Below, one piece after another: positions 1-43,728 of a DNA stretch of 43,728 nucleotides (positions are counted from its first letter, which is position 1; every line of letters starts with the position of its first letter). The stretch spans positions 296 through 44,023 of the forward strand of contig CAZRHO010000001.1 of NCBI GenBank assembly GCA_964599955.1, read 5' to 3'. Under the pieces are notes generated by a model. It made no database searches. It was given only the letters and a program-made list of their open reading frames with translations, and was not told where the DNA came from. Source of the stretch: an uncultured Methanosarcinales archaeon. Lineage in GTDB: Archaea > Nanobdellota > Nanobdellia > Woesearchaeales > GW2011-AR9. The position numbers were made by a program, and so were the translations under genes.

Positions 1-32
1 AAAATTCAAAGTCTATTTGCAGGTCACTAAAC

Positions 33-506
33 GTGCCCAAAAATAAAACCAAAAAAGTCCAAAAAAACCACGACAATAAAATCTTGGTTATGAATGTTAA
101 TAGGGAGAACGGAAAAACTAAATTGTTTATCAAAGTTTCTCCTGAAATTGAAAACGTATTCAAAACCGAAGATACACACGAATCAAATATATATAAAGAT
201 GGAGATACCAAACATTTTTACTATTTGAGAAAACCCGATACCGAAGAAGAACTTAACAATTTAGTTTCGGACACAAGAATCAGCGACTATGGAAATCAAT
301 TATTTGATGGCTACCGAACTAATTTAAGTTTGTTAAGAACTGTCGGAATTTCGGAAGGTGTAAATTTTGAAATAACCCACTTAATCGGTGAGGAGATGTT
401 AACGAAGTACGCAGAGAGAATGAAAATTTTCGTATTGAAATTGTATAAACAATTTATTCGGAAAGTTGAGATTAATGTCGTACTTGAAAAAGTGGAGGTT
501 TACTAA
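33..506 (+). CDS. hypothetical protein coupled to the downstream amidoligase; 5' end uncertain
   Basis: The track ORF starts at a GTG. The same frame has no stop back to base 3, so the gene may begin upstream of the window or at ATG 90. Its stop overlaps the next start (TAATG at 504-508). Confidence 0.5.
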   Translation: MPKNKTKKVQKNHDNKILVMNVNRENGKTKLFIKVSPEIENVFKTEDTHESNIYKDGDTKHFYYLRKPDTEEELNNLVSDTRISDYGNQLFDGYRTNLSLLRTVGISEGVNFEITHLIGEEMLTKYAERMKIFVLKLYKQFIRKVEINVVLEKVEVY

Positions 507-1195
507 TGAAAATAGGAATTGAGTTGGAAGCAGGTTTTAATCGCTACGACGTGGAAGAAATTGAACAATATTGTGAATCAATAGACGCTCAATTTAAACA
601 CGACGGAAGTATTAGAACCCACGAATCTGAAAATTTGGCTCGGGAAGTTGCAACCCGACCTTACGAATTGAACGAAATGAATCAAATCGCAGAAGATTTT
701 GACGTGATTTATTCATACGTTCAAGAAGTAAATAGTTCAATGGGGATGCACGTACATTTGAGTTTTAACAAACAAGATACATATAATTGTTTGTTTAATC
801 GTAAATTTAATGCCTACTTCAAAAAGGAATTAAAAAAGCGATATAAGGGTAACAACGAACTATTGAGAAGGTTGACAGAAAATAGTTACACTTCAAGTAA
901 ATATGAAATGTCTTATTTCCAACGTAACGACCTTTATGGTGCTTCAAGATACAAATTTATCAATTGGAGAAGTTACTCTAAATTTAAAACTGTTGAATTT
1001 AGAATATTTGATGCACCTAAAACTCAAAAGCAACTTATGGATTATTTAATATTCTTAATATTCACTGTTAAGAAATATGTTTCAACCTATAAGTTCAAAG
1101 TTGAGCTGGATGTGGAAATTGAAGAAAACGAATTACAACCTTTAAATTTGGAAATCACCGAAGAAATTGAAGAAAAATTGGTTGTAACAATTTAA
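506..1195 (+). CDS. amidoligase (Amidoligase_2 / GCS2-like carboxylate-amine ligase family)
   Basis: Ordered motifs GIELEAG (ExE), HDGSI, MGMHVHLS and TVEFRIF fit the amidoligase signature. GGAGG lies about 8 nt upstream. A T8 run follows the stop. Confidence 0.72.
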   Translation: MKIGIELEAGFNRYDVEEIEQYCESIDAQFKHDGSIRTHESENLAREVATRPYELNEMNQIAEDFDVIYSYVQEVNSSMGMHVHLSFNKQDTYNCLFNRKFNAYFKKELKKRYKGNNELLRRLTENSYTSSKYEMSYFQRNDLYGASRYKFINWRSYSKFKTVEFRIFDAPKTQKQLMDYLIFLIFTVKKYVSTYKFKVELDVEIEENELQPLNLEITEEIEEKLVVTI

Positions 1196-1203
1196 TTTTT
1201 TTT
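1196..1203 (+). terminator. oligo-T terminator
   Basis: A T8 run immediately follows the amidoligase stop. Confidence 0.4.
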
Positions 1204-1232
1204 ATTACAATAAACTTGGAGGAAAAATAAAA

Positions 1233-2129
1233 ATGTGTAGAGCAATGTATATAACTAAAACAAAAGCCAAAAATGACAAGAACACTTTTGGGATTGTTAT
1301 GAACTATGTGGTAAATTCATATAATCGTGGCAATAAAGATGGGTTTTATATTAAGTTTGAAAATAACGAAATAAGAACCTTGGACTATCAAAAATTCTTG
1401 GATTTTATCATTGATAACCAGGAACAAATAAATGATAGTAAAGATGTGAATCTCCATTTAAGAATGGCTACCCACGGAAAAGGGGAAGATTGTATTCACG
1501 GATGGAACTTCGGAGATTATGATTGTTATCATAACGGAGTTGTACAAATCAAAAACAAAAAGATACCAAACGATAGTTATGACTTCTTTAAGTCGGTGGA
1601 TAAAGGCAACCTTAAAAAAACTATCAAAGCTATAAAATCCGAACTTAAAACAAGGACTGGTACTGGTGCTTTCTTTATGATTGATAAAAGTAAGAATAAT
1701 AGTTTTATCTTTTCAAAGAACCACACAATAAATGTACACCTAATCAACGACAACATTATTTCTATTAATAGTAATGATGATGTACACAAATTTGAACCTG
1801 AAATTGAACTTGAATCAACTGGTAAAAAGGAAATATGGGGATTAGAATTTGATACCGAAGAATCAGAACTATTTGATTTGGGTTTGTTGATTGAAGAAGA
1901 TTTGGTCGTAAGTTTTGATAATTGTATTTTAATAATTGACCAGAACGGAGTTAAACAAGTAATTGAAATGGATTTTCCCAGTTACAAACACTATAACAGA
2001 TATTGGGATAAATACGACGATGAATGGTATAGCGAAAAGAAAAGGAAAAGCGACTACAAAGAATGGTATGACGAAGGGGGTTATCCAAAACCAAGCAACC
2101 ACCAAATACAAGACTTTTCGGGGTACTAA
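1233..2129 (+). CDS. class-II glutamine-amidotransferase-like Ntn (Cys2) amidohydrolase / thiol peptidase
   Basis: Starts Met-Cys (MCRAMYI). HLRMATHG and CYHNGVV resemble the R-x-AT-x-G and HNG motifs of Ntn GATase-II folds. GGAGG lies about 10 nt upstream. The C-terminal tail is rich in Y/W/D/E/K. Confidence 0.62.
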   Translation: MCRAMYITKTKAKNDKNTFGIVMNYVVNSYNRGNKDGFYIKFENNEIRTLDYQKFLDFIIDNQEQINDSKDVNLHLRMATHGKGEDCIHGWNFGDYDCYHNGVVQIKNKKIPNDSYDFFKSVDKGNLKKTIKAIKSELKTRTGTGAFFMIDKSKNNSFIFSKNHTINVHLINDNIISINSNDDVHKFEPEIELESTGKKEIWGLEFDTEESELFDLGLLIEEDLVVSFDNCILIIDQNGVKQVIEMDFPSYKHYNRYWDKYDDEWYSEKKRKSDYKEWYDEGGYPKPSNHQIQDFSGY

Positions 2130-2130
2130 A

Positions 2131-2358
2131 ATGAGAAGTTGCATACAAAAAGAACTTTGGAATTGGTTTGATGACGAATCAAGAAAGTATCTTCTTGGAC
2201 TTCGTTATAGATGTATATCTACTGTTGAAAAACATTACAAAACACCATATTCGGAATTACCAGGAGGGTTTAGAGATTATCTCAAAGACCTGATTGTGTA
2301 TTTAGCGAAACTTAAAATCTTGGAGGAGATAAAAAATGAACGAAATAAAAAACATTGA
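2131..2358 (+). CDS. hypothetical protein
   Basis: Internal ATG of track ORF 1963..2358. It sits one base after the stop of the upstream gene (TAA-A-ATG); the longer version would overlap that gene by 167 nt. Confidence 0.5.
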   Translation: MRSCIQKELWNWFDDESRKYLLGLRYRCISTVEKHYKTPYSELPGGFRDYLKDLIVYLAKLKILEEIKNERNKKH

Positions 2359-2527
2359 AGTAAAAGATAGACCCAACTCTTTTGAGTGGGGTAAACCATC
2401 ATCCAGGCACAAAGTGTACTATAACACTCTGGAAGATTTGAAACAAAGGATTACGGAAGCAGTAGCTGGAGAAAATCTTTTGAACCAACTTAAAGCAACA
2501 GAAGGAGGTGGTACAAATGAAAAATAA
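2336..2527 (+). CDS. hypothetical protein
   Basis: Track ORF. GGAGGAG lies 7 nt upstream of the ATG. Confidence 0.5.
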   Translation: MNEIKNIEVKDRPNSFEWGKPSSRHKVYYNTLEDLKQRITEAVAGENLLNQLKATEGGGTNEK

Positions 2528-2651
2528 AAAAGGAATGTTACTTTGTGCTAACTTCGTAATGGTTGGAATAAAAAACAATGATTATGATTGTGCGAGGTCC
2601 TACCTTGAACAACTTAATGATTTGTTTGCACAAATTCCAGAGAGGTGGTAA
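2517..2651 (+). CDS. small hypothetical protein (44 aa)
   Basis: Read from the sequence (below the track cutoff): MKNKKGMLLCANFVMVG...IPERW. A strong GGAGGTG lies 6 nt upstream. Confidence 0.4.
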   Translation: MKNKKGMLLCANFVMVGIKNNDYDCARSYLEQLNDLFAQIPERW

Positions 2652-2653
2652 GA

Positions 2654-2755
2654 ATGAAATATTGTAATAAGTGTGGGTTTCAATACCCAAAGGAAATATT
2701 TTCAGAACCACAAGTTCATATTTGTGTAAGTAAGGGGGAAGCAGAAAATGACTGA
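2654..2755 (+). CDS. small zinc-ribbon-like protein (33 aa)
   Basis: Read from the sequence: MKYCNKCGFQYPKE...HICVS (CxxC plus HxC). GAGGTGG lies upstream. Confidence 0.4.
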   Translation: MKYCNKCGFQYPKEIFSEPQVHICVSKGEAEND

Positions 2756-3044
2756 ACACACTAAAAAGGAATTTAAGAAAGTTTCTGATTTAGTTTTACA
2801 TTTTTTGGAAATTGACGAAAGGTGTAGGAATGATGATAAGTGGCTTACTTACTTGGTAATGCGACAATACACAAACATCTATATTCCTTTTGACGATTTT
2901 AAAAAAATACCAGCTTTTGAAACAATAAAAAGATGTAGAGCTAAAATACAGAACGGGGATAAATTGTTTCTCCCCACAGACCCAAAGGTTTTGAAAAGAA
3001 GACATCACCGACAAAATTACATTAGTAACTGGAGCGTGGAATAA
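2748..3044 (+). CDS. hypothetical protein
   Basis: Track ORF. GGGGGAAG lies upstream. The sequence contains ERCRNDDKWLTY ... ETIKRCRAKIQ, which resembles a recurrent small phage protein type of unknown function. Confidence 0.6.
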   Translation: MTEHTKKEFKKVSDLVLHFLEIDERCRNDDKWLTYLVMRQYTNIYIPFDDFKKIPAFETIKRCRAKIQNGDKLFLPTDPKVLKRRHHRQNYISNWSVE

Positions 3045-3045
3045 A

Positions 3046-3210
3046 ATGGGAAAACAACAACGAATAACAAATATGGATTTTAATAAGTGGGTTGAAGTAA
3101 TGAAGGGATTTTGGTTTGTAAACCACAACTTGACTTATATTCAATTTTGTGAATGTATCAAAGGGTACAAAGAAAAAGAATTTGCAGATTATATGGAGGA
3201 AATAAAATGA
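3046..3210 (+). CDS. small hypothetical protein (54 aa)
   Basis: Read from the sequence: MGKQQRITNMDFNKW... TAA-A-ATG junction with the upstream gene and ATGA overlap with the downstream gene. Confidence 0.45.
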   Translation: MGKQQRITNMDFNKWVEVMKGFWFVNHNLTYIQFCECIKGYKEKEFADYMEEIK

Positions 3211-3449
3211 GAGAGAAATTTAAAGAACTTGAAAAAAGTTTAATGAAAGAAGAAACTTTGACATTACTGAATAAAGACCAGCTTATTAATTTGGTTTTAA
3301 GCCTACAAGATAAGATGGTAGAATTGGGGGAGTTGATAGTAGAACATTTTGAAGACACCCAAGAGTTTAACAAATTCCAAAAAGATTCTATCAACGAACT
3401 ATTTTTATTATTTGAGGGGGAAATTAAAAATGAAAAAAAACGAAATTGA
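3207..3449 (+). CDS. coiled-coil hypothetical protein
   Basis: Internal ATG of track ORF 3153..3449, at an ATGA overlap, with GGAGGAA upstream. The sequence is heptad-like and K/E/L-rich. Confidence 0.55.
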   Translation: MREKFKELEKSLMKEETLTLLNKDQLINLVLSLQDKMVELGELIVEHFEDTQEFNKFQKDSINELFLLFEGEIKNEKKRN

Positions 3450-3600
3450 AGAATTTTTCCAAAAGTACATAGATAAGGATGTTGTTTGGTTTATTGATAA
3501 ATGGTTTGAGAAACACGGAAGCCTAACTAAAGATAATTATGAAATGTTTAAAGAAATGATTTGTTATGTAAGGAGGGATAAAAATGTTACACAAAAATAA
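3430..3600 (+). CDS. hypothetical protein
   Basis: Internal ATG of track ORF 3349..3600, preceded by GAGGGGG. Confidence 0.5.
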   Translation: MKKNEIEEFFQKYIDKDVVWFIDKWFEKHGSLTKDNYEMFKEMICYVRRDKNVTQK

Positions 3601-3730
3601 AACTTATATTGAGGAACTAACTAAAAAAGTCATTAGCCCGAATATAAACCCACGATTAAAATCATCTACTGGTGAACAGAAACATTTAAATAGTTCAGAA
3701 ATTATCATAATTAAAATGGAGGATGAGTAA
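3584..3730 (+). CDS. small hypothetical protein (48 aa)
   Basis: Read from the sequence. AGGAGGG lies 5 nt upstream of the ATG. Confidence 0.4.
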   Translation: MLHKNKTYIEELTKKVISPNINPRLKSSTGEQKHLNSSEIIIIKMEDE

Positions 3731-3926
3731 AATGGGATTTATAGATTTGTTGAAAAGGAAAAAAGTTCCTACAAAGAAGTCTGTAATTTTTTATCAAAAA
3801 CAAAGAGCAAAAGGGAAATGCGCTTATTGTAATGAAACTACTGATAAGTATGCTTGTGATAAACATAGAGATTACAGAAATAATTACTACAAACAAAAAA
3901 GGAAAAATGGAGGGATTGAAAAATGA
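3723..3926 (+). CDS. basic Cys-containing small protein
   Basis: Track ORF. An alternative ATG at 3732 has better GGAGG spacing. Contains CAYCNETTDKYACDKH. Confidence 0.5.
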   Translation: MSKMGFIDLLKRKKVPTKKSVIFYQKQRAKGKCAYCNETTDKYACDKHRDYRNNYYKQKRKNGGIEK

Positions 3927-4180
3927 ATGAAGAACTAAATAGATGTGAATCCTGTGAGGGATTTTGTAAAAAACCATATACAACTTGTTGGACTTGTAAA
4001 CAAAAAACACAAGCAAAACAAAACGAAAGTAAAGACCAATGGCGTGAAGGAGTGATTGAAGGCCATATTGATAAATTGACTTTAGACTTTTGTTTGAAGT
4101 TTGCAGATAAACCAAACGACGTATGGGAATCTTGGACGGATGTAAGAAAAAGATTTTCAGAATTAATTAAGGGTAGATAA
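3923..4180 (+). CDS. zinc-binding small protein
   Basis: Track ORF with ATGA overlap. Contains CESCEGFCKKPYTTCWTC (multiple CxxC). Confidence 0.55.
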   Translation: MNEELNRCESCEGFCKKPYTTCWTCKQKTQAKQNESKDQWREGVIEGHIDKLTLDFCLKFADKPNDVWESWTDVRKRFSELIKGR

Positions 4181-4182
4181 AA

Positions 4183-4665
4183 ATGGTAACACTTCCTTTC
4201 GGAGAATTAAAAAGAAGAACTATCAAAGGTAGAAACTTCTGGGTTATAGAAAACTCAACTCTTACAAAAGGATTATTAGAAGATACTCTTGGAATTAAAA
4301 TTAAAAGAAGGAGTGCGTATATCCCAAAACTAAAAAGAAGTACTTGGGTATATCAAGTTTTTCCAGCAAGAGGAGATACAAGACTTAAAAAAACAATAGT
4401 TCCTTTAATTCAACCAGAGGAAGTTTTACCAACCCCTTACAAAAAACCAACAATTACTGATTACAAAATACTTGATAATCTTACAGCACAGGCTTTTGTT
4501 GATAAAGATATGTCATCAATGGAAAGATTAGAACTTGCAAAAGAAATGTTAGAACAAGGTAATATTGAAGAAGCACACGGAATTATGGGAGAAGTAAGAG
4601 AAGAACTTGAAGATGAAAAATTTTATGAATTTGAATTTGAGATTAGAGATGAGTGGAGGACCTGA
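4183..4665 (+). CDS. hypothetical protein
   Basis: Track ORF, 160 aa, with an acidic C-terminus. Confidence 0.6.
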   Translation: MVTLPFGELKRRTIKGRNFWVIENSTLTKGLLEDTLGIKIKRRSAYIPKLKRSTWVYQVFPARGDTRLKKTIVPLIQPEEVLPTPYKKPTITDYKILDNLTAQAFVDKDMSSMERLELAKEMLEQGNIEEAHGIMGEVREELEDEKFYEFEFEIRDEWRT

Positions 4666-4780
4666 ATATGGAAAGAAAAAATATGAATGTGGAAATTGTA
4701 AATTTTTAAACATAATTATTCCATTGAAATGTGTAAAAGCTTATTTCTGTCATTTGTGTAGTGCGAGGTGGGAATTATAA
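4649..4780 (+). CDS. small zinc-ribbon protein (43 aa)
   Basis: Read from the sequence: MSGGPEYGKKKYECGNCKF...FCHLCSARWEL (two CxxC pairs). Its stop forms a TAA-A-ATG junction with the next gene. Confidence 0.4.
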   Translation: MSGGPEYGKKKYECGNCKFLNIIIPLKCVKAYFCHLCSARWEL

Positions 4781-4781
4781 A

Positions 4782-5132
4782 ATGGCTCAAAGAACTTTAT
4801 TAGGAGGAGTAGTACCGAAACCTTACGTTGGTAAAAAAGGAAAATCTAACGTAGGAGATAGTTACATTAACATTCAAGGGAATGGGAAAATTGTTGTTAA
4901 AGCAAAATCAAAAGAAGAAGCTATGCAAAAAGCAAGAGAAATGTTTGAACTTGAATTAAGAAGATGTGACATCTGGGATACCAAAGATAAAATGATGGAA
5001 AGGTGGCGTGGCCTTATGGGTGCAGAACTTAAGAAAACATCATCAACAGGAATAGAAGGGGTTGAGGTCCAAGACCTTAAATGGAAAAATAATCCAAAAC
5101 AAAGTTGGATTAGGAACTCATTACTATGGTAG
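4782..5132 (+). CDS. hypothetical protein
   Basis: Internal ATG (MAQRTLLGG...) of track ORF 4761..5132, at a TAAAATGGC junction. Confidence 0.6.
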   Translation: MAQRTLLGGVVPKPYVGKKGKSNVGDSYINIQGNGKIVVKAKSKEEAMQKAREMFELELRRCDIWDTKDKMMERWRGLMGAELKKTSSTGIEGVEVQDLKWKNNPKQSWIRNSLLW

Positions 5133-5314
5133 AAAAAGAATTGAAAACGGAAAAAGTACCTTTATTGATTATATATAAAGATGGAAGTAATTTAGTAACA
5201 GAGTTTACTGATGATACTAAAGCCTTTGAAATGTTAGGTTACTTGAGATGTTATCTTATCGGATTAGAGGAAGATTTAATTCGGAGTTTTAAAAAGAATA
5301 AGGAGGAAAAATAA
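5126..5314 (+). CDS. hypothetical protein
   Basis: Track ORF. Its start overlaps the upstream stop. Confidence 0.5.
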   Translation: MVEKELKTEKVPLLIIYKDGSNLVTEFTDDTKAFEMLGYLRCYLIGLEEDLIRSFKKNKEEK

Positions 5315-5315
5315 A

Positions 5316-5582
5316 ATGACAGAAAAAACTTGTAAAGTAAGTTGTAGCAAAAGTAAAGCTTGGGCGATTGCTTCAATGGTATGTGGAATTATTGGATTGT
5401 TGTTATGGTTAATGCCTTACTTTGGTATAATCTTATCAGTAATGGCGATTGTGTTTTACTGCAAGGACAAAGAGAGTGCTATGGCGAAAGCTGGTTTAGT
5501 AACTGGTATCATTGGTACAGTTATGAATAGTGCTATGTTATTCTTTTTGTTTATTTGGGTAGCAATTGTTGGTTCTTTATAG
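5316..5582 (+). CDS. small integral membrane protein (about 3 TM)
   Basis: Track ORF with AGGAGG upstream. Three hydrophobic segments (GIIGLLLWLMPYFGIIL..., GLVTGIIGTV..., LFFLFIWVAIV). Followed by a T9 terminator. Confidence 0.65.
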   Translation: MTEKTCKVSCSKSKAWAIASMVCGIIGLLLWLMPYFGIILSVMAIVFYCKDKESAMAKAGLVTGIIGTVMNSAMLFFLFIWVAIVGSL

Positions 5583-5586
5583 AACC

Positions 5587-5600
5587 TTTTTTTTTATTTT
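5587..5600 (+). terminator. oligo-T terminator
   Basis: T9-A-T4 after the stop at 5582. Confidence 0.45.
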
Positions 5601-5603
5601 AAT

Positions 5604-5813
5604 ATGACAATAGACGAAAAAATTGACAAAGGAAAGGTAGCAATAATTTCTGTTATGTGTAGAGCAGAAAACGGAAGTTTGCAACAAGATTATATTTCAA
5701 ATCTAAAACTTTGCACTTACGGAAAAGAACTTAATTGTCCTAATCAATTAATTAATTTCAGAGTCAATCAAGGGTATGAGGTTTATTTTGGATGTAGTTA
5801 CAAAAAAAAATGA
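5604..5813 (+). CDS. small Cys protein, paralog of 8350..8550
   Basis: MTIDEKI...LKLCTYGKELNCPNQ...GCSYKKK aligns with MTVDEII...VDLCKYAGNYNCPYQ...QCLYKK. Confidence 0.55.
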   Translation: MTIDEKIDKGKVAIISVMCRAENGSLQQDYISNLKLCTYGKELNCPNQLINFRVNQGYEVYFGCSYKKK

Positions 5814-6043
5814 AAGAATTAGAACCAATAACCATAGAAATGGTGAATAGACTAAAAGGATTTGAAAGGTCAGAAGCAATAAGGAAATATCACGAATGGT
5901 TGAAACGTGCAAGATATAATGACTTAAGAATCCAAAGGAATTTAGATATGAAAATATTTAAATTTAAAAATCCTGAAAGAGTAAAAAGATGGAAGGAAAA
6001 CAGAATAAAAAGAAGGGAAGAAAAAAAATGGGAACGGAAATAA
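5810..6043 (+). CDS. basic hypothetical protein
   Basis: Track ORF with ATGA overlap. K/R/E-rich. Confidence 0.5.
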   Translation: MKELEPITIEMVNRLKGFERSEAIRKYHEWLKRARYNDLRIQRNLDMKIFKFKNPERVKRWKENRIKRREEKKWERK

Positions 6044-6417
6044 AACTTGATTATGATTGTCCTTTCAGTAGGGTTAGGGAAATTATGCAAGAACGTGGGT
6101 GGTTACTCTTAAAATTAGATTTATTAAATCTCCAAGTTTACAAAACTAAAAGAGGCTACCACGTTTATGCTAATATTAAATCTAAACTTAAACAATTTGA
6201 AATGTTATTAATTCAATCATTGTTAGATAGTGATTTTAATAGGGAAATATTAAATTTCCTTCGTGCGCATAAAAAAGGTAATGCTGGGAACTACCTATTT
6301 GATTTTAAATCATTTTGGACTGATTATAATCTTAAAAGCCATAGGGAAAGAGTAAGAAAACCATTATTAGAAAAACAATTATTAAACATAATGAAAAATA
6401 AAGAGGTGGAAATATGA
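6028..6417 (+). CDS. hypothetical protein with AEP (primase-polymerase)-like motif spacing
   Basis: Internal ATG of track ORF 5989..6417. Contains KLDYDCP (DxD), then KTKRGYHVY about 35 aa later, then LLDSDFN about 22 aa after that. Confidence 0.45.
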   Translation: MGTEIKLDYDCPFSRVREIMQERGWLLLKLDLLNLQVYKTKRGYHVYANIKSKLKQFEMLLIQSLLDSDFNREILNFLRAHKKGNAGNYLFDFKSFWTDYNLKSHRERVRKPLLEKQLLNIMKNKEVEI

Positions 6418-7268
6418 AAACAAAAGGAGAAGAAATTAAAATGGGTAAAGAAATAAGTAATCCTAAAATAATTATTACTGGAGATGGATTTATTCCAGAA
6501 GAAATTACAAAAGCATTAAAGGATGAGTTTGAAGTTTTTAGGATTAATTCAACAACAGAACAAGACGTATGTAACTTTAATCTTAAAATGAAAGGAGTTG
6601 ATATGGTTATCCATTGTTCAGAATTGAGGGATGCACCAGACCCACATATTCTTCAATGGAATGTAATGGGTACAGCAAATATATTAAATTGGTGTGACGA
6701 AAATAAAGTGAGTAACTTTGTTTATATTTCAACTGGAGATATTTATGGAAATAAAACAGTATTCCCTTCAAATGAAACTTTTAAACCAGACCCACTTGGA
6801 ATGTACGCAACTACAAAATATATGGGAGAACTATTAGTTGAATTGTGGCATAAAACAAAAGGAATTAAAACATTAATGTTAAGACCATTTGAAGTATATG
6901 GAGATAATGAAATTCAATCAATTGTAGGTAAAATGAAAATTACACCAAACGAAGGAACGATTGAAGGAAGTCCTGATATTACAAAAGATTTTATGCACGT
7001 AAAAGATTTGGTTAGGGTTGTTAAAATGTATGCGGAAAGAAAAACATTTAACAACCTTACTTTGAATGTAGGAACAAAAAAAGAAACATCATTTGAAGAA
7101 GTTGCGAAAATGTTAGGAAAGGAGTTTTCCTATAAACCAAATAAATCAATACCAAGAAGGAGTATGGCTGATATTGAACATTTGGATTTTACAGGATTAA
7201 AACCGAAGGTGGAACTTGAAAAATGGATAGGTACAACGCAAACGGAAAAGGATACATCTACCAAATGA
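6414..7268 (+). CDS. NAD(P)-dependent epimerase/dehydratase (extended SDR)
   Basis: Contains IIITGDGFIPEE (Rossmann), YISTGDIYG, YATTKYMGE (YxxxK) and RPFEVYG. An alternative start at 6441 has AAGGAG upstream. Confidence 0.7.
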   Translation: MKTKGEEIKMGKEISNPKIIITGDGFIPEEITKALKDEFEVFRINSTTEQDVCNFNLKMKGVDMVIHCSELRDAPDPHILQWNVMGTANILNWCDENKVSNFVYISTGDIYGNKTVFPSNETFKPDPLGMYATTKYMGELLVELWHKTKGIKTLMLRPFEVYGDNEIQSIVGKMKITPNEGTIEGSPDITKDFMHVKDLVRVVKMYAERKTFNNLTLNVGTKKETSFEEVAKMLGKEFSYKPNKSIPRRSMADIEHLDFTGLKPKVELEKWIGTTQTEKDTSTK

Positions 7269-7384
7269 GTTTAGATGAGGTAGCAAGAACAAGAATACCA
7301 AGAACCTACAAGGTATTAAGCAAAAGATGGGTTAGAGGTTTAATCTACTTTGCGTTGGGATACGTTGCAGGAAAAATATGGTAG
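7265..7384 (+). CDS. small hypothetical protein (39 aa) with hydrophobic C-terminus
   Basis: Read from the sequence. ATGA overlap with the SDR gene. Confidence 0.35.
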   Translation: MSLDEVARTRIPRTYKVLSKRWVRGLIYFALGYVAGKIW

Positions 7385-7489
7385 ATTGGGAATAAAAATT
7401 AAAATAAGTGGATATTGGGGAAGGAAAATTTAAAAAAATTCATCCTCCAAGTTGGATTTTCTTTATTCCTTCCCTGACCACAAATTAAA

Positions 7490-7606
7490 ATGAATAGATG
7501 TAAAGGAATAACTAAAACAGGACATAGATGTTTAAGTGGGGCTACATTAGGTAATTATTGCGTAGTCCATTTAAGATTGATTGAAAGTAAAAAGGGGGAT
7601 AAATAA
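7490..7606 (+). CDS. small Cys/His protein (38 aa)
   Basis: Read from the sequence: MNRCKGITKTGHRCLSGATLGNYCVVH. Confidence 0.4.
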   Translation: MNRCKGITKTGHRCLSGATLGNYCVVHLRLIESKKGDK

Positions 7607-7607
7607 A

Positions 7608-7742
7608 ATGACAGCATTTATGGATATACCAAGGAAAAACGGAAAAGTATTATTGAAAGAAAAGATTGTATGTAGGTGTGGGAAAGAATTTTTTACCACC
7701 ACTCACAAAAGATTATGTGATAAATGTGGGAAGAAAAAATGA
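7608..7742 (+). CDS. small zinc-ribbon protein (44 aa)
   Basis: Read from the sequence: ...IVCRCGKEFF...RLCDKCGKKK. GGGGGA lies upstream. First member of the ATGA-coupled chain. Confidence 0.45.
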   Translation: MTAFMDIPRKNGKVLLKEKIVCRCGKEFFTTTHKRLCDKCGKKK

Positions 7743-7987
7743 AACAGGCACAGGAAGAGAAGGAATTATATCAATTCTTAGATGAATATCATAATAAATT
7801 GTTAATGATAACTGATGTAAAAATATTTAGAAAGAGATTACTTAAAATATTTCGTAAACAGAAGAACGCCACGATTGAGGAGATTGAGAAAACTTTAAAA
7901 AAATATAAATCAGATATTTTCAAAGACGATAGAGCACACCTAAATGTTATGAGATATTTAAACCAACTCAAGCGAGGGGAAGAATGA
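7739..7987 (+). CDS. hypothetical protein ending KRGEE
   Basis: Internal ATG of track ORF 7724..7987, at an ATGA overlap. Confidence 0.55.
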   Translation: MKQAQEEKELYQFLDEYHNKLLMITDVKIFRKRLLKIFRKQKNATIEEIEKTLKKYKSDIFKDDRAHLNVMRYLNQLKRGEE

Positions 7988-8112
7988 AAGCAAGATGGAT
8001 TAAGTTAGGTAATTATGGAACTCCAAACCTTTGTTTAGATTATCCAAATTGTGACCACAAATACCATTATGAATTAGTTAACAATAAAAAACTGAAGCGA
8101 GGGGAAGAATGA
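7984..8112 (+). CDS. small protein (42 aa) ending KRGEE
   Basis: Read from the sequence. Bounded by the repeated AAGCGAGGGGAAGAATGA cassette at both ends. Confidence 0.4.
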   Translation: MKARWIKLGNYGTPNLCLDYPNCDHKYHYELVNNKKLKRGEE

Positions 8113-8273
8113 GCATAAAAGCACATTGGAACAGAAGAAGTCCGAATAGTTGGATTGAAATACAAGTTAAATTTAATTGGTTTCAAAAACTTCAAGTTTT
8201 GTTTAAAAGGGAAGTTACTATAAGATTTGAAAATTGTAATATCGTTGATTTGAGAAAGCGAGGGGAAGAATGA
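8109..8273 (+). CDS. small protein (54 aa) ending KRGEE
   Basis: Read from the sequence, 55 codons without an internal stop. Bounded by the same cassette. Confidence 0.4.
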   Translation: MSIKAHWNRRSPNSWIEIQVKFNWFQKLQVLFKREVTIRFENCNIVDLRKRGEE

Positions 8274-8353
8274 ACCTTAAATTTTGTATTTGGTGTATTA
8301 AAATGAAACCACACTTTTTTGGAAAGTGTTTAGGATGTGGGAAAGGAAAATGA
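8270..8353 (+). CDS. tiny zinc-ribbon peptide (27 aa)
   Basis: MNLKFCIWCIKMKPHFFGKCLGCGKGK. ATGA overlaps on both sides. Confidence 0.35.
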   Translation: MNLKFCIWCIKMKPHFFGKCLGCGKGK

Positions 8354-8550
8354 CAGTAGATGAAATAATTAATAATGAACCAGAAGAATGTGAAGGAGAT
8401 TCAGTTAAATGGATTTCATCAGTTGATTTATGTAAATATGCAGGGAATTATAATTGTCCTTATCAAAATCCAAGAATGTTGGTTTACACAATGAAAGACG
8501 AAAGTAGGTTTCAATGTCTTTACAAAAAGATTGAAAAGAAAACAAAATGA
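8350..8550 (+). CDS. small Cys protein, paralog of 5604..5813
   Basis: Internal ATG (MTVDEII...) of track ORF 8326..8550, at an ATGA overlap. Confidence 0.55.
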   Translation: MTVDEIINNEPEECEGDSVKWISSVDLCKYAGNYNCPYQNPRMLVYTMKDESRFQCLYKKIEKKTK

Positions 8551-8651
8551 ATGAAATAATTAAACATTTTGAAGCAAGGATTAATTACCTAATGCAAAAA
8601 GTAACTATCCTGGAAAAGAAGGTGGCAAAAATTGAAGGTAAAAAGGATTAA
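8547..8651 (+). CDS. tiny coiled-coil peptide (34 aa)
   Basis: Read from the sequence, with ATGA overlap. Last link of the chain. Confidence 0.3.
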   Translation: MNEIIKHFEARINYLMQKVTILEKKVAKIEGKKD

Positions 8652-8939
8652 GTGTAAATGTGGAGTTAGGTATTGTGTGATTGTAGTAGGCAAAAGAAAA
8701 ATAAAAAGACATAGGTGTGGTAGATATGACAATAAGTTACAACGAACAAAGGAAATGTAGGAAATTAGGGGAATTTTTCAAAATTGAGGATGAGGATGTG
8801 GAAGATTCTAATAATAACGAATAATTTGATTGAATACTACTGACAAGAGTACTGCTTCCAGTAAGGAACATCAATAACAAAACATTCAAATTCCATATAT
8901 AGGTAGGGTATGCTAATTTAACCAACAAATTTAAATAAA

Positions 8940-9089
8940 ATGTTTAATACAAACACTTCAATGGTAGATTTGGTTTGTCCAAAATGCGAGAACGGAATTG
9001 ATTTAGAACCAGAAGAACTAAATAAAGTTTGGATTGAATGTCATTGGTGTAAATACAAATTTAAAAGAAATAGGGGTTATATTCATTAA
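8940..9089 (+). CDS. small zinc-ribbon protein (49 aa)
   Basis: Read from the sequence: ...LVCPKCENG...IECHWCKYKF. Confidence 0.45.
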   Translation: MFNTNTSMVDLVCPKCENGIDLEPEELNKVWIECHWCKYKFKRNRGYIH

Positions 9090-9209
9090 TTGAAATAGCA
9101 ACATTTAAATAGATTTGAAGTTTCCACTATTTTATCAAAATAAAAAAATAAAAAAAAGTAACCCAAAATTTAGCGTTTCGGGTTTGATTTTATGTACTAA
9201 AAACAACCA

Positions 9210-9695
9210 ATGATAAAGATAAATGTAGTGCCACAAGTATATAAATCTTTCGGAAGATTTAGCCCAATTCTATCACATCTTTCTTTTATAAATAAATCGT
9301 CATTAAATCATATTCAATCCGTTAATTCGGAAAATTCTTTAACTTGCTTCGTGTTGAGGCGAAACAATCAACTGAATGGGTGTTTTAACGTCTGCGTAAA
9401 TCCTAAATGGTGTTCAGACCTCTTTAAACATAGTCGGTCTATTGGGTTATTGAATTATTTGAACAAAAACCAAGCAATGAAATTGTGGAGAAAATTTTGT
9501 CAAAGAAGTACAAATTGGAAACTAACCATTTCCTTTTGGGTTGATTACCTTCTGAAAATACATAGGGGCTTCAATTTGGCAAAATTGACAAAGCAAGGGA
9601 GTGGTAACGAAAACAACCATAGTTTAGTTGTGATGGCTCTAAACTTACAGCGTTTTTTTGTTTGTAAACCTGTCTATGAACTTTTCCGTGTTTAG
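9210..9695 (+). CDS. atypical hypothetical protein (alternative: structured RNA region)
   Basis: A 161-aa ORF is unlikely by chance in AT-rich DNA. However, its composition (N/L/S/F/C/W-rich, poor in K/E) differs from all neighbours. There is no SD. A TATA-like box lies at about 9105 and a T8 run follows the stop. Confidence 0.35.
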   Translation: MIKINVVPQVYKSFGRFSPILSHLSFINKSSLNHIQSVNSENSLTCFVLRRNNQLNGCFNVCVNPKWCSDLFKHSRSIGLLNYLNKNQAMKLWRKFCQRSTNWKLTISFWVDYLLKIHRGFNLAKLTKQGSGNENNHSLVVMALNLQRFFVCKPVYELFRV

Positions 9696-9696
9696 A

Positions 9697-9704
9697 TTTT
9701 TTTT
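9697..9704 (+). terminator. oligo-T terminator
   Basis: A T8 run lies 1 nt after the stop at 9695. Confidence 0.4.
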
Positions 9705-9804
9705 AAACCTGAATGAATTGGGAGATGGCTTTTGATAGGTGGCATTGTAAAATATAGGGAGAAAAAAAAGGGGTTGTTAAGGGGATTTAAAAAAAGGTGA
9801 TATA

Positions 9805-10026
9805 ATGAAATCGGAAAAATTTGTAATGATAATGAAAAAAACAAGGATTAAGTTTAGTAAGAAATTAACTAATCAAGAAAAAAATTTGTTATTTAGATAT
9901 GATAAAGCTTTGATTGAAAATATTTCAAAGGTAGAAAGGATTGAAACAGAAGAAGAAAAACGATTGTCAAGAGCAATAAAAATTGTAAGGGCGTTTAAAT
10001 TAAATAATCCCTTACGGAGATTATAA
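9805..10026 (+). CDS. hypothetical protein
   Basis: Track ORF with AGGTGA upstream. Confidence 0.5.
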   Translation: MKSEKFVMIMKKTRIKFSKKLTNQEKNLLFRYDKALIENISKVERIETEEEKRLSRAIKIVRAFKLNNPLRRL

Positions 10027-10027
10027 A

Positions 10028-10630
10028 ATGATAGACCCAACAAATTTATTAATAGATAAGAAGGAAAACATATTTTATTACTTTGCGAAGGAAACTCCAA
10101 TTTGTAATAGTTGTAAGAATGAATGTTTTGATACATTAATCCTACATCAAACGTGGGATAGGAAAAGGGGAAACCATAAAGAACACACCTATTGTATTAA
10201 TTGTATGGATAAAATCAGAAAATATGGGGAAGACGAACTTAAAACGTGCGTAATAACATATACAATGATGGAACATTTAGATTTGATTATTAAACAACCA
10301 GCACAATTAGTTGGAAGTTCTTCAACGTGGGATAGTAATGTAATATACAAAGGAGAAGGAGAAATAGTTGATAATACAAAGTATGCTGGAAGGATTGATA
10401 CTAATGCAACTCAAAAAATTGAACATAACAAAAAACTTCTTGAACAAAGGGATAAAGAATTAGGGGATAACGCTTATGGGTTTATTGCAAAGGAACAAGA
10501 AAAAGTTTTGAAAGGAATACCAAGAACACCATACAAAGACGAATTAGATATTGATTCATTCTTTGACAACATTAAAAATTCAGTTCCAGCGATTGAACAA
10601 AAAGAAAAAAAGTTGTTAGAAAACAAATAA
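10028..10630 (+). CDS. Cys-cluster (zinc-binding) hypothetical protein
   Basis: Track ORF with a TAA-A-ATG junction. Contains CNSCKNEC...HTYCINC. Confidence 0.6.
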   Translation: MIDPTNLLIDKKENIFYYFAKETPICNSCKNECFDTLILHQTWDRKRGNHKEHTYCINCMDKIRKYGEDELKTCVITYTMMEHLDLIIKQPAQLVGSSSTWDSNVIYKGEGEIVDNTKYAGRIDTNATQKIEHNKKLLEQRDKELGDNAYGFIAKEQEKVLKGIPRTPYKDELDIDSFFDNIKNSVPAIEQKEKKLLENK

Positions 10631-10647
10631 AGCATATAAGTAAATCC

Positions 10648-10663
10648 CAAAACCTTTATATAG
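10648..10663 (+). promoter_or_regulatory. TATA-like box upstream of 10749
   Basis: CAAAACCTTTATATAG has the same AAAAC-TTTATATA core as the conserved promoters. Confidence 0.35.
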
Positions 10664-10748
10664 TTTCTAACATTCCCATAATGTAAAATGGGGATAACAA
10701 CTTATATTTATTTGATTTACTATATGTTTTTTCCCATCATCATATAAA

Positions 10749-11198
10749 ATGGCTGAATGTGAATTATGTGAAAAAGGGAAAGGGGAAAAGAAAAACCAAC
10801 CTATTTTTTTCATATTAGATGATGAACAAATTGTTTGTTTCTGGAACAGCCACACAAAACCACCTTACGATAATTTTGAAGTTATGCAAAATTTACTTCT
10901 TTCGGAAGCCAAAAAGAAATGGGAAAGTTACGACTTTGTCAAAGATACCAAAAGGTATGGCGACCATTACAGCTTAATCATTAGAAAAAATATCCTTGAA
11001 GTTGAAAATAAATTAGATAATACTTTTTGTCCTTTAATCAATAAAAAATGTGAAGGTAAGAAATGTTTATACCACGATGTTACAACAATTAGAGTAGATA
11101 ATGTTTATACCGAAGTTTATGATTGTTTGAAAAGGATGAAAATATTGGAAGAAATTGACAAAAGGAATGATTTTCCTGGTATAAATCCATCAGAGTAG
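10749..11198 (+). CDS. Cys-containing hypothetical protein
   Basis: Track ORF. MAECELCEKG... A TATA-like box lies about 90 nt upstream. Confidence 0.6.
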   Translation: MAECELCEKGKGEKKNQPIFFILDDEQIVCFWNSHTKPPYDNFEVMQNLLLSEAKKKWESYDFVKDTKRYGDHYSLIIRKNILEVENKLDNTFCPLINKKCEGKKCLYHDVTTIRVDNVYTEVYDCLKRMKILEEIDKRNDFPGINPSE

Positions 11199-11255
11199 AT
11201 GTAAAATAGGGGTTTTTCATTCCTCTACCCTCACTGATACTCAAAGGAGTACACA

Positions 11256-11471
11256 ATGTTGAGATTAAGCAAAAAGATACAATACGAATTAAATAGGCTG
11301 AAAAAAGTCAAGACGGAAGACGTTGAATTTAGAGTGAAGGCTTTGGTTTGGATTCTTGATGATGTTGAAGAATTAGAAAGTGAATATGAAGAAAAATCAT
11401 TTGAACTTAAAAAATTAAGAAGAGAATATGAAGAAATACAATGTGGGTTAATGTTATATCCAAATGATTAA
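11256..11471 (+). CDS. coiled-coil hypothetical protein
   Basis: Track ORF with AAGGAG upstream. Confidence 0.55.
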   Translation: MLRLSKKIQYELNRLKKVKTEDVEFRVKALVWILDDVEELESEYEEKSFELKKLRREYEEIQCGLMLYPND

Positions 11472-11649
11472 AACAAGAAAATGTCAATTATGTGGAAAAA
11501 GAATTTCTAAAAAGTTTTTAATATGTCCTAAAGGTTGCTCCGTAACTATAAAAAAAATATCAGTTACAAATTACCCATATAATCCAACAACAAAGATATT
11601 AAAAGATGTTGAAAAATCCATTCATAAAATAGGAAGATTTAAATATTAA
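11464..11649 (+). CDS. small zinc-binding protein
   Basis: Track ORF. Contains CQLCGKRISKKFLICPKGC. Confidence 0.5.
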   Translation: MIKTRKCQLCGKRISKKFLICPKGCSVTIKKISVTNYPYNPTTKILKDVEKSIHKIGRFKY

Positions 11650-11667
11650 GAAATCACTAATTTTTCT
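11636..11667 (+). promoter_or_regulatory. conserved TATA-box leaderless promoter (copy 1)
   Basis: gaTTTAAATATTAAGAAATCACTAATTTTTCT directly abuts ATG 11668. Confidence 0.55.
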
Positions 11668-12273
11668 ATGGTATGTCACAACAAAACTTGTGGAGGAGAG
11701 ATTTACCCACAAAACAACGATGTAAATGTTGAATTAGGGTTATCTGGAAACGGACAATGTCCACTTCTTGGATTTGGTTATCTTGTTAGCACTAATGTTA
11801 ATGAGGAAATGGGGTTATCAGGAACGATTGATTGTCATTACGCTTCCGTGGAAGGCACAGAGCCTTCCCCTCTACCCCAAACAGATGACGAAAAAAATTA
11901 TATCCATAAAGAAATGGATTTGATTGACTTCTTAAAAGTTTTAGGTGTATCAAAAGAAAAGGCAGATAAATATTATTCATTTATGAGAAAGTTTTGGTTT
12001 GAAAATGCTTTGGTTGAACCACTATTTTATTGTGTAGAAGTAATTGATAAAGATGAAAACATTATTGGAGTATTCTATGAAGATGCTTGGCGAAGAAACA
12101 GAGTTTACCTTGGGGATGTGATTTTTAGCTTTGGAGAATCAGGAAGATTATTTTATTTAACTCACGAAATTGTCCATTATATGGATTTTCACGGAAATGG
12201 AAAAGTTACACTTTCTGAAAACGAAACAGATACAAAAGCAAGAGATATTCTAACTATTGGGGGATTATGGTAA
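11668..12273 (+). CDS. putative zinc metallopeptidase (HExxH)
   Basis: FYLTHEIVHYMDFHG contains HEIVH plus a downstream His. The N-terminus has CHNKTCGG. Driven by the conserved leaderless promoter. Confidence 0.5.
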   Translation: MVCHNKTCGGEIYPQNNDVNVELGLSGNGQCPLLGFGYLVSTNVNEEMGLSGTIDCHYASVEGTEPSPLPQTDDEKNYIHKEMDLIDFLKVLGVSKEKADKYYSFMRKFWFENALVEPLFYCVEVIDKDENIIGVFYEDAWRRNRVYLGDVIFSFGESGRLFYLTHEIVHYMDFHGNGKVTLSENETDTKARDILTIGGLW

Positions 12274-12274
12274 A

Positions 12275-12520
12275 ATGGCTAAATTGAAATGTTGGAAGAA
12301 AGTTGGAAATCTTAATCCACCTTCGTGGACTAATAATAGAGGGATAGATATTGATGTAGAATATGACCCCAGTAATAAAGAATGGGATGTTACAATTTTT
12401 CAATTCGGACATAATCGTAATATAATCAAAAAGAAAAATACATATAGTTTTAAAACGAAATCAAAAGCTATAAAATCAGCAAAAACATTTATGAAAAAAA
12501 ATAATAGGTGCAAGATATAA
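12275..12520 (+). CDS. small basic protein, paralog family A (MAKLKCW...RCKI)
   Basis: Internal ATG of track ORF 12257..12520, at a TAAAATGGC junction. Both termini are shared with 13649..13909 and 13909..14154. Confidence 0.6.
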   Translation: MAKLKCWKKVGNLNPPSWTNNRGIDIDVEYDPSNKEWDVTIFQFGHNRNIIKKKNTYSFKTKSKAIKSAKTFMKKNNRCKI

Positions 12521-12524
12521 TGGC
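12506..12524 (+). repeat. 19-nt exact repeat AGGTGCAAGATATAATGGC (second copy at 13895-13913)
   Basis: Both copies span the family-A C-terminus (RCKI-stop) and the overlapping ATG of the next gene. Confidence 0.8.
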
Positions 12525-12771
12525 TAAAACAATAAAACACGTTGGAGAAATAAGTTGCAGACCATCAGGTAAATTTTTTAGTTGTAATTTAATCACAGAT
12601 ACAAGTAATTATGTTGAAAAGGTTGAAAGTGTATATACAGATGTAGAACAACATTTTGCGATTGGTTTTGATGGAGATAGTGCTTATGTTGAAACTATGC
12701 TTGATGACAACACTTGTGAAATAAAGAAAGGAAATAAAGGAAAAACAATAGATTGTGAGGGTGGATATTGA
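12520..12771 (+). CDS. small four-Cys protein, paralog family B
   Basis: TAATG overlap. C-x8-C ... C-x12-C spacing, as in 13381..13647. Confidence 0.6.
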   Translation: MAKTIKHVGEISCRPSGKFFSCNLITDTSNYVEKVESVYTDVEQHFAIGFDGDSAYVETMLDDNTCEIKKGNKGKTIDCEGGY

Positions 12772-12772
12772 T

Positions 12773-12943
12773 ATGGTTTACAAATTATCATCTATAAAAA
12801 GTAAATGTGTAATCAAAGATATGGCTACAATTCAACAATTATATTTGGAAATGGTTAGGAAAGGAAAAACATCATTAACTAAAAATGGGATTACAGTCAA
12901 AAGGCATAAAATTGATGCATCTTGCTTAATTAAGGACTGGTAA
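12773..12943 (+). CDS. small hypothetical protein
   Basis: Internal ATG of track ORF 12755..12943, one base after the upstream stop. Confidence 0.45.
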   Translation: MVYKLSSIKSKCVIKDMATIQQLYLEMVRKGKTSLTKNGITVKRHKIDASCLIKDW

Positions 12944-12946
12944 AAA

Positions 12947-13111
12947 ATGGAAACTGAAAAATTGATAAATGGGGAAACGGAAATGCCCGAAACAGAAGAA
13001 GCTAAACCAGTAGAAGTAGAAGAAGAAGAAGAAGAAGCTTCATCTGAAGAACCAGAGAGTTCTCCTGAAGAAGAAACTTCCGAACCCAGTCAAGAAGACA
13101 ATTCAGATTAA
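12947..13111 (+). CDS. highly acidic small protein (54 aa)
   Basis: Read from the sequence: METEKLINGETEMPETEEAKPVEVEEEEEEASSEEPESSPEEETSEPSQEDNSD. Confidence 0.45.
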   Translation: METEKLINGETEMPETEEAKPVEVEEEEEEASSEEPESSPEEETSEPSQEDNSD

Positions 13112-13127
13112 TAAAGGTTACGAAAAA

Positions 13128-13379
13128 ATGGCGAAAGAACAGAAATATAATAACATAATTAATGTTGATTGTGCAGTAACAAAAAATGGTAAGGTTTATT
13201 GCAAATTAACAGACACTAAATTTTCAACAAAAAAAACAAAATTAATAGATAATGTATTAATTTCTTCCCCTGATAGAATGGAATATAGACTTGGTTGGTT
13301 TGAAACATCATTTGATAATCCAAAAAAATGTGTAATTAAAAAAGGTATTCATAAAGAAGAAGCTATGTGGTGTAATTAA
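13128..13379 (+). CDS. small four-Cys protein, divergent family B member
   Basis: Track ORF. C-x9-C ... C-x13-C. Confidence 0.55.
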   Translation: MAKEQKYNNIINVDCAVTKNGKVYCKLTDTKFSTKKTKLIDNVLISSPDRMEYRLGWFETSFDNPKKCVIKKGIHKEEAMWCN

Positions 13380-13380
13380 A

Positions 13381-13647
13381 ATGGCAAAAAAGACAATAAA
13401 TGGGATTGATAGCATTAGTTGTTATCCTGACGGAAAAAAATTTAGGTGTGAACTTACAAAAAAAGACGGAAAAAAAGTTAATGTTAAAGAAGTAATTGCT
13501 TTATTTACAGAAACAGAATCACGAGTTCAAATAACTCCTATTAAAAAAACAGCGTTTATTTACTCCGATATGTTAAATAATACCTGCAAAGTAATCAAAT
13601 CTTCCAATGGTAATGAAATAAGTTGTAGTTATGGGGGGAAATACTAA
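13381..13647 (+). CDS. small four-Cys protein, paralog family B
   Basis: Track ORF with a TAA-A-ATG junction. Aligns with 12520..12771 over its full length. Confidence 0.6.
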   Translation: MAKKTINGIDSISCYPDGKKFRCELTKKDGKKVNVKEVIALFTETESRVQITPIKKTAFIYSDMLNNTCKVIKSSNGNEISCSYGGKY

Positions 13648-13648
13648 A

Positions 13649-13909
13649 ATGGCAAAACTAAAATGTTGGATTGAATCTCCTGCAAGAAAAAGCCAAAAAT
13701 TATGGAGAAAAAAAGGAAGTTTAGTTGCTGGAGTTAGAGAAATATTAGTAAGTAAATCAGAACAAAGTGGTATAAAAGGAAAATGGGTTGTTCACGGTAT
13801 TAAACCAAGTGGGACTATGAAACCAGTAGCAAATTTATCAAAAACAAAAAAAGAAGCAATAAGAAAAGCAGAACAATTAATGCGTAAATACGACAGGTGC
13901 AAGATATAA
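13649..13909 (+). CDS. small basic protein, paralog family A
   Basis: Internal ATG of track ORF 13631..13909. MAKLKCW...KYDRCKI. Confidence 0.6.
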   Translation: MAKLKCWIESPARKSQKLWRKKGSLVAGVREILVSKSEQSGIKGKWVVHGIKPSGTMKPVANLSKTKKEAIRKAEQLMRKYDRCKI

Positions 13910-14154
13910 TGGCAAAATTAAAATACGGAATTTCATTAATAAAAAATAAAAGAGGAGAGGTTATTGGTTGTAAAAAACCTCAAATGGAGTTAAGACATAA
14001 TAATTCAGGTTATGGGAAATCAAAAGACAACCCCTTTTATATTGAGATAAATGGGAAAGAATTGAAAAGATTTAATACACAAGATAAGGCAGTTAATTAT
14101 TTTAATAAATACAGAAAAAAAGTTAATAAAGAATTTAGGAAATGTGAAATTTAA
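13909..14154 (+). CDS. small basic protein, paralog family A (divergent)
   Basis: Internal ATG of track ORF 13897..14154, at a TAATG overlap. MAKLKYG...FRKCEI. Confidence 0.55.
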   Translation: MAKLKYGISLIKNKRGEVIGCKKPQMELRHNNSGYGKSKDNPFYIEINGKELKRFNTQDKAVNYFNKYRKKVNKEFRKCEI

Positions 14155-14155
14155 A

Positions 14156-14557
14156 ATGGCAAAAAAAAATAAAAAAGGATTAGCATTAATATTACTTTTA
14201 TTAGGTGGTATTGGGGTAGTTATGTTTTCTAAAAAAGCAAAAGCACAACCAACACCAAATTTATTCTTTGTTAACTTCAATGTTAACGGAGTTCCAGCTG
14301 AAACAGCAAAAGTTGGAGATAACGTATTTATGGAATTTGGATTTGATAAATCAATTACAAATGCTGACTACACGATTGCTAAAGTGGATGTTGATGGAAA
14401 AGAAATCGCAAATGATAAATCTAAACTTATTGAAGGTAAATCTCCAGCAAGTATTTTAGGTGTTAAAGATGTAGGTAAATTAATGGAAATTACAATTATT
14501 TGGTATGATAAATTAAATGTAAAAATAGGAGAAGCTTCGGCGAAGCTACAAACATAA
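14156..14557 (+). CDS. signal-anchored secreted/envelope protein
   Basis: MAKKNKKGLALILLLLGGIGVV (basic N-terminus plus TM) followed by a beta-rich domain. TAAAATGGC junction. Confidence 0.65.
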   Translation: MAKKNKKGLALILLLLGGIGVVMFSKKAKAQPTPNLFFVNFNVNGVPAETAKVGDNVFMEFGFDKSITNADYTIAKVDVDGKEIANDKSKLIEGKSPASILGVKDVGKLMEITIIWYDKLNVKIGEASAKLQT

Positions 14558-14558
14558 A

Positions 14559-14804
14559 ATGGTAAAAAAACTATACGAAGAATTTTTAACAGGACTAACC
14601 ATCATAATTGGGTTATTTATATCCTTATCAATTTGTGGTGTTGGAAGTTGGTGGTTATTACAAAAGATATACTGGTCAGATAATCTTGGACTTTATGGTG
14701 CTGGTTTAATATTAGGTTTAGTCAGTCTAATTGTAGGATTTGTAGGACTATCATTATTAGTTGGGTTAGGGAAAATAACACTTAAACAAGCGAGGAAAAA
14801 ATAA
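14559..14804 (+). CDS. small membrane protein (2 TM)
   Basis: Track ORF with two long hydrophobic segments. Confidence 0.6.
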   Translation: MVKKLYEEFLTGLTIIIGLFISLSICGVGSWWLLQKIYWSDNLGLYGAGLILGLVSLIVGFVGLSLLVGLGKITLKQARKK

Positions 14805-14805
14805 A

Positions 14806-14949
14806 ATGTCAGAAAAAGAAGAAATGCGTAAGATGAAAAAGCTTATTGAGGAAAATTTAAAACGTGGTGCAAGTAAACTTTATGCTGAAGGGTATCAACA
14901 AGGTAAGAAAGATGCAGAGAAAAAGTGTCGTAGAATGATGAGGAAATAA
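14806..14949 (+). CDS. small basic protein (47 aa)
   Basis: Read from the sequence. TAA-A-ATG junctions on both sides. Confidence 0.4.
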   Translation: MSEKEEMRKMKKLIEENLKRGASKLYAEGYQQGKKDAEKKCRRMMRK

Positions 14950-14950
14950 A

Positions 14951-15040
14951 ATGGAAGATACAACAAAACTATTGATTGGAACTATTGCTTCAGGTTTAAT
15001 AATGGCTGTCGTAGCAATCGTAAGTATTGTACATAATTAA
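14951..15040 (+). CDS. tiny single-TM peptide (29 aa)
   Basis: MEDTTKLLIGTIASGLIMAVVAIVSIVHN. TAA-A-ATG junctions on both sides. Confidence 0.35.
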   Translation: MEDTTKLLIGTIASGLIMAVVAIVSIVHN

Positions 15041-15041
15041 A

Positions 15042-15518
15042 ATGGCGAAAAGAAAATCAAAAAGTAAATGGGTATTGTTACTCCTACTTTTAGGTGGAGC
15101 AACAGCTTATATTCTGACAAAAGGAAAATCAGTTGCTAAATGCGTATCATCAGCAAGTATTACAGGGAAACCACCTAACTTCAATCAATTAATAATTTCA
15201 AAAGGAAAAAAGATAATGTTATCAATATTTTCTCAAAAGACAAATAATGGAGCAGTTTCATTTGAAGCAGAGATGTTTCCAACATTAACCAAGAGTTTCG
15301 GAAAATTTGAAGGACAAGCTGGAGATAAATTTGGTGGGTTTGGTGTTGATTTAAATGATAACAAACAATTTGATGAATGGGATAGTAACGGACACATAGT
15401 TATAAAATTATTAGATAAATTTTCAAAAGATGGGGGAAAAGTGTTTGCTGAATTTAAAATTTGTAGATGGGAAATAGATTCTATACCAGCTGGAGATAAA
15501 ATGACACTATTAAGTTAA
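15042..15518 (+). CDS. signal-anchored secreted/envelope protein
   Basis: Internal ATG of track ORF 15027..15518. MAKRKSKSKWVLLLLLLGGATAY... Confidence 0.65.
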   Translation: MAKRKSKSKWVLLLLLLGGATAYILTKGKSVAKCVSSASITGKPPNFNQLIISKGKKIMLSIFSQKTNNGAVSFEAEMFPTLTKSFGKFEGQAGDKFGGFGVDLNDNKQFDEWDSNGHIVIKLLDKFSKDGGKVFAEFKICRWEIDSIPAGDKMTLLS

Positions 15519-15519
15519 A

Positions 15520-15981
15520 ATGGCGAAGAAAAAATCAAAAAGTAAATGGTTAGCATTACTTTTACTTTTAGGTGCTGGTGCTTTATTATTAATGAAAAAG
15601 AAACCAACTACAACTACACCCCCTGTTCTTTCAGGATGTCCACCTCAAACTTGTAGTGGTTCTTCAACTATTGTTATTCCAAAAACAATATCATTAAACG
15701 AAAAATTTGTTCCTACTGCGGTTATAAAAAATTTATGTTTGTTTCCAGTGAAAATGCAATTTAGTATTTTTAATATGGGGTTTGATAAAGTTTTTACTCC
15801 TGAACAAGAAATAGAAGTTGATTTTTTAGCTGGAGAAACTAAAACAATATCTTTCAAAGAAGTTACAAGAGTGTTAAAAACAGATGGAAAGATGGGATTT
15901 ATAGGAAGACAAGAATGTGATACAGACCCATCAGGATGGAAACATCTATTTCAAGATTGGACTGAAATAAAGGCAATATAA
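15520..15981 (+). CDS. signal-anchored secreted/envelope protein with T/P linker
   Basis: MAKKKSKSKWLALLLLLGAGALLL-KKKPTTTTPP, then a beta-rich domain. The N-terminus is paralogous to 15042..15518. Confidence 0.65.
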   Translation: MAKKKSKSKWLALLLLLGAGALLLMKKKPTTTTPPVLSGCPPQTCSGSSTIVIPKTISLNEKFVPTAVIKNLCLFPVKMQFSIFNMGFDKVFTPEQEIEVDFLAGETKTISFKEVTRVLKTDGKMGFIGRQECDTDPSGWKHLFQDWTEIKAI

Positions 15982-15999
15982 GTGAGGTTAATAAATAAA

Positions 16000-16182
16000 A
16001 TGGTAAGAAAAAGAAAAAAATGTAGTTGGGAAGTTGAAGGTGTAGGTTATTCTGTAACTGAATTAAAAATGGCTGGGGCAGGATTTGTCAAAGAAAAAGA
16101 GGTTTTTGGTTTTCAAATATCTCCTGATAAAGACCCTGCTGGAAATCCGTCTTATACTTTAAGTGTTAAGGTATGTAAATAA
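16000..16182 (+). CDS. hypothetical protein
   Basis: Internal ATG of track ORF 15982..16182 (which starts at a GTG). Confidence 0.5.
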   Translation: MVRKRKKCSWEVEGVGYSVTELKMAGAGFVKEKEVFGFQISPDKDPAGNPSYTLSVKVCK

Positions 16183-16183
16183 A

Positions 16184-16372
16184 ATGGCGAAGAAAAAGAG
16201 ATGTATATTGATAGCAGAAGACAAATATGATGAAGAATTGATTAATCCAGCTGTTTATGAATCAGGTGCAACAAGTGAAATAATTGGAGATTGTGAATCA
16301 GCTAAAAAGTTTGTTAAAGGTATTCAAAAATATAGAAAACAATACAAATATAGAATTTACGAGTTGAAATAA
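16184..16372 (+). CDS. hypothetical protein
   Basis: Internal ATG of track ORF 16163..16372, at a TAAAATGGC junction. Confidence 0.5.
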   Translation: MAKKKRCILIAEDKYDEELINPAVYESGATSEIIGDCESAKKFVKGIQKYRKQYKYRIYELK

Positions 16373-16373
16373 A

Positions 16374-16610
16374 ATGGCGAAGAAAAAAGATATAAATTAT
16401 GTAAGTGTTGGAACTGGTTTGGCTTCACTTGGTTTTTATGGAATGGCTCTATTAGGAGAATCTACAAAGGCACAAAATAGATTATGGTGGAGTTCAGGAT
16501 TAGGATTGGCTTCTTATGTGTCATCATTCTTTGAAATTACAGCAACTCCAAAGACAAGGGCAAGAGCAAAAGCACAATTTAAGAAGTTCAAAAGAAACGG
16601 AAATAAATGA
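16374..16610 (+). CDS. small membrane protein
   Basis: Track ORF. MAKKKD... with two hydrophobic segments. Confidence 0.55.
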   Translation: MAKKKDINYVSVGTGLASLGFYGMALLGESTKAQNRLWWSSGLGLASYVSSFFEITATPKTRARAKAQFKKFKRNGNK

Positions 16611-16624
16611 TGTAGGTCTATAAT

Positions 16625-16864
16625 ATGGCTGTAATTGACGAAATATTTAGACAAGAAATTAGAAATCATTGTGATTGTCCTGAAAAGTTCCAACTAATTG
16701 ATGCTTTAGGTTCAGGATTAGGTGCTTTTTTCTTTATTAAGAATTGGAAAGAACTTAAAGATAGAAAGTTTAATGGTTGGAACGCTATGGGTTTAGGTCT
16801 TGGAGCAATTATGATGTATATCCATACTGGAAGATTTTTTTATGCTAAAAAGGTTAAAAGATAA
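16625..16864 (+). CDS. small membrane protein
   Basis: Track ORF with two hydrophobic segments. Confidence 0.55.
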   Translation: MAVIDEIFRQEIRNHCDCPEKFQLIDALGSGLGAFFFIKNWKELKDRKFNGWNAMGLGLGAIMMYIHTGRFFYAKKVKR

Positions 16865-17100
16865 TGTTCTTGTTTAATACAGGGGCAAAACACGGATTTC
16901 CTAGCTATCACGTTCTTTTTTCAGGTTTGGGTACATACACCCTAACAAAGAATAAAGTTCCAACAAACGCAATTATGGAGATTATGGGGGTACAACGTAT
17001 TCTAACAAAAAACCATTCTTTAATAGATGTAGCTTTAACTATCGGAATATTAAACTTGTTCCTTCCAAGTAATTCTTCAAAGAAACGAATTGTTTCATAA
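16864..17100 (+). CDS. possible small membrane protein
   Basis: TAATG overlap with the upstream gene fits the local pattern. However, it overlaps the convergent gene 17039..17350 by 62 nt. Confidence 0.3.
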   Translation: MFLFNTGAKHGFPSYHVLFSGLGTYTLTKNKVPTNAIMEIMGVQRILTKNHSLIDVALTIGILNLFLPSNSSKKRIVS

Positions 17101-17350
17101 GCCAAACTTTTGCTCTTGGTTGAATAAATATCAAATAAACTTCTTCGTTATATTTTCTTCCATCTTCAATTATTTTTTCAATATCGGGTTTATCATCAAC
17201 CATAGTAGAAAAAACTTTCAACATTCTTTTATTTTCAACAATCCACGTTTTAGTTAGGTCATAATCAAGAAGTCCAATGTTATTGTTGATTAACATAACC
17301 AAAGCCTTTGGGTCTATGTTAGCAACATATTTCATTAACTGATTTAACAT
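17039..17350 (-). CDS. hypothetical protein
   Basis: Track ORF. It starts 1 nt after the stop of the upstream minus-strand gene. Confidence 0.55.
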   Translation of the reverse strand: MLNQLMKYVANIDPKALVMLINNNIGLLDYDLTKTWIVENKRMLKVFSTMVDDKPDIEKIIEDGRKYNEEVYLIFIQPRAKVWLMKQFVSLKNYLEGTSLIFR

Positions 17351-17351
17351 C

Positions 17352-18926
17352 TTACATTTTGTAGGAGTCCATTTCTTCTTTATCAGAATAAAAATCCTGT
17401 TCGTTAGGGTAAGGTATATCTCCTATGGGGGTAGGCATACCTTGAGGAGGTCCTTGTGGTGGTTGATTAGGCATAATGTGTTCGTGTTGTTGTTGCATAT
17501 CAATAGGTGGAATAAATCCTGGTGGAGGTCCTTCTTTAGTTTCTGCGTGTTGATGTTGTTCGTGTTTCATTCTTTCCAATTCCATTTTCATAAGGTCCTC
17601 TTGACTTACTGATGGGGATGGAGGTTTTGGTTGACTCCATTGTTGACTTTTTGCTTCTATCATTGGCTGTAATACGGGGGCAAGATTTTCTGCTACTGCT
17701 CCAACAGTTTTAATCACTTTATCCCAACCACCTTCTTTCTTCTCATTCATTAGGTTATCCATATCTAATTTGTCAAGTAATCTTTCTTCAAACCTATGTC
17801 TAAACTTTTCAGAGAAACCACCTAATTGTTGTTGTGTCATTCCTTGAATAATGTCATTCATTTTTTCTTGGAAGGTAACTTGTTCTAATCTTAAATTATC
17901 AATTTCACGTTTCTTAATTTCTTGTTCTAATGCTCTAATTCTTTCGTCAGAACCAGTCCTAATCTTTTCAGTTACAGCAAGATAATCTTGGAAACCATCT
18001 TTTTTCTCTGATTGTTGTTTTGACAAGTTCTCAATAACTGTTTTAAATTGTTCGTCTTTCATTTGTTGAACTAATTGTTGATTCTGTAAAGCCATTTGTT
18101 GCATTTGCTGTTGTAAGATTGCGATTTGAGGGTCAGGTTTATTTCCACCTGTCATATTCTGAAACATCTGCATTTGCATTTGCATAGCCATCTCTTTAGG
18201 CATACCAGAGAACATACTTCCCCCTTCTCCTTCTCCTAAACCTTTTGAAAGCATTTTAAGAGTATATTGTTGTTTCATTAAATCTACAATTTCTTTCATA
18301 TCAAAATTACCACTTGATTTACCATTTGGTTGATTTCCCCCCATCATATCCATTATTCTCTTGGACATTTGAGCATCCATCATCTTTTCCATTACCTTAT
18401 TCGGATTTGTATTGCTATCATTATTCATTTTGCCTACCCCATTCTGTATTCCTGATTTATACGCCTTTTCGTATATTGATTGTTGAACCAATGTTTTAAT
18501 ATCGGGAGCAACACCTGAATTAATTAACATCTGCATTAAAGCTAAAGTATCAGCTGGGAAAGGAACACTCCTACTTGAAAAGATTTTCTTTTCTCCCTTA
18601 TCATTTGTAAGGGTTGCTTCTTCTTTTGGCCTTCCTCGTTTACCTTTCTTCCCTTTTGCCTTTTTCATAGCTTTTGCTTCAACTGGATGACGATTAATTA
18701 AATGTAAATTCATTCCACCAGGAGTTTTAGCAAAAAAATCACAAAACTCGCAAGGATGTCCTTCAAAGTTTTTAGGAGTTCTTTCAATTTCCTTTTCTTC
18801 TTCTTTTTCTTTTTCTTCTTGTTGTTCTTCTTCTTGTAAAAATTTATCTAATTCAGTATTTGGATTTAATTCTGTAATGTTATCAATGTCTGTAAATTCA
18901 GTTCCTCTCGGTATTAATTCTTCCAT
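17352..18926 (-). CDS. C2H2 zinc-finger / AT-hook protein with Q,M-rich low-complexity, coiled-coil and P,Q-rich regions
   Basis: CEFCDFFAKTPGGMNLHLINRH matches C-x2-C-x12-H-x4-H. GKRGRPKEE is an AT-hook core. Also contains MQMQMQMF and QQQMQQMALQNQQLVQQM, and a PPQGPPQGMP tail. Start taken at Met6 of track ORF 17352..18941 (TAA-A-ATG junction). Confidence 0.7.
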   Translation of the reverse strand: MEELIPRGTEFTDIDNITELNPNTELDKFLQEEEQQEEKEKEEEKEIERTPKNFEGHPCEFCDFFAKTPGGMNLHLINRHPVEAKAMKKAKGKKGKRGRPKEEATLTNDKGEKKIFSSRSVPFPADTLALMQMLINSGVAPDIKTLVQQSIYEKAYKSGIQNGVGKMNNDSNTNPNKVMEKMMDAQMSKRIMDMMGGNQPNGKSSGNFDMKEIVDLMKQQYTLKMLSKGLGEGEGGSMFSGMPKEMAMQMQMQMFQNMTGGNKPDPQIAILQQQMQQMALQNQQLVQQMKDEQFKTVIENLSKQQSEKKDGFQDYLAVTEKIRTGSDERIRALEQEIKKREIDNLRLEQVTFQEKMNDIIQGMTQQQLGGFSEKFRHRFEERLLDKLDMDNLMNEKKEGGWDKVIKTVGAVAENLAPVLQPMIEAKSQQWSQPKPPSPSVSQEDLMKMELERMKHEQHQHAETKEGPPPGFIPPIDMQQQHEHIMPNQPPQGPPQGMPTPIGDIPYPNEQDFYSDKEEMDSYKM

Positions 18927-18927
18927 T

Positions 18928-19212
18928 TTATATTCCCTCAATAATTTTATTTGTTAAAAACAAAAATTTATGGTTGTCGTCAATCATCATAACGGCTGGA
19001 ACGAATCCTTCTGAAGTTATTGCGTTAAATTTCCACGAACTAATATTAATCAATTTCCCATATTTAACTATAATTGCGTACGTAACCTTTCCCACATCAC
19101 ACACAACATCAAAAGGGTCGCCACTCTTTGCAAAGAAAGGAGTATAACCTAAACTTTCAAAATATTTTATTGCTATTTCCCTTCCCATAGCACCTTTTGT
19201 TTTAGATGTCAT
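18928..19212 (-). CDS. Hjc-like PD-(D/E)xK nuclease (archaeal Holliday-junction-resolvase fold)
   Basis: KGAMGREIAIKYFESLGY...SGDPFDVVCD...AIIVKYG parallels the Hjc pattern KGxxxERElxxxLxxxGF...SG..VDlvA...EVK. Ile replaces the Glu of the ExK motif. Confidence 0.5.
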   Translation of the reverse strand: MTSKTKGAMGREIAIKYFESLGYTPFFAKSGDPFDVVCDVGKVTYAIIVKYGKLINISSWKFNAITSEGFVPAVMMIDDNHKFLFLTNKIIEGI

Positions 19213-19324
19213 CTTTATTATTGAAATGAAATGACATTTAATACTTATAAATCTTTCGGATAAGTTTATATGTCCTCTCCAGTACTAACAAAACATTTAT
19301 ATACTTTTTCAACATCCTTAATTT

Positions 19325-19458
19325 AAACATCTATCACCTCTTTTTCCCGAAGGAAGCAATATTTACTTCTTTCGGGTTTCATACTTATTTCATCTGTCAC
19401 TTTGTTGGTGACCATTTTTGTCCCCAAAGGAGATTAGCTCACTCCTTTGGGTTTTTTA
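19325..19458 (+). ncRNA. candidate small structured RNA in the divergent intergenic region
   Basis: TATA-like TTTATATA lies at 19296-19303. Hairpins at 19346-19376 (11 bp, one G-T) and 19423-19451 (10 bp, perfect), followed by T6 at 19452-19457. There is no ORF. Confidence 0.25.
19423..19457 (+). terminator. hairpin plus T6 (intrinsic-terminator-like)
   Basis: CCCAAAGGAG-attagctca-CTCCTTTGGG followed by TTTTTT. Confidence 0.45.
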
Positions 19459-19460
19459 TT

Positions 19461-19504
19461 AACCAAAACATTTATATATTAAAAAATCACTAATTTTTCT
19501 ACGG
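19461..19504 (+). promoter_or_regulatory. conserved TATA-box leaderless promoter (copy 2)
   Basis: AACCAAAACATTTATATATTAAAAAATCACTAATTTTTCTACGG, then ATG 19505. The TATA box ends 26 nt before the ATG. Confidence 0.6.
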
Positions 19505-20956
19505 ATGGCTAAAAAGAAAAACAATAAAGCACTTGGAATGATAGGTTTAGCACTTTTAGGTGGTTCGTTAGCGTTCTATTTGACAAAAAAGGATAAAGAA
19601 ACAAATGGAGAAAAATCAGTTGAGTGTATTTCTTCCGTAGCTGGAATGATAGTTTCCTTTGAAGTTAAAGATGAAAATTATTCTAATCCGATTTATGAAG
19701 TAGATTTTGGAGATGGTCAAAAAGATAATGTAAAGGTTGGAAGCCATACTTATGCAAAGGCTGGAGATTATAATTTTGCTGTATCAGTAACAGAAGGGGG
19801 AGATGTAACAACCACAAAAACGTGTGTAAAATTATTAACAATAACTGGAAAAGGACAACCAGGAGTTATCAAATTCAATATTGGGGCAATAGATGAAGCT
19901 GGAAAAATGTTACCAGCAAAAATAACATTACAAAGAACTTCCCCTAATCCTAAAACACTTAAAACAACTACAAACGGAGAATTAAAGTTTGATGATACAG
20001 GAGCATTAAACAAACAAGCTTATAAATCAGTAATTGAAGTTCCAACTGGTTATTCCTTACAAGAATGTTTATCAGCAGATGGTTTCTGTTTTGGAGCAGA
20101 ATGGAGTGGAGAAGTTCTTCCAGGAAATAATGTTATTGTCACATATAAGTTCGCAAAAGGTAGTGGAAATAAAAAATTATATATGGCTTACGTTACCACA
20201 GATGAGAACGATAAAGCTATTGTAGCAGATTACATAAATATTCATCAAGGAAGTTCTTGTGGGGGAGATGTTGTTTGTTCAGTTAAAAATGCTGTAAATA
20301 TTAATTGTAATACCCCAGCTGGAAAATATACAGTTTGTGCTTCAAAGAAAGGATATAAGCCAGACCCATACGTTTTAACAATCAATCATAATAAACCATT
20401 TGATAATGTTATTTCAATACCTTTAACTTCCCCTAAAACTGAAAGAATATTAATTTTGTATTGTAACACTAATTCAAATCTTGTTCCACCTTGTACAACA
20501 AGTAATTCAACTTTATTAGCTTGTCAACAAAGTTGTTTCCCAGCAAAAGGATGTAATGATTATCAGATTGCTCAATATATCAAAACAGAAATAAACAAAA
20601 TAGGAATTAAAAGCGATGTTTCGTTTTATGATACTTATAACGATTTATGGAATACAATGCCTGGTGGGAAATACCTTGACTTTTATGATGAGGTAATAGT
20701 TGTAGGCGCACACGGAGCGTGGGAAGCTTGTAATAAAGGCAATACAAATTTATACAAGGATTTAGGATTTGTTCCTATTAGTGCTTTTGTAAAAACAAAT
20801 TGGTGTCAAGTAAAAAAGAAAAACAATAAAAATTTTACATTAGTCGCTGGATGGACAGCCGAAGATACTTTTGATATGGCTAAATCTCTTGTGTTTGCTA
20901 CTAAAGCAAAAAAAACATTGAAAACAGTTATGTGTGGATTGGGAGGATTCTTTTAA
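19505..20956 (+). CDS. signal-anchored surface protein with PKD domain and S-layer-type C-terminal domain
   Basis: MAKKKNNKALGMIGLALLGG... The PKD signature is YEVDFGDGQKDNVKVGSHTYAKAGDYNFAVSV. The C-terminus has VIVVGAHGAWEAC...FTLVAGWTAEDTFDMAKSL. Confidence 0.75.
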   Translation: MAKKKNNKALGMIGLALLGGSLAFYLTKKDKETNGEKSVECISSVAGMIVSFEVKDENYSNPIYEVDFGDGQKDNVKVGSHTYAKAGDYNFAVSVTEGGDVTTTKTCVKLLTITGKGQPGVIKFNIGAIDEAGKMLPAKITLQRTSPNPKTLKTTTNGELKFDDTGALNKQAYKSVIEVPTGYSLQECLSADGFCFGAEWSGEVLPGNNVIVTYKFAKGSGNKKLYMAYVTTDENDKAIVADYINIHQGSSCGGDVVCSVKNAVNINCNTPAGKYTVCASKKGYKPDPYVLTINHNKPFDNVISIPLTSPKTERILILYCNTNSNLVPPCTTSNSTLLACQQSCFPAKGCNDYQIAQYIKTEINKIGIKSDVSFYDTYNDLWNTMPGGKYLDFYDEVIVVGAHGAWEACNKGNTNLYKDLGFVPISAFVKTNWCQVKKKNNKNFTLVAGWTAEDTFDMAKSLVFATKAKKTLKTVMCGLGGFF

Positions 20957-20957
20957 A

Positions 20958-22076
20958 ATGGCAATAATAATTACTTATAGTGGGGTTTCAGACCCTAAAA
21001 CAGGATTAGAATGGGATAAACCATCAGTAGAAACATTAAGGTTGAAATACCCAACTGCAAATGTATATAGTGGGAAAAATTCATCAGCAATAAATATTAA
21101 TGCTAATTTATCAGAAGTTAATTCTTTTGTAAATAGTTTTCCAGTAGGTTCAACAATTTTCTGTGTTGGTGGAGAAGATGTAAATGGTATTGCTAAAAAT
21201 CTAACAAAAGGAAAAGGTCTTGGATTATTTGATGCAACTCCTCAAGCTTTTGATGGTAGAGGATTTATTAAATCTGTATCATATAACGGAAGAACAATTA
21301 TGGTATTAACTGGTGGATGTTGTAAAACTCCAGTAGAAAAATCAAGAATCGGAACAATTAATTCAACTTATTTTATATTAAATAACAATATATCAATTAC
21401 TGGTGGAAAAAATGTTGCAGTTCCAGAGTTAGCAGATAGATTAGGATTATATTCAGTAGATTTTGGAAATGTTGGTTTATCAGAAGCATTACAAAAGTGT
21501 AAAGAAGGATTTGTGGAATTTGCTTTAACTCAAAATTTATTAGACCAAGGTCATAAACCAGAAGAATTTGAAGTTTTAACTTGTTACATTGAAGGAACAA
21601 AACTTTATGCGTTAGTTGTTGAGTTTGGAAGTCCAGCAATTCCAATGATTATATGGGGATTGATTATTGTGGGTTCTTCAATATTGACAACTGTTTCTGC
21701 TTACAAGGGATTTGATTGGTTGAAACAAAGAGAAATTTCAGGTGTGGAACAAGCAAGACAAGAAGCAATCAAAAAACCTTATGAGGCAATGGTTAAAAGT
21801 TGTGAACAAGACCCAAAACTATGTGGAACTCCACAAGACATTAAAGATATGATGGATAAAACAAGTATTCATCTTAAATCTCAAGAAAGTATTATTAAAT
21901 GGGAAGCTAAAAAGGCTGAAGATGATAAATCACTTAGCGACCAATTTATGGATATAGCAAAAGGAATGGCTTTAGTTGGTGGAGTAGGTATTGGTATTTA
22001 TTTCCTTTTCCAGTCAGGATTGTTTCAGGCTGGTGCAAGTTCAGTTAAAAGAAAGATTAATAAAGGTAAAAAATAG
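20958..22076 (+). CDS. membrane-anchored surface protein
   Basis: Internal ATG of track ORF 20934..22076, at a TAAAATGGC junction. The N-domain has IFCVGGEDVNGIAKNL...IMVLTGG. TM segments occur near aa 225-250 and at the C-terminus. Confidence 0.65.
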   Translation: MAIIITYSGVSDPKTGLEWDKPSVETLRLKYPTANVYSGKNSSAININANLSEVNSFVNSFPVGSTIFCVGGEDVNGIAKNLTKGKGLGLFDATPQAFDGRGFIKSVSYNGRTIMVLTGGCCKTPVEKSRIGTINSTYFILNNNISITGGKNVAVPELADRLGLYSVDFGNVGLSEALQKCKEGFVEFALTQNLLDQGHKPEEFEVLTCYIEGTKLYALVVEFGSPAIPMIIWGLIIVGSSILTTVSAYKGFDWLKQREISGVEQARQEAIKKPYEAMVKSCEQDPKLCGTPQDIKDMMDKTSIHLKSQESIIKWEAKKAEDDKSLSDQFMDIAKGMALVGGVGIGIYFLFQSGLFQAGASSVKRKINKGKK

Positions 22077-22084
22077 GAGAAATT

Positions 22085-22891
22085 ATGATGGTAAATAAAA
22101 GACGAACAATTGTTGCAGGGTTATTATTAGCAATAGCTGGAATTGGAGCTTATATTTTCACACAAAAAGGCAAAGACGAAGAAGTAGTTATTATTCCAAT
22201 GAAACATAACGAATGTGTAGGTGGAATTTGTAAAGAAGTTCCAGGTTTTGGTATTTCTACTTGTAATTTAAATTCAGAATGTAAACATACAAAATGCGTA
22301 TTAGGTATTTGTCAAGTAGTTAATTCTCCTGGAGTAGATGAATGTAAAAATATGAGTGAATGTGTCCATAACGAATGTTCAGGTGGGAAATGTGTATCTT
22401 ATATTGGGAAAGGGGAAGATGAGTGTGATAAAGATTCATTATGTTCTTATAAAAAATGTGATGGGATTTCTTGTAAAGATACTCCTGTTGATGTAATAGG
22501 TCAAAAAGACGAATGCGATTTTAATGCTGATTGTTTACCAGAAAATTTAAAATATATTACAGACGTTGCTATATTACCTAAAGTAAATGCTGATGTAGAT
22601 ATTTTTGTTACTATGCAAAATCCTTTATATGAGCAATCATCTTTCAGAATCCAAGTAATAAATGAAGCTGGACATATTATTCCTTTAGATAAACCAGATT
22701 TTCTGGGAATGAAATGGTTACCACCACTTGCACCAAAACAAAAAAAAGCATATTGGATGACATCTCAAAACACTCCATATTCAATGTTTGATTTAGGAGC
22801 ATTTTTCACAATTAGAATATCAAGGATGGTTAAAGGAGTTCAAACTATCGTGGAAACAAGTAAACCAATAAAAGGAAACATAATAATATGA
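22085..22891 (+). CDS. signal-anchored protein with four Cys-knot repeats and a beta-sandwich domain
   Basis: AGGAG lies upstream. Four units of C-x4-C-x10(13)-C-x5-C-x4 span aa 44-150. The C-terminal half is beta-rich. Confidence 0.7.
   Translation: MMVNKRRTIVAGLLLAIAGIGAYIFTQKGKDEEVVIIPMKHNECVGGICKEVPGFGISTCNLNSECKHTKCVLGICQVVNSPGVDECKNMSECVHNECSGGKCVSYIGKGEDECDKDSLCSYKKCDGISCKDTPVDVIGQKDECDFNADCLPENLKYITDVAILPKVNADVDIFVTMQNPLYEQSSFRIQVINEAGHIIPLDKPDFLGMKWLPPLAPKQKKAYWMTSQNTPYSMFDLGAFFTIRISRMVKGVQTIVETSKPIKGNIII
22214..22534 (+). repeat. four tandem 27-aa Cys-knot units (protein-level repeat)
   Basis: C-x4-C-x10-C-x5-C-x4 repeats regularly from Cys44 to Cys150 of the 22085 ORF. Confidence 0.75.
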
Positions 22892-23118
22892 AGAAAGCAA
22901 CATTATATACAATTCCAGGATGTCCAGGATGTGCTGATGCAAAAAAGGAAATAGCTAAAAGGAAAAAGGCTGGAACGTGTTGTTATGACTTCAAGATTGT
23001 TAATGCAAACAAACTCAAAAATCCTCCAAAGAATTTAAGTGAAGTTCCAGCAGTTAAAGTTGATGGAAAAATTAAAGACTTTTGGAAAGTAATAAATAAA
23101 TGTAAGGTAGGTAAATAA
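22888..23118 (+). CDS. thioredoxin/glutaredoxin-fold protein (CPGC active site)
   Basis: 76 aa. ATLYTIPGCPGCADAKKE places CxxC after beta1, and VPAVKVDGK is a cis-Pro-type motif. ATGA overlap with the Cys-repeat gene. Confidence 0.65.
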   Translation: MKKATLYTIPGCPGCADAKKEIAKRKKAGTCCYDFKIVNANKLKNPPKNLSEVPAVKVDGKIKDFWKVINKCKVGK

Positions 23119-23180
23119 AATGAGATATGACGACGAAGAAGAACAAGGAGATTTTTCAGATTTAATTAACGTGAAATAAG

Positions 23181-23312
23181 ATGGCAAAGAAAAAACTATC
23201 TAAATACAACAAGTTTATGAAAACTTGTTTGAAAGGAAACATTAAAGGTAAATCCAAATCGCAACGTAAATCAACATTTATGACTTGTGTTAGGAAATGG
23301 AGAAAGAAATAA
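23181..23312 (+). CDS. small very basic protein (43 aa)
   Basis: Read from the sequence: MAKKKLSKYNKFMKTCLKGNIKGKSKSQRKSTFMTCVRKWRKK. Confidence 0.4.
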   Translation: MAKKKLSKYNKFMKTCLKGNIKGKSKSQRKSTFMTCVRKWRKK

Positions 23313-23539
23313 TGGGATGTGGCAAATGCGAAAATTGTGAAAATTATGCTAACATAGTTTCAAACCCATTTTATAACGAATCTGTGAATAACTTTCAAAC
23401 AATGGCTCAAACGGATGCTAATTATCAAAGACCTACACGAATGAACGAAGGCAAAGAATATGGTTTAGTTGCTATCGGTTTAGTAGGGGCTATGGCTTTA
23501 TACTTATTACTGAAAAAGAAGAAACGGAGGAAAAGATAA
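23312..23539 (+). CDS. tail-anchored membrane protein with N-terminal MGCGKCENC
   Basis: Internal ATG of track ORF 23297..23539, at a TAATG overlap. C-terminal TM followed by KKKKRRKR. Confidence 0.5.
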   Translation: MGCGKCENCENYANIVSNPFYNESVNNFQTMAQTDANYQRPTRMNEGKEYGLVAIGLVGAMALYLLLKKKKRRKR

Positions 23540-23540
23540 A

Positions 23541-23693
23541 ATGGGATGTGGAGATTGTAAAGCAATAGCAGTACCTGGAAATTATGCACGAGTTGGTGGA
23601 AGTAGTAGACCTTCATCATCAGGAACAGGGGCTGGAGTAGCAATAGGAATATTAGGAGTAGGATTTTTAGCATACCTATTGACAAAGAAATAA
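23541..23693 (+). CDS. tail-anchored membrane protein with N-terminal MGCGDC (50 aa)
   Basis: Read from the sequence. Paralogous architecture to 23312..23539. Confidence 0.45.
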   Translation: MGCGDCKAIAVPGNYARVGGSSRPSSSGTGAGVAIGILGVGFLAYLLTKK

Positions 23694-23694
23694 A

Positions 23695-24030
23695 ATGGTA
23701 AAAAAATTATCTTCGGACTTTAGTAAAGCTTGTCAAATACTTGCTGGAAACAAAGCAGATATAGGAAAGAAAGATTTGCGTTGTGGTCTTGGTTGGTTAG
23801 ATACCCTTCGTATAACTAAAGGAGACAAGAGAAATAATCTTTCTGTTTCATTAGGTACTGGTATATCTTGGTTAAGAGATATTGATAGAATAAATTTCAG
23901 AAAAAACAAACACGGAAATGTAGATACCATTGTTTTTACAGCAAAAAATAAATGTTCAATAGAATTATCAAAAAGTGGAAAAAATATTGGAACAAAAGCA
24001 ACGTGTGATAATTTAATCACAAAATTTTAA
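23695..24030 (+). CDS. four-Cys small protein (family-B-like)
   Basis: Track ORF. Two Cys pairs (C-x16-C twice) at the N- and C-terminal ends. Confidence 0.5.
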   Translation: MVKKLSSDFSKACQILAGNKADIGKKDLRCGLGWLDTLRITKGDKRNNLSVSLGTGISWLRDIDRINFRKNKHGNVDTIVFTAKNKCSIELSKSGKNIGTKATCDNLITKF

Positions 24031-24031
24031 A

Positions 24032-24292
24032 ATGAATGTACAGACATCTTTTGATAAAGGACACGCACATTTACTTTTCGTAGAGAGTGTAGAAGTGGAT
24101 GGAAAACCTTTTTGGATAGGTCATACCACCCACGTTTTATTAGAAGATGGAACTTTAGTAAGAGGACACATTCATTCTTTTAACGATTGGGAAGACAACA
24201 TTATAGATAATAATGGTAATTCAAGAACGGAATCTTCCAAATCAGAAAGGTCCAAAGGCAATCATTCTCACAACGTACACTTATTCTTTTAA
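24032..24292 (+). CDS. His-rich hypothetical protein
   Basis: Track ORF. Contains GHAH, GHTTH, GHIH and NHSHNVH clusters. Confidence 0.5.
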   Translation: MNVQTSFDKGHAHLLFVESVEVDGKPFWIGHTTHVLLEDGTLVRGHIHSFNDWEDNIIDNNGNSRTESSKSERSKGNHSHNVHLFF

Positions 24293-24471
24293 ATTAATTT
24301 AAATTTATCTATTGAGAAACCAACATCTCTTTTATTTTGAATTAAGTAATCTATTAAATCAGAAATACTATCAAAATAAACGTCATTCTCAACTTCAACT
24401 AAAGATTTGATTTGTTTTAATCTTTTATAGGTGTCCTTTTTAATCTTAATGTTATGCCAGTTTAAAGCCAT
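24289..24471 (-). CDS. possible ribbon-helix-helix DNA-binding protein
   Basis: Track ORF. NIKIKKDTYKRLKQIK (strand plus helix) ... SISDLIDYLIQ (helix). A TATA-like box lies about 27 nt upstream on the minus strand. Confidence 0.45.
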   Translation of the reverse strand: MALNWHNIKIKKDTYKRLKQIKSLVEVENDVYFDSISDLIDYLIQNKRDVGFSIDKFKLI

Positions 24472-24550
24472 ATAAAGTAGTAATGTTCTACAACCATTTA
24501 AATATTACCATTTCATATAAATATTATTAAATTAACGGAGTTGATATAAT

Positions 24551-24640
24551 ATGGCAAGACGAAGAAAACGAAAATGTAAATTTGGTGTTTCCAAAACAAC
24601 TGGGAAATGTCTAAAAAGCAAAAGAGCAAGGAGAAGATAA
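24551..24640 (+). CDS. protamine-like basic peptide (29 aa)
   Basis: MARRRKRKCKFGVSKTTGKCLKSKRARRR. Confidence 0.4.
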   Translation: MARRRKRKCKFGVSKTTGKCLKSKRARRR

Positions 24641-24641
24641 G

Positions 24642-24845
24642 ATGGCTACTGCAAGAGGATGTAAGAAGGTAGGAAAAGGAAAACCAAAAAAACGTGGTGG
24701 ACCTTGCGGACCTAAACTTAAAAGGAAAAAATCATCTAAACGTAAATCAAAAAAATACGCAAGAGGAAAAGGTAAAGGTGGAAGTGATGATTGCCGAGAT
24801 TCAAAGGGAGAATTCATTCCAACACCAGCTTGTACAGGTCGTTAA
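24642..24845 (+). CDS. very basic K/R/G-rich protein
   Basis: Track ORF. It starts 1 nt after the upstream stop and is followed by a long T-rich terminator. Confidence 0.5.
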   Translation: MATARGCKKVGKGKPKKRGGPCGPKLKRKKSSKRKSKKYARGKGKGGSDDCRDSKGEFIPTPACTGR

Positions 24846-24848
24846 TTA

Positions 24849-24869
24849 TTTTTTTCTTTTTTCTTTTTT
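24849..24869 (+). terminator. long T-rich terminator
   Basis: TTTTTTTCTTTTTTCTTTTTT after the stop at 24845. Confidence 0.5.
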
Positions 24870-24885
24870 ATTATAATAATTTAAG

Positions 24886-25008
24886 ATGGCGAAGAAATGT
24901 AAGAAGTATGTGTACAAACCAAGATTAGTTTGCATTAAATTTAAAAAGCCACGTTCTAAAGGTTGTAAGAAGAAGGCAGTTAGAAAAATAAGAGTTTGTA
25001 AGATTTAA
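24886..25008 (+). CDS. very basic Cys-containing peptide (40 aa)
   Basis: MAKKCKKYVYKPRLVCIKFKKPRSKGCKKKAVRKIRVCKI. Confidence 0.4.
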   Translation: MAKKCKKYVYKPRLVCIKFKKPRSKGCKKKAVRKIRVCKI

Positions 25009-25760
25009 AAGTTTTTTATTAATAGTTCTTTTACAGGTTTACATTTACCAAGAGGACCAGCTGTCATTCCATAACAGAAATCAATCTTTTTAATATTTAA
25101 TCCCTTACATTCTTTTCTAACGTCAGGGTGGTCATCATAACTAATAATTACTTTAGATTTAGTTTTTTTAGCAAAGGAACATATTTGTTTAGCAGTAACT
25201 CCTTCTTTCCTATAATTGAATGATTTTTTAACATAAGGGGGGTCTAAATAACAAACATCCTTTTTAGTTTTACAATGTTTTTTAACAACTTTCTTCCAGT
25301 CTTGATTTAATATTGTTGTTTTCTTTAACTTTTGTTTATAATCTTCACACCTATTCTTAATATTTGATAATTTTGATTTTTTATGAGAATAACCATTTTC
25401 ACAAAAACCAGCATAAGACTTTGCGTGGGAAGTTACCCATTCACAAGAACTTTTTTGTTTTTTCTTACATATATTTTTGAATTTACTTTTTGAAACATTA
25501 GCATTACACTTTTGAAGTTTCTTACAATTTACCTTACGGAATTTTTTATATTGTTTAATTAGAGGTTTGTGCATATCGTTAATAACTCTCTTTTTCGCTT
25601 TTTCTTCTCTCCAATATATACTTCCACCCCCTACAAAAGGTTCTACGTAAGTATCATATTCTTTAGGAAACTCTTTTAGAATTTTCTTGGAAACTCTTGA
25701 TTTACCACCAGGATAACTTACCATAGGGGGTAAACTTGTCTTTATTTTCTTTCCCATCAT
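25005..25760 (-). CDS. dam: DNA adenine methyltransferase, D12 (Dam, alpha) class
   Basis: YPGGKSR, VEPFVGGGSIY (motif I), INDMHKPLIKQY and LDPPYVKK (motif IV), in alpha-class order. Confidence 0.85.
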   Translation of the reverse strand: MMGKKIKTSLPPMVSYPGGKSRVSKKILKEFPKEYDTYVEPFVGGGSIYWREEKAKKRVINDMHKPLIKQYKKFRKVNCKKLQKCNANVSKSKFKNICKKKQKSSCEWVTSHAKSYAGFCENGYSHKKSKLSNIKNRCEDYKQKLKKTTILNQDWKKVVKKHCKTKKDVCYLDPPYVKKSFNYRKEGVTAKQICSFAKKTKSKVIISYDDHPDVRKECKGLNIKKIDFCYGMTAGPLGKCKPVKELLIKNF

Positions 25761-25972
25761 ATATCTGGCTTCTCCATTGATGTTTCAATCAAATAGATTG
25801 CTAGAAGGGTTGCACTAAAACTTATTGCAGAAGCCAATATAAGTGAACTCACATCTGCACTTTTCCCCTTTTTTAACCTACTACTCAATAATATTGCACC
25901 AACTCCTGAAGCCACCCCACTTAAAATAGAGAAAGTTGTAAGTGCATATTCATTAGCTATTGTTTTACCCAT
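25757..25972 (-). CDS. small membrane protein (2 TM)
   Basis: Track ORF. ATGA overlap with dam. Driven by the conserved leaderless promoter (minus-strand copy). Confidence 0.55.
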   Translation of the reverse strand: MGKTIANEYALTTFSILSGVASGVGAILLSSRLKKGKSADVSSLILASAISFSATLLAIYLIETSMEKPDI

Positions 25973-26004
25973 AGAAAAATTAGTGATTTCTTAATATATA
26001 AAAC
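25973..26004 (-). promoter_or_regulatory. conserved TATA-box leaderless promoter (copy 3, minus strand)
   Basis: The reverse complement reads GTTTTATATATTAAGAAATCACTAATTTTTCT, then ATG (25972). Confidence 0.6.
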
Positions 26005-26018
26005 TTACGATTACAAAA

Positions 26019-26049
26019 GGTTTTTATATTATTAAAACAAACATTTTTT
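26019..26049 (+). promoter_or_regulatory. TATA-box promoter of the CCA-like nucleotidyltransferase gene (divergent partner)
   Basis: GGTTTTTATATTATTAAAACAAACATTTTTT, then ATG 26050. Confidence 0.5.
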
Positions 26050-27105
26050 ATGAATCTTATACCCACAAATAAAGAAGTAAAGATAGTTCAAAGCCAAATC
26101 AATGAAATAAAATTACAATTAAACAAGATTGGTGGTTTTTCTAAAGTGGTGGCTGGTGGTTCTACTGCAAAAAACACGTTTTTATCAGGAGATACGGATA
26201 TTGATTTATTTATTATAACTAATGACATTACTCCTTTGTTTAATAAGTTAAAAAGGAAATATAAGTCAGGAAAGGATAAATCTGGAGATTTAACTATTTG
26301 GAACACAATAATTAATGGGTATGATATTGATTTTGTATTAATTAATCCATCTTATACTAAAAAGTGGTTCACATTAGACCACACAACATATTATAATAAA
26401 CATTTAACAAAGAAACAAAAAGATGATGTAGTTATATTAAAAGCATTATTTAAAACAGGAATAGGGTACGGAGCAGAGAATGGAGGTGTTACTGGTGTTG
26501 CTTTGGAAGAGGCAGTAAGGAAATTTGGAAGTGCTAAAAATGTTTGTAAAGTTATATTGAAAGAAAAATCTCCCTTTTGGGTGCAAGACCCTTCTGCTAA
26601 AAAGAAAAATATTAAAAGAAATTTGTTTGCTTCAATAAATCAAAATAAATGGGGATTGATGAATGATTCTTGTAATCATTTTATAAAAACAAATAAAGTC
26701 GTATTTAAAAGACCAACAGCAGAAAGATTTAGTTCTAAAATGGAGAAAAAAGGATGGACTTGTGTTACTAAAAAAGCAACAGGAAGAAAAGACAAGGATT
26801 TCCAAAAAGGACAATCAACTTGTTTAAAGGTATGTAGGGTTGCAAGGAGTAAAGAAAAAGAAATTAAATTATGTAAATGTGATGCTTATACTGATGGGAA
26901 AAAAACATCTGTTTGTTTTATTGATAAACCAAAAAAGCTAACAAAGAAAAGAAAGGAATGTGTTTCAAATAGAGCAAGTAATTTTCATAAAGAATCATTT
27001 AAAAAGAAAAACCCTGATTATTTTATTGATAAATCTAAAAAGTTATGTGTATTCAAAAAAAGGAAGTTTTCAGATGTAACTAAATATATAAAAGAAAAGA
27101 TTTAA
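26050..27105 (+). CDS. class-I (archaeal-type) CCA-adding-enzyme-like nucleotidyltransferase with K/C-rich C-terminal region
   Basis: GGSTAKNTFLSGDTDIDLFI (GS...DxD), YDIDFVLI (third carboxylate), DHTTYYNKHL and ILKALFKTGIGYGAENGGVTGVALEEAV parallel the head and neck of archaeal CCA enzymes. Confidence 0.68.
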   Translation: MNLIPTNKEVKIVQSQINEIKLQLNKIGGFSKVVAGGSTAKNTFLSGDTDIDLFIITNDITPLFNKLKRKYKSGKDKSGDLTIWNTIINGYDIDFVLINPSYTKKWFTLDHTTYYNKHLTKKQKDDVVILKALFKTGIGYGAENGGVTGVALEEAVRKFGSAKNVCKVILKEKSPFWVQDPSAKKKNIKRNLFASINQNKWGLMNDSCNHFIKTNKVVFKRPTAERFSSKMEKKGWTCVTKKATGRKDKDFQKGQSTCLKVCRVARSKEKEIKLCKCDAYTDGKKTSVCFIDKPKKLTKKRKECVSNRASNFHKESFKKKNPDYFIDKSKKLCVFKKRKFSDVTKYIKEKI

Positions 27106-27130
27106 ATATTAAGAAAACACCATTTTTTCT
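27101..27130 (+). promoter_or_regulatory. conserved TATA-box leaderless promoter (copy 4)
   Basis: TTTAAATATTAAGAAAACACCATTTTTTCT, then ATG 27131. Confidence 0.55.
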
Positions 27131-27622
27131 ATGGCTAAAAGTCTTGATGATTTTAATAAACGAGGAGTTCTTTCTAATCTCCTTGCTATTGAAGAACATT
27201 TGGTAGGAAATAACGAGATTGCTATAAATCAATGGTGTGCAAAGAAACATTACCTTTTAGGAAGGTATCATCACGGATTTGAGTTACAGCAAATCAATGA
27301 AACAAAAGACCCTACGTTAGCAAAGAAGGTAGGGGGGTTTAATTCTAAATGGGATAACTTAATGGAAAAAAATCCAACTGCTTCGGATATTAGAGATTTA
27401 AGGAATGAGTTTAGAGAAATTATCAAGGATAAGACATTAGATTGTAAAAATAAGGTTTGTAAGTTAGATAGATTAAAACCAAAAGAGGATGTGGAAGAGG
27501 AAGAAGAGGAAACAACTTTAGAGGTTAGTGATGACAAAAAGGAAAAAAGCAAGGCTTTAATTGTTATCAGTATTTTGGCTGGTGCTGGATTGATAGCTTA
27601 TATGGGTTACAAATTCGCATAA
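27131..27622 (+). CDS. tail-anchored membrane protein
   Basis: Track ORF with the conserved leaderless promoter. Acidic linker EEEEEE, then C-terminal TM ALIVISILAGAGLIAYMGY. Confidence 0.6.
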   Translation: MAKSLDDFNKRGVLSNLLAIEEHLVGNNEIAINQWCAKKHYLLGRYHHGFELQQINETKDPTLAKKVGGFNSKWDNLMEKNPTASDIRDLRNEFREIIKDKTLDCKNKVCKLDRLKPKEDVEEEEEETTLEVSDDKKEKSKALIVISILAGAGLIAYMGYKFA

Positions 27623-27628
27623 GAATAT

Positions 27629-27647
27629 AACCAAAACATTTATATAT
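27629..27647 (+). promoter_or_regulatory. BRE/TATA element identical to copy 2
   Basis: AACCAAAACATTTATATAT is a 19-nt exact match to 19461-19479. Here the ATG (27706) lies about 59 nt downstream. Confidence 0.5.
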
Positions 27648-27705
27648 GACAAAAACAAACTTTTTTTTACAAAACAATAAATAAATTGTGAGGTTAAGAA
27701 ATAAA

Positions 27706-28155
27706 ATGGCAAAAGCAGATATTTTACCAGTAGTAGGTGGTGGAGTTGCAGGTCTTGGTGTTGGAGTTTTAGGAGATTGGGTTTCCAATAAGTATCCTCA
27801 AAAATCAGCAGATGGGAAAACAACTTACCAACCAAAGGACAAAGATTTTTCATACTTTAAAGATAAGTCTTTACTAATTAACGCAGGTGTTGGAGTATTA
27901 GGACTTGTAGCAATGAGTATGCAAAGAAACTTTGGAATTTCAAGTGATGTAGCTTTAGGAGCAGGAGTAGCAGGAACAGTAGCTTTAACAAAAGCAATTG
28001 GTCGTGTTTACAGTGTAATGCAAGAAAAAGATTCAACATCTGGAAATGAATGGGCTAACTATGCACGTCAAAGAGCAATGCAACAGCATTACGCTTACCG
28101 AAGAGCAAGTTTACCAAACACACAAATTGAATCAGGCTTATTTAACATTAAATAA
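27706..28155 (+). CDS. Gly-rich membrane protein
   Basis: Internal ATG of track ORF 27688..28155. MAKADILPVVGGGVAGLGVGVLG... Confidence 0.6.
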   Translation: MAKADILPVVGGGVAGLGVGVLGDWVSNKYPQKSADGKTTYQPKDKDFSYFKDKSLLINAGVGVLGLVAMSMQRNFGISSDVALGAGVAGTVALTKAIGRVYSVMQEKDSTSGNEWANYARQRAMQQHYAYRRASLPNTQIESGLFNIK

Positions 28156-28240
28156 GTTAACAAAAAAAAATATGACCGATTCGCAACGCTAACCCTTAAA
28201 TAAGGAAGGTAGAGATTGATTGGTCAGGAGAAGATATAAA

Positions 28241-28738
28241 ATGCCAGTAGCAGATTTACAGTTGAAGGGATATGCCCTTCAGGCAGTGCAGAAAGCACTC
28301 CAAATGATTAGCCAAAAGGCTCAAACAACTTTAGGAAGTGATTTTGAATTACGTGATATGCGACCTCAAGATTTAACTTTCACCAACCCAACCTTTAGCT
28401 TCAGTTTAACAGCAACAAGCAGTTATCACGCTATTGTTGATGACGGAACTATTGGAAACAACCGATGGATTGCTATCTACGGATTACGAACAAACCAAAC
28501 AGCAGAATTAATTTCAGGATTAAAAGTAACTGCTGGTGGTGCATTGAAAATGGATAGAAACATTGAGTGGGTATCAGCAACTCAAGATAAATCCCTTTAC
28601 TTTGACCCAGTTATCGTAGAGCAAAACACTCTGATTAAGATTGAAGGTTACAACGTAGGAACAACCACCGATACAGGTTACGTTTTAGTTTTCTTGGGAA
28701 TTGTAGCAGAGAAGAAAGGACAAGTTCTTGCACCATAA
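28241..28738 (+). CDS. beta-rich putative virion structural protein (capsid candidate)
   Basis: Internal ATG of track ORF 28220..28738, with CAGGAG upstream. Visibly less AT-rich codon usage than neighbours. A long oligo-T terminator lies downstream. Confidence 0.45.
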   Translation: MPVADLQLKGYALQAVQKALQMISQKAQTTLGSDFELRDMRPQDLTFTNPTFSFSLTATSSYHAIVDDGTIGNNRWIAIYGLRTNQTAELISGLKVTAGGALKMDRNIEWVSATQDKSLYFDPVIVEQNTLIKIEGYNVGTTTDTGYVLVFLGIVAEKKGQVLAP

Positions 28739-28748
28739 GTGCATTAAC

Positions 28749-28773
28749 TTTTTTTTTATTTTTTTATTTTTTT
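28749..28773 (+). terminator. long T-rich terminator
   Basis: T9-A-T7-A-T7 after the stop at 28738. Confidence 0.5.
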
Positions 28774-28817
28774 GACCTCATTGGTCACACACACAAAAAC
28801 ATACGAGGTAACGTAAA

Positions 28818-29321
28818 ATGGGAAATTACATAGATTATGAGAAAGGTTTCGCTGTTGGAGATGTTCTTAAAGTTAGGAATTGTTTTATGCGTATTAAAGG
28901 CAAAGACAGCATAAGAATTTACAAGGACTTTGATTCAACAGCGACAGGGGTTACAAGTTCAGATACTTCAATTGACGAACTTAATCCAAAATATGGTACA
29001 GAAATATACCAAATAGTTCAAGTAGTACCTTCACACAATGTTCAAGTGTTTGTTAAACAACCAGCTTCAACATTAAGATGGGGAACAAATCTTGCACCTT
29101 CTATTGGATTTGTATCTGATAGAATTAGTTCTTATGATGGTGGAGAAACAAATAACATCTTCATAACAAACTACCAACAACCAGTTCTTCAAGTTAAAAA
29201 TACAACTTTGAAAACTATTTCAGCACCAAGAGTATTCTTTTTCGGTTGGAAATACCAAATTGAAGAATTAAAAGATTATTCAGGAGCGTACACACCAGTT
29301 CAGTACGGAGGGTTTGATTAA
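28818..29321 (+). CDS. beta-rich putative virion structural protein
   Basis: Track ORF with GAGGT upstream. The sequence alternates hydrophobic and polar residues. Confidence 0.45.
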   Translation: MGNYIDYEKGFAVGDVLKVRNCFMRIKGKDSIRIYKDFDSTATGVTSSDTSIDELNPKYGTEIYQIVQVVPSHNVQVFVKQPASTLRWGTNLAPSIGFVSDRISSYDGGETNNIFITNYQQPVLQVKNTTLKTISAPRVFFFGWKYQIEELKDYSGAYTPVQYGGFD

Positions 29322-29323
29322 AA

Positions 29324-29764
29324 ATGGGACTTAAAAAACAAATAACTTCATTTGATAGAACAGAAGAGTATGATTCAGTTTTATCAACTTGGAAAAGGAA
29401 AATTAAACCTAACAATTTAATGAACCTTACAACTGCAGTAACAACGACTACAACTGGAGATGTTTCTTTAATAACCACAGTAGTTGGTGCTAACGAAGAA
29501 GTTTACATTTATGGTGTATCATCAGCAATTGGAACATCAGGGATTGCTTTAGCAATTCAGGTAGATAGTGCAAACGTATTTACAATTAATTCAAATATGT
29601 CAAACACTTTATCAAATCCAGATGCACCAATTGCAGTAGTTCAAGCAAGTTCAACAATTGGTTTGGTGGTATTAGAAACAACTGTAACTGACGAAACATT
29701 CATTGTAAATTTAGTTGCAAAGATTGAACCATTACCAGCAAAAGCTGAACCACAATTAGGTTAA
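29324..29764 (+). CDS. beta-rich putative virion structural protein
   Basis: Track ORF. T/V/A/S-rich. Followed by a long oligo-T terminator. Confidence 0.45.
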   Translation: MGLKKQITSFDRTEEYDSVLSTWKRKIKPNNLMNLTTAVTTTTTGDVSLITTVVGANEEVYIYGVSSAIGTSGIALAIQVDSANVFTINSNMSNTLSNPDAPIAVVQASSTIGLVVLETTVTDETFIVNLVAKIEPLPAKAEPQLG

Positions 29765-29770
29765 AATTAA

Positions 29771-29795
29771 TTTTTCTTTTTTTTCTTTTTCTTTT
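29771..29795 (+). terminator. long T-rich terminator
   Basis: TTTTTCTTTTTTTTCTTTTTCTTTT after the stop at 29764. Confidence 0.5.
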
Positions 29796-29804
29796 AGTAG
29801 CAAC

Positions 29805-29843
29805 AATAGTTTTATATAGTAAGAGATTTCTTGGTGTTGTATA
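29805..29843 (+). promoter_or_regulatory. TATA-box promoter of the RHH / glycosylation operon
   Basis: TTTATATA at 29811-29818 ends 26 nt before ATG 29844, immediately after an oligo-T terminator. Confidence 0.5.
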
Positions 29844-29972
29844 ATGCCTCAAATAACAATAAAGTTTATTCCAGATGATTTAGATAAAAGAATTAGGATT
29901 TTTATGATTCAGGAAGATTTCTCCAGGAAAGACGAAGCAATAGTAGAGGCATTAGAGAGGTTTTTCAAATGA
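29844..29972 (+). CDS. ribbon-helix-helix (CopG/Arc-like) small regulator (42 aa)
   Basis: Read from the sequence: MPQITIKFIPDDLDKRIRIFMIQEDFSRKDEAIVEALERFFK (strand-helix-helix). A TATA box lies 26 nt upstream. ATGA overlap with the first glycosyltransferase. Confidence 0.5.
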   Translation: MPQITIKFIPDDLDKRIRIFMIQEDFSRKDEAIVEALERFFK

Positions 29973-31123
29973 CAAATGTAATGATATTAGGTGTAAGCCC
30001 GAACTTTTCAACAGGAATGAGTAAAATATCTAAATATTTATGGGAAGGATTAACCAAATATGAAGATTTGAATGTATATATGGTAGGGTTACAAACATTA
30101 GGTAGGCAAGAAAATAAAATGTTATTACCAGTTGATATTGATTCTTCTGGTGGGGAAAGTGTCCTTGAATGTTATATGAAAAATTATAAGATAGATGTTT
30201 TGATTACGTTATTAGATACCTATATGGATGCGTATCAATACATTCCAGAACTTGTAAAAAGAATGGGTGTTAAATGGATTTGTCATTGTAATATTAATAC
30301 TAATCCTGTTTTTCAAAGACTTTATCAAACAATCAAAACAGCAGACCATTTAATTGCACAGACAGAATTTGGAAAAGGATTATTAGACAAATTAAAATTA
30401 AATAACAATTCTGTAATTTATCACGGAGTTAATACTAAAGAATTTTATCCTAAGGCAGTTGAAAGATTAAAAGAATTTACTTTTATTGCAGTAGGAACAA
30501 ATAAGCCTGAACAAAAGAATTGGATGGGATTATTAAAATCATTTAGATATTTAATTCACAATTTAGGGGTAAAAGACGTTCATTTAAAGATAGTTAGTAA
30601 TCCTACTGAACCAGGGGGAATGGATTTTGGTCTTGCTATTGCTCAAGCAAACTTAACGGAATATGTTACAATCATTCCAACAATTAGAGATTTAGGTTTT
30701 ATGGAAAATTTAATGGGGGAATTGTATAATTCTTCTGATTGTTATGTTTCTGCTTCATTTGGAGAAGGATTTGGTTTATGTCAAGCAGAATGTTATGCGT
30801 GTGGAGTTCCATCAGTAGTTAGTGGGTTTAGTGCTATGGGGGAATTAGTTGATGATAGTAAATCTGGTTATAAATCTGAATACGAATTATATCCTCTTGT
30901 TAAATTAATTGCTGAACAAGGTATTCCTAATACTATTGATTTTGCAGAGAAAATGAAAAAGATTAAGGAACTTCCAAAAGAAGAATATGAAAAACTTTCT
31001 TTAAATGGTGTTGAGTGGGCTAATAAGAATACGTGGGAAAAGATTATTCCTAAATGGTACGACGTAATTAAGAAAGTTGATGTTACAAAAAACGATTATG
31101 AAACAGGGGAGATTGGAATATGA
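29969..31123 (+). CDS. glycosyltransferase, GT-B fold (GT4/GT1-like)
   Basis: SASFGEGFGLCQAECYACGVPSVVS (E-x7-E region). Confidence 0.8.
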   Translation: MTNVMILGVSPNFSTGMSKISKYLWEGLTKYEDLNVYMVGLQTLGRQENKMLLPVDIDSSGGESVLECYMKNYKIDVLITLLDTYMDAYQYIPELVKRMGVKWICHCNINTNPVFQRLYQTIKTADHLIAQTEFGKGLLDKLKLNNNSVIYHGVNTKEFYPKAVERLKEFTFIAVGTNKPEQKNWMGLLKSFRYLIHNLGVKDVHLKIVSNPTEPGGMDFGLAIAQANLTEYVTIIPTIRDLGFMENLMGELYNSSDCYVSASFGEGFGLCQAECYACGVPSVVSGFSAMGELVDDSKSGYKSEYELYPLVKLIAEQGIPNTIDFAEKMKKIKELPKEEYEKLSLNGVEWANKNTWEKIIPKWYDVIKKVDVTKNDYETGEIGI

Positions 31124-31491
31124 GATTTATAACATTGAGATTAAAGTATTGTTGGTGGAAATCAAAAAGGTTACGAAAGAAGTATTGTCATAAAGGAATA
31201 CATAAAGTAGTTTATTCAAGCCACATTTTTAGTGGAACTAATATGAAAACAAAGAAATTTAAATTTTTATCTTGTCAATTTTGTGAATATAAGTTTTTTG
31301 TCAAAGAAACTCAAAGAAAACAATACAAAAAATACTCTACTAAGACTAAAGAAGGATTCTCTGCGTTGTTAAAATCTCTTTCGTTGGAAAAACCGAAGCA
31401 AACAGTACCTTCGGTTGGGATTAAAGCAAAGAAGCTTCGGTCAGTTAGTAAACGTATTAAAAAAGATATTGAAAAGGAAATTAAAGAATGA
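31120..31491 (+). CDS. basic hypothetical protein
   Basis: Track ORF with ATGA overlaps on both sides. K-rich. Contains CHKGIH ... CQFCEY. Confidence 0.5.
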   Translation: MRFITLRLKYCWWKSKRLRKKYCHKGIHKVVYSSHIFSGTNMKTKKFKFLSCQFCEYKFFVKETQRKQYKKYSTKTKEGFSALLKSLSLEKPKQTVPSVGIKAKKLRSVSKRIKKDIEKEIKE

Positions 31492-32516
31492 AGTTAGCAA
31501 TCATAGTGGGGGAAAGACCAGCATTTATTCGGTTAGTTCCTACTATAAGAAAATGTAAGAAATATTTTGATACAACTGTTATATGGACAGACCAAAACTT
31601 TGATAAATCCTTATCAACCCAATTCTTTGATGAGTTTAATATTAAGCCAGACGTATTCTTAAAAACCGATAGAAAGGTAGGAATAGATTATATGGGTGCT
31701 GTAATGCCTTTAATTAGTTCCAGTTTGAAAGATATTGACCCTGACTGCGTGTTAGTACTCGGAGACACGAACGCTTCATTCACGGCAGTTTATGTAGCTA
31801 AACGGATGGGATATAAAGTTTTTCATTTAGAAGCTGGGAATAGATGTTATGACCCTGATAGAGTTCCTGAAGAAGTTAACAGATATTGTATTGATAGTAT
31901 TTCCGATTGGCATTTATGTTATACTCAAAGGGCAAGAGAACAATTATTGTTAGAAGGAAAGAAACCAGAAAGAGTAATTGTGGTGGGAAACCCTTTGGTT
32001 GAGATGGTTAGGGCTTACGAAACAGACGAAATATATAGGCAAAACTATTTTTTAGTTACATTACATAGGAAAGAAAACATTAATGACGAAAAAAGATTGG
32101 AAGCAATATTTGATGTTCTTGAGCGTTTACCTCACAAAGTAAATGTAAGTAAACATCCAAGTTTAGCAAATAAAGTGGCTGGTTGGAGTTTTAATGATAA
32201 TATTGAACTATTTACTCCATCTAATTTTACAGATTTCCTTAAATTAGAAAAAAGTGCAGTTTGTATAATAACTGATAGTGGTGGTGTTCCAGAAGAAGCT
32301 CATTTGTTAGGAATACCTTGTGTTCTATTAAGATATAGTACAGAACGACCAGAATTGTTAGAAAGTAATAATATGGTTGTTTGTTCAAGACCCGAAGATT
32401 TAAACGATGCAATTCAGATAGCAATAGGAGAAAATAGTCGTAAAGTAAGTATTCCAGAATATCATCAATCAGTTTCAAGCAACATAGTAAAAATATTAAT
32501 GAGGTATAAGGATTGA
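31488..32516 (+). CDS. UDP-N-acetylglucosamine 2-epimerase family protein
   Basis: LGDTNASF, FHLEAGNRCYD, PEEVNRYCIDSISD, LHRKEN and ITDSGGVPEEAHLLGIPCVLLRYSTERPE. Confidence 0.85.
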   Translation: MKLAIIVGERPAFIRLVPTIRKCKKYFDTTVIWTDQNFDKSLSTQFFDEFNIKPDVFLKTDRKVGIDYMGAVMPLISSSLKDIDPDCVLVLGDTNASFTAVYVAKRMGYKVFHLEAGNRCYDPDRVPEEVNRYCIDSISDWHLCYTQRAREQLLLEGKKPERVIVVGNPLVEMVRAYETDEIYRQNYFLVTLHRKENINDEKRLEAIFDVLERLPHKVNVSKHPSLANKVAGWSFNDNIELFTPSNFTDFLKLEKSAVCIITDSGGVPEEAHLLGIPCVLLRYSTERPELLESNNMVVCSRPEDLNDAIQIAIGENSRKVSIPEYHQSVSSNIVKILMRYKD

Positions 32517-32578
32517 ACCCACAGATAATAGAGTAACAGAGGAATATTGTGAGTGGATTAATCAATTCGGTTAAAAAA

Positions 32579-32974
32579 ATGACATATATAAATAAAACAG
32601 ACGATAGGGGGAATTTCATAAATGTTCCTTTAAATAATGGAGAAAAGAGAATTTATTTGATTGAAAATCATCAGTTAAATACAATTAGGGCTTTTCACGA
32701 ACACAAAGATGAGAATTTAATTTTACATTGTTTAAGAGGCATTTGGAAAGTGGTCCACTATAATTTAGGGGAAGATAAACCAATTACTACAATTATGAAA
32801 AAGGGAGATTATTTGAGAGTAATTTCTCCAGCTGGAAATGGTTTAATGAATTTATCGGAAGATAATTTGATGATGGTTATTGCTGATTTATCTCTATCAG
32901 AAGTTGTGGAAGAAGAAGTTAAAGCACCTTGGGATAAATTTGGGGAAGAAATATGGTTAGCAAAAAGAAGGTAG
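32579..32974 (+). CDS. cupin-fold sugar-nucleotide epimerase/isomerase-like protein
   Basis: Internal ATG of track ORF 32549..32974 (which starts at a GTG). TDDRGNFINV and IRAFHEHK...LRGIWKV resemble the DxRGxF / RG-H motifs of RmlC or ketoisomerase cupins. Confidence 0.45.
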   Translation: MTYINKTDDRGNFINVPLNNGEKRIYLIENHQLNTIRAFHEHKDENLILHCLRGIWKVVHYNLGEDKPITTIMKKGDYLRVISPAGNGLMNLSEDNLMMVIADLSLSEVVEEEVKAPWDKFGEEIWLAKRR

Positions 32975-33921
32975 TTGTCACAGGAAGTGCAGGGTACATT
33001 GGCTCTTGGGTAGTTGAATTACTTTTAGATAAAGGGTACTTTGTTATAGGTGTGGATAATTTCCTTGTGGGAGATGATACTCACAAAAAATTTAGAGATA
33101 ACGAAGATTTTGTTGAAATAGTAGGGGATATATCAGACGAAGCAACTTGGTTACGTGCGTTTAAGTATAAACCACAATATGTTATCAATTTGGCTGGTAT
33201 CGTTGGAGACCCAGCTTGTTTAAACGATTTAAAGCGTTCATTTAAAGTCAACGCAGAAGCTTCTGAAATTGGTGCAAGGGTTGCTAATGTGTATAATGTA
33301 AAGAAATTTATTCACGCTTCAACTTGTTCAATATACGGAAATCAAAAAGGTGTATTAGATGAGAAATCTCCACAAACTCCAGTAGATTTTTATGGACAAA
33401 CAAAATTATCTGCAGAAAGGTTAGTGGAAAGACAATTACCAATAGAAACAAGAATTTTCTTAAGGTTTGGAACAGCTTACGGATTTAGTAATAGAATGAG
33501 GTTTGATTTGGTTGTTAATAGTTTAACTCGTAAAGGGTATTGGGATAAAAACTTAACAATTTTTGGAACAGGGAAACAAAGAAGACCTTTTACTCATTGT
33601 TACGATTTAGCAAGGGCTTGTGTATTCTTTGTAGAAAACGATTCTTACCTTGGTGTATTTAATGTCGTGGGAGAAAACTTTGAAATAGGGGAAATAGCTA
33701 AATTAATCAATAACGATTTAGATGATGTATCTTTAGAGAACATAGAAAAGATGGAAGATTTTAGAGATTACGAAGTAACTTCAAACGTATTAACTGCGTT
33801 AGGATTTGAATTTAAGTTTAATGTAAAAAGAGGAATACACGAAATAATCCAAAAATTCAAGAATAACGAATTGTTAGAATGTAAAGAAGATAAATATTAC
33901 AACGATAAATTGGGGGCATAA
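32953..33921 (+). CDS. NAD-dependent sugar-nucleotide epimerase/dehydratase (extended SDR)
   Basis: VVVTGSAGYIGSWV, ASTCSIYG and YGQTKLSAE (YxxxK). Confidence 0.85.
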   Translation: MVSKKKVVVTGSAGYIGSWVVELLLDKGYFVIGVDNFLVGDDTHKKFRDNEDFVEIVGDISDEATWLRAFKYKPQYVINLAGIVGDPACLNDLKRSFKVNAEASEIGARVANVYNVKKFIHASTCSIYGNQKGVLDEKSPQTPVDFYGQTKLSAERLVERQLPIETRIFLRFGTAYGFSNRMRFDLVVNSLTRKGYWDKNLTIFGTGKQRRPFTHCYDLARACVFFVENDSYLGVFNVVGENFEIGEIAKLINNDLDDVSLENIEKMEDFRDYEVTSNVLTALGFEFKFNVKRGIHEIIQKFKNNELLECKEDKYYNDKLGA

Positions 33922-33925
33922 AAAA

Positions 33926-34144
33926 ATGGAAGAAAAAGAAAAACAAACTCCTTTAGATATGGAGTTTGCAAATAATTTATTTACAATGATGAATAGTTAC
34001 GTTCAGAGGGGAGTTCCAATTCCAACAATAATAATGCACGTTGAGATGGCTAAATACCAAGCACTTAATGTATTTTTTAATCATAAACCAGTTCACGCAG
34101 AACCACCAAAACCAAAAACAAAAAAGAAGGGGAAGAAAAAATGA
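33926..34144 (+). CDS. hypothetical protein
   Basis: Track ORF with ATGA overlap to the next gene. Confidence 0.45.
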   Translation: MEEKEKQTPLDMEFANNLFTMMNSYVQRGVPIPTIIMHVEMAKYQALNVFFNHKPVHAEPPKPKTKKKGKKK

Positions 34145-34887
34145 AAGTAATGATAACAGGGAGTAATGGAAGATTAGGGAAAGAACTAAAGAACGTATTT
34201 CCTGATGCAATACACACTTCAAGAAATGAGTTAGATTTTAGAGATGCAATTTCTTGTGCAACATTTATTCAAGAACACAAACCAGACGTAATTCTTCATA
34301 TAGGGGCTAAAACAAGTATTCCTCCTTGCGACAAGGATAGACCAGGGGCTTGGAGTTCAAATGTAGTGGGAACAGAAAATTTAGTTAATGCTTGTTTAAT
34401 GTTTAAACCAGACGTTTACTTTGTTTATATATCAACTCCTTGTATATTTAGTGGAGAGGAAGAAGAAATTGATGAGGAAACTTTACCATTTCCAAAGAAC
34501 TTTTATGGTTTAACTAAATTAGGTGGAGAATTAATGTGTAGGAAGTTAGAACACTATTGTATAACAAGAGCAAACTTTGTAGCTTATGAGAAGTGGGAAC
34601 ATCCAAAAGCCTTTTCAGATAGGTTTAGTAATTATTTGTTTGCTCACGATTTAGCTTTGGCTTACAAAGATATTGTTAACCAAAAACCTGTTGGAGTAAT
34701 TCATTTAGTAGGGGATAAAAAATTATCTATGCACGACTTGGCTCATTTGTGTCCTGATAGCGACCACGTTAAAGAATACACATTAGAGGAGTATTACCAA
34801 GACAACCCTAACAAAGGTAAACTAACAAAGAATATGATGTTAGTATCAAAAAGATGGAGAACGTATGAAATTACAACCAAAGATTAG
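34141..34887 (+). CDS. RmlD-like (dTDP-4-dehydrorhamnose reductase family) SDR reductase
   Basis: MKVMITGSNGRLGKEL and YGLTKLGGE. At 248 aa it is short for the family. Confidence 0.65.
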   Translation: MKVMITGSNGRLGKELKNVFPDAIHTSRNELDFRDAISCATFIQEHKPDVILHIGAKTSIPPCDKDRPGAWSSNVVGTENLVNACLMFKPDVYFVYISTPCIFSGEEEEIDEETLPFPKNFYGLTKLGGELMCRKLEHYCITRANFVAYEKWEHPKAFSDRFSNYLFAHDLALAYKDIVNQKPVGVIHLVGDKKLSMHDLAHLCPDSDHVKEYTLEEYYQDNPNKGKLTKNMMLVSKRWRTYEITTKD

Positions 34888-35569
34888 TGTGATTATTCCT
34901 TGTTACAATGCGTATAAGTGGATTGATTTTGCAGTTAATTCTGCTATGAATCAATTATATCCCCCACACGAAATAATAATTGTAAATGATGGAAGTAGGG
35001 ATGGAACTACAAAGAAGTTAGAAAAGATTAATCAAAGGGATGATAGGATTAAAGTTTTCCATAACGACAAGAACAGGGGGATTGGTTACACTTTAAATCA
35101 AGGAATAAAAAATATGACAGGAGATGTATTCTGTTGGTTAAGTGCTGATGATGAGTGGCTTCCAAATAAATTAAGGGAACAAGTAAAGGCATATAACGAA
35201 AATCAAGATTGGGTATTATATACCGATTGGAATTTTATTAATGAAAAAGGAGAAGTTAAAGGAACTCAAAAATGTTTTCGTGGAAATCAAGAAGAATTTA
35301 GAATGTTATCTTTAAGAACTTGTACAATAAATTTTTCATCAATATTTATTCCAAAACATATTTTAGATGATGTTGGTTTATTTACAGAGGATTTACGTTT
35401 TGGAGAAGATTACCAATGGTTATTAAGAGCAATTCTAAAAAATGTAGAATTTAAGTTAATTGGAGAAACGCTTGTTAATTATAGAAACCATAAAGATATG
35501 TTAACAAACGAAGTAATAAATCAAACGGGTGATATGAATGAAAGAATCAGAAAAAGTCTTGGTATTTAA
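34865..35569 (+). CDS. glycosyltransferase family 2
   Basis: ISVIIPCYNAYKWI...IIIVNDGSRDGT...WLSADDEW (DxD-type). Confidence 0.85.
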   Translation: MKLQPKISVIIPCYNAYKWIDFAVNSAMNQLYPPHEIIIVNDGSRDGTTKKLEKINQRDDRIKVFHNDKNRGIGYTLNQGIKNMTGDVFCWLSADDEWLPNKLREQVKAYNENQDWVLYTDWNFINEKGEVKGTQKCFRGNQEEFRMLSLRTCTINFSSIFIPKHILDDVGLFTEDLRFGEDYQWLLRAILKNVEFKLIGETLVNYRNHKDMLTNEVINQTGDMNERIRKSLGI

Positions 35570-35581
35570 AGAGGTATATAA

Positions 35582-37222
35582 ATGGTAGAAAAACATAATT
35601 TTGTATTTGAAAAGGAATATTGGGAAATTGAAGGAAAAGAAAATCCAATTGATGCAATCTGTAAAGGTTTTAGTGTTGAAGATTTTAAAAATAAGAAAGA
35701 ATCTTTAATCTTTCATCTTGAACCAGAATTTAACAAAGACCAAACATTTCTTGATTTAGGTTGTGGGATTGGAAGAGTTGCAAGGTGGGTTGCACCTAAT
35801 ATAAAAGAATATCACGGCGTAGATATATCAAGCACAATGATTGAAAACGCTAAAGAATACAATAAAGATTTTGATAACGTAAATTTTCATCAAGTATCTT
35901 CTTGCGATTTAAAATTGTTTGAAGATAATAAATTTGACGTAATTTTATCAGAATTAGTTTTTATACATTTAACACCAGAAGAGCAAAAGAAATATTTAGT
36001 AGAGATTAATCGTGTTTTAAAAAAAGATGGAACTTTATTGATTGAGATTCCTAAAGAGGAATATTACATTAATGGTTTTTCAATTGATGAGATAAAATTA
36101 AACCTTCCAAACTTTGAATGGGCGTTTAAAAAATCAAACAACATTTATACTTATCAGATAAAAGCAAAAAAAAGGACAGACAAATCAATCCCTTTAAACG
36201 AAAACATTTTAGTTTTAAATTTTAACAATAGTCAAGAATATTTAGGGGGTTCTGAATTAGTTACGGAACGTTTGGCGAATGTTTTTAAAACAAAAGTTAT
36301 ATCTGCAAAAACTTCTGCTCAACTTATGGGTTACGAATATAATACCTATTATAAATATTCAATAATTGACAGATGTATCATATTTGATAAGTATTTAGAA
36401 CAATACGAAAAAATAAATAAAGCAAATGTTATAATTAGGAATAGTTGTTGTGGTGCTTTTTATGAATCAAAAACTCCGATGATTACTTTATATCAAGAGC
36501 CTTCTTCTTTGATTAACGAATTTATGTTATCTCAAAATATAACTGGGATGGATTTTGATTTTAGTTATCTCTATCCTTTACTTCAAAGGGAATGTTCAAA
36601 AAATAGTTTTAACGTAGCAAATAGTAACTTTATGAAACATTATATGGATAAGGAAGGGATAAAATGCGACAAAGTTATTCCTTTAGGGGTTAATTTAGAT
36701 TTATTCACACCGATTGATATTCCTAAACCTGAAAATTACAAAGATAAGAAGGTAGGTATTTGGGTAGGTAAACATCATCCTTTGAAATGGGGGTTTATGC
36801 CTGAACTAATTAAAAACAATCCTGACATTCATTGGATTTGTGTATTCTTTGGTGGTTCTGTAAAAATTCCACGCAAATTAAAGAACTTTGAAGTTTATGA
36901 AAACTTAACTCAAGAAGAAATGGTGGGGTTATATAATATTGCTGATTTTTGTATAAGCACTTCTCCAGTAGAAAGTTTTGGGTTTGTTCCATTGGAAGCG
37001 ATGGCTTGTGGTAAACCTGTAATTGCTTACAAAACAGGGTTTCTTTGGGATGTAGAGGACTTTCAGGGGGGGATAGTGGTAGATACCTATAAATTAGAAA
37101 GTTATCAGGAAGCCCTTAATAACTTATTTAAGAAAGAATGGACACCAAGAGAAGAAGCAAAGAAGTGGGATATTAAGAAATGGGAAGATTCTATTAAGGG
37201 AGTAGTAAAAGATTTACAATGA
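35582..37222 (+). CDS. fusion protein: class-I SAM methyltransferase (N-terminal) plus GT-B glycosyltransferase (C-terminal)
   Basis: N-terminus: FLDLGCGIGRVARWV ... LKKDGTLLIE. C-terminus: STSPVESFGFVPLEAMACGKPVIAYKTG. Confidence 0.8.
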   Translation: MVEKHNFVFEKEYWEIEGKENPIDAICKGFSVEDFKNKKESLIFHLEPEFNKDQTFLDLGCGIGRVARWVAPNIKEYHGVDISSTMIENAKEYNKDFDNVNFHQVSSCDLKLFEDNKFDVILSELVFIHLTPEEQKKYLVEINRVLKKDGTLLIEIPKEEYYINGFSIDEIKLNLPNFEWAFKKSNNIYTYQIKAKKRTDKSIPLNENILVLNFNNSQEYLGGSELVTERLANVFKTKVISAKTSAQLMGYEYNTYYKYSIIDRCIIFDKYLEQYEKINKANVIIRNSCCGAFYESKTPMITLYQEPSSLINEFMLSQNITGMDFDFSYLYPLLQRECSKNSFNVANSNFMKHYMDKEGIKCDKVIPLGVNLDLFTPIDIPKPENYKDKKVGIWVGKHHPLKWGFMPELIKNNPDIHWICVFFGGSVKIPRKLKNFEVYENLTQEEMVGLYNIADFCISTSPVESFGFVPLEAMACGKPVIAYKTGFLWDVEDFQGGIVVDTYKLESYQEALNNLFKKEWTPREEAKKWDIKKWEDSIKGVVKDLQ

Positions 37223-37340
37223 GTAAAGTTTGATTCTATGACAGATATTGAATTTTCAGTTGAACTTTTAGCTTCTGGAGTATCTCAAGCTGGATTTAGT
37301 GCAGGGTTTGACATCATATTAGTTGACGATTAGAAACAGA

Positions 37341-37377
37341 AACATTTAAATACAATTAAATCATATGTTTTTATAAG
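37341..37377 (+). promoter_or_regulatory. TATA-box leaderless promoter
   Basis: AACATTTAAATA, with the TATA box ending 26 nt before ATG 37378. Confidence 0.45.
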
Positions 37378-37830
37378 ATGACTTGTAATAATTGTGATGG
37401 AGATTGTTCTGTAATGTGTGACCACGAATTTGAAGTAATTGATAAAGGGCTATCTTTTTACCTTCAATCTCAATCACTTGACATTACTACTTCTGATACT
37501 TCTGTTACACAAGCTATAAGTGTTCCTTCTGGAAGAACTTTACTTGTAACAAAAATAACTATCGCAGATATTAGTGGGGCTACTTCTGTTCAATTTAATT
37601 TAACTGGCTTTGGAAAATATTATAGTGAAGATACATTAGTTACAAACGATTTACTCCCAATGAGTATTAAAACTTTACCTTTAATTGAAAGTCAAGGTGG
37701 CGTAAATATTAAAATAATTCAACCAGCAGTAGCAGTTACAGCTACCATTGTAGTTACTATTGAAGGAATTTTATGTTCACAACCTGATTTAGGGATGGCA
37801 AAAAAAATAGCTTACAGGTATAGACCATAG
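37378..37830 (+). CDS. beta-rich protein with N-terminal Cys cluster (structural candidate)
   Basis: Track ORF. MTCNNCDGDCSVMCDHEF followed by a T/V/I/S-rich region. A TATA box lies 26 nt upstream (leaderless). Confidence 0.55.
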   Translation: MTCNNCDGDCSVMCDHEFEVIDKGLSFYLQSQSLDITTSDTSVTQAISVPSGRTLLVTKITIADISGATSVQFNLTGFGKYYSEDTLVTNDLLPMSIKTLPLIESQGGVNIKIIQPAVAVTATIVVTIEGILCSQPDLGMAKKIAYRYRP

Positions 37831-37833
37831 GTA

Positions 37834-38034
37834 ATGACTATGGCACAAAAAACTTTCCTAAAAATAACAAACCAAGACATTTATAATGAGCAAAAACGTC
37901 AAGGGGAATCATTAGAAGAGATTAAACGTCACGTTGTTCAAACTAACGGAACTGTAAAGTGGCATACAAAATGGTTATATGGTCTAACAGGGTTTATCGT
38001 AACTTTATTAGGGTATATGTGGGGATTTAAATAA
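37834..38034 (+). CDS. small protein with C-terminal TM
   Basis: Track ORF. Amphipathic N-terminal part followed by LYGLTGFIVTLLGYMWGF. Confidence 0.5.
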   Translation: MTMAQKTFLKITNQDIYNEQKRQGESLEEIKRHVVQTNGTVKWHTKWLYGLTGFIVTLLGYMWGFK

Positions 38035-38213
38035 TGGCAAAAAGATTTAAATGGAAGTTATGGGGAAAGAAAGTTGGTATTAGTGCTATTCAAATTATTG
38101 TTCTTGGATTAATTTCATATACTACAAATGACCCTAATTGGATGTTTTTAGTTCCAGTATTAGAAGGAGGAAGAAATATCTTAAAACACAAGTATGGTTT
38201 CAAAAAGTTGTAG
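38034..38213 (+). CDS. small membrane protein (59 aa)
   Basis: Read from the sequence, with TAATG overlap. MAKRFKWKLWGKKVGISAIQIIVLGLISY... Confidence 0.4.
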   Translation: MAKRFKWKLWGKKVGISAIQIIVLGLISYTTNDPNWMFLVPVLEGGRNILKHKYGFKKL

Positions 38214-38649
38214 TCGTTATAGTAAAACAAAATGCGAAGAAACTGGTGGGTGTAGTTGGAACTCAAACGAAAATAAATGTCAAAAAAGTTCTAAAGCTTG
38301 GTTACTCTTATTTTTATTAGCACCCTTATTATTTTTAAGGGGTGGAAAGAAATGTGATACTTCTTTAACTTTATCTGTATGTTTCCCAAAAACTGCAAGT
38401 ATTTCAATTTCAGGAGCAAATAGAGGTCCTGTCATTGTAGATGAATTTATCCCAGTAACTAAAAGGTTTGTATTACCTGGTGCTGATGTTTATACAATTA
38501 CAGCTAAAGCAAAGAATTACATTGACATAGTTAGAATTGTTCAGTTTGAAGAATGTGATGAGAGAGGGTTCTGTTTAAGGTTTTATAATGTAGGTCAAAA
38601 CCCAATTCCTAACCAAGAATTTTATGTTTGTAATGGTGTTTGTCAATAG
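38194..38649 (+). CDS. membrane-anchored protein with pre-TM Cys4 motif and beta-sandwich domain
   Basis: Track ORF. C-x7-C-x5-C-x8-C (aa 6-29), then WLLLFLLAPLLFL, then a beta-rich domain. Confidence 0.6.
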   Translation: MVSKSCSRYSKTKCEETGGCSWNSNENKCQKSSKAWLLLFLLAPLLFLRGGKKCDTSLTLSVCFPKTASISISGANRGPVIVDEFIPVTKRFVLPGADVYTITAKAKNYIDIVRIVQFEECDERGFCLRFYNVGQNPIPNQEFYVCNGVCQ

Positions 38650-38663
38650 GTAATTATGTTCAA

Positions 38664-38695
38664 TTTGAGGGGGGAACTCCCACGCCACGATTGAG
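38664..38695. repeat. left arm of the inverted repeat flanking the beta-class methyltransferase gene
   Basis: TTTGAGGGGGGAAC (38664-38677) plus GATTGAG (38689-38695). Confidence 0.75.
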
Positions 38696-38704
38696 GACAA
38701 CAAG

Positions 38705-39730
38705 ATGGAAAATATAAAATTAATTCAAGGAGATTGTTTAGAAGAAATGAAAAAATTAGAAGCTGGAAGTGTAGATTTAATTTTAACAGACCCCCCTTAT
38801 GGAACAATCAAAAATTTAATCAACCCATTAAGACCTAAAAGTTGGGGAAACAAGGATTATAAAAGTTGGGATGAGGTTATTAATATTGAAAAGATGTTTG
38901 AAGAATGTGAAAGAGTTTTAAGAAAAAATGGAAAGTTGATATTATTTAGCCAAGACCCATTTAGTACAGATTTAATAAATAAATCTATAGGGAATTTACC
39001 ATTTGATTATAAGGCGATTTGGTTAAAAGATAATTTTGCTAATGCATTATTGGCGAACAAGGCAATGGTGAAATATACAGAGGATATATTAATATTTAGC
39101 AAAACTCACGATACTAATGCACTACACCCATTAAGGGAATATGCAATGAAAATAAAGAATTATATTAAATATTCAAGATTAAGATTATTTAAAGAAATTG
39201 GCAATGGAGGAGCACAGCATTTTTTAGAAAGTAATGATGAAAGTTCACAATTTTGTCTATGCACTAAAGAAACTTATGATAAGTTAATTGAGTTATATGA
39301 AATTAATAGTCAAGATTGGTTTATTGAATATTCTGAATTAAAAAGGATAGATGAAGAAATAAAGAAAAGATTTTCAAGCACTTTTAATCTATGGGAAGGC
39401 AGAGGGTGTAAAAGTAACGTTTTAAAGTATACAAAAGACCCAAATTCAAAAAGACTTCATCCAACACAAAAACCAGTAGCATTATTAAAAGATTTAATTA
39501 AAACATATTCAAATGAGGGGGACACAGTTTTAGATTTTACTGCTGGTTCTTTTTCAACTTTAGTAGCTTGTCAAGAAACAAACAGAAAAGGAATAGGGAT
39601 TGAATTAGAAGAAAAATATGTAAAAATTGGTAGGGATAGACTTAAACAGAAAGTCTTGAGCAACTCAATCGTTCCCCCCTCAAACTCTGCTTCGCAGGTC
39701 AGCAAAGCTGACGAACATAATATCAAATAA
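38705..39730 (+). CDS. DNA methyltransferase, beta class (N6-adenine or N4-cytosine)
   Basis: DLILTDPPYG (motif IV) lies N-terminal. HPTQKPVALLKDLIKTYSNEGDTVLDFTAGSFST (motif I region) lies C-terminal. Confidence 0.85.
   Translation: MENIKLIQGDCLEEMKKLEAGSVDLILTDPPYGTIKNLINPLRPKSWGNKDYKSWDEVINIEKMFEECERVLRKNGKLILFSQDPFSTDLINKSIGNLPFDYKAIWLKDNFANALLANKAMVKYTEDILIFSKTHDTNALHPLREYAMKIKNYIKYSRLRLFKEIGNGGAQHFLESNDESSQFCLCTKETYDKLIELYEINSQDWFIEYSELKRIDEEIKKRFSSTFNLWEGRGCKSNVLKYTKDPNSKRLHPTQKPVALLKDLIKTYSNEGDTVLDFTAGSFSTLVACQETNRKGIGIELEEKYVKIGRDRLKQKVLSNSIVPPSNSASQVSKADEHNIK
39664..39684. repeat. right arm of the inverted repeat
   Basis: CTCAATCGTTCCCCCCTCAAA is the reverse complement of TTTGAGGGGGGAAC+GATTGAG. 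14 nt are perfect; 21 nt match if an 11-nt insertion in the left arm is allowed. Confidence 0.75.
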
Positions 39731-39771
39731 CCAAAAGTTTTATATATTAAAAAATCAGTATTTTTTATTGT
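39729..39771 (+). promoter_or_regulatory. conserved TATA-box leaderless promoter (copy 5)
   Basis: AACCAAAAGTTTTATATATTAAAAAATCAGTATTTTTTATTGT, then ATG 39772. Confidence 0.6.
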
Positions 39772-41700
39772 ATGGTTCGTAAAAAGAAAGAAAAAGAAAG
39801 GGATTCTGGTGGTTTACTATTTCTATTAAGTTTAGTAGGTTCAGGAGTTGCCTTATATTCATATTTCAAAACTCCAAAGAATGCTGTATTAGATATTCCA
39901 GGATGTACTAATCCCATAGCAAATAATTTCAATCCTTTAGCCAATAAGGATGATGGAAGTTGTATTGTAGAAGGTTGTACAGACCCTAATGCTAAAAACT
40001 TTGACACTAAAGATACTTTAGATAACGGAACTTGTATTCAACCTATTCTTGGTTGTACTGACCCAAAGGCTGACAATTTTAACCCTTTAGCAACAAAGGA
40101 TGATGGAAGTTGTGTGATTTCGGGGTGTACTGACCCTAACGCTACTAATTTTAATCCTTTAGCTACCAAAGATGATGGTAGTTGTTTTATTGAAGGTTGT
40201 ACTAATCCAAAGGCTACTAACTTTAATCCTATTGCAACAAAGGATGATGGTAGTTGTATTATTGAAGGTTGTACAGACCCTAATGCTATTAACTTTGACC
40301 CAACAGCAACTAAAGATGATGGTAGTTGTTTAATGTGTAAAGAAGGAGATTTAAATTGTGGGAATGGAGATATTCTTGAAAAATGTTCAAACGGATTATG
40401 GGTAAAAGAACAACATTGTACTTATGGTTGTGAAAATAATGCTTGTAAACCACCTTTCCATTTAACTTGTGATGGAAATAAATGTGTTGAAACTATTGGA
40501 TTAGGACCTGATGACCCTGGTTGTAAGAATACAGGACAAGATTGTTGTAAAGGTAATTCTTCTCAATGTAAAGGGAACTCATTAGAAACTTGTAAGAGTG
40601 GTCAATGGAGTGGTCAATCTTGTGCTTACGGATGTCAAAATAATAAATGTAATATGTGTTCTCCTCTATCTAAAAAGAATGAAGAACCTTGTTTAACTGA
40701 TATAAGTAAGATTGGGAAATGGGATGAGTGTTCTGCTGATGGTCAATCTTGGTTACAGAAAGGAATTATATGTCCTCAACCAGAATGTCAACCGAATGGA
40801 ATTACTCAATGTGATGGAAATTCAGTTCAAAAATGTGTAAATTTCAAATGGCAAGGATTAAAATCTTGTGCTAACGGATGTATCGGGGGGGAATGTGCGC
40901 ATTTAGCTTGTAGTAATGGAACTTGTAAAAAAGTTAAAGGGGATGTTCCAAACTTTAAAGGATGTTTTTCAGAAGGTTCAGAATGTTGTACTTTTGATAA
41001 CGATACAAGATGTAAAGGTAATGGTCAAGAAACTTGTAAGAATGGTCAATGGGGTAGTGGTCAATCTTGTCAATATGGATGTTCTAATGATAAATGTAAT
41101 TCAAAACCAGTATGTAAATCTCATAGTTACCAAAGTTGTGGAAAGGATGGAGATGTTCATTGGTTTGATTCTTGCGATAACCAAGAAGAAGAAACACAAG
41201 ATTGTAAAGGATATGGTTGTCAAAATAATAAATGTAAAGACCCTCCTAAAGAAAACGTAGTAATTGTATGTTGTTCAAAAAGTTCAGGGGATTGCAATAT
41301 TGCTTATATTATGGAAACAGGATTTCAAAATATGGGATGGACTATTCCAAATAATCCACAATCAAGTGGAACTGTTAAAGTAGTTCAACCTCAAACTTTA
41401 AATTGGTTTAAGAATACTGATTGGTACAAAAATGCTGATATTGTTGTCGTAGTTGGTGGTCAACAAGCTTGGGATGAATGTACAGATAACTTTTGGAGTG
41501 AATGGTTTAAAGATGTAGATAATGTTTTTGATAAAAAAGATATGTTCCAACGTAAAACTTCAGGGGGAAGATGTTATTATGGTATTTCAGGATGGGATGC
41601 TTCACAGACAGCTTACATTTCAAGTTGCTTCCTTCAACAAGTAAGTAAAAATAAAACTGATATATGTGATATTTCAAGTTCAATATGTGACCCTAAATAA
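39772..41700 (+). CDS. large signal-anchored Cys-rich repeat surface protein
   Basis: Conserved leaderless promoter upstream. N-terminal TM. Six GCTDPNAxNFNPLATKDDGSC units, then five or more C..G.W....C.YGC.NN.C modules. The C-terminal domain has VVVVGGQQAWDEC...GISGWDASQT. Confidence 0.8.
   Translation: MVRKKKEKERDSGGLLFLLSLVGSGVALYSYFKTPKNAVLDIPGCTNPIANNFNPLANKDDGSCIVEGCTDPNAKNFDTKDTLDNGTCIQPILGCTDPKADNFNPLATKDDGSCVISGCTDPNATNFNPLATKDDGSCFIEGCTNPKATNFNPIATKDDGSCIIEGCTDPNAINFDPTATKDDGSCLMCKEGDLNCGNGDILEKCSNGLWVKEQHCTYGCENNACKPPFHLTCDGNKCVETIGLGPDDPGCKNTGQDCCKGNSSQCKGNSLETCKSGQWSGQSCAYGCQNNKCNMCSPLSKKNEEPCLTDISKIGKWDECSADGQSWLQKGIICPQPECQPNGITQCDGNSVQKCVNFKWQGLKSCANGCIGGECAHLACSNGTCKKVKGDVPNFKGCFSEGSECCTFDNDTRCKGNGQETCKNGQWGSGQSCQYGCSNDKCNSKPVCKSHSYQSCGKDGDVHWFDSCDNQEEETQDCKGYGCQNNKCKDPPKENVVIVCCSKSSGDCNIAYIMETGFQNMGWTIPNNPQSSGTVKVVQPQTLNWFKNTDWYKNADIVVVVGGQQAWDECTDNFWSEWFKDVDNVFDKKDMFQRKTSGGRCYYGISGWDASQTAYISSCFLQQVSKNKTDICDISSSICDPK
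39901..40329 (+). repeat. six tandem 24-26-aa GCTDPNAxNFNPLATKDDGSC units
   Basis: Read directly from the translation of the 39772 ORF. The DNA copies are diverged. Confidence 0.8.
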
Positions 41701-41702
41701 AT

Positions 41703-43728
41703 ATGGCGAAAAAAAAGAAAGATAAATCTTGTAAAGTTTTAAGTAAAACTCAATGTGATGATAAGTTTACTTGTAAGTGGGATGAGGATGAAAAAAGATG
41801 TGTTCCTAATTGGTTTCCATTAGCTTTATTTTTAGGGGGAATGGCTGGTGCTATGGCTTTATTACCAGGAGCAAAGGCACAACCACAAGGACCTATTGAA
41901 GGATGTATGGATAAAGATGCAAGAAATTATAATCCAAAGGCAACCATTCAAACAACTACTAAATGTATTTTTACTGCTCAAAGTTGTAAAAAGAATGGGA
42001 AATTTTATTACAAAGGAAGATGTATTTTTCCCGATGCTAAAGACCCAGCTTTCCCTGGACCTTGTAAACCAAATGAAATATTAAAAGATAGTGTAACTTT
42101 ATGTCCTGATGGAAAGAAATTAAGCGAATGGTTACAATGTGGTCAAGATGGTGGAGATTACTGGTATATGAACCAGTTATGTCCTGGAGAATCTAAATGT
42201 AAGGCTGGAAACATTGAAGTTATTTCTTGGTGTAAAGATGGAAAGACCCCTTCTGAATTTTATGTATGTAATGGAGATGGTACTGCTAAAACGTATATTT
42301 ACTCTCCTTGTCCTTGTGACCCACAAAATTTAATTAATTGTCCTAATCCTGATGATTGTAAGAAACAAGGTGGATTTTATTATGGTGACGTTTGTAATCC
42401 TAAACCATTTTGTAAACCAGATTCAATTCTGAATATTAGTCCTATTGAGCTTTGTGCAGATGGAAGTATTAAAAAGAACGCAATAGTATCTTGTAATAAA
42501 GAAGGAACAGGAATTGTTGAAGAAATTGAAGATATTGGATGTTGTGAAGCACTTACTCCTGAATTATGTGGAAACAAAGGAGATTGTTTAAAGAATGGTG
42601 GATTTTGGTATGATGACAAATGTAACAAAAACCCTAAACCCCCAGAGTGTGACCAAGCACATCCTGATTTATGTACAGACCCTAATGATTGTGCTATGCA
42701 AGGAATGTATTGGTATCAAGACAAATGTCATAAAGACCAGCTATGTAAACCAGACGAAACAATTTGTTTTTTAGGAAATGCGTTCTTATGTAATAATGTA
42801 GGAACAGGATTAATAGACAAAGGTCCAGCAAAATTATGTTGTGACATTATGGGTTGGTATTTTTATGATGGGAAATGTAACAAAACTCCTAAAAAGATTT
42901 GTAACCCAAAAGATTTGAAACAAGGAAGTGAAGTGTATTGTCCTAAAAGTCCAACTGTTCTTTCAGAATGGGAGGAGTGTTCAGCAGATGGATATAAGTG
43001 GGAAAATAAATCTCAAAAATGTCCTGACGTTTGTGATGCACAACACCTTGACTTATGTACAGACCCTAACTCTTGTAAAAACTTTGGTGGGTTTTGGTAT
43101 AATGATAAATGTAATTTAAATCCGTTATGTAATGCTGGAGATGTATTGTGTGTTAATGGGGTTGGTTATCAATGTTTACCAAATCAATCAGAATATAATT
43201 TACTTGGAGAAACTAAAGATTGTTGTGATAAAATTAATGGTTATTGGTATGGTGGAAAATGTAACCAAAATCCGTTATGTAAAACAGGAGAACACAAACC
43301 AGGAAGTGATATTAAATGTTTAACAGATGGAAGTAAATTATCATCTTGGGAAATTTGTAATGCTACTCATACAGGGTGGGATAAAAAAACAGGAACTTGT
43401 CCTAAATGTGATGCACAAAACCTTGACTTATGTACAGACCCTAATGATTGTAAAAACTTTGGTGGTTTCTGGTATAACGGAAAGTGTAACTTAAATCCAT
43501 TTTGTAGTAAAGGAGAAATTAAAGATAATAAAATAACTAAAACTCCTTGTTGGAATGGTGTTGATAATGCTAAAGATGAGTGGGAAGAATGTAATACTGA
43601 TTTAACTGGATGGGAATCTAAATCTAAATCTTTTTCTTGTCCTCCTCAACCTCAATGTGATAAGAATAATTTAGACTTATGTACAGACCCTAATGATTGT
43701 AAAAACTTTGGTGGTTTCTGGTATAACG
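41703..43728 (+). CDS. very large Cys-rich repeat surface protein, 3' partial (runs off the window)
   Basis: Not in the track because it has no stop. Translated by hand from ATG 41703: 675 codons without a stop. Pre-TM Cys4 motif, TM, then nine or more C..C...GGFWY..KCN modules. Confidence 0.8.
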   Translation, partial: MAKKKKDKSCKVLSKTQCDDKFTCKWDEDEKRCVPNWFPLALFLGGMAGAMALLPGAKAQPQGPIEGCMDKDARNYNPKATIQTTTKCIFTAQSCKKNGKFYYKGRCIFPDAKDPAFPGPCKPNEILKDSVTLCPDGKKLSEWLQCGQDGGDYWYMNQLCPGESKCKAGNIEVISWCKDGKTPSEFYVCNGDGTAKTYIYSPCPCDPQNLINCPNPDDCKKQGGFYYGDVCNPKPFCKPDSILNISPIELCADGSIKKNAIVSCNKEGTGIVEEIEDIGCCEALTPELCGNKGDCLKNGGFWYDDKCNKNPKPPECDQAHPDLCTDPNDCAMQGMYWYQDKCHKDQLCKPDETICFLGNAFLCNNVGTGLIDKGPAKLCCDIMGWYFYDGKCNKTPKKICNPKDLKQGSEVYCPKSPTVLSEWEECSADGYKWENKSQKCPDVCDAQHLDLCTDPNSCKNFGGFWYNDKCNLNPLCNAGDVLCVNGVGYQCLPNQSEYNLLGETKDCCDKINGYWYGGKCNQNPLCKTGEHKPGSDIKCLTDGSKLSSWEICNATHTGWDKKTGTCPKCDAQNLDLCTDPNDCKNFGGFWYNGKCNLNPFCSKGEIKDNKITKTPCWNGVDNAKDEWEECNTDLTGWESKSKSFSCPPQPQCDKNNLDLCTDPNDCKNFGGFWYN
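43425..43728 (+). repeat. 55-nt exact direct repeat inside the last ORF (43425-43479 and 43674-43728)
   Basis: GACTTATGTACAGACCCTAATGATTGTAAAAACTTTGGTGGTTTCTGGTATAACG occurs twice, 249 nt apart. A diverged third copy lies at about 43049-43103. Confidence 0.8.

Follow-up and report, generated by a model that had tools for sequence, protein, structure and literature searches.

The window, by which we mean the whole 43,728-nt stretch analysed here from an uncultured Methanosarcinales archaeon (GCA_964599955.1, CAZRHO010000001.1:296-44023), carries three consecutive ORFs on the plus strand: ORF A (33–506; 157 aa, GTG start), in the slot directly upstream of the amidoligase gene; ORF B (506–1195; 229 aa), the match to Amidoligase_2 (PF12224); and ORF C (1233–2129). 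The A/B translational-coupling junction (494–508, plus strand) was read directly from the sequence and consists of GGAGG (494–498), 7 nt 5' of the ORF B start, and TAATG, in which the ORF A stop codon TAA (504–506) and the ORF B ATG (506–508) overlap by one base. A Shine-Dalgarno-like GGAGG (1218–1222, plus strand), also read from the sequence, lies 10 nt 5' of ORF C. The latter is divided into a class-II (Ntn) glutamine amidotransferase (GATase)-like amidohydrolase domain recognised by family profile and Foldseek (residues 1–249; 1233–1979, plus strand) and a tail predicted to be disordered (residues 250–298 plus the stop codon; 1980–2129, plus strand; pLDDT 25–33). In a public gene call on an identical element (P0001), ORF C was begun at Met5 and its Cys was lost; the Met-Cys start at 1233 is favoured here because an MCRA or MC N-terminus is kept in all ORF C homologues (in those from gene neighbourhoods once the start codon is correctly chosen) and because of the Shine-Dalgarno spacing. 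No terminator was found on the plus strand inside the operon, and promoter and terminator scans gave counts no higher than chance. A, B and C are a genuine operon, and the ORFs, coordinates, TAATG coupling and motifs named in a preliminary description of this DNA were borne out by direct reading and by conservation among homologues.

ORF B matched Pfam PF12224 above its gathering threshold (E 4.3e-10; 40.3 bits against a cut-off of 22), so that the amidoligase assignment previously made from motifs now has profile support, and it also matched PHROG families 2443 (E 4.9e-8) and 7469 (E 6e-5), each named ‘amidoligase enzyme’. A match to the YbdK family was weak and sub-threshold, and a sequence-profile search for solved relatives of ORF B found none. 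The motifs are E6-L-E8, D33-G-S35, H82-V-H84 and E164-F-R166; in an alignment with ten homologues, down to 19% identity, G4, E6, E8, D33, E47, N76, G80, H82, H84, Y128, N153, E164 and R166 were invariant and S35 was kept in at least 90%. An ordered ExE ... DGS ... HxH ... ExR set is what is expected for metal and ATP binding in Amidoligase_2, and with its complete motif set ORF B is a predicted glutamine synthetase (GS)-like, ATP-dependent carboxylate-amine ligase. The amidoligase is adjoined by an ORF C homologue in the window and in ten further loci (L001, L002, L007, L011–L013, L015, L016, L018 and L022), and a shortened gene call following the amidoligase in L019 still holds the R-x-x-T-x-G and HNG blocks.

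ORF C begins M-C-R-A and carries H75-L-R77-M-A-T-H-G82, H89-G-W and H100-N-G102. Its direct annotation was empty, as Pfam gave no match up to E 1 and PHROGs, NCBIfam and PADLOC gave nothing, and a three-sequence profile likewise found nothing in the PDB; an exhaustive family build was needed. The exhaustive profile search yielded 199 relatives, of which 81 were used for conservation analysis and a Pfam scan. N34, G37, H75, R77, G102 and D114 were invariant among the 81, and M1, C2, H89, H100, N101 and S115 were kept in at least 90%; eight of these relatives matched Pfam GATase_6 (best 7.3e-9) or GATase_4. Given this conservation, the ORF C motifs are family-defining rather than chance occurrences. 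Searched against the PDB, the ORF C family profile returned 18 matches, all of them class-II GATases, among them 3mdn (5.5e-6), 1te5 (6.1e-6), the GlmS glutaminase domain (2.4e-5) and PurF (1.2e-3). R77, N101-G102 and D114 align to the R..T.G, HNG and DS(E) blocks of 3mdn and 1te5, and we take them to correspond to GlmS Arg73 (alpha-carboxylate), Asn98-Gly99 (oxyanion hole) and Asp123 (alpha-amino).

The structural model of ORF C, built on a three-sequence alignment and of moderate confidence (pLDDT 67, pTM 0.68), led by Foldseek to GlmS, GFAT1, 1te5, EgtC, PurF and AsnS (probability 1.00, E ∼1e-6 to 1e-5), with TM-scores of 0.49–0.59 when normalised to the stand-alone domains. All 50 among the matches listed were class-II GATases (probability 1.00, E 2e-6 to 7e-5). 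By family profile and predicted structure, then, ORF C is a putative class-II (Ntn) amidohydrolase of alpha-beta-beta-alpha fold, and Cys2 is predicted to be the N-terminal nucleophile after removal of Met1. Together with the N-terminal Cys, these results uphold the earlier Ntn-GATase-like assignment, and the profile search that had been proposed as its check came out divided, negative for a direct GATase match and positive at the level of family profile and fold. The invariance of the residues that would bind the alpha-amino and alpha-carboxylate groups points to a terminal, gamma-linked Glu/Gln unit as substrate. Two additional invariant blocks, KNH and NSNDD, mark the close ORF C subgroup. 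Residues 246–298 (53 aa) contain nine Y, seven D, seven K and three W; an aromatic/acidic tail of this kind was found in close relatives only, other members having zinc-ribbon-like or plain tails. The preliminary description had put forward this Y/W/D/E-rich tail as a candidate partner of the enzymes, a suggestion that we do not retain, since a tail that varies across the family is unlikely to be a universal acceptor. No fusion of GATase to amidoligase or synthase was seen among the 81 relatives, whose additional Pfam domains were of zinc-finger type only.

ORF A, a folded protein by its predicted structure, founds a new family and is inherited with B and C. Twenty-one homologues were found, with R24, E40, F43, Y63, G87, N97, R102 and V104 invariant and a motif N-x-S-x-LRTVGIS-x-G, and the AF2 model has a mean pLDDT of 82.7 and a pTM of 0.75. 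There was no match to ORF A in Pfam, NCBIfam or PADLOC, or in a sequence search of the PDB; the sole PHROG match, phrog_29480, was non-significant (E 0.018), and there were no structural neighbours in the PDB (best E 0.57) or BFVD (best E 0.12). The idea that ORF A is the split N-terminal (beta-grasp) domain of a GS-like enzyme was dropped because neither glutamine synthetase nor any other enzyme was significant among the PDB folds at that best E. Across 22 sequences the C-terminal residue is not conserved (Y, C, I, M, V, S, L and others), and the family alignment revealed no conserved lysine tract that would mark ORF A as a tag or acceptor. An amidoligase gene adjoins the ORF A homologue in 7 of 8 distinct loci, with L022 repeating the arrangement of L002 and L018; L017 has an ORF A homologue with neither B nor C within the 11.7 kb examined, and in L016 the homologue is divergently transcribed relative to B and C. 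A gene of similar size also occupies the position 5' of the amidoligase in a second amidoligase subgroup and in phiEco32 (phi32_85). The two ‘slot A’ families are unrelated in sequence, and each is paired with its own amidoligase subgroup. A three-sequence profile had suggested homology between them (E 0.0015, probability 16.6%); it is not claimed here because the comparison was not significant with a 22-sequence profile (hhalign E 0.081).

The three genes are located in a block of small ORFs at the 5' end of the window, which also encodes two DNA methyltransferases. Among all sizeable window ORFs, no capsid, portal, terminase, polymerase or integrase was recognised with PHROG, Pfam or NCBIfam, no host marker was recognised among the ORFs scanned, and when related loci supplied capsid, portal, terminase and PolB proteins as phmmer queries, none of these matched the window. 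The 528-aa and 642-aa proteins of the window had no matches in the PDB, nor had the 528-aa protein in IMG/VR or the UDP-GlcNAc 2-epimerase in GTDB. Neither terminal repeats nor tRNAs were found in the window, and PADLOC gave no match that would indicate membership of a defence system. The triad has bacterial-type neighbours in L011 and archaeal-type neighbours in L016. With triads in both kinds of context, and with neither a virus hallmark gene nor a host marker in the window, the earlier label of ‘archaeal-virus-like’ is not sustained.

The window shares only A, B and C with 11 other loci, on about ten otherwise unrelated contigs, some of which carry capsid, portal or terminase genes of head-tail viruses. 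Pairwise identities of A, B and C co-vary (r 0.87–0.94), and the adjacency of ORF A is kept at 28–60% identity, diverging in step with B and C. In 7 of 8 related loci A and B are separated by −14 to +9 nt; the B–C spacing is −8 to +7 nt in most, and most loci have genes that overlap or sit 1–2 nt apart. Neither megablast nor tblastn found relatives among GenBank phages (tblastn of B and C against 50,697 phage records was empty), there were no triad relatives in IMG/VR and none among GTDB species genomes with the ORF A profile, and a metagenome search for close relatives gave four short loci only. A, B and C are a conserved, self-contained, horizontally mobile triad; the co-varying identities, the tight spacing, the lack of a plus-strand terminator inside the operon and the fact that these are the sole shared genes all count in favour of behaviour as a module. 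The recurrence of A-B-C in unrelated contigs likewise strengthens the case, made earlier, for the coupled upstream ORF as a partner of the enzyme pair.

The best explanation of these observations, to which we give a little less than an even chance, is that the mobile A-B-C operon forms a gamma-glutamyl amide and subsequently removes it. ORF B would activate the gamma-carboxylate of glutamate as an acyl-phosphate and join the activated glutamate to an amine on an acceptor, and ORF C would afterwards hydrolyse the gamma-glutamyl amide, releasing glutamate. The glutamyl group may thus be a transient handle or a reversible mark, following the logic of EgtA/EgtC, PuuA/PuuD and the gamma-glutamylanilide enzymes. 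ORF A could be the acceptor, a specificity subunit that binds the acceptor, or a component acting between ligation and removal. The module would be an accessory gene set, acting most likely on an envelope component or on a protein of the host or the virus. EgtC is a gamma-glutamyl amide hydrolase, and the gamma-glutamyl reading is favoured because the closest solved relatives by sequence profile are of the stand-alone amidohydrolase type (3mdn, 1te5), with EgtC among the fold matches. In C. clostridioforme prophages, the PSA-HP1/RIO-1 cassette and phiEco32, an AIG2/GGACT gamma-glutamyl cyclotransferase occurs as partner or companion of the amidoligase, which supports removal because GGACT only removes gamma-glutamyl groups and cannot donate ammonia. 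The module behaviour of the triad and the pairing of each slot-A family with its own amidoligase subgroup speak for this reading as well. On the other side, a ligase and a hydrolase acting on the same bond amount to a futile cycle unless they are separated, class-II GATases canonically serve to deliver ammonia, and free glutamine would suit the conserved residues of ORF C just as well. The missing direct Pfam match of ORF C, the moderate confidence of its model, the presence of an ORF A homologue without B or C in L017, the two slot-A families that are not demonstrably homologous, and an ORF A with neither a conserved C-terminal residue nor a lysine tract also weigh against it. A more specific proposal, which we consider unlikely as it stands, is a virus-encoded writer, eraser and adaptor for reversible protein glutamylation, in which B would add Glu through its gamma-carboxylate to a lysine or N-terminal amine, C would remove it, and A, with its new fold, would be either the modified protein or an adaptor that selects a target in host or virus.

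Ammonia delivery is at the centre of the main rival reading, possible though in our judgement on the doubtful side, in which B and C would form a two-subunit glutamine-dependent amidotransferase analogous to MurT/GatD and asparagine synthetase. C would act as the glutaminase and hand ammonia to B, which would turn an ATP-activated carboxylate on a cell-envelope peptide, protein or metabolite into a carboxamide, and A would be a substrate-binding or scaffold subunit. The complete class-II glutaminase residue set of ORF C is as expected for such an enzyme, and true amidotransferases (GlmS, GFAT1, PurF and AsnS) predominate among its fold matches; the B–C spacing of most loci fits a stoichiometric complex; the order of amidoligase then GATase is held even in phiEco32 (phi32_84, phi32_83); and peptide side chains of peptidoglycan have been proposed in print as what the phage cassette modifies. 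However, classical class-II amidotransferases are fusions, whereas no GATase-amidoligase fusion occurs among the 81 relatives, the best sequence-profile matches (3mdn, 1te5) are stand-alone and not synthase-fused, and the partner slot is elsewhere filled or accompanied by a gamma-glutamyl cyclotransferase, unable to supply ammonia.

The part played by ORF A bears on a different alternative, namely that B and C simply serve accessory metabolism as a pair, with A an unrelated small phage gene whose adjacency reflects shared ancestry of the block and not function. The homologue without B or C in L017, the divergent transcription in L016, the lack of detectable homology between the slot-A families and the lack of a known domain in ORF A are all consistent with this, yet ORF A is the only further gene kept with B and C across genomes that otherwise share nothing, it stays adjacent at 28–60% identity while diverging in step with them, it is translationally coupled to B in most loci, and in both the second subgroup and phiEco32 (phi32_85) the amidoligase follows a gene of similar size; we find a bystander role distinctly unlikely. 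Least probable, and in our view very improbable, is that viral DNA or a nucleotide precursor is the substrate of the triad, with a hypermodified base receiving a side chain that is glutamyl-type or bears a carboxyl, or having such a side chain amidated, as protection against restriction. The 7-deazaguanine pathway (QueD, QueE, GTP cyclohydrolase I) has a carboxylate intermediate, and L001 encodes QueD, QueE and GTP cyclohydrolase I (FolE) ∼7 kb upstream of the triad. The two methyltransferases of the window would also suit such a role, as would the report by Lee et al. (PMC8989533) of viral contigs in which thymidine-hypermodification clusters are associated with genes for both amidoligase and glutamine amidotransferase. 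Nevertheless, the window ORFs yielded no recognisable 5-hmdU kinase, aGPT-Pplase, dUMP hydroxymethylase, TET/JBP, DpdA or Que gene, the triad occurs without such genes in L002, L011–L013, L015, L018, L019 and L022, and the triad itself is the sole thing that these genomes have in common.

Of the enzyme pairs in phage genomes that are still uncharacterised, Amidoligase_2/GATase-II is one of the more widespread, and a version reduced to three small proteins, translationally coupled and moving together, provides a tractable starting point for biochemistry. What is new here is a third conserved component, ORF A, which goes without mention in the earlier descriptions surveyed, together with an ORF C branch of ∼200 representatives that is invisible to Pfam and is sometimes cut by gene callers that skip the catalytic Cys, such that Pfam-based surveys undercount the system. 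If true, the writer/eraser reading would amount to a previously uncharacterised post-translational modification spreading as a three-gene cassette among bacterial and archaeal viruses.

Among known systems, pupylation (PafA, Dop and Pup) resembles the triad in having a GS-like ligase and an amide-cleaving partner with a small protein encoded alongside. It follows the ligate-and-trim scheme put forward in the preliminary description, which we regard as plausible for the triad. Dop, however, is a paralogue of PafA and no Ntn hydrolase, unlike ORF C, and Pup is a disordered tag of 60–70 aa with a conserved C-terminal GGQ/GGE, whereas ORF A has 157 aa, is predicted to be folded (pLDDT 82.7) and has a variable C-terminus, so that it does not qualify as a Pup-like tag. 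ORF C by itself is most like the stand-alone proteins of YafJ/EgtC type (GATase_4/GATase_6; 3mdn, 1te5), which are likewise single-domain Ntn proteins with a Cys after Met1 and have the N-x-DG, R-x-x-T-x-G, H-x-(F/W), HNG and D-S blocks in common with it; it differs from them in lying below detection by the Pfam GATase models, in its own KNH/NSNDD blocks and in its disordered aromatic/acidic tail. In mycobacterial ergothioneine synthesis (EgtA/EgtC), putrescine metabolism (PuuA/PuuD) and aniline degradation (gamma-glutamylanilide synthase/hydrolase), a gamma-glutamyl group is put on by a GS-like ligase and is later taken off by a Cys-nucleophile GATase-type hydrolase. EgtC is among the ORF C fold matches (4zfj, 4zfk and 4zfl; E ∼1e-5, probability 1.00). 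These are, however, cellular small-molecule pathways with known intermediate enzymes, homologues of which are not present here; PuuD is a class-I GATase whereas ORF C is class-II, and ORF B (229 aa) is far smaller than EgtA or PuuA. The comparison is therefore offered as a working analogy, with no membership claimed.

Iyer and colleagues are said to have predicted the amidoligase/amidohydrolase pairing in 2009. According to PMC5498523, Iyer et al. 2009 and Hardies et al. 2013 predicted ‘peptide or peptidoglycan modification’ for the phage cassette of phiEco32/LUZ24/RIO-1 type. The pair has been reported in phiEco32-like and LUZ24-like phages, OM43 phages, mycobacteriophages and Poseidoniales viruses, and the functions suggested since 2009 (superinfection exclusion, cell-wall modification and secondary metabolites) are speculative. 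The literature surveyed offers neither biochemical evidence nor an established substrate for the Amidoligase_2/GATase-II pair, in agreement with the preliminary description, which had called the pairing predicted and its substrate not established. As in the window, phiEco32 has an Amidoligase_2 gene followed by a GATase-II gene with a catalytic Cys start and preceded by a small overlapping gene (order phi32_85, phi32_84, phi32_83), and cassettes of this type are similarly placed among early or replication-region genes. The phiEco32 cassette has additional genes for a second COOH-NH2 ligase (PF14395), an ATP-grasp ligase and a GGACT cyclotransferase (phi32_77, GGACT E 2.8e-17), none of which was found among the Pfam-scanned window ORFs, where only the three-gene core is present, and its GATase has 676 aa. 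The ORF C and ORF A profiles had no match in phiEco32, and the triad amidoligase profile reached phi32_84 at E 1.5e-5 only, a remote relationship. The window pair is thus a divergent form of the ligase/hydrolase pairing annotated in phages.

The first three genes of the window, a stretch of 43,728 bases with ∼31% G+C in which the plus strand carries nearly all ORFs, lie in tandem on that strand: ORF A (33-506, +; 157 aa, GTG start), ORF B (506-1195, +; 229 aa) and ORF C (1233-2129, +; 298 aa), hereafter the triad. A preliminary description had proposed that ORF A is translationally coupled to ORF B through a TAATG, which is present at 504-508; ORF A ends in TAA (504-506), whose last base is also the first base of the ATG that opens ORF B (506-508). 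GGAGG sequences occur on the plus strand ahead of the ORF B start (494-498) and 10 nt ahead of the ORF C start (1218-1222). Simple scans found no plus-strand terminator within the three genes and promoter-like sites only at chance level. The arrangement fits a single transcription unit. A search for tRNA genes across the window found none.

ORF B was classified as an amidoligase, as had been proposed, by its match to Amidoligase_2 in Pfam (PF12224; E 4.3e-10, 40.3 bits; gathering score, 22). Matches to two PHROG families annotated as amidoligase were also obtained, and the YbdK carboxylate-amine ligase family gave a weak, sub-threshold match; no solved structure related to ORF B by sequence was detectable. 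When ORF B was aligned with nine homologues from related loci (19-42% identity), G4, E6, E8, D33, E47, N76, G80, H82, H84, Y128, N153, E164 and R166 were invariant. Because of these invariant residues, the ExE, DGS, HVH and EFR motifs initially picked out from the sequence correspond to the conserved core of the family in this ten-sequence alignment.

ORF C proved harder to place. Alone, it had no match in Pfam, PHROGs, NCBIfam or PADLOC, and a word-indexed search of 5.8 billion proteins returned only three relatives, all of which (3/3) begin with MCRA once the start codon is properly chosen. An exhaustive HMMER search with a three-sequence profile returned 199 relatives at E ≤1e-3 and 80 at E ≤1e-10. 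Across the 81-sequence family alignment, N34, G37, H75, R77, G102 and D114 are invariant, while M1, C2, H89, H100, N101 and S115 are conserved in ≥90% of sequences. Pfam GATase_6 (best 7.3e-9) or GATase_4 is reached by eight of the 81 members. In the PDB, the family profile matched class-II GATases exclusively (3mdn, 5.5e-6; 1te5, 6.1e-6; the GlmS glutaminase domain, 2.4e-5; also GFAT1 and PurF), with alignment over the R-x-x-T-x-G, H-x-F/W, HNG and D-S blocks. An AlphaFold model (pLDDT 67, pTM 0.68), in which residues 250-298 form a disordered tail, was compared with the PDB using Foldseek; all 50 of the 50 matches listed were class-II GATases, including GlmS, GFAT1, 1te5, EgtC, PurF and AsnS (probability 1.00, E ∼1e-6 to 1e-5). 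The family profile, the Pfam-matching members and the structural matches thus agree with the earlier assignment to the Ntn-GATase-like class and place ORF C among the class-II (Ntn) GATase-like Cys amidohydrolases, recognition being possible only at the family level. Of the two HMM matches anticipated, that of ORF B to PF12224 was found directly, whereas ORF C itself has no Pfam match and its GATase link stands at the level of the family.

In GlmS, Cys1 is the nucleophile, Arg73 binds the alpha-carboxylate, Asn98-Gly99 forms the oxyanion hole and Asp123 binds the alpha-amino group; we take C2, R77, N101-G102 and D114 of ORF C to be the respective equivalents. Given these residues, the predicted substrate of ORF C should carry a terminal glutamyl or glutamine unit that is cleaved at its gamma-amide. 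Public gene calls of ORF C homologues often use an internal Met as the start, so that the N-terminal Met-Cys or more is missing. The record from an identical element (P0001, 294 aa; L004, 1177-2061) starts at Met5 and lacks the Cys; the homologue at L018 (11210-12028) is called 15 codons late, and that at L019 (11560-12288) starts within the R-x-x-T-x-G block. Such late starts conceal the catalytic nucleophile from annotation.

The preliminary description had also placed these genes on an archaeal-virus-like element, and here the searches gave less: the window yielded no recognisable viral hallmark gene. Capsid, portal, terminase, polymerase and integrase genes were absent from the Pfam, PHROGs and NCBIfam matches, the window has no terminal repeats, and bases 1-20000 had no nucleotide match among GenBank phages (megablast). 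Related triads occur in mixed contexts. The L018 and L022 contigs encode an HK97-type capsid protein and a portal protein, and L019 a terminase; at L011 the neighbours include genes of bacterial type (e.g. sigma-70 and HU), and at L016 an archaeal Orc1/Cdc6 gene. Because of these contexts and of the genes recognised in the window, we go no further than to call it a possible archaeal virus. Within the window, only a nucleotidyltransferase (26050-27105; NTP_transf_2, E 3e-7) hints, weakly, at an archaeal connection: below threshold (E 1e-3), it matches tRNA_NucTransf2, the second domain of archaeal-type CCA-adding enzymes. Near the L016 homologues, in an archaeal-type context, there are also a metallophosphoesterase, a faint transglutaminase-core match and a DDE transposase. 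Another triad carrier, L001 (87-1959, 3295-5649), encodes QueD (PTPS), QueE (radical SAM) and GTP cyclohydrolase I, which suggests 7-deazaguanine DNA modification, together with a family-B DNA polymerase and an ERCC4 nuclease. Judging by the sample names, the records probably derive from groundwater-type metagenomes.

Elsewhere in the window there is a large nucleotide-sugar/glycosylation cluster (29969-37222, plus 6414-7268), comprising a glycosyltransferase (29969-31123), a UDP-GlcNAc 2-epimerase (31488-32516; PF02350, E 6e-77), NAD-dependent epimerases/dehydratases (32953-33921; 6414-7268) and a glycosyltransferase fused to a methyltransferase domain (35582-37222); smaller ORFs, as a set, gave Glycos_transf_2, RmlD_sub_bind and FdtA/WxcM-like matches. 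Two DNA methyltransferases (25005-25760, -; 38705-39730, +) were found, one matching the D12-class N6-adenine enzymes (PF02086, E 8e-21) and the other phrog_67 (E 2e-70), and a PKD-domain protein was also recognised. A 642-aa protein (39772-41700) without a family match has an N-terminal membrane anchor, a tandem array of some six 24-aa units (GCTDPxAxNFNPxATKDDGSC), which corresponds at the DNA level to a 72-nt tandem repeat (3.9 copies, 40051-40331), and then several Cys-rich modules (C..NG.W....C.YGC.N..C); its sequence is suggestive of a disulfide-rich surface protein. A similar motif, CTDPNDC, occurs in one reading frame of the last 200 bases. One window ORF matched DUF4190 (E 3.7e-9), a small two-helix membrane protein; inspection of the sequence, rather than a per-protein table, places it probably at 5316-5582. 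L002 likewise has a DUF4190 gene, downstream of its triad (7616-7864), which BLAST did not link to the window ORF. On the minority strand, a 529-aa ORF (17352-18941, -) that contains low-complexity stretches rich in Q, E and M as well as a short tandem repeat (18788-18837) had no significant family or PDB match.

ORF A had no significant match in family databases, and a profile search found 21 homologues that share an N-x-S-x-LRTVGIS-x-G motif and the invariant residues R24, E40, F43, Y63, G87, N97, R102 and V104. Its AlphaFold model is confident (pLDDT 82.7, pTM 0.75), with 13 disordered, often Lys-rich, N-terminal residues followed by beta-hairpins and a long C-terminal helix; structure searches against the PDB (best E 0.57) and BFVD (best E 0.12) gave no significant neighbour. 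In the contigs that encode relatives of either ORF A or ORF C, an arrangement of small ORF, amidoligase and MC-initiated GATase-like protein, in that order, recurs with the ORF A family at L001, L002/L003, L007, L018, L019 and L022, and with a different small ORF (141-252 aa) at L011, L012, L013 and L015. Homology of this second group (alignment A5) to the ORF A family was not demonstrable with hhalign (E 0.0015 with a thin profile, E 0.081 with a 22-sequence profile); each small-ORF family pairs with its own amidoligase subgroup. Two exceptions were seen: on the 85-kb L016 contig (8350-14545) the ORF A homologue is transcribed divergently from the adjoining amidoligase and GATase_4 genes, and at L017 the ORF A homologue has neither B nor C within the 11.7 kb retrieved. 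That ORF A is a mere bystander is nevertheless improbable, as A, B and C were the only genes common to the window and any other locus (all-against-all BLAST, 12 loci), most gaps between them measure -14 to +9 nt, and their pairwise identities co-vary across six loci (r 0.87-0.94). These data show modular co-inheritance of A, B and C, with ORF A as a new family and a component of the module.

As an explanation of these family memberships, catalytic residue sets, operon layout and co-inheritance, we tentatively prefer one in which ORF B would link the gamma-carboxylate of glutamate to an amine and ORF C would afterwards take the glutamyl group off, with ORF A as acceptor, specificity subunit or intervening component. 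Cellular pairs of this logic are established: in EgtA/EgtC and PuuA/PuuD, a GS-like ligase installs a gamma-glutamyl handle and a GATase-like hydrolase removes it. The main rival, that B and C form a two-subunit glutamine-dependent amidotransferase, fits the residue conservation and the close coupling of B to C equally well, and we consider it rather unlikely; ligation and removal are preferred given those cellular pairs, the stand-alone nature of the nearest solved relatives of ORF C by sequence, with EgtC a fold match, and the fact that in other phages a cyclotransferase, capable of gamma-glutamyl removal only, can fill or accompany the partner slot. A role of the triad in DNA modification would be very surprising, as none of the expected companion genes was recognised in the window.

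Amidoligase/GATase pairs are routinely annotated in phages, e.g. the LUZ24-like phage tf (PMC3517423) and OM43 phages (PMC10580990), with an archaeal example in the Poseidoniales virus Vyasavirus (PMC11706807). In RIO-1-like podoviruses the pair sits in a seven-gene "peptidoglycan modification cassette", cited also for phiEco32, 7-11, PA11, LUZ24, PaP3 and CW02 (PMC5498523). Its function is hypothetical in all these cases (PMC3517423, PMC10580990, PMC11706807, PMC5498523). Clostridium prophages carry amidoligase and gamma-glutamyl cyclotransferase pairs (PMC11318856), and Lee et al. noted that genes for amidoligases and amidotransferases occur close to those for thymidine hypermodification (PMC8989533).

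The gene order of the triad is not unique to the window, since in phiEco32 phi32_85 (205 aa, no assigned function) overlaps phi32_84 (Amidoligase_2), which is followed by phi32_83 (676 aa, GATase_6 at the N-terminus). However, the proteins are far removed, with only the amidoligase profile among those of the triad matching phiEco32 (E 1.5e-5), and the window lacks the accessory ligases and cyclotransferase of the phiEco32 cassette (a COOH-NH2 ligase type 2, an ATP-grasp enzyme and a GGACT cyclotransferase). The triad is a divergent, minimal variant of a known phage enzyme pair of hypothetical function, to which it adds a third conserved gene and a Pfam-invisible amidohydrolase branch, and it offers a convenient handle on the long-standing question of what this pair does.

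What the first reader, a model, noticed from the sequence alone, without database searches (positions are those of the whole stretch)
17352..18926. Eukaryote-like architecture: C2H2 finger + AT-hook + Q/M-rich low-complexity + coiled coil + P/Q tail
Seen in sequence:
- An acidic N-terminus.
- One classical C-x2-C-x12-H-x4-H finger.
- A GKRGRPKEE AT-hook core 15 residues after the finger.
- Methionine/glutamine tracts (MQMQMQMF, QQQMQQMALQNQQLVQQM).
- A heptad-like region.
- A PPQGPPQGMP tail.

Established knowledge: C2H2 fingers are common in crenarchaeal viruses, and AT-hooks bind the AT-rich minor groove, which suits this AT-rich genome.

A Q/M-rich prion-like or condensate-type segment in a prokaryotic virus protein is unusual. 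The gene sits in one of the few minus-strand islands, next to an Hjc-like nuclease. This hints at a genome-organising or replication-factory scaffold.
Basis: partly seen in the sequence, partly recalled or inferred. Interest (0 to 1): 0.6.

Follow-up and report, generated by a model that had tools for sequence, protein, structure and literature searches.

The report
Zinc-finger, ribbon-helix-helix, methionine-rich DNA-binding scaffold
This gene of an uncultivated, probably archaeal virus-like element encodes the founding member of an unannotated protein family that joins a zinc finger and a probable ribbon-helix-helix DNA-binding domain to a long methionine/glutamine-rich helical region; it most likely anchors on the element's DNA and self-associates there, but no activity has been tested.

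Summary
All the described features are in the sequence. ORF 17352-18926 (-) encodes 524 aa with an acidic N-terminus, one C-x2-C-x12-H-x4-H finger (aa 59-80, the only two Cys), a KRGRPK AT-hook core, Met/Gln-rich tracts, long helices and a P/Q tail.

The gene is real. An exhaustive phmmer search found about 20 collinear cluster representatives, all from metagenomes.

Comparison with these changes the picture:
- The zinc module varies: C2H2, C2HC, a CxxC...CxxC ribbon, or lost.
- The AT-hook is private to this protein.
Its AlphaFold2 model (pLDDT 84) finds mostly ribbon-helix-helix proteins in two structure libraries.
- Met and Gln enrichment holds across the family. It lies in amphipathic helices split by Gly loops, not in a prion-like Q/N domain.
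- The gene is always followed by a roughly 100-aa partner gene. In the closest lineages a small Hjc-like gene with unconserved catalytic residues precedes it.

Best reading: an oligomeric DNA-anchored regulator or organiser. Condensate formation is possible but unsupported. I class it as a new variant of archaeal-virus DNA-binding proteins, of moderate interest.

The parts
17352..18926 (-). Whole gene: 524-aa protein (P0001), stop codon included
   Evidence: Translated without stops. About 20 collinear homolog cluster representatives.
18759..18926 (-). Acidic N-terminal region, aa 1-56 (20 D/E against 7 K/R), with an E/K-rich predicted helix at aa 23-47
   Evidence: Acidic in most members that have an N-terminal extension. 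Encoded partly by a (GAA)n microsatellite.
18687..18758 (-). Classical C2H2 zinc finger, aa 57-80 (C59, C62, H75, H80)
   Evidence: Pattern. Family profile against solved C2H2 fingers, E 5e-7. AlphaFold2 pLDDT about 89 and Foldseek to Tramtrack at rmsd 1.5 A. Replaced by a CxxC...CxxC ribbon in 6 of 19 homologs.
18576..18686 (-). Basic linker, aa 81-117 (13 K/R, net +8), containing the AT-hook-like core GKRGRPKE (aa 95-102, nt 18621-18644)
   Evidence: The RGRP core is not conserved in homologs. Low pLDDT.
18456..18575 (-). Ribbon-helix-helix-like module, aa 118-157: strand S-R-S-V-P-F-P, helix 125-136, G-x-A-x-D turn, helix 143-157. This is the best-conserved block of the family.
   Evidence: Alignments A1, A3 and A4. 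AlphaFold2 of aa 108-165 gives pLDDT 84. Top Foldseek hits are RHH proteins in PDB and BFVD. Pfam RHH_8 is hit by only 1 of 18 members, at E 0.021.
18141..18404 (-). Met-rich amphipathic helices separated by Gly-rich loops, aa 175-262 (predicted helices 175-196, 210-230, 244-258)
   Evidence: The aligned block keeps 15-22 hydrophobic positions in every member, and Met fills 2 of 18 to 16 of 21 of them.
18009..18131 (-). Gln-rich long helix, aa 266-306, with a short clean heptad run at about 268-289
   Evidence: AlphaFold2 helix, pLDDT about 70-73. The conserved motif E-x-x-x-L-K-x-Q-L/M-Q-Q is in A1. The heptad statistics are not significant over the whole helix.
17745..17996 (-). Charged long helix aa 311-365 and helices aa 372-394
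   Evidence: AlphaFold2, pLDDT 72-76. Conserved D-x-x-x-A-x-E-K-I/V-R motif. A 215-nt metatranscriptome contig with no mismatches lies on 17738-17948.
17637..17741 (-). Conserved amphipathic helix, aa 396-430 (KEGGWDKVIKTVGAVAENLAPVLQPMIEA)
   Evidence: Conserved across the family. Strongest hydrophobic periodicity in the protein: a/d positions 0.78 hydrophobic against 0.18 elsewhere.
17355..17636 (-). P/Q-rich flexible tail (aa 431-510) ending in a short acidic/aromatic C-terminal peptide (aa 511-524, DFYSDKEEMDSYKM)
   Evidence: pLDDT below 50 for aa 475-515 and a short terminal helix at 513-521. P/Q-rich tails and a conserved terminal peptide occur in homologs.
17039..17350 (-). Partner gene (103 aa) joined by a TAA-G-ATG junction. 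It follows the target gene throughout the family.
   Evidence: junction; homologs in L002, L003 and L004, and in the distant Zn-ribbon-type locus L007 at E 1.8e-7. No family, structure or defence match.
18928..19212 (-). Upstream gene (94 aa): small Hjc/YraN-like protein and first gene of the operon, joined by a TAA-A-ATG junction
   Evidence: Conserved in L002, L003 (GTG start) and L004. The E-x-K position is not conserved. Only weak YraN and endonuclease hints.
19244..19259 (-). Archaeal-type BRE/TATA promoter of the three-gene operon (CCGAAAGATTTATAAG), with the TATA centre about 35 nt before the ATG at 19212
   Evidence: Read. The same CCGAAA...TTTATATA arrangement precedes the cassette in L002, L003 and L004.

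Best explanation
The gene encodes a modular, self-associating DNA-anchoring protein of an uncultivated, probably archaeal virus-like element.

Inferred mechanism:
- A ribbon-helix-helix-like module (aa 118-157) dimerises and reads specific sites on the element's double-stranded DNA.
- An exchangeable zinc module adds affinity. Here it is a classical C2H2 finger.
- In this member only, a basic linker with an AT-hook core adds further affinity for AT-rich DNA.
- The C-terminal two thirds form the higher-order assembly and partner-docking part. They comprise Met-lined amphipathic helices between Gly loops, a Gln-rich helix, a long charged helix, a conserved amphipathic helix, and a P/Q tail ending in an acidic/aromatic peptide.
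- The most likely docking partner is the roughly 100-aa protein encoded immediately downstream.
- Functionally it would bridge or coat several sites on the genome. That makes it a master regulator or organiser of the element's DNA, rather than a small on/off repressor.

Shown:
- the sequence features;
- a conserved family;
- the C2H2 relationship, by profile;
- conserved gene order and an archaeal-type promoter.

Inferred from models:
- the RHH fold;
- the helices.

Inferred only:
- DNA binding;
- oligomerisation;
- partner binding;
- the biological role.
For: - Family: an exhaustive phmmer search found 21 hits, collinear over aa 46-481 or so, with E down to 1.6e-56. Alignment.
- C2H2: the family profile matches solved classical fingers, E 5e-7 to 1e-4. 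AlphaFold2 pLDDT is about 89 and Foldseek gives Tramtrack and CTCF.
- RHH-like module: it is the best-conserved block. The pattern is S-x-K/R followed by alternating hydrophobics, helix A, a conserved Gly turn and helix B. The spacing from Gly to the conserved Tyr is 14 residues; my recollection is that CopG has the same spacing.
- RHH-like module, structure: the AlphaFold2 sub-model has pLDDT 84.
  - In the PDB the top Foldseek hits are RHH domains: PrpA/ParD antitoxins, NikR, Reg576 and TCP. TM is 0.55-0.72 and rmsd 1.4-2.9 A.
  - In BFVD the top named hits are RHH/CopG proteins, including archaeal-virus ones (E 0.07, prob up to 0.98).
- Met and Gln enrichment, and the two-helix Met block, are conserved across members with 20-30% identity.
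- The long helices and the strongly amphipathic conserved helix 400-430 support self-association.
- Tight operon with a conserved partner gene, even in the distant Zn-ribbon subfamily.
- In four lineages the cassette is transcribed from its own BRE/TATA promoter on the strand opposite to its neighbours.
- One metatranscriptome contig lies on the gene without mismatches. This is weak evidence of expression.
Against: - No experiment exists.
- RHH membership is not statistically established. Foldseek E-values are 0.07-6 because the domain is small. Pfam RHH models hit 1 of 18 members, at E 0.021. A PDB profile search of the module found nothing. AlphaFold2 does not draw the beta-strand in the monomer.
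- The full-length model is poor: mean pLDDT 58.6, pTM 0.21, and 201 residues below 50. The arrangement of the helices is therefore unknown.
- Heptad periodicity is not significant over the long helices.
- No operator repeats shared between lineages were found in the upstream region.
- No replication, segregation or packaging gene is linked to the cassette, so the biological role is open.
Confidence: 0.45

Rival explanations
1. It is an ordinary autoregulating transcription factor. It would act as a repressor or activator of the lytic/carrier switch. The long C-terminal part would serve only to tetramerise or octamerise it for cooperative binding and looping, as in large phage repressors.
For: - RHH and C2H2 proteins of archaeal viruses are typically transcription regulators (established knowledge: SvtR, AvtR, F55).
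- The cassette is a small divergently transcribed island with its own promoter, different from the 15-nt promoter module repeated at 19289 and 19464.
- The island keeps its position opposite to the flanking genes in four lineages.
Against: - Known viral RHH regulators are 50-100 aa. A conserved 350-aa Met/Gln-rich extension, a conserved C-terminal peptide and an obligatory partner gene are not needed for simple repression.
- No conserved operator repeats were found.
Confidence: 0.2
2. It is an assembly adaptor that couples the genome to hydrophobic virion or membrane proteins. The N-terminal modules would hold DNA. The Met-lined amphipathic helices would form a flexible hydrophobic groove, as in the SRP54 M domain or the STI1/Sgt2 C-domain. 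That groove would hold transmembrane helices of the many small membrane proteins encoded nearby.
For: - Met fills up to 16 of 21 hydrophobic positions of a conserved two-helix block flanked by Gly loops.
- Met/Gln-rich helical hands are known client-binding devices for transmembrane helices (PMC8010706 for Sgt2; SRP54 'methionine bristles' from established knowledge).
- The cassette lies among genes for signal-anchored and small membrane proteins.
Against: - No sequence match to STI1, SRP54_M or any chaperone family at E up to 1.
- Some members use mostly Leu/Ile/Phe instead of Met (P0009: 2 of 18).
- No virion data exist.
- The model of this region has low confidence.
Confidence: 0.12
3. It is a DNA-anchored condensate scaffold. 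Multivalent weak contacts of the Met/Gln-rich and P/Q-rich parts would drive phase separation on the viral genome and form a replication or assembly compartment. Methionine oxidation might tune this.
For: - The Met/Gln-rich character is conserved.
- About 38% of residues have pLDDT below 50.
- Met-rich low-complexity domains are known to drive, and redox-tune, phase separation in eukaryotes (literature retrieved, e.g. PMC9312190 and PMC9534829).
Against: - The Q+N density is below the classical 30-per-80 criterion, and the richest window has 15 charged residues.
- The Met-rich parts look like amphipathic helices rather than disordered polar tracts.
- No predictor or experiment was run.
- Nothing links the cassette to replication.
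Confidence: 0.12
4. It is an origin-binding replication organiser. It would bind the hairpin-rich non-coding region next to the cassette and recruit host replication proteins through its C-terminal peptide. The small Hjc-like protein would act on replication intermediates.
For: - A 292-bp gene-free region with three hairpins lies directly upstream.
- Part of that region (GGGAAAAAGAG..TGATAGATGTTTA) is shared with L004 although the proteins are only about 29% identical.
- PD-(D/E)xK-type genes recur near family members, including a canonical one in L006.
Against:
- No helicase, primase or polymerase is linked.
- The Hjc-like protein lacks a conserved E-x-K.
- GC skew shows no switch specific to this spot beyond the strand change of the genes.
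Confidence: 0.08
5. It is an addiction (toxin-antitoxin-like) pair. An RHH 'antitoxin' would be followed by a roughly 100-aa 'toxin', as in ParD-ParE.
For: - The best PDB structural neighbours of the RHH-like module are ParD/PrpA antitoxins.
- The gene order, an RHH protein followed by a translationally coupled gene of about 100 aa, matches type II systems.
Against: - The 'antitoxin' is 524 aa.
- The partner matches no toxin or defence family and looks helical.
- The similarity of the RHH module to ParD is fold-level only.
Confidence: 0.03

Closest known systems
Small ribbon-helix-helix regulators of archaeal viruses and plasmids (SvtR of SIRV1, AvtR of AFV6, F55 of SSV1, ORF56/CopG of pRN1) and RHH domains of ParD/PrpA and NikR
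   Same: - The predicted strand-helix-turn-helix module has a conserved Gly turn.
- Top structural neighbours in the PDB and BFVD are RHH proteins.
- The setting is an archaeal mobile element.
- The gene has its own divergent promoter.
   Different: - The module is embedded in a 524-aa protein, between a zinc finger and a 360-aa helical, low-complexity region.
- Known viral RHH regulators are 50-100 aa.
- RHH Pfam models do not recognise it.
Classical C2H2 zinc fingers (Pfam zf-C2H2; Tramtrack, CTCF, ZBTB17), including the single-finger proteins common in crenarchaeal viruses
   Same: - The spacing is C-x2-C-x12-H-x4-H.
- A beta-beta-alpha model is predicted.
- There is a significant profile match to solved fingers.
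   Different: - It is a single finger, not an array.
- The aromatic residue after the second Cys is shifted by one position.
- The Pfam model does not score the single sequence.
- Within the family the finger is interchangeable with a four-Cys ribbon.
Met-rich client-binding or self-associating regions: SRP54 M domain, Sgt2/SGTA and ubiquilin STI1 domains, and Met-rich low-complexity domains of yeast ataxin-2 (Pbp1) and TDP-43
   Same: - Methionine is used as the main hydrophobic residue of amphipathic helices, next to Gln-rich sequence and Gly loops.
- These regions are known to bind hydrophobic helices or to drive phase separation (PMC8010706, PMC13083928, PMC9312190).
   Different: - No detectable sequence or fold relationship.
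- Those are eukaryotic or universal cytosolic factors without DNA-binding domains.
- The resemblance is compositional only.
RHH centromere-binding proteins of partition systems (ParG, omega, ParR) and McdB-type Q-rich adaptor proteins
   Same: - A dimeric RHH DNA anchor is joined to a flexible or coiled region that contacts a partner and forms higher-order complexes on DNA.
   Different: - No ParA/ParM/TubZ-type NTPase is encoded in the cassette or next to it in any lineage.

Membership tests
Classical C2H2 zinc finger | C-x2-4-C-x12-H-x3-5-H ligand spacing | tested here: met
   CEFCDFFAKTPGGMNLHLINRH at aa 59-80.
Classical C2H2 zinc finger | Sequence-profile similarity to known C2H2 fingers | tested here: met
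   The family profile A1 against the PDB gives Aart 5e-7, ZBTB17 7.6e-7 and CTCF 1e-4. The single sequence does not reach Pfam zf-C2H2 at E up to 1.
Classical C2H2 zinc finger | Beta-beta-alpha fold | tested here: met
   AlphaFold2 pLDDT is about 89 at aa 57-80, with two short strands and a helix at 69-79. Foldseek gives Tramtrack 2drp at rmsd 1.5 A over 29 columns, prob 0.90. This is a prediction, not a solved structure.
Classical C2H2 zinc finger | Zinc binding | not testable with these tools
   Needs metal analysis of purified protein.
AT-hook | R-G-R-P core flanked by basic residues | tested here: met
   KKGKRGRPKEE at aa 93-103.
AT-hook | Conservation of the core in orthologs, as expected for a functional motif | tested here: not met
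   No RGRP or GRP at this position in any of the 19 other members compared (18 of alignment A1 plus the L002 protein). P0003 has GRP at its extreme N-terminus only. Linker net charge ranges from +8 to -4.
Ribbon-helix-helix superfamily | Strand, helix A, Gly-containing turn, helix B within about 45 residues | tested here: inconclusive
   The two helices (125-136, 143-157) and the near-invariant Gly turn are present, with pLDDT 84-97. The N-terminal segment has an alternating hydrophobic pattern, but AlphaFold2 does not draw it as a strand in the monomer. That is expected, because the sheet forms only in the dimer.
Ribbon-helix-helix superfamily | Structural neighbours are RHH proteins | tested here: inconclusive
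   PDB: PrpA/ParD, NikR, MazE-mt1, Reg576 and TCP dominate the top 40, with TM 0.5-0.72 but E 0.75-6. BFVD: named hits are RHH/CopG, with best E 0.07 and prob up to 0.98. The hits are consistent in kind but not significant in score.
Ribbon-helix-helix superfamily | Match to RHH sequence models | tested here: not met
   Pfam: 1 of 18 members hits RHH_8 at E 0.021. PHROGs: no named family. A PDB profile search of the module found no hit at E up to 10.
Ribbon-helix-helix superfamily | Obligate dimer that inserts a two-stranded sheet into the major groove | not testable with these tools
   No multimer prediction or experiment is available here.
Prion-like / Q/N-rich domain | At least about 30 Q+N in an 80-residue window with few charged residues (Michelitsch-Weissman-type criterion, recalled from memory) | tested here: not met
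   The best window of P0001 has 23 Q+N and 15 charged residues. Only one family member (P0017) reaches 32. PLAAC and similar predictors were not available.
Canonical coiled coil | Sustained heptad periodicity of hydrophobic a/d positions | tested here: inconclusive
   Long helices are predicted. A crude a/d test against shuffles gives p of 0.5 to 0.85 over the whole helices. There is a clean run at about 268-289, and runs with stutters at 330-363, by eye. No COILS- or MARCOIL-type program was available.
Type II toxin-antitoxin (ParD-ParE-like) | Downstream partner belongs to a toxin family | tested here: not met
   The 103-aa partner and its homologs match no Pfam, NCBIfam or PADLOC family and no solved structure.

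The most novel reading that the evidence does not exclude
An archaeal virus-like element encodes a DNA-tethered, methionine-based self-assembling scaffold. RHH and zinc modules would pin it to the genome. Met-lined helices and the Q- and P/Q-rich segments would then drive reversible higher-order assembly. This could be a condensate, or a hydrophobic-client-binding matrix that couples the genome to membrane or capsid proteins. It would be a prokaryotic-virus counterpart of eukaryotic Met-rich low-complexity assemblies that arose independently.
Probability: 0.13. Interest if true: 0.8.

Novelty: new variant of a known kind. Interest (0 to 1): 0.47.

Why it matters
Archaeal viruses are full of small RHH and C2H2 proteins whose roles are mostly guessed. 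Here both module types sit in one large protein, together with a conserved methionine/glutamine-rich helical region and an obligatory partner gene.

The protein is a core, syntenic gene of a still undescribed lineage of AT-rich elements found in seawater, groundwater and sediment metagenomes. It has no entry in Pfam, PHROGs or NCBIfam.

If the Met-rich part proves to be a self-assembly or client-binding device tethered to DNA, it would show two things:
- how such viruses organise or regulate their genomes;
- that methionine-based assemblies evolved outside eukaryotes.

If it is only a large repressor, it is still a useful family definition and a marker gene for this lineage.

Tried and rejected
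Searches that found nothing:
- Pfam, PHROGs, NCBIfam, PADLOC and a PDB sequence search with the single protein: nothing at E up to 1, apart from noise.
- tblastn against 50,697 phage and virus records: no match for the protein, for the linked ATPase of L004 or for a conserved core protein of the window.
- The word-index homolog search found only the protein itself, with one sequence and with the family profile. Low-complexity words probably swamped it. The exhaustive phmmer search was needed.
- Pattern scans of IMG/VR and of GTDB genomes found no relative. The 19-sequence alignment was too divergent to make patterns.
- Foldseek with the full-length model: only local C2H2 hits, and the rest is noise from long helices.
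- Rfam on the upstream intergenic region: nothing.
- An alignment of the four upstream regions found no shared operator-like repeats.
- Literature searches for such a family found nothing relevant.

Ideas considered and rejected:
- The Met/Gln richness is AT-bias. The window background is M 2.3% and Q 3.0%.
- The tracts are recent DNA slippage. Only two short microsatellites exist.
- The window's 78-aa membrane protein at 16864-17100 belongs to the 80-aa family next to the gene in L007 and L008. BLASTP gives E 5.6.
- ESCRT-III/PspA-like helical hairpin. No family or fold hit.
- Toxin-antitoxin pair. See the rivals.

Full report
**1. The observation**

The minus-strand ORF 17352-18926 translates to 524 residues. 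Its ATG lies in a TAA-A-ATG junction with the upstream 94-aa gene. Its stop is followed by G-ATG of a 103-aa gene. The three genes therefore form a tight operon. A BRE/TATA-like element, CCGAAAGATTTATAAG, lies about 35 nt before the first ATG.

- an acidic N-terminus, with 20 D/E against 7 K/R in aa 1-56;
- CEFCDFFAKTPGGMNLHLINRH at aa 59-80, holding the only two cysteines of the protein;
- KKGKRGRPKEE, which starts 15 residues after the finger;
- Met 7.6% and Gln 9.7%, against 2.3% and 3.0% in the other large ORFs of the window;
- a PPQGPPQGMP tail.

Only two short microsatellites underlie the tracts. AT-rich codon bias does not explain the composition either.

**2. A real gene and a family**

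The word-indexed search found only the protein itself. An exhaustive phmmer search of 1.8 billion cluster representatives found 21 hits including the query itself. Most are 340-530 aa and collinear with the query over most of its length. E-values reach 1.6e-56.

All come from metagenomes or metagenome-assembled contigs. The window is marine. Relatives come from Hainich groundwater (0.1 um fraction), another groundwater metagenome, JGI samples and a sediment MAG contig.

None was found in 50,697 phage and virus records. Pattern scans of IMG/VR and GTDB genomes found none either. No Pfam, PHROG, NCBIfam, PADLOC or PDB sequence match exists for the single protein.

**3. What the family shows (alignment A1)**

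*a. The zinc module is exchangeable.* Eleven members have C2H2 spacing and one has C2HC. Six have a CxxC-x11-17-CxxC ribbon. P0003 has lost the second Cys, and the short member P0018 has no cysteine at all.

The C2H2 version is a genuine classical finger. The family profile matches solved fingers at E 5e-7 to 1e-4. AlphaFold2 gives pLDDT of about 89 and Foldseek superposes it on Tramtrack at 1.5 A.

*b. The AT-hook core is private to this protein.* The linker's net charge ranges from +8 here to -4 in other members.

*c.

- An AlphaFold2 model of aa 108-165 built on the family alignment has pLDDT 84.
- In the PDB its Foldseek neighbours are almost all RHH domains: PrpA/ParD, NikR, MazE-mt1, Reg576 and TCP. 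TM is 0.5-0.72 and rmsd 1.4-2.9 A.
- In the viral library the named hits are RHH/CopG proteins, including ones from Sulfolobales filamentous, spiral and rod-shaped viruses.
- The scores are not significant (E 0.07-6). Sequence models barely see it: RHH_8 hits 1 of 18 members at E 0.021, and the PDB profile search found none.
- I rate RHH at about 0.7.

*d. The Met-rich part is not a featureless tract.* The aligned block (aa 205-262 here) is two amphipathic helices separated by a Gly-rich loop. It has 15-22 hydrophobic positions in every member, and Met occupies between 2 of 18 and 16 of 21 of them. Gln enrichment (6.5-11.6%) is universal. Met enrichment is usual but not universal, ranging from 2.5% to 9.0%.

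*e. A Gln-rich helix follows, then a long charged helix.* They span aa 266-306 and 311-365, with pLDDT 70-76. Heptads are clean only at about 268-289. Over the whole helices my crude test does not beat shuffles.

*f. A conserved, strongly amphipathic helix comes next.* It is KEGGWDKVIKTVGAVAENLAPVLQPMIEA, aa 396-430. A P/Q-rich flexible tail and a short conserved acidic/aromatic end complete the protein.

*g. By the classical Q/N criterion the protein is not prion-like.* The best 80-aa window has 23 Q+N and 15 charged residues.

**4. Context**

In four lineages the order is small Hjc-like gene, target gene, then a gene of about 100 aa. These are the window, L001/L002, L003/L005 and L004 with its copies L010-L012. 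The order is conserved and always lies on the strand opposite to the flanking genes.

The downstream partner is also found next to a distant Zn-ribbon-type member (L007, hmmsearch E 1.8e-7). By eye it is also next to L009. The target-partner pair is therefore the constant unit.

The Hjc-like protein does not keep an E-x-K and has only weak YraN and endonuclease hints. A canonical PD...E-S-K nuclease lies a few genes upstream in L006.

The cassette promoter has the same CCGAAA...TTTATATA form in all four lineages. This fits an archaeal host, as do earlier notes on this element. The surrounding genes encode surface proteins, small membrane proteins, glycosylation enzymes and DNA methyltransferases. 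No capsid, polymerase or partition NTPase is linked. L004 and L003 carry an AAA_10-like ATPase several kb away.

One 215-nt contig of a seawater metatranscriptome lies on 17738-17948 without mismatch. This is weak evidence of expression.

**5. Mechanism**

The most economical reading has two halves.
- The DNA-anchoring N-terminal third comprises a dimeric RHH, an accessory zinc module and, here, an AT-hook.
- The self-associating, partner-recruiting C-terminal two thirds make up the rest.

Such a protein would bind several sites and bridge or coat the element's DNA, acting as its master regulator or organiser together with the roughly 100-aa partner.

I give this composite 0.45. For the parts, DNA binding is about 0.8, the RHH fold about 0.7 and oligomerisation about 0.6.

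Rivals:
- a plain large repressor (0.2);
- an adaptor that holds hydrophobic virion or membrane proteins in Met-lined grooves, by analogy with the SRP54 M and Sgt2/STI1 domains (PMC8010706) (0.12);
- an origin-binding organiser (0.08);
- a toxin-antitoxin-like pair (0.03).

**6. Comparison and novelty**

The modules are of known kinds: the classical C2H2 finger and an RHH-like fold. Their union with a conserved Met/Gln-rich helical region in a protein of about 400-530 aa, paired with a dedicated partner gene, is not described in any library searched. Two literature searches found no description either.

The 'eukaryote-like' look comes from composition and a generic finger, not from shared ancestry with any eukaryotic factor. 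I class it as a new variant of a known kind, with moderate interest. The interest would rise sharply if DNA-tethered Met-based assembly were shown.

Noticed in passing
window 19320-19345, compared with L004 9428-9460: The gene-free region upstream of the cassette shares a stretch with the groundwater relative L004, GGGAAAAAGAG(G/A)TGA(G)TA(TA)GATGTTTA, just after a hairpin. The flanking proteins are only about 29% identical. It may belong to the candidate small RNA on the plus strand, to an operator or to an origin. Rfam finds nothing there.
   Followed up: partly
window 19289-19303 and 19464-19478: An exact 15-nt direct repeat, CAAAACATTTATATA (a BRE/TATA-like module), occurs twice in the 292-bp intergenic region. 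The cassette's own promoter (CCGAAAGATTTATAAG, 19244-19259 on the minus strand) differs from it.
   Followed up: partly
L013 8567-10017, compared with L014 8566-10017: In one Hainich groundwater replicate assembly the homolog is called as two genes (370 aa, identical to P0006, plus 104 aa). In another replicate it is one 483-aa gene. This is either a real nonsense or frameshift allele or an assembly error.
   Followed up: no
L006 1274-1837: A contig of a sediment MAG carries a 187-aa protein with a canonical PD...E-S-K (Hjc-type) motif about 1.5 kb upstream of a Zn-ribbon-type family member, with several small zinc-ribbon ORFs in between. Pfam does not recognise it.
   Followed up: no
L007 75-260, L009 143-286, L008 1560-1757: In the distant members that lack the Hjc-like gene, small ORFs (47-65 aa) with an RHH-like pattern lie upstream of the gene: directly upstream in L007 and L009, and one 87-aa ORF further in L008. 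Pfam support is only weak (56B_RHH E 0.1; RepB_C E 0.023).
   Followed up: partly
L007 2522-2776 and L008 699-944: A conserved protein of about 80 aa (38% identity, E 6e-17) lies near the gene in two distant lineages. The window's 78-aa ORF at 16864-17100 is not demonstrably related (E 5.6).
   Followed up: yes
L004 5840-7684 (also L010, L011 and L012): A 614-aa protein in the groundwater relative contains an intein with a LAGLIDADG homing-endonuclease domain (Intein_splicing 5.5e-8). The host protein is unidentified, with a weak transglutaminase-like hint.
   Followed up: no
window 18795-18835: The (GAA)n tract that encodes the E/K-rich N-terminal helix attracts hundreds of unrelated short metagenome contigs (depth 988 against about 9 elsewhere). 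Read depth there says nothing about the element.
   Followed up: yes
window 17039-17100: The 3' end of the cassette's last gene (minus strand) overlaps the 3' end of the plus-strand ORF 16864-17100 by 62 nt. This is a convergent overlap with no room for a terminator between them.
   Followed up: no

Follow-up and report, generated by a model that had tools for sequence, protein, structure and literature searches.

The open reading frame (ORF) located at positions 26050 to 27105 (forward strand, stop codon included) of the window, by which we mean the whole stretch of 43,728 nucleotides analysed here, starts with an ATG codon and encodes a 351-aa protein that is a compact class I (archaeal-type) CCA-adding-enzyme homolog. 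With slightly more confidence than doubt, we read this protein as a minimal tRNA nucleotidyltransferase of class I, competent for catalysis, that would provide archaeal mobile elements with stand-alone CCA repair or maturation, possibly in counter-defence, the substrate, the product, and the biological purpose being those that we infer by analogy with characterised enzymes.

The class I assignment had already been proposed in a preliminary description of this DNA, and it was borne out by profile and structure searches. Residues 3–350 of the protein matched positions 9–399 of the 410 positions of TIGR03671 with an E-value of 5.2e-21, but the score of 74.9 bits was far below the equivalog cutoff of 281.3 bits, and the protein is thus a homolog without equivalog status. 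The family profile matched the A. fulgidus CCA enzyme (AfCCA, the reference for residue numbering) with an E-value of 5e-14, and hhalign aligned residues 1–351 with AfCCA residues 12–393 (E 4.4e-72, probability 100%). When the AlphaFold model (pLDDT 93.4, pTM 0.85) was submitted to Foldseek, the best 14 matches were all AfCCA structures (E ~1e-19, TMq 0.75, about 390 aligned columns), and the next families appeared at E ~1e-8, so that other nucleotidyltransferase (NTase) families trailed AfCCA by about ten orders of magnitude. No MNT/KNT family, the placement named beforehand as the refuting one, was found among the significant profile matches, and the best profile and structure placements were all class I CCA enzymes. 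The Pfam scan returned no PF01743-type match (class II CCA enzyme or bacterial PAP), and the body of the AlphaFold model is alpha/beta, unlike the all-helical body and tail of class II enzymes.

The head, or Pol-beta nucleotidyltransferase domain (residues 1–122, positions 26050 to 26415, forward strand), was delineated by PF01909 (2.9e-7) and by the residue map, and contains the motifs G37-S38, D50-I51-D52-L53-F54, and Y91-D-I-D94-F-V. G37-S38 corresponds to AfCCA G46-S47, and the catalytic carboxylates D50, D52, and D94 correspond to AfCCA E59, D61, and D110; the catalytic residues were invariant in 40–41 of the 41 compact sequences and in all 87 canonical sequences of the residue map. The neck, or central helical domain (residues 123–220, positions 26416 to 26709, forward strand), was assigned from PF09249 in the family, alignment, conservation, and cysteine covariation, and contains L130-K131, Y140-G-A-E143, D180, R190, and N191. 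PF09249 was found in ten of ten family members, the window protein itself scoring 19.6 bits, below the gathering score of 27 bits. The G-S motif, the three carboxylates, and the equivalents of AfCCA T130/H133, K152, Y161-G-A-E, D218, R224, and N225 were invariant, or nearly so, in both compact and canonical sequences. R190 is the equivalent of Arg224, which has a templating role in AfCCA (PMC3925840); R190, D180, K131, and Y140 were invariant, and position 191 was an asparagine in 32 of the 41 compact sequences. What Arg224, the carboxylates, the beta-turn, and the tail do in class I enzymes has been described (PMC3925840, PMC3794860). Among the N-terminal motifs listed in the preliminary description, GS, DIDLF, DID, LK, and YGAE are present, but the string given as GIYGAE reads GIGYGAE here, and D.T..H.K.L was placed out of register: T108/H111 pair with the invariant AfCCA T130/H133, and no conserved residue corresponds to AfCCA D128.

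Other parts of the head and neck were remodelled. Residues 79–84 read G-D-L-T-I-W in place of the canonical A-E-H-P-Y-V, in a beta-turn that is conserved in the head of class I enzymes and checks at the tRNA 3′ end that CCA has been added correctly (PMC3925840). The canonical motif (AfCCA A95-E-H-P-Y99) was absent from the compact clade when 41 compact sequences were compared with 87 canonical ones. Of the 87 canonical sequences, 85 have H or R at position 97, as against L81 in 38 of 41 compact sequences, and the compact clade has a conserved turn motif of its own, G79-x-L81-x-I-W84. In addition, the near-invariant canonical Y173 is replaced by V150, the D128 position is variable, and the 15-residue neck loop of AfCCA (196–210) is missing in the window protein.

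The C-terminal half had been described as a lysine- and cysteine-rich segment of about 150 aa replacing the body and tail. The composition was correctly read, as the last 151 residues contain 24.5% Lys and 6.0% Cys (nine Cys) with a pI of about 10, but the replacement was not supported. The C-terminal half alone (residues 221–350) aligned with AfCCA 261–392, that is, with the AfCCA body, at a probability of 98.9% and an E-value of 3.8e-17 (hhalign), whereas the reversed control failed with a probability of 1.4%. PF21133, which covers AfCCA 274–417, matched one family member (P0010) above its gathering cutoff, and the conserved R338-K339 strand corresponds to AfCCA R380-K381. The C-terminal segment is a diverged, clearly homologous body domain, alpha/beta, RRM-like, and Lys-rich, which extends from residue 221 to residue 342 (positions 26710 to 27075, forward strand) according to the C-half alignment, PF21133, the secondary structure of the model, and the Cys pairs.

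Only the distal module is missing. The residues of each segment were counted with hmmalign in AfCCA and in 13 usable enzymes encoded by archaeal genomes and MAGs; 53 residues follow the body in AfCCA and 25–68 in cellular enzymes, versus nine in the window protein, where they form a terminal helix (residues 343–351, positions 27076 to 27102, forward strand; helix 343–350 in the model). In this comparison, no elbow-anchoring tail domain was present beyond these nine residues, and the distal C-terminal module is lost, not replaced. In AfCCA, we take the tail to begin near residue 385 and to end near residue 437. The tail domain of class I CCA enzymes anchors the tRNA elbow (T-loop) (PMC3925840, PMC8464048). 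Even if the compact proteins were ordinary maturation enzymes, the recognition of the C-terminal half as a diverged body domain, with no novel module, would be a useful correction.

Four cysteine pairs covary independently, one in the neck (166–208) and three in the body (258–277, 262–275, and 304–333). A Cys-rich metal cluster was considered and rejected because the cysteines covary pairwise and not as one set; judged from this covariation, the pairs are probably disulfides.

The window protein thus shares with AfCCA the fold and the head-neck-body architecture, the homologous body, and the conserved catalytic and pocket residues, but it is 86 residues shorter, has a distal module of nine residues, lacks the 196–210 neck loop, carries G-x-L-x-I-W instead of A-E-H-P-Y at the turn and V instead of Y173, does not conserve D128, and has four covarying Cys pairs and a pI of about 10, compared with 6.8 for AfCCA; compact enzymes are also carried by mobile elements and not by chromosomes. 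Short class I enzymes of DPANN archaea (Woesearchaeota and Nanoarchaeota MAGs, 399–405 aa; L013, L043, and L045) likewise have a reduced C-terminal module when compared to AfCCA, but they keep 25–30 residues after the body, about three times as many as the window protein, as well as a full-size head (134–142 residues versus 119 by hmmalign) and neck (120–125 versus 101). They come from archaeal genome bins, and they match the canonical profile, not that of the compact clade.

The compact clade comprises about 56 lineages, with 49 representatives at E < 1e-30. A held-out group scored 141–198 bits against the compact profile and 58–80 bits against the canonical profile, and from these scores the clade is taken to be distinct from canonical class I enzymes. 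Members of the lineage were found nearly exclusively on mobile elements. Of the 52 matches obtained in a collection of 185,579 species genomes, one was of the compact type; this sole binned gene lies on a 90-kb contig assigned to a Thermoproteota MAG, and the element on that contig also occurs on an independent metagenome contig. The carrier contigs are rich in ORFans and contain orphan DNA methyltransferases, and no conserved cellular neighbour was found in the clade contexts examined. No tRNA gene was detected in 575 kb of clade context, compared with four in 627 kb of cellular loci, a difference that is weakly discriminating. In one relative, on a 133-kb IMG/VR contig, about 3 kb separate the gene from that of a terminase large subunit. 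The context of the compact clade is that of mobile elements, and no neighbour family was conserved in more than 6 of 55 lineages. In two lineages, genes for a Csx3 ring nuclease and an AAA protein adjoin the NTase gene, the latter encoding a P-loop protein of about 200 aa recognised by PADLOC as the AAA module of ‘Csx3-AAA’; Csx3 was rejected as a clade-wide partner, as HMM searches of 73 loci found it in 2 of about 56 lineages and it is missing from the window. A search of 50,697 phage and virus records for class I relatives gave no match to AfCCA or to the window protein, and literature searches found no characterised member of the clade. Altogether, these results point to a sizeable, previously undescribed class I lineage on archaeal mobile elements without tRNA genes.

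It is plausible that the element in the window is viral. In agreement with the preliminary description, ARAGORN found no tRNA gene in the window, and no Rfam family matched even at E ≤ 1. No capsid, terminase, or portal gene was revealed when about 40 ORFs were scanned against Pfam and PHROGs, and the large ORFs yielded nothing useful in tblastn and PDB searches. The window contained no recognisable housekeeping gene, and no other RNA-repair gene (ligase, kinase, or phosphoesterase) was found in it. A candidate jelly-roll or capsid ORF (28220 to 28738) gave a model with a pLDDT of 68 and no significant fold match, its best bidirectional match being the SPV1 capsid protein (TM 0.51, E 0.008, non-significant).

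By analogy with AfCCA, the Pol-beta head, the helical neck forming the nucleotide pocket, and the RRM-like body binding the acceptor helix would work as follows. The body would dock an acceptor-stem-like RNA helix, the RNA 3′ end would enter the cleft between head and neck, and D50, D52, and D94 would catalyse the attachment of C, C, and A. With its distal module missing and its beta-turn remodelled, the enzyme would probably bind no more than the top of the acceptor arm; its selectivity or processivity may consequently be lower than that of cellular enzymes. Class I enzymes accept minihelices (PMC3925840), so that activity could survive without the elbow anchor. During infection, the CCA ends of host tRNAs would be rebuilt or completed so that these tRNAs stay chargeable, and ends trimmed by host nucleases might also be repaired, which would be a counter-defence function. 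Phage CCA enzymes have been placed in RNA repair (PMC7824862). Among the roles put forward in the preliminary description, repair of tRNA 3′ ends is the best explanation here, and a signalling NTase is poorly supported. If active, the compact protein would be a natural minimal class I scaffold, able to show which parts of the enzyme CCA specificity and termination need.

Several observations stand against CCA repair, namely the score far below the NCBIfam equivalog cutoff (74.9 versus 281.3 bits), the replacement of the 3′-end-monitoring beta-turn (H/R97 to L81), the variable D128 position and the change of Y173 to V150, the near absence of the elbow-anchoring module, and the lack of any RNA ligase, kinase, or phosphoesterase gene detected in the window. 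The head-neck-RRM layout also resembles that of eukaryotic poly(A) polymerase (PAP), so that the substrate or the product could differ. Archaeal hosts encode their own CCA enzyme, so that the benefit of a second copy is a presumed one.

A more specific form of the CCA-repair reading, which we hold as tentative and possible rather than probable, is that the compact clade is a dedicated counter-defence, in which a minimal, disulfide-stabilised, elbow-independent enzyme would regenerate tRNA tails clipped by immune nucleases. In bacteria, Cas12a3 is such a tail-targeting immune nuclease; we know of no tail-cleaving defence in archaea. Immunity by cleavage of tRNA tails has been demonstrated, and viruses are not known to counter it (PMC12851939). 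Compact class I enzymes without the tRNA elbow anchor and with a remodelled 3′-end-monitoring turn are candidates for a viral response to immune cleavage of tRNA 3′ tails. If this reading were true, they would be the first identified viral resistance to tRNA-tail cleavage, and their recurrent placement by anti-restriction methyltransferases and Csx3 ring nucleases would be that of anti-defence islands.

Alternatively, the protein may be an RNA 3′-tailing enzyme of altered specificity that acts on substrates other than tRNA, for instance viral transcripts or the 3′ ends of generic hairpins and minihelices. Loss of the elbow anchor and remodelling of the beta-turn might then result in poly(A)- or poly(C,A)-like tailing or in single-nucleotide addition. 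The shortening of the tail module to nine residues, the replaced turn, and the changes at Y173 and D128 are consistent with this explanation, as are the absence of accompanying tRNA genes and the three-domain layout of PAPs. The architecture of AfCCA has itself been called PAP-like (PMC3925840). In the structure search, eukaryotic PAP, Utp22, and NF90, which combine a catalytic head with a helical central domain and an RRM-like domain, were the next neighbours after AfCCA, PAPs following Utp22 and NF90 (TMq ~0.5). Utp22 has been described as a derivative of class I CCA enzymes (PMC3794860). However, these matches were much weaker (E ~1e-8, TMq ≤ 0.52, rmsd 9–14 Å), with those of PAP and Cid1 ten orders of magnitude behind AfCCA, and had no sequence-level equivalent. 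The CCA-type pocket residues also set the window protein apart from these families: the equivalents of Arg224, D218, and N225 are invariant, as is the nucleotide pocket as a whole, just as they are in bona fide CCA enzymes, and the body domain is conserved together with its RK strand. No candidate substrate RNA family was found in the window either, and we consider the tailing explanation unlikely.

It is clearly improbable that the gene is an ordinary housekeeping cca of host origin, on a contig that would be cellular or a passive carrier, with compactness reflecting the genome streamlining seen in DPANN archaea. Short cellular forms do exist (the 399–405-aa enzymes of Woesearchaeota and Nanoarchaeota, with 25–30 residues after the body), one compact gene was found on the 90-kb contig of a Thermoproteota MAG, and viral hallmark genes were not found in the window. 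Nevertheless, the compact clade is cleanly separated from canonical enzymes by profile score and provided a single one of the 52 matches in the 185,579 species genomes, and the contig of this MAG shares its element with an independent metagenome contig. All contexts examined are ORFan-rich, without tRNA genes and without conserved cellular neighbours, one relative adjoins a terminase gene, and no recognisable housekeeping gene was found in the window.

A toxin-like tRNA modifier serving host takeover, which would reprogram or shut off host translation by a MenT-like block of aminoacylation or by CCACCA decay tagging, is more improbable still. Some NTases, such as MenT, are toxins that lengthen the acceptor ends of tRNAs (PMC10435456, PMC11541572), the remodelled beta-turn could relax termination control, and AfCCA structures with CCAC and CCACC minihelices were among the fold matches. 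On the other hand, MenT is a member of another NTase family, the 56 lineages showed neither an antitoxin-like partner nor a conserved neighbour, and a virus needs functional tRNAs, of which this element carries none.

Finally, a signalling or anti-signalling NTase (CD-NTase/OAS-like) that would make or consume oligonucleotide messengers in connection with the Csx3 ring nuclease, as the weak CBASS cyclase matches (PADLOC 5e-6; NCBIfam 0.003), the weak OAS and CdnD matches in the PDB, and the Csx3 and Csx3-associated AAA genes adjoining the NTase in two lineages might suggest, was rejected as barely credible: no full-length cyclase match (CD-NTase/CBASS/OAS) was found, the PADLOC and NCBIfam matches being confined to residues ~5–73, a generic Pol-beta N-terminus; the TMq values of CdnC and OAS were 0.44–0.47 (E ~1e-7 to 1e-6) versus 0.75 for AfCCA; a conserved RNA-binding body domain is present; and the linkage to Csx3 concerns 2 of about 56 lineages and does not extend to the window.

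CCA-adding enzymes have also been reported from viruses and from other extrachromosomal elements. The class II enzymes of jumbo phages and of the halovirus HGTV-1 (gp127) are virus-borne tRNA 3′-end nucleotidyltransferases, and virus-encoded CCA enzymes have been interpreted as acting in tRNA maturation or repair (PMC7824862, PMC8651126). These class II viral enzymes are unrelated to the window protein outside the Pol-beta core. HGTV-1 was rejected as a source of relatives, since its annotated tRNA nucleotidyltransferase, gp127, is of class II, with GGWVRD/DVD/RRD motifs and no class I profile match, and the other NTase of this virus is unrelated. HGTV-1 encodes 36 tRNAs, RtcB, and RNA ligases, whereas the window and the clade contexts are without tRNA genes. 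The viral CCA enzymes that were checked (HGTV-1) or described (jumbo phages) are of class II or accompany viral tRNA sets. The Borgs of Methanoperedens, likened here by description only, are archaeal extrachromosomal elements that are also reported to encode a CCA-adding enzyme (bioRxiv 10.1101/2024.11.05.622173), but they are huge and carry tRNAs, aminoacyl-tRNA synthetases, and ribosomal proteins.

The genomic surroundings of the gene were also analysed. Environmental copies were identical at the nucleotide level over the complete gene and 3 kb on each side, and were therefore uninformative for selection analysis. The divergent pairing with a dam operon across a 77-bp region containing two TATA elements, noted in the preliminary description, was recovered exactly: the spacer between the two flanking genes (positions 25973 to 26049) is 77 bp long and holds a TATA-like element ~23–27 nt 5′ of each ATG. 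TATA-like motifs were enriched at −35 to −25 across the genes of the window, and this layout fits predicted archaeal promoters giving leaderless or very short-leader mRNAs. The neighbouring operon (25005 to 25972, reverse strand), regarded as context and not counted as part of the enzyme, encodes a 71-aa membrane protein (25757 to 25972) and a Dam-type N6-adenine DNA methyltransferase (25005 to 25760; PF02086, 7.7e-21; TIGR00571, 5.3e-26), whose ORFs overlap by 4 nt.

The ORF at 26050–27105 on the plus strand starts with ATG and encodes, as the preliminary description had it, a 351-aa protein with the N-terminal motifs of CCA-adding enzymes and a C-terminus rich in lysine and cysteine (24.5% Lys and 6.0% Cys, or 9 Cys, in the last 151 residues, the pI of which is ~10). 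Its assignment to the class I (archaeal-type) enzymes was right, as residues 3–350 matched positions 9–399 of the 410 positions of NCBIfam TIGR03671 (archaeal cca; E 5e-21). The same description regarded the C-terminal half as replaced, which proved to be wrong. In a profile-profile alignment with the A. fulgidus class I enzyme (AfCCA), whose sequence was checked beforehand against PDB 1R89, residues 1–351 corresponded to AfCCA 12–393 (probability 100%, E 4e-72), and the C-terminal part alone, 221–350, to AfCCA 261–392 (probability 98.9%, E 4e-17; reversed control, 1.4%). The full-length relatives found in a large protein database form a small family (35–44% identity, 324–393 aa) with conserved C-terminal halves, and the CCA-enzyme C-terminal domain PF21133 of Pfam was matched by 4 of 10 relatives, one of them above the gathering cutoff. 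An exhaustive profile search returned 49 cluster representatives at E < 1e-30, all of ~350–390 aa, followed by canonical archaeal enzymes of 390–470 aa that aligned across the whole profile. Since two members of the compact family already carry the JGI auto-annotation 'tRNA nucleotidyltransferase (CCA-adding enzyme)', the broad family assignment is not new; the literature that we searched appears to contain no description of the compact clade or of its architecture or ecology.

The predicted structure agreed with this assignment. The AlphaFold model, computed from the family alignment, was confident throughout (pLDDT 93.4, pTM 0.85), and AfCCA accounted for its top 14 Foldseek matches in the PDB (E ~1e-19, TMq 0.75, ~390 columns), with Utp22, NF90, poly(A) polymerases, Cid1, OAS, and CdnC as runners-up (E 1e-8 to 1e-6). 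The cysteines covary as four mutually independent pairs (166–208, 258–277, 262–275, and 304–333), and the pairs 262–275 and 304–333 were never found unpaired in 41 sequences. In the model, the paired sites fall on neighbouring neck helices, on helix alpha1 and strand beta2, and on neighbouring strands, with two staples joining alpha1 and beta2 in antiparallel register. From these positions, we infer that the pairs would be disulfide staples, and not a metal cluster.

A residue-level map and an alignment with the enzymes of archaeal genomes and MAGs located the departures from the canonical enzymes. After the conserved 'RK' strand of the body domain, the window protein has just a 9-residue helix, compared with 53 residues in AfCCA, 39 in the enzyme of a complete Sulfolobales genome, ~59–68 in Nitrososphaerales and Aenigmarchaeota, and 25–32 in the shortest cellular forms (DPANN and a Methanosarcinales bin); for AfCCA, the exact start of the tail is a boundary that we assume. 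The 15-residue neck loop (AfCCA 196–210) and several short head loops are also missing. According to the literature, the distal module, or tail, of class I enzymes anchors the tRNA elbow (PMC3925840, PMC8464048), and their beta-turn monitors whether CCA has been added correctly at the 3' end (PMC3925840). This turn reads A-E-H-P-Y in canonical enzymes (H or R at position 97 in 85 of 87 sequences) and takes the clade-specific form G-x-L-x-I-W in the compact clade, with L81 in 38 of 41 sequences and a near-invariant W84. Canonical Y173 (Y or H in 83/87) is replaced by V or I, and canonical D128 (D in 86/87) is not conserved. Both clades keep the G-S motif, the carboxylates D50, D52, and D94, T108/H111, K131, Y140-G-A-E, D180, R190 (equivalent to the templating Arg224), and N191.

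Profile scores separated compact from canonical sequences sharply, a held-out intermediate group scoring 141–198 bits against the compact profile and 58–80 bits against the canonical one. Among 185,579 species, each represented by a single genome, relatives were encoded at 52 loci, 51 of which were canonical (~25% identity; DPANN, Nitrososphaeraceae, Sulfolobales, and others). The remaining locus, of compact type, comes from a 90-kb contig in a Thermoproteota bin, and the same element was present on an independent metagenome contig. A metagenome scan added 66 loci, bringing the compact clade to ~56 lineages at 90% identity. Several samples yielded the window's protein itself, on at least seven contigs, the longest of 49.6 kb, and these copies show no nucleotide difference within the gene or in the 3 kb to either side of it. 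The compact class I CCA enzymes, tail-less, with a remodelled beta-turn and probably with disulfide staples, form a clade specific to archaeal mobile elements.

The compact-clade genes lie in ORFan-rich contexts, and no neighbour family recurred in more than six lineages. Of the 25 lineages whose flanks were long enough, 6, the window included, have DNA methyltransferases no more than 5 kb away. Orphan multi-domain methyltransferases (N6_N4_Mtase, UPF0020, and Eco57I-like) recur near these genes at three retrieved loci (L085 13953–16667, L072 9758–12505, and L086 2081–3778), and that of L085 carries a mid-protein LAGLIDADG endonuclease domain, possibly an intein or the result of homing-endonuclease insertion. 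In two lineages, the NTase is directly flanked by one or two genes of Csx3 (PF09620, a cyclic tetra-adenylate ring-nuclease family unrelated to PF09249) and by a separate ~200-aa P-loop protein matching the AAA part of the CRISPR type III 'Csx3-AAA' fusion (L057 8659–9966, L059 7342–8250, L104 223–1131, and L001 6659–7966). This split pair, found on virus-like contigs, may be an anti-type-III-CRISPR module. As claimed, the window is free of tRNA genes (ARAGORN, 43.7 kb), and a permissive Rfam scan of it gave no match. The 73 compact-clade loci (575 kb) likewise lack tRNA genes, of which the 627 kb surrounding cellular cca genes contain four. That the window NTase is borne by an archaeal mobile element is well supported.

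That the window NTase is specifically virus-borne is plausible. The only compact-clade relative in IMG/VR is on the 133-kb contig IMGVR_UViG_3300009499_000295, where a terminase large-subunit homolog (locus L061, 5256–6767, minus strand; best match Thermus phage TerL, 2e-13) lies ~3 kb from the NTase; therefore, at least one member resides on a tailed virus. A 157-kb contig (L089) appears to carry this element or a close relative of it. In the window, searches for capsid, terminase, and portal genes found none. Its highest-GC segment (28220–29764) holds a row of three small ORFs for beta-rich proteins (172, 167, and 146 aa), the first of which (28220–28738, just downstream of the NTase gene) has only five homologs. 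Its model, an N-terminal helix and ~8 strands, is jelly-roll-like, and its best bidirectional match, which was not significant, was the major capsid protein of Sulfolobus polyhedral virus 1 (TM 0.51/0.48, E 0.008). The three ORFs may encode jelly-roll capsid proteins.

Searches of 50,697 phage or virus records with the window protein and with AfCCA gave no match. CCA-adding enzymes have been reported from Borgs (bioRxiv 10.1101/2024.11.05.622173), and the archaeal virus cited for such an enzyme, together with 36 tRNAs, is halovirus HGTV-1 (PMC8651126). Its gp127 (L130 16909–18210) differs from the window protein in having the class II motifs GGWVRD, DVD, and RRD and in not matching the class I profiles; it is thus of the bacterial/eukaryotic type despite the archaeal host. 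A second HGTV-1 NTase, gp242 (L129 14543–15424, 293 aa), adjoins a TROVE (Ro-like) RNA-binding protein.

The window protein is most economically read as a minimal class I tRNA nucleotidyltransferase that is functional. The body domain would dock an acceptor-type helix and the RNA 3' end would enter the head-neck cleft, where R190 and the RNA backbone would select CTP and ATP and D50, D52, and D94 would catalyse addition. Because class I enzymes accept minihelices (PMC3925840), an enzyme that has lost the elbow anchor may still be active; this loss and the new beta-turn could jointly alter affinity, fidelity, or termination. Host tRNAs are the likely substrates, since the gene stands alone on elements without tRNAs. 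Phage CCA enzymes have been read as RNA-repair factors (PMC7824862), tRNA-tail cleavage is a demonstrated immune mechanism with no known viral counter-measure (PMC12851939), and Cas13 HEPN nucleases have been reported to cut acceptor stems. After cleavage leaving a 3'-OH, a lone CCA enzyme would suffice for repair. Cyclic-phosphate ends would need an additional healing enzyme, none of which was found in the window. A counter-defence purpose is therefore an attractive inference. Activity against tail-cleaving immunity, if shown, would raise the interest of the clade.

The divergent pairing with the dam operon across a double-TATA region was borne out. A 77-bp spacer (25973–26049) separates the NTase gene from minus-strand ORFs, overlapping by 4 nt, for a 71-aa membrane protein and a Dam-type methyltransferase, and contains two TATA-like elements, each ~23–27 nt from the start codon of its own gene. 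Across all larger window ORFs, such motifs cluster at −35 to −25, which fits archaeal promoters with leaderless or very-short-leader mRNAs. A promoter/leader module of ~30 nt, TTTAWATATTAARAAATCACTAATTTTTCT directly followed by ATG, is near-identical upstream of at least five genes (starts 11668, 19505, 25972 on the minus strand, 27131, and 39772), with looser copies upstream of 26050 and 37378 and near 27640–27670; operon-internal genes have GGAGG-like ribosome-binding sites in its place. The genes sharing it look like a single co-regulated set of leaderless archaeal transcripts, possibly a temporal class.

A large sugar-modification cluster (29969–37222, plus 6414–7268) encodes GT4 and GT2 glycosyltransferases, a UDP-GlcNAc 2-epimerase, several NAD-dependent epimerases/dehydratases, an RmlD-like reductase, and a 546-aa methyltransferase-glycosyltransferase fusion, and may serve virion or host-surface glycosylation. 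A 229-aa ORF (506–1195) matched Pfam Amidoligase_2 (PF12224, E 4e-10), a family seen in phage-borne modification systems. Two small, very basic, K/R/G-rich ORFs of 67 and 40 aa (24642–24845 and 24886–25008) may encode nucleic-acid-binding proteins; the first, whose sequence starts MATARGCKKVGKGKPKKRGG, is called as a gene in JGI contigs too.

Follow-up and report, generated by a model that had tools for sequence, protein, structure and literature searches.

The locus at positions 29844-37222 raises the question of what a glycan-synthesis island of ten genes makes, and to what end, when it is carried by an unclassified virus-like element of ∼50 kb that is probably archaeal. The element is binned with a ∼1.1-Mb DPANN-like archaeal metagenome-assembled genome (MAG), which is, by binning alone, its candidate host and has no CRISPR array; the STT3/AglB protein of this MAG matches only archaeal control genomes, and a 1198-aa ORF on contig C17 is presumably the large subunit of PolD, which it resembles. 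Within the window, the stretch of 43,728 nucleotides that we analyzed as a whole, all ten ORFs listed in the preliminary description are present on the forward strand, and the domains assigned to them were upheld by Pfam and NCBIfam profiles. Genes for an RHH-like protein and a GT4 glycosyltransferase come first, then those for a basic ORFan, a member of the Epimerase_2 family, a cupin of the FdtA/RmlC type, and an extended SDR; after a second ORFan, of 72 aa, come a short reductase resembling RmlD, a GT2 glycosyltransferase, and a fusion of a SAM methyltransferase to a GT4. Seven of the ten have clear enzyme folds, and none of the products has a transmembrane segment, all being soluble. These families bear out the proposal that the element carries an operon for modifying and transferring a nucleotide sugar, methyltransferase included. 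The reading that we place a little to the probable side of even is that, in this operon of a ∼50-kb archaeal virus-like element, a C4-oxidation route would remodel a host UDP-HexNAc, followed by assembly of a glycan.

The island is a single operon of tightly packed genes behind one archaeal-type promoter. Six of its nine junctions are overlaps, as had been described (four 4-nt ATGA overlaps and two of 22-23 nt), with gaps of 4, 12, and 32 nt at the others, and a purine-rich Shine-Dalgarno-like motif lies 5' of every ORF. A TATA box, TTTATATA (29811-29818, forward strand), stands 33 nt 5' of the first ATG, the same spacing as for the TATA box of the gene at 19505; the window holds 14 copies of this 8-mer, compared with 7.6 ± 3 in shuffled sequence. 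A second TTTATATA is found at 34424 within the RmlD-like gene, so the claim of a single TATA box holds for intergenic DNA only. The 25-nt T-rich tract TTTTTCTTTTTTTTCTTTTTCTTTT, read from the sequence at 29771-29795 on the same strand after the upstream 146-aa gene, is probably an archaeal terminator that isolates the operon. A bacterial-type terminator scan returned one weak hairpin within the island, not above shuffles, in agreement with the reported lack of internal terminators.

The three small ORFs (42, 123, and 72 aa) have no Pfam or NCBIfam family matches, and codon-usage log-odds favor the annotated frame for each alike. The RHH label given to the 42-aa ORF (29844-29972, forward strand) is plausible but unproven, with family matches that are all sub-threshold and no significant sequence or fold match. 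It draws on position, on a strand/helix/helix pattern and on an AF2 model with an extended N terminus and two helices (pLDDT 77), and a small ORF with this pattern also precedes the GT4 gene in the related contigs L048 (59% identity), L045, and L056. Small RHH regulators of the CopG/Arc superfamily, such as SvtR and AvtR, are known from archaeal viruses and plasmids; the 42-aa protein is like them in size, in its strand-helix-helix pattern, and in its place at the operon head but lacks a significant match in sequence or fold. It is a probable DNA-binding regulator heading the operon, whose expression it would probably control. The basic ORFan (31120-31491, forward strand; 123 aa, pI 10.3, four cysteines) is neutral in codon usage over its first 41 codons, and a different gene caller places its start at 31243, for a length of 82 aa; it is absent from L045 and L056 and is, by this comparison, lineage-specific. 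The 72-aa ORFan (33926-34144, forward strand), which has a Lys-rich tail, is preceded by an SD-like motif, and shows codon usage that fits its frame, is likewise lineage-specific, no homologs having been found.

Directly upstream of the operon lies a block of small proteins of 155, 172, 167, and 146 aa (27688-29764, forward strand) whose counterparts in L045, L056, and L057 are syntenic and share 30-60% identity. These are candidate virion proteins that mark the conserved place of the glycan locus; for the 146-aa protein a jelly roll is predicted (pLDDT 84), with generic matches (TM 0.46-0.57) to the SPV1 and HHIV-2 capsid proteins and to phage fiber tips. Contigs of related elements in groundwater and other metagenomes, among them L045, L048, L056, and L057, are syntenic with this one and carry four or five conserved small proteins followed, in the same place, by a glycan locus, in which an RHH-like small ORF and then a GT4 always come first and the downstream content differs by lineage. 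The GT4 of the island (29969-31123, forward strand; GT-B, 384 aa, soluble, E-x7-E motif; PF13692, 1e-12) has orthologs of 41-43% identity in the corresponding place of L045, L057, and L056 and is, judged from these, the conserved opening enzyme of the locus. The inverting GT2 (34865-35569, forward strand; GT-A, 234 aa, soluble, DxD-type motif; PF00535, 2e-35) is kept as a GT2-then-GT4 pair in L045, L053, and L054. In the last gene (35582-37222, forward strand), a class I SAM methyltransferase (residues ∼50-160; PF08241, 3e-22) is fused to a GT4 (residues ∼205-546; PF00534, 3e-15), and the homologs found are without exception GT4s that stand alone, with methyltransferases encoded separately near by.

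The GT4, the GT2, and the fusion protein would together assemble, in the cytoplasm, a short glycan bearing O-methyl groups, either on a protein directly or on a host lipid carrier with later transfer by the host AglB. The island was overstated as self-contained, as it holds no nucleotidyltransferase, priming transferase, flippase, or oligosaccharyltransferase; GlmS and AglB are encoded by the MAG. Nor did the sequence support the adjacent structural or Cys-rich surface proteins as targets, sequons not being enriched in the neighboring candidate virion proteins. The same enzymes could, as an auxiliary metabolic module, remodel the envelope of the infected cell (its S-layer or surface glycans) rather than virions, a possibility that we regard as real if on the unlikely side. 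It would fit the absence of sequon enrichment, the cytoplasmic location of all of the enzymes, the lack of an oligosaccharyltransferase in the island, the presence of AglB in the MAG, and the distant GT2 and GT4 homologs on the MAG contig that bears AglB (C4), and surveys read the glycosyltransferase genes of DPANN and CPR viruses in this way (PMC11310336, PMC12647753). Against it stands the location of the locus within a block of candidate structural and surface-protein genes, at a fixed adjacent position in all relatives, and the virion and envelope purposes are compatible with each other. If the envelope is the target, superinfection would be blocked or attachment to the partner cell changed.

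The chemistry of the C4-oxidation route turns on the extended SDR (32953-33921, forward strand; 322 aa; PF01370, 2e-36). This enzyme has the GxxGxxG and catalytic T...YxxxK motifs, but in a motif alignment S-T-C-S replaces the T-D-E of 4,6-dehydratases, and throughout its family an invariant Cys-Ser takes the place of the Asp/Glu (or Asp-Lys) found in all classes of 4,6-dehydratase. Among PDB chains it is closest to 6vo6 (2e-34), with UDP-GlcA and UDP-Glc 4-epimerases ranking next, and the segments S[TS]CS[IV]YG and RMRFDLVVN are common to the SDR and the 6vo6 chain. We take PDB 6VO6 to be Cj1427, a C4-dehydrogenase that acts without deoxygenation. The SDR is thus a probable nucleotide-sugar C4-dehydrogenase, and the invariant Cys beside its catalytic Thr might support chemistry beyond this prediction.

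The non-hydrolyzing UDP-HexNAc 2-epimerase (31488-32516, forward strand; PF02350, 6e-77) scores 195 bits against TIGR00236, under the cut-off of 210, and has CapG as its best PDB match (7ya2, 1.7e-60; Methanocaldococcus jannaschii WecB, 7e-51), so that the FnlC-type assignment held, CapG being the equivalent of FnlC. With identities of 36% to CapG and 35% to M. jannaschii WecB, the call of a CapG-like subtype comes from bit score and one common motif, HxEAGNRC; relatives in its clade are 48-60% identical and lie on virus-like contigs. The cupin (32549-32974, forward strand; 141 aa, GTG start, invariant F-H-x-H) matches PF05523 (FdtA) at 1e-5, above the gathering score, and its family profile matches FdtA at 7e-9, QdtA at 2e-8, archaeal RmlC at 2e-6, and the Cap5F cupin domain at 0.005. 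By these profiles it belongs to the FdtA/QdtA/RmlC superfamily of sugar-nucleotide 4-keto isomerases and epimerases, and its H-x-H motif is of the FdtA type, not that of RmlC, which makes a 3,4-ketoisomerase step as likely as epimerization. FdtA and QdtA, the dTDP-4-keto-6-deoxyhexose 3,4-ketoisomerases, share the catalytic His pair with it, but in the Fuc3NAc and Qui3NAc pathways an aminotransferase or acyltransferase follows; the island has neither, and the keto product would instead be reduced. The short RmlD-like NAD(P)H keto-reductase (34141-34887, forward strand; 248 aa; PF04321, 8e-29) matches PDB 2ggs at 7e-18.

In the proposed pathway, the element would take host UDP-GlcNAc as the starting sugar, the SDR would oxidize C4 to give a 4-keto sugar that keeps its 6-hydroxyl, the cupin would isomerize or epimerize this intermediate at C3 and/or C5 or move the keto group between C3 and C4, and the RmlD-like enzyme would reduce it. 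We leave the inversion at C2 by the CapG-like epimerase without a place in this order; the expected product is a rare UDP-N-acetylhexosamine isomer, possibly L-configured. The substrate is probably a UDP-HexNAc, because the cassette has an Epimerase_2 enzyme, the family from which alone the nucleotide is inferred, and no heptose genes. The four enzymes recur together in L045/L057, L008, L009, and the 167-kb IMG/VR contig L030; in the groundwater pair L045/L057 the cupin is 52% and the reductase 58% identical to that of the island (249 aa in L045), and in L045 and L030 the epimerase is of a different subtype. An equivalent logic is established for the GDP-heptoses of Campylobacter jejuni, with the C4-dehydrogenase Cj1427, the cupin C3/C5-epimerase Cj1430, and the C4-reductase Cj1428 (PMC10680097). 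The island resembles that system in C4 oxidation without dehydration, rearrangement of the 4-keto sugar by a cupin, and reduction but differs in its probable substrate, its FdtA-type cupin motif, and a reductase that is RmlD-like where that of C. jejuni is GDP-fucose-synthase-like. If 6VO6 is indeed Cj1427, the dehydrogenases also agree in the missing Asp/Glu pair and in an RMR(F/L)DL(V/L)VN segment.

The 6-deoxy sugar first proposed, by FnlABC logic, is probably not what this enzyme set makes. In FnlABC/CapEFG (UDP-L-FucNAc) and WbvBRD (UDP-L-QuiNAc), as in the island, a few enzymes leading from UDP-GlcNAc to a rare HexNAc are encoded beside glycosyltransferases, and the 2-epimerase is CapG-like, the part of the FnlABC proposal that stood. 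A route of this kind to a UDP-6-deoxy-N-acetyl-L-hexosamine (L-FucNAc, L-RhaNAc, or L-QuiNAc), then transferred, is doubtful here. The weak Cap5F match of the cupin means that cupin and RmlD-like enzyme could be a split CapF, and in L010 a same-clade epimerase occurs together with an RmlD-like enzyme and a genuine SDR of the PF02719 type (TGGTGSWG). However, the island has no FnlA/CapE-type PF02719 dehydratase (the SDR scores 2e-7 to PF02719 compared with 2e-36 to PF01370); CapE, PseB, and PglF are missing from the 60 best PDB matches of the SDR; a second SDR at 6414-7268 also lacks the Asp/Glu pair; and the cupin and the reductase, each a protein of its own, have no more than a remote relationship to CapF, which is not among the PDB matches of the reductase. 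C4 oxidation, cupin isomerization or epimerization, keto-reduction, and C2 epimerization of a UDP-HexNAc are therefore together the likelier route.

That contig C1 is archaeal host DNA, and the island an ordinary chromosomal locus for N-glycan or S-layer decoration, seems improbable. The contig is binned with the MAG at a similar G+C content (31% versus 30%), 45 of the order's 201 genomes have SDR homologs of ≤39% identity, no terminal repeats were found on C1, and neither a capsid nor a packaging ATPase nor an integrase was identified; as the window also has no Walker A motif and the jelly-roll matches are generic, "virus" is unproven. But the larger ORFs scanned across C1 match no housekeeping family, being ORFans and DNA methyltransferases, and the window has no tRNA. 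Among 401 genomes of the order, a single one has the 146-aa family, the gene order is repeated in related metagenome contigs, and copies at least 99.9% identical assemble as separate contigs in several metagenomes. The tetranucleotide profile of C1 is the third most deviant of 47 contigs, and the island is nearer to C1 than to the MAG, the rest of which has no epimerase, cupin, or RmlD-like homologs and no nucleotide similarity to C1. Less probable still is T4-like glycosylation of the element's own DNA against restriction, which the GT-B enzymes and two DNA methyltransferases on the same element would allow, but no hydroxymethylase or other base-modifying enzyme was detected, making and O-methylating a rare HexNAc is typical of surface glycans, and the GT2 is akin to the polysaccharide and lipid-linked oligosaccharide enzymes TuaG, PglI, and WcaA.

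Virus-encoded glycosylation is known from chloroviruses and from the acetamido-sugar clusters of Mimivirus and Megavirus. The island is like such systems in that a mobile element carries nucleotide-sugar enzymes, glycosyltransferases, and methyltransferases near structural genes. To call the subject sparsely characterized in archaeal viruses was fair, but glycosyltransferase and nucleotide-sugar genes have already been reported on DPANN and CPR viruses and on Borgs (PMC12647753, PMC11310336, 10.1101/2024.11.05.622173). Glycan cassettes on viruses being known, the novelty here lies in an enzyme combination that is not among characterized viral pathways and in a locus that varies between related elements, on an unclassified, probably archaeal, virus-like element. 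This variability between lineages points to a glycan that is exposed at the surface and subject to diversifying selection.

The ten plus-strand ORFs of the glycan operon at 29844-37222 (hereafter the island) are present exactly as listed in the preliminary description, with Pfam/NCBIfam support for seven of them. These encode, all on the + strand, a GT4 glycosyltransferase (29969-31123) with the E-x7-E motif EGFGLCQAE, a 2-epimerase of the Epimerase_2 family (31488-32516; PF02350, 6e-77, 259 bits), an FdtA-like cupin (32549-32974; PF05523, 1e-5, 25.7 against a gathering score of 23), an extended SDR (32953-33921), an RmlD-like SDR (34141-34887), a GT2 glycosyltransferase (34865-35569) with the DxD-type motif SADDEW, and a fusion of a class I SAM methyltransferase to a GT4 domain (35582-37222) that carries the E-x7-E motif ESFGFVPLE. 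The GT4, the two SDRs, the GT2 and the fusion all have Pfam matches, and assignment to the GT4 and GT2 families combines these with the motifs, which were read from the translations. The 42-aa, 123-aa (pI 10.3) and 72-aa ORFs have no family match in Pfam or NCBIfam and show no homology to the small ORFs interspersed in three related contigs (L008, L010 and L045); for each of the three, codon-usage log-odds favor the annotated frame, and the basic ORF may alternatively start at 31243.

Of the nine junctions, four are ATGA overlaps and two are longer overlaps (22-23 nt); at the other three the genes are 4-32 nt apart. A purine-rich SD-like motif precedes each start, and none of the products contains a hydrophobic segment. 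The first ATG is preceded by a T-rich tract of 25 nt and, at a spacing of 33 nt that recurs at the gene at 19505, by a TTTATATA box. A second perfect TTTATATA lies within the RmlD-like gene at 34424-34431 (+), either by chance or possibly as an internal promoter that serves the GT2 and fusion genes. The 42-aa ORF at the operon head has a conserved position and a strand/helix/helix pattern. Its Pfam matches (FitA-like RHH, 0.11; DUF7120, 0.064) are below the cut-off, as are those of its equivalents in L045 (VAPB_antitox, 1.2e-4) and in a further related contig, L056 (DUF7557, 0.006). An AF2 model has a topology consistent with a ribbon-helix-helix, with a fold match that is not significant; the best Foldseek matches, VapB11 and NikR, both have E > 1, and PDB profile searches with three and with six of the small RHH-like ORFs returned no significant match.

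By its scores the epimerase is of the non-hydrolysing type, with NeuC reaching only 71 bits, and it falls short of the WecB equivalog TIGR00236 (195.1 bits, cut-off 210.15). Its closest PDB match is CapG (1.7e-60; M. jannaschii WecB, 7e-51), with which it shares the motif HxEAGNRC where WecB and WbpI have EAGLRS. By these two criteria the island contains a 2-epimerase of the FnlC/CapG type found in the FnlABC/CapEFG pathway, although in sequence identity CapG (36%) and M. jannaschii WecB (35%) hardly differ. Relatives in its clade, 48-60% identical, are on virus-like contigs; a scan of IMG/VR with the single epimerase gave no match, and one with the clade alignment recovered only relatives at 30-38% identity.

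The extended SDR retains GxxGxxG, the catalytic Thr and YxxxK, and has S-T-C-S in place of the T-D-E of 4,6-dehydratases, within a motif (ASTCSIYG) that is conserved as S[TS]CS[IV]YG in four family members. The acid/base pair (Asp-Glu, or Glu) that follows the catalytic Thr in the RmlB/GMD class is therefore absent, and the protein scores 66 bits against TIGR01181, for which the cut-off is 365. Nor is it a dehydratase of the PF02719 FnlA/CapE type with its Asp-Lys pair, to which there is only a weak secondary match (2e-7), and no CapE, PseB or PglF occurs among its best 60 PDB matches. The best of these, over residues 4-304, is 6VO6 (2e-34, with the runner-up at 1e-21), which we take to be Cj1427, a GDP-heptose C4-dehydrogenase. 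In its closest similarity and its lack of dehydratase residues the SDR resembles this class, whose features are a tightly bound NADH recycled with alpha-ketoglutarate and a GDP-heptose substrate; genomic context argues for UDP-HexNAc rather than GDP-heptose as the substrate here. Cj1427, the cupin Cj1430 and the reductase Cj1428 jointly epimerize their sugar without 6-deoxygenation (PMC10680097). The window encodes a second extended SDR, distant from the island (6414-7268, 284 aa; phrog_540 'nucleotide-sugar epimerase', 1.5e-35), which has S-T-G-D at the catalytic strand and a degenerate Rossmann motif, ITGDGFIP; these two features rule it out as a missing 4,6-dehydratase.

The family profile of the cupin matches FdtA/QdtA best (7e-9), followed by archaeal RmlC, the Cap5F cupin (0.005) and heptose 3-epimerases, all of which act on NDP-4-keto sugars. 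With F-H-x-H invariant in its family, the protein belongs by fold family and catalytic His to the RmlC/FdtA superfamily. The reductase, which is short and RmlD-like, has its motifs intact. FnlB/CapF joins a cupin domain to its reductase; in the island the two are separate proteins, of which the cupin has the profile match to Cap5F given above and the RmlD-like enzyme has no CapF among its PDB matches. Epimerase, cupin, SDR and RmlD-like enzyme are encoded together in L045, L008 (94.7 kb) and the 167-kb IMG/VR contig L030, and in part in L009, a recurrence which argues that the four form one pathway.

Given an SDR that lacks the dehydratase residues, the accompanying cupin and reductase, and these co-occurrence data, we prefer a non-dehydrating C4 route combined with C2 epimerization. 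The SDR would oxidize UDP-HexNAc at C4 without dehydration, the oxidized sugar nucleotide would be isomerized or epimerized and then reduced, and C2 epimerization of UDP-HexNAc would provide an additional step. The likely product of the cassette is a rare N-acetylhexosamine, reached in a way unlike the textbook 6-deoxy pathways. The preliminary description had instead proposed synthesis of a 6-deoxy HexNAc by FnlABC logic; the CapG-type 2-epimerase fits that proposal, but there is no PF02719 dehydratase and the SDR is without dehydratase residues, so that an FnlABC-like route to a 6-deoxy sugar seems unlikely. A set of the latter kind is predicted at L010:890-5661, where an epimerase that belongs to the clade described above (58% identical) accompanies a true PF02719-type SDR (TGGTGSWG) and an RmlD-like enzyme; from its gene content this set is genuinely FnlABC-like, unlike that of the window. 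The set at L008:1-12347 (JAAGZO010000825.1 of GCA_024206195.1) lies among an ATP-grasp enzyme, four methyltransferases, an APS-kinase fusion and a sulfotransferase, and adjoins a 3053-aa Laminin_G_3 protein; with these neighbors, this second large virus-like contig may encode glycans that are both methylated and sulfated.

For transfer of the product, the island encodes a GT2-then-GT4 pair that recurs in L045 and in two further contigs, L053 and L054. In these three the adjoining methyltransferase genes are separate, whereas in the island alone the methyltransferase is fused to the GT4. All homologues of the fusion among 8000 scored candidates are stand-alone GT4s of 352-361 aa, and the fusion appears to be unique. 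No nucleotidyltransferase, priming phosphoglycosyltransferase, flippase or oligosaccharyltransferase is encoded in the island, and the metagenome-assembled genome (MAG) that includes the contig encodes GlmS and AglB; the island therefore depends on the host. The earlier view of it as self-contained is an overstatement. The adjacent structural or Cys-rich proteins, previously suggested as targets, show no enrichment of N-glycosylation sequons, which speaks against that suggestion. A role in DNA glycosylation was rejected because no base-modifying enzymes were detected.

Directly upstream of the island is a 146-aa protein (29324-29764) whose family comprises 23 representative clusters with lengths of 139-151 aa; among 401 genomes of the order, one has a member. 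Its AF2 model is a jelly roll (pLDDT 84) that matches birnavirus VP2, the SPV1 and HHIV-2 capsid proteins, Ena fibers and phage fiber tips at TM 0.46-0.57. These generic matches fit a virion protein without being diagnostic, and the model is compatible with a candidate capsid or fiber protein. Pattern scans for the 167-aa pair gave no match in species-representative genomes or IMG/VR, and two loci in metagenomes.

The single close relative of the cupin in a collection of 5.8 billion proteins is on L045, a 36.8-kb groundwater contig that is syntenic with the window and has a sister contig, L057. The synteny begins with a thioredoxin-like 76-aa gene, a minus-strand Dam methyltransferase and its small neighbor, and continues through four of the five small proteins that precede the island, which are 30-60% identical, and a small RHH-like ORF. 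There follow a GT4 (41% identical), an epimerase (only 32%), the cupin (52%), SDR (35%), GT2 (35%) and RmlD-like enzyme (58%), and finally a stand-alone GT4 that corresponds to the fusion's C-terminal half (43%). The short contig L048 encodes the 146-aa protein together with the GT4 and a 45-aa homologue (59%) of the RHH-like protein, and it keeps the ATGA overlap. In L056 (Ga0209514_10000848, 57.9 kb) the upstream genes are kept and the locus (11014-20405) opens with a 46-aa ORF, a GT4 and a second GT4. The sugar-nucleotide cassette is absent from this locus, which instead encodes a radical SAM/SPASM enzyme, a HIT-kinase (HIT + AAA_18) fusion, two GT2s, a methyltransferase and a B12-binding radical SAM enzyme. 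Because the head is kept and the cassette replaced, the locus is variable in the manner of an O-antigen locus, and from the three comparisons together the glycan locus is a fixed feature of the element family whose content varies. Homing-endonuclease-like genes are inserted in two of the sugar cassettes, one at L045:13972-15108 (six NUMOD3 motifs and an HNH) and a LAGLIDADG gene at L030:9144-10001.

The window spans positions 296-44023 of a 49,590-bp contig, the longest in a MAG of 1.09 Mb (152 contigs, 30% G+C). The MAG is archaeal as judged by its STT3/AglB gene, for which control-genome matches are archaeal only, and by a 1198-aa ORF that resembles the PolD large subunit. Its order comprises well over a hundred families with genomes of ~1 Mb, as in DPANN lineages. 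The contig has no nucleotide similarity to other contigs of the MAG, no terminal repeats and no signs of circularity, and the window has no tRNA. The large ORFs of the contig, where scanned, are ORFans together with two DNA methyltransferases, one nucleotidyltransferase and the second SDR. Despite being the longest, it has the third most deviant tetranucleotide profile among 47 contigs, and the island is closer in tetranucleotides to the rest of the contig than to the MAG. Homologues of the epimerase, cupin and RmlD-like enzyme are absent from the rest of the MAG, and six contigs from several metagenomes carry the island with no more than three base changes. Synteny in relatives and the unlikeness of the contig to its MAG indicate that the island is not a piece of host DNA beside a provirus, the circumstance named in the preliminary description as one that would overturn its reading. 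The MAG has no CRISPR arrays and hence offers no spacer link between contig and host. No Walker A motif occurs in any window ORF of at least 40 aa, bar one chance low-complexity match, and no packaging ATPase, helicase or terminase is recognizable on the ~50-kb element, for which the Walker A scan covered the window; there are likewise no PHROG capsid or terminase matches, and megablast of the island against phage records gave no match.

Giant eukaryotic viruses carry glycosyltransferase and nucleotide-sugar genes, and it is mainly in these viruses that the biochemistry of virus-encoded glycan synthesis is established. For archaeal and especially DPANN-associated elements, glycan synthesis is to our knowledge known from gene lists only. 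Such genes have already been reported on DPANN/CPR viruses and Borgs (PMC12647753, PMC11310336, 10.1101/2024.11.05.622173). What is new here would be this cassette, with its uncharacterized chemistry, and, in a family of elements not described before, a locus whose position is fixed while its content varies. In its most far-reaching form, which we regard as possible though doubtful, our reading is that this hypervariable locus determines the glycan coat of jelly-roll viruses that infect DPANN archaea and form a family not yet described, and that the four-enzyme cassette, recurring on unrelated large viral contigs, makes an undescribed UDP-L-N-acetylhexosamine via non-dehydrating C4 oxidation, epimerization and reduction, not by FnlABC-type chemistry. 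A 2-epimerase, an SDR and a reductase found together should not automatically be equated with L-FucNAc synthesis. The cassette is compact and soluble, which makes it testable, and it recurs on several unrelated viral contigs. Like an O-antigen locus, the glycan locus keeps its place in the genome while its content changes, which suggests diversifying selection on the surface glycans of these elements.

Follow-up and report, generated by a model that had tools for sequence, protein, structure and literature searches.

In pleolipoviruses and fuselloviruses, attachment is by a large membrane-anchored protein of the virion surface (the spikes and VP4, respectively); in enveloped or lipid-containing archaeal viruses, such spikes and fibres are probably glycosylated, and their genes adjoin those of other structural membrane proteins. 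Pleolipovirus spikes and VP4 are not Cys-rich repeat arrays. Such arrays are described elsewhere: a repeat unit that recurs every 24 aa is carried by thousands of proteins, largely Bacteroidota T9SS cargo, and 6-Cys modules, not in Pfam, occur in large surface proteins of uncultured prokaryotes. Both types meet in the gene ORF1, which with the adjacent gene ORF2 lies at the right end of the window (the whole stretch of DNA that was analysed, 43,728 nucleotides; Table 1). We put it at slightly better than an even chance that the products of both genes are extracellular and serve a new archaeal mobile element in adhesion or host recognition; most likely they attach the element, or else the cell that hosts it, to a target surface. 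Host-recognition fibres are plausible, judged by architecture and context only.

Table 1. Features of the ORF1/ORF2 locus and of related genes in the window
Feature	Position (strand)	Residues	Description
Conserved gene block	19505-23118 (+)		Conserved in related elements; modules (CTD, H, anchor) in common with ORF1
Gene in block	19505-20956 (+)		Anchor + PKD + CTD
Gene in block	20934 (+)	380 aa	Hydrophobic segments at C-terminus
Gene in block	22085 (+)		Anchor + 4 H modules
Gene in block	22888 (+)	76 aa	Glutaredoxin-like, CPGC motif
Small Cys-rich protein	38194-38649 (+)	151 aa	6.6% Cys; Cys4 motif (aa 6-29), then hydrophobic segment
Promoter-like element	39732-39771 (+)		5' of ORF1; BRE-like purine-rich stretch + TATA box
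ORF1	39772-41700 (+)	642 aa	62 Cys; anchor, 6 G, B-H-B-A-B-H-B-B2, C-terminal alpha/beta domain
ORF1 hydrophobic segment	39808-39867 (+)	aa 13-32	20 residues, after basic N-terminus MVRKKKEKERDS
ORF1 six G units	39901-40335 (+)	aa 44-188	24-26 aa, two Cys each
ORF1 Cys-module array	40336-41235 (+)	aa 189-488	
ORF1 B1 modules		aa 189-225, 259-293, 339-375, 406-442	6 Cys
ORF1 B2 module		aa 448-488	6 Cys
ORF1 H modules		aa 233-258, 380-405	4 Cys, C.G..C...G....C....C
ORF1 A module		aa 296-339	..W[DE]ECSADG..W..
ORF1 C-terminal domain (CTD)	41236-41697 (+)	aa 489-642	154 aa
ORF2	41703-43728 (+)	first 675 of 1451 aa	ATG 3 nt after ORF1 stop
ORF2 Cys4 motif	41730-41801 (+)	aa 10-33	C-x7-C-x5-C-x8-C, before hydrophobic segment
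ORF2 hydrophobic segment	41811-41870 (+)	aa 37-56	Then AKA/QP
ORF2 G unit	41901-41966 (+)	aa 67-88	Degenerate (GCMDKDARNYNPKATIQTTTKC)
ORF2 A+B super-repeats	41967-43728 (+)	aa 89-675	About 75-85 aa, 8 Cys each

Both reading frames were found where the earlier note had placed them, and ORF2, which runs off the window, was completed to 1451 aa with the downstream sequence that the note had sought (sister contig L001, positions 12999-17354). A check for frameshifts or stops had been named beforehand; in five other, independent assemblies ORF1 (642 aa, 99% identical) and ORF2 (1451 aa) were both intact. Cys accounts for 9.7% of whole ORF1 and 7.4% of whole ORF2, as against 2.05% in the other 37 window genes, an excess well beyond what chance would give. 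Within the window the values are 62/642 (9.7%) and 67/675 (9.9%), about one residue in ten and not the one in eight given earlier; a content of 11.9% is reached only in ORF1 aa 44-495. The numbers of Cys after the hydrophobic segment are even (62 in ORF1, 104 in ORF2). Between the window and L001 there are 18 nucleotide differences in the 15 kb compared, every one in the ORF1/ORF2 repeats: five lie in the ORF1 G units and 13 at 43684-43718, where the window copy is like the preceding repeat. The supposed fast evolution is half borne out, for all assemblies have the same repeat number and the repeats are old at the DNA level (60-85% identity). As had been assumed, the genes are part of the element and not foreign inserts: the promoter motif, the low GC3, the N-terminal anchor style and the module types are common to them and other genes of the window and of related contigs.

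In the promoter-like element, the TATA box (TTTATATATTAAAAAA, 39739-39754) has its centre about 29.5 nt 5' of the ORF1 ATG, and a Shine-Dalgarno sequence is absent ahead of ORF1. Exact copies of TTTAWATATTAARAAA were located at 11638, 19471, 25987 (minus strand), 27101 and 39739, with the TATA centre 26.5-30.5 nt before the start codon; the motif of ORF1, earlier labelled late-type, also stands 5' of a Dam methylase gene, a nucleotidyltransferase gene and other genes. Such TATA-to-start spacing is established for archaeal leaderless transcripts, and judged by its sequence the promoter geometry here is archaeal and leaderless. Because ORF2 begins 3 nt after ORF1 and lacks a separate promoter motif, the two genes are probably co-transcribed.

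The carrier is a virus-like DNA element, unclassified, uncultivated and probably archaeal, with a size of about 46-50 kb. Contigs of 41.7-49.6 kb were found again, at 99.9% identity, in several samples, and groundwater was among the sources of related contigs. Nearly all window genes lie on one strand, the majority being small ORFans; several DNA methyltransferases and, near ORF1/ORF2, a large glycan-synthesis cluster (glycosyltransferase and sugar-epimerase genes) are encoded. Pfam and PHROGs recognised no gene for a capsid, portal, packaging ATPase or integrase and none for replication, and no relative was detected in INPHARED, IMG/VR or GTDB genomes. Since neither a viral hallmark gene nor a relative in these collections was found, the element is called a virus on the style of its gene content only. 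Its host would be archaeal, and a weak match of ORF 26050 to a class-I CCA-enzyme domain was counted for archaeal origin.

The same gene content bears on an alternative that we regard as unlikely, yet worth serious weight: that ORF1 and ORF2 stand on the carrier cell's own surface and not on a particle; the element would then be a plasmid, a virus of the chronic or temperate kind or some other mobile element, and the proteins would remodel the surface for cell-cell attachment (e.g., of a DPANN-type episymbiont to its host), aggregation or superinfection exclusion. Surface remodelling typically goes with such a large glycan-synthesis cluster, virion genes are not recognised, the closest B-module relatives are chromosomal cell-surface proteins, and relatives come from groundwater, where episymbiotic archaea are common; however, the one-strand array of tiny ORFans and the several DNA methyltransferases are more viral than plasmid-like, and conjugation, partition and replication genes were not found in the element. 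We think it rather improbable that the contig comes from a small archaeal chromosome, as an island for surface proteins and glycosylation, which would make both proteins ordinary host adhesins: about 49 kb was scanned without encountering a ribosomal, tRNA, translation or central-metabolism gene (nor, in the window, an rRNA or housekeeping gene), two different queries found no relative in 185,579 GTDB species genomes, the right ends of the independent contigs L001 and L003 fall within about 40 nt of each other, and in gene density and small ORFans the contig resembles an element, although such a host would have a like promoter type, chromosomes elsewhere encode giant Cys-rich surface proteins with B modules and IMG/VR holds no relative.

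Returning to the reading as adhesion proteins of a mobile element, both proteins are probably extracytoplasmic because each has near its N-terminus a hydrophobic segment, either anchor or signal. The ORF1 anchor noted earlier contains the top Kyte-Doolittle 19-mer of the protein (1.71) and is predicted to be a type II signal anchor or an uncleaved signal peptide; like N-termini occur in window ORFs 14144, 15027, 15520, 19505 and 22085 and in proteins of contigs L009 and L010. In ORF2, AKA/QP is a possible signal-peptidase site under the AxA rule, and AKAQP also stands behind the hydrophobic segment of ORF 14144. The Cys4 motif, correctly described as preceding the membrane segment, lies on the opposite side of this segment from the other ORF2 modules and has the same spacing as gaps one to three of the ORF2 B module (C-x7-C-x5-C-x11-C). 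By sequence, the small protein at 38194-38649 is a paralogue of the ORF2 N-terminus (aa 8-73, E 7e-5).

The six GCTDP units attributed to ORF1 were recovered at aa 44-64, 68-88, 94-114, 118-138, 142-162 and 166-186, with the consensus G-C-T-[DN]-P-x-A-x-N-F-[ND]-P-x-A-x-K-D-D-G-S-C (TRF: period 72 nt, 3.9 copies, 80% matches, score 325). Within the window, ORF2 has the single CMDKDARNYNPKAT unit expected, and a second, canonical unit lies past the window end (aa 1029-1050). The earlier statement that the motif occurs in secreted proteins of marine Bacteroidota proved right: there were 4081 matches, all via the G-unit region of about 150 aa, many with PF18962 (the Por/T9SS C-terminal sorting domain); those with a name came from Bacteroidota, Flavobacteriales or Crocinitomicaceae. 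The repeat is uncurated (neither Pfam nor NCBIfam has a model), and G units are absent from solved structures.

The five modules of ORF1 ending in C.[YN]GC..(N/G/D).C are the four B1 modules and B2, which align to each other. Structure prediction of single modules with AF2, as had been proposed, gave B modules with pLDDT 88-96 (three-stranded antiparallel sheet plus short hairpin), and pLDDT below 55 for H and A. In a full HMMER scan 69 relatives reached E<=1e-3, and B-module relatives carry CARDB, PKD, PEGA, Laminin_G_3, FG-GAP and CarboxypepD_reg domains, i.e., extracellular contexts; one of them (P0129) is on an archaeal chromosomal contig with ribosomal L24e, S28e and L7Ae. With Foldseek no module matched a known receptor- or carbohydrate-binding fold. 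That the Cys clusters instead coordinate metal (zinc or iron-sulfur), the protein being cytoplasmic or intravirion, is very improbable, for although Cys4, N-terminal of the hydrophobic segment and by a basic N-terminus, is probably cytoplasmic (positive-inside rule) and the glutaredoxin-like protein encoded nearby (E 0.004, scoring below the Pfam cut-off) is without a signal peptide, all other modules come after the export segment, G and B modules occur in secreted proteins, the modules have no His/Cys spacings typical of zinc fingers, and the AF2 models are compact beta modules with paired Cys conserved as 6-Cys frameworks.

ORF2 consists, in order, of Cys4, the hydrophobic segment, GGFWY A+B super-repeats with two GCTDP-like units, and Cys-poor beta-rich domains. 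The A part of a super-repeat comprises variable Cys loops with W.EC....GW and the B part reads C.....L.C.DP.DC...GG[FY]WY..KCN; shortened super-repeats of 50 aa are interspersed. Nine or more GGFWY modules had been counted, and the window has nine complete cores and one truncated (about 14 in whole ORF2). The sub-module reported from both proteins (WDECSADGQSW/WEECSADGYKW) aligns between them, full-length ORF2 matches ORF1 by BLASTP (E 6e-13), and the ORF2 modules have no relatives beyond this element family.

The ORF1 CTD, previously taken for an S-layer-type domain, is instead confidently modelled as a flavodoxin-like alpha/beta domain (AF2: pLDDT 83, pTM 0.84, five strands, flanking helices), without Pfam or NCBIfam relatives and without Foldseek matches at E<=1e-3 in PDB or BFVD. 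It also ends window ORF 19505-20956 and proteins of contigs L009, L010, L012 and L013, and is common to at least five proteins with different heads (PKD, metzincin, Cys arrays). In the window and in L009 and L010, its genes adjoin a gene of the 20934 family; because the domain is constant and its genes stand beside that of a conserved 380-aa membrane protein, we infer that it docks the family onto a common partner.

In the mechanism that we propose, ORF1 and ORF2 would be co-transcribed, exported and disulfide-stabilised surface proteins of an element that is most likely viral, its particle containing lipid. The N-terminal segment would insert each protein, as a signal anchor in ORF1 and perhaps with cleavage in ORF2, and the ectodomain would be a long string of small beads, each locked by 1-3 disulfides, the modules both keeping a rigid spacing and binding multivalently at low affinity. 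Specific contacts would be made by the non-repetitive ends (the CTD of ORF1 and the Cys-poor, beta-rich C-terminus of ORF2, about 340 aa); the CTD would hold the partner while variable modules bind the target, e.g., host S-layer or glycans. The neighbouring glycosyltransferase/sugar-epimerase and glutaredoxin-like genes may serve glycosylation and thiol chemistry. Counted against this mechanism were the place of Cys4 on the far side of the hydrophobic segment from the other modules, the low Pfam score and missing signal peptide of the glutaredoxin-like protein and, for the topology of a spike, the combination of an N-terminal anchor with a C-terminal docking domain.

The likeness to pleolipovirus spikes and VP4 would be one of working principle and is without sequence or fold similarity. 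The Bacteroidota 'GCTDPxAxNYxPxAxxDDGSC' repeat resembles the G units in consensus, bounding Cys pair, 24-aa period and tandem order (45-60% identity of repeat runs to ORF1 aa 44-188), but ORF1 has only six units, an N-terminal anchor and an archaeal-type element as carrier, and lacks both the T9SS sorting domain and the Bacteroidota context. The surface proteins of uncultured prokaryotes (e.g., P0125, P0127, P0129, P0134), with modules 'C..G..rC.Gn.le.C.nG.W.....C.yGC.nG.C' and 'C.sH....C..GDvyWfDSCGn.e.....C.yGC.nG.C', share with ORF1 the Cys framework and signature residues of the B modules (35-45% identity over modules), the tandem arrangement and similar extracellular partner domains; in ORF1, however, H and A modules stand between the B modules and the family-specific CTD closes the array, and the carrier is a mobile element, not a chromosome. 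The modelled B topology is similar to that of CBM14/tachycitin chitin-binding modules (6 Cys, three- plus two-stranded sheets), but the Cys spacing differs, and the local Foldseek match to the CBM14 of human chitotriosidase (5hbf_B; 37 columns, rmsd 2.0, 22% identity) is not significant (E = 3.8, probability 0.44) and serves only as a lead. Sushi, EGF and PSI gave no Foldseek match and none in Pfam, and the weak Sushi echo in H2+B1d (factor H-related protein 2, phmmer E 0.07) is not significant. With the eukaryotic EGF, Sushi/CCP, LDLR-A and PSI ectodomains the likeness is one of design principle, an analogy and not membership: these mosaics are built of tandem 25-45-aa modules with 2-3 disulfides each into an elongated ectodomain.

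The two Cys-rich genes lie at the right end of the window (43,728 nt, about 31% G+C, almost all genes on the + strand), and their features are collected in the table below. The components that the earlier note had listed for both ORFs were all found, except that the label of an S-layer domain is unsupported (see below): a hydrophobic N-terminal segment, six GCTDP units (G units, with a 24-26-aa period), and five modules ending C.[YN]GC..x.C in ORF1; and a Cys4 motif ahead of the hydrophobic segment, one degenerate GCTDP-like unit, and GGFWY modules (nine complete and one truncated) in the window part of ORF2. The sub-module said to be common to ORF1 and ORF2 was also recovered. The Cys content, estimated before at one residue in eight, was measured as about one in ten (9.7% in ORF1 and 9.9% in the window part of ORF2; 2.05% in the other 37 window genes), and the number of Cys after the hydrophobic segment is even in both proteins (62 in ORF1 and 104 in ORF2). 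The spacing of the Cys4 motif, which sits across the hydrophobic segment from the other modules, matches the first three Cys of the ORF2 B module (B, 6-Cys; H, 4-Cys; A, W[DE]ECSADG-type), and the same motif ahead of a hydrophobic segment occurs in a small protein (38194-38649).

For the completion of ORF2, the neighbouring methyltransferase protein was used, which led to six public marine metagenome contigs; the search with the sister copy of ORF1 returned five contigs, one of them new and the others records already among these six. The contig L001, a near-identical sister of the window, is 99.88% identical to it over 15,024 nt without gaps. With the downstream sequence, as the earlier note had proposed, ORF2 was completed to 1451 aa (complete in four assemblies), and ORF1 is 642 aa in five assemblies. 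Frameshifts or stops in resequenced DNA, which had been named as a possible objection to the two genes, were not encountered; since the frames are intact across assemblies, this objection falls away.

Features of the Cys-rich genes and related loci (nucleotide positions refer to the window unless a contig is named; aa, residues of the protein; L009, L010, L012, and L013, related public metagenome contigs)
Feature	Position	Strand	Description
BRE/TATA-like motif	11638, 19471, 25987(-), 27101, 39739; also 27639, 37340
ORF1	39772-41700	+	642 aa
ORF1 N-terminus			basic
ORF1 hydrophobic segment	aa 13-32		20 aa
ORF1 G units	aa 44-188		six; starts at aa 44, 68, 94, 118, 142, 166
ORF1 modules	aa 189-225, 233-258, 259-293, 296-339, 339-375, 380-405, 406-442, 448-488		B1, H, B1, A, B1, H, B1, B2
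ORF1 C-terminal domain (CTD)	aa 489-642		154 aa, Cys-poor, after B2
ORF2	starts at 41703	+	3 nt past the ORF1 stop; 675 codons before the window end
ORF2 N-terminus	aa 10-33		basic, then Cys4 motif C-x7-C-x5-C-x8-C
ORF2 hydrophobic segment	aa 37-56		followed by AKA|QP
ORF2 degenerate G unit	aa 67-88
ORF2 repeats			about 14 B-type GGFWY cores in A+B super-repeats of 75-85 aa; also shortened 50-aa versions
ORF2 Ig-like stretch	about aa 895-1000
ORF2 canonical G unit	aa 1029-1050
ORF2 C-terminal region			about 340 aa, beta-rich, six Cys only
Conserved block	window 19505-23118; L009 3860-6479; L010 6801-11504
CTD copy	window 19505-20956		C-terminal; anchor + PKD + CTD
CTD copies	L010		two proteins
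CTD copy	L009		one protein
CTD copy	L012		hyper-Cys-rich protein on a GC-rich contig
CTD copy	L013 1910-2263		downstream of the metzincin-plus-A/B/H-module protein

The consensus G-C-[TM]-[DN]-x-x-A-x-N-[YF]-[ND]-x-x-A-x-x-D-[DN]-G-[ST]-C is fitted by all six G units of ORF1 (TRF period, 72 nt) and by two units of ORF2. The homology search with full ORF1 gave 4081 matches, every one via the G region of about 150 aa; the matched proteins have the 24-aa spacing of ORF1, and in many of them the same regular expression finds 6-16 units. The T9SS sorting domain PF18962 is present in many, and all those with names are from Bacteroidota, so that the occurrence of a similar repeat in secreted proteins of marine Bacteroidota, suggested in the earlier note, is confirmed. 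The tblastn search of 50,697 phage records yielded one GCTDP-repeat match only, in MH319765.1 ("Marine virus AG-345-P14", from a single amplified seawater cell), which is the sole viral genome with GCTDP units among these records (63113-63307; 51% identity to ORF1 aa 58-169).

No match was obtained for ORF1 or ORF2 in the curated libraries Pfam, PHROGs, and NCBIfam. The word-index homology search with ORF1 aa 188-642 (G units removed) returned ORF1 itself only, and that with full-length ORF2 returned nothing past its own cluster. The full HMMER scan of 1.84 billion representatives detected 69 proteins at E<=1e-3, which represent two mutually alignable variants of one 6-Cys module. The carriers of these B modules, for which Pfam has no model, contain CARDB, PKD, PEGA, Laminin_G_3, FG-GAP, and similar extracellular domains; the contig of one carrier also bears genes for the archaeal ribosomal proteins L24e, S28e, and L7Ae, and the contig context of two further carriers was uninformative. 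In the literature on Cys-rich archaeal-virus proteins, DPANN surface proteins, and the source samples, nothing relevant turned up.

The module array (ORF1 aa 189-495) was modelled by AlphaFold-type modelling with 22 aligned module arrays, and apart from the CTD, because the whole-ORF1 alignment with MAFFT put fragments on the wrong modules. The structure prediction of single modules, which had been suggested before, gave confident B modules (pLDDT 88-96), in each of which a short hairpin comes after an antiparallel sheet of three strands, and the H and A modules had pLDDT <55. The Foldseek search of the array model against PDB gave no match at E<=1e-3; a single local match was suggestive, that to the chitin-binding module CBM14 (human chitotriosidase 5hbf_B; E 3.8, probability 0.44, rmsd 2.0 over 37 columns), the Cys spacing of which is unlike that of the B module. 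Sushi/CCP was found by neither Pfam nor Foldseek, and its phmmer match to PDB (E 0.07) was not significant. The sequence searches of PDB with ORF1, ORF2, the window proteins 28220, 28818, and 19505 (putative structural proteins), and the profile of the 20934 family gave a PKD match and this non-significant Sushi echo only.

The CTD was modelled with AlphaFold2 from a six-sequence alignment (pLDDT 83, pTM 0.84) as a three-layer alpha/beta domain with five strands. With Foldseek, no match at E<=1e-3 was obtained in PDB or BFVD, and the best PDB matches were the GH138 accessory domain, MoaB, CinA, and flavodoxins (TM 0.3-0.45). The earlier note had called it an S-layer-type domain. However, among the S-layer and cell-wall anchoring models considered (SLH, CWB2, and archaeal S-layer domains), Pfam and NCBIfam gave no match in ORF1 even at E 0.1-1, and no PDB fold matched at E<=1e-3; the label is therefore unsupported, the matches being only generic flavodoxin-like and MoaB-like ones. 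Within its protein family, the CTD stays constant and the other parts vary. In the short contig L013, a protein with A, B, and H modules also contains, as a fusion, a metzincin-type protease motif (HEILHAIGCSH; 432-1475), and the CTD has its own ORF some 430 nt further downstream, perhaps through a frameshift; the CTD family thus has enzymatic heads too. In the window, L009, and L010, the CTD genes adjoin a gene of the 20934 type, the product of which is a conserved membrane protein of 380 aa.

The metagenome scan for relatives of the element found L010 and L011. The core block common to the window, to L009/L011 (groundwater metagenome, 44% G+C), and to L010 (habitat unstated, possibly marine; 33% G+C) consists of 19505-, 20934-, mosaic Cys-rich, 22085-, glutaredoxin-, and 27131-like genes. 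The products of the conserved block listed in the table (window 19505-23118 and its counterparts) are a PKD/CTD protein, the 380-aa protein, which is hydrophobic in segments near its C-terminus and 37-42% identical from element to element, a protein of mosaic or H-module type, and one that is glutaredoxin-like. No relative of known function or fold was found for the proteins of the conserved block. The 523-aa protein of L010 is a smaller mosaic with an anchor, a G unit, H modules, one GGFWW module, an Ig-like part, and the CTD. The glutaredoxin-like protein (22888-23118, 76 aa, CPGC; Pfam E 0.004, which misses the cut-off) has a homologue with CGWC in L010 (11271-11504); its gene directly follows that of a Cys-rich H-module protein, also in the related element, and its product could be a thiol-disulfide helper for the Cys-rich proteins.

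A cluster of nucleotide-sugar and glycosyltransferase genes is located directly upstream of ORF1/ORF2. Several methyltransferases (Dam-type and N4/N6-type), an amidoligase, a nucleotidyltransferase, and a RelA/SpoT-like protein are also encoded, and the element is rich in small ORFans and in proteins with a "MAKKK...LLLLLGG" N-terminus. The amidoligase (PF12224) and the following protein, which starts with MC.... and has no match, are encoded at 506-2129, and the pair is reminiscent of the phage pairs of amidoligase and N-terminal-nucleophile amidotransferase. Small paralogous genes (about 85-92 aa) of two alternating families occupy 12257-14154 ("MAKLKCW...RCKI" at 12257 and 13631; "MAK..I...SC.P.GK...C" at 12508, 13128, and 13381). 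Small proteins (78-88 aa) with two hydrophobic helices are encoded at 16374-17100, 5316-5582 (DUF4190 match), and 27688-28155; in size and hydrophobicity they are like the capsid proteins of spindle-shaped archaeal viruses, no homology to which was found, and it is a guess that the membrane proteins of 16374-17100 are virion proteins. Past a long T-rich intergenic stretch, three consecutive ORFan genes (28220-29764, about 150-170 aa) lie where the G+C content of the window is highest (0.34); no match was obtained in Pfam, PHROGs, or PDB sequences, and their products could be highly expressed structural proteins. Among the few genes on the opposite strand, 17352-18941 (-) encodes a 529-aa protein with an acidic N-terminus, a C2H2-like zinc finger (CEFC...H....H), and long Q/M/P-rich low-complexity stretches.

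Hallmarks of viruses (capsid, portal, terminase, and ATPase) were not matched in searches that included Pfam and PHROGs, and no tail-fibre or receptor-binding family was matched by ORF1/ORF2 in PHROGs or by the CTD in BFVD with Foldseek. Apart from the one GCTDP-repeat match, no relative of the element was found in INPHARED (megablast and tblastn), IMG/VR, or GTDB genomes. The downstream end of L001 has no overlap with the window start that would indicate circularity. Contigs of 41.7-49.6 kb recur, and two independent contigs end within about 40 nt of each other. Given neither hallmark nor relative, the name of virus is derived from the style of the gene content, the recurring contigs, and the coinciding ends.

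The window and L001 differ at 18 nucleotides, all of which fall in the ORF1/ORF2 repeats, with zero in the other 11 kb: five are in GCTDP units (39995-40232) and 13 at 43684-43718, where the B-module copy of the window resembles the preceding copy (window 43650-43728 is 90% identical to the preceding L001 repeat). These clustered differences reflect either inter-repeat conversion or assembly ambiguity/chimerism. The number of repeats, the comparison of which between related genomes had been proposed in the earlier note, proved to be constant between assemblies. Recent repeat expansion was rejected, because the DNA copies are old, with just 60-85% identity.

According to the best-supported interpretation, ORF1 and ORF2 encode surface proteins of an archaeal mobile element, uncultivated and probably a virus with a lipid-containing particle; the two genes would be co-transcribed, and their products exported and stapled by disulfides. 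Gene structure, the set of modules and where these occur, and both fold models are direct results; export, disulfides, an archaeal host, viral nature, and adhesion are inferences. Their role would be attachment or host recognition: the small modules may serve as rigid spacers and multivalent binders, specific contacts would be made via the non-repetitive ends, and docking of the family onto the conserved membrane protein of 380 aa may be the task of the CTD. Tentatively, the two proteins may be attachment spikes of an unrecognised archaeal virus lineage (marine and groundwater), with no known hallmark gene and with a combinatorial toolbox. Its private part would comprise the CTD docking domain, the H, A, and GGFWY modules, and the Cys4 pre-membrane motif; two further parts would be cross-domain captures, namely the T9SS-cargo repeat of Bacteroidota and the 6-Cys surface modules of the archaeal host. 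The CTD would then be a new docking fold, by which interchangeable heads (PKD, metzincin, and Cys arrays) are placed onto one conserved membrane partner, and variation would arise from inter-repeat conversion. We consider it rather doubtful that the proteins are instead displayed on the surface of the carrier cell. That the two genes belong to an ordinary chromosomal adhesin island is unlikely, and that the Cys clusters are metal-binding is very improbable.

No tRNAs, Rfam RNAs, or housekeeping genes were found in the window and its continuation. The conserved motif (A)ACCAAAA-N-TTTAWATATTAARAAA...TTTTT, consisting of BRE-like purines and then TTTAWATATTAARAAA, is present upstream of ORF1 and at least four other genes, with the TATA centre 26.5-30.5 nt ahead of the ATG and with no Shine-Dalgarno sequence, and operon-internal genes have GGAGG-like (SD-like) motifs. 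The 16-nt promoter pattern gave 10 matches at <=2 mismatches versus 4.3 expected, and every one of its five exact matches is just upstream of a start codon. A TATA box at such a distance with no Shine-Dalgarno sequence is the signature of leaderless archaeal transcripts. A Bacteroidota host was rejected on the grounds of this distance and of the T-rich box, which ends about 3 nt ahead of the ATG and is too near for a -7 box; leaderless archaeal starts fit, and the element has archaeal-type transcription signals. Since the motif precedes functionally unrelated genes, it is a general promoter of the element and not demonstrably the "late" one that had been supposed. The GC3 values of ORF1 and ORF2 are low (0.15 and 0.17, versus 0.215). 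From the common promoter, the low GC3, the anchor style, and the modules common with other element genes, both ORFs are regarded as native to the element and not foreign.

If the preferred interpretation of exported surface proteins is true, the two genes point to the machinery by which an archaeal mobile element, missed by current virus-detection resources, contacts its host. They would also give access to three extracellular modules that are widespread yet uncurated (the 24-aa repeat of Bacteroidota, the 6-Cys B modules, and the CTD). Modules would further be shown to be shared between secreted proteins of bacteria, surface proteins of archaea, and an archaeal element. For annotation, no fewer than four sequence families are defined that could be made into profile models.

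The design of the two proteins (mosaic, rich in Cys, membrane-anchored, adhesin-like) is a known one, and two of the module types are widespread though uncurated. What is new is the combination of modules, the private GGFWY super-repeat of ORF2, the CTD family, and a carrier element with no relative in current viral or genomic collections; it is therefore the carrier and the mix of modules, more than the principle, that surprise. As for the T9SS cargo of Bacteroidota, the repeat is common with ORF1 and the carrier family is not: Pfam detected no such carrier in ORF1 or ORF2 and no C-terminal PF18962, and ORF1 ends in a different alpha/beta domain.
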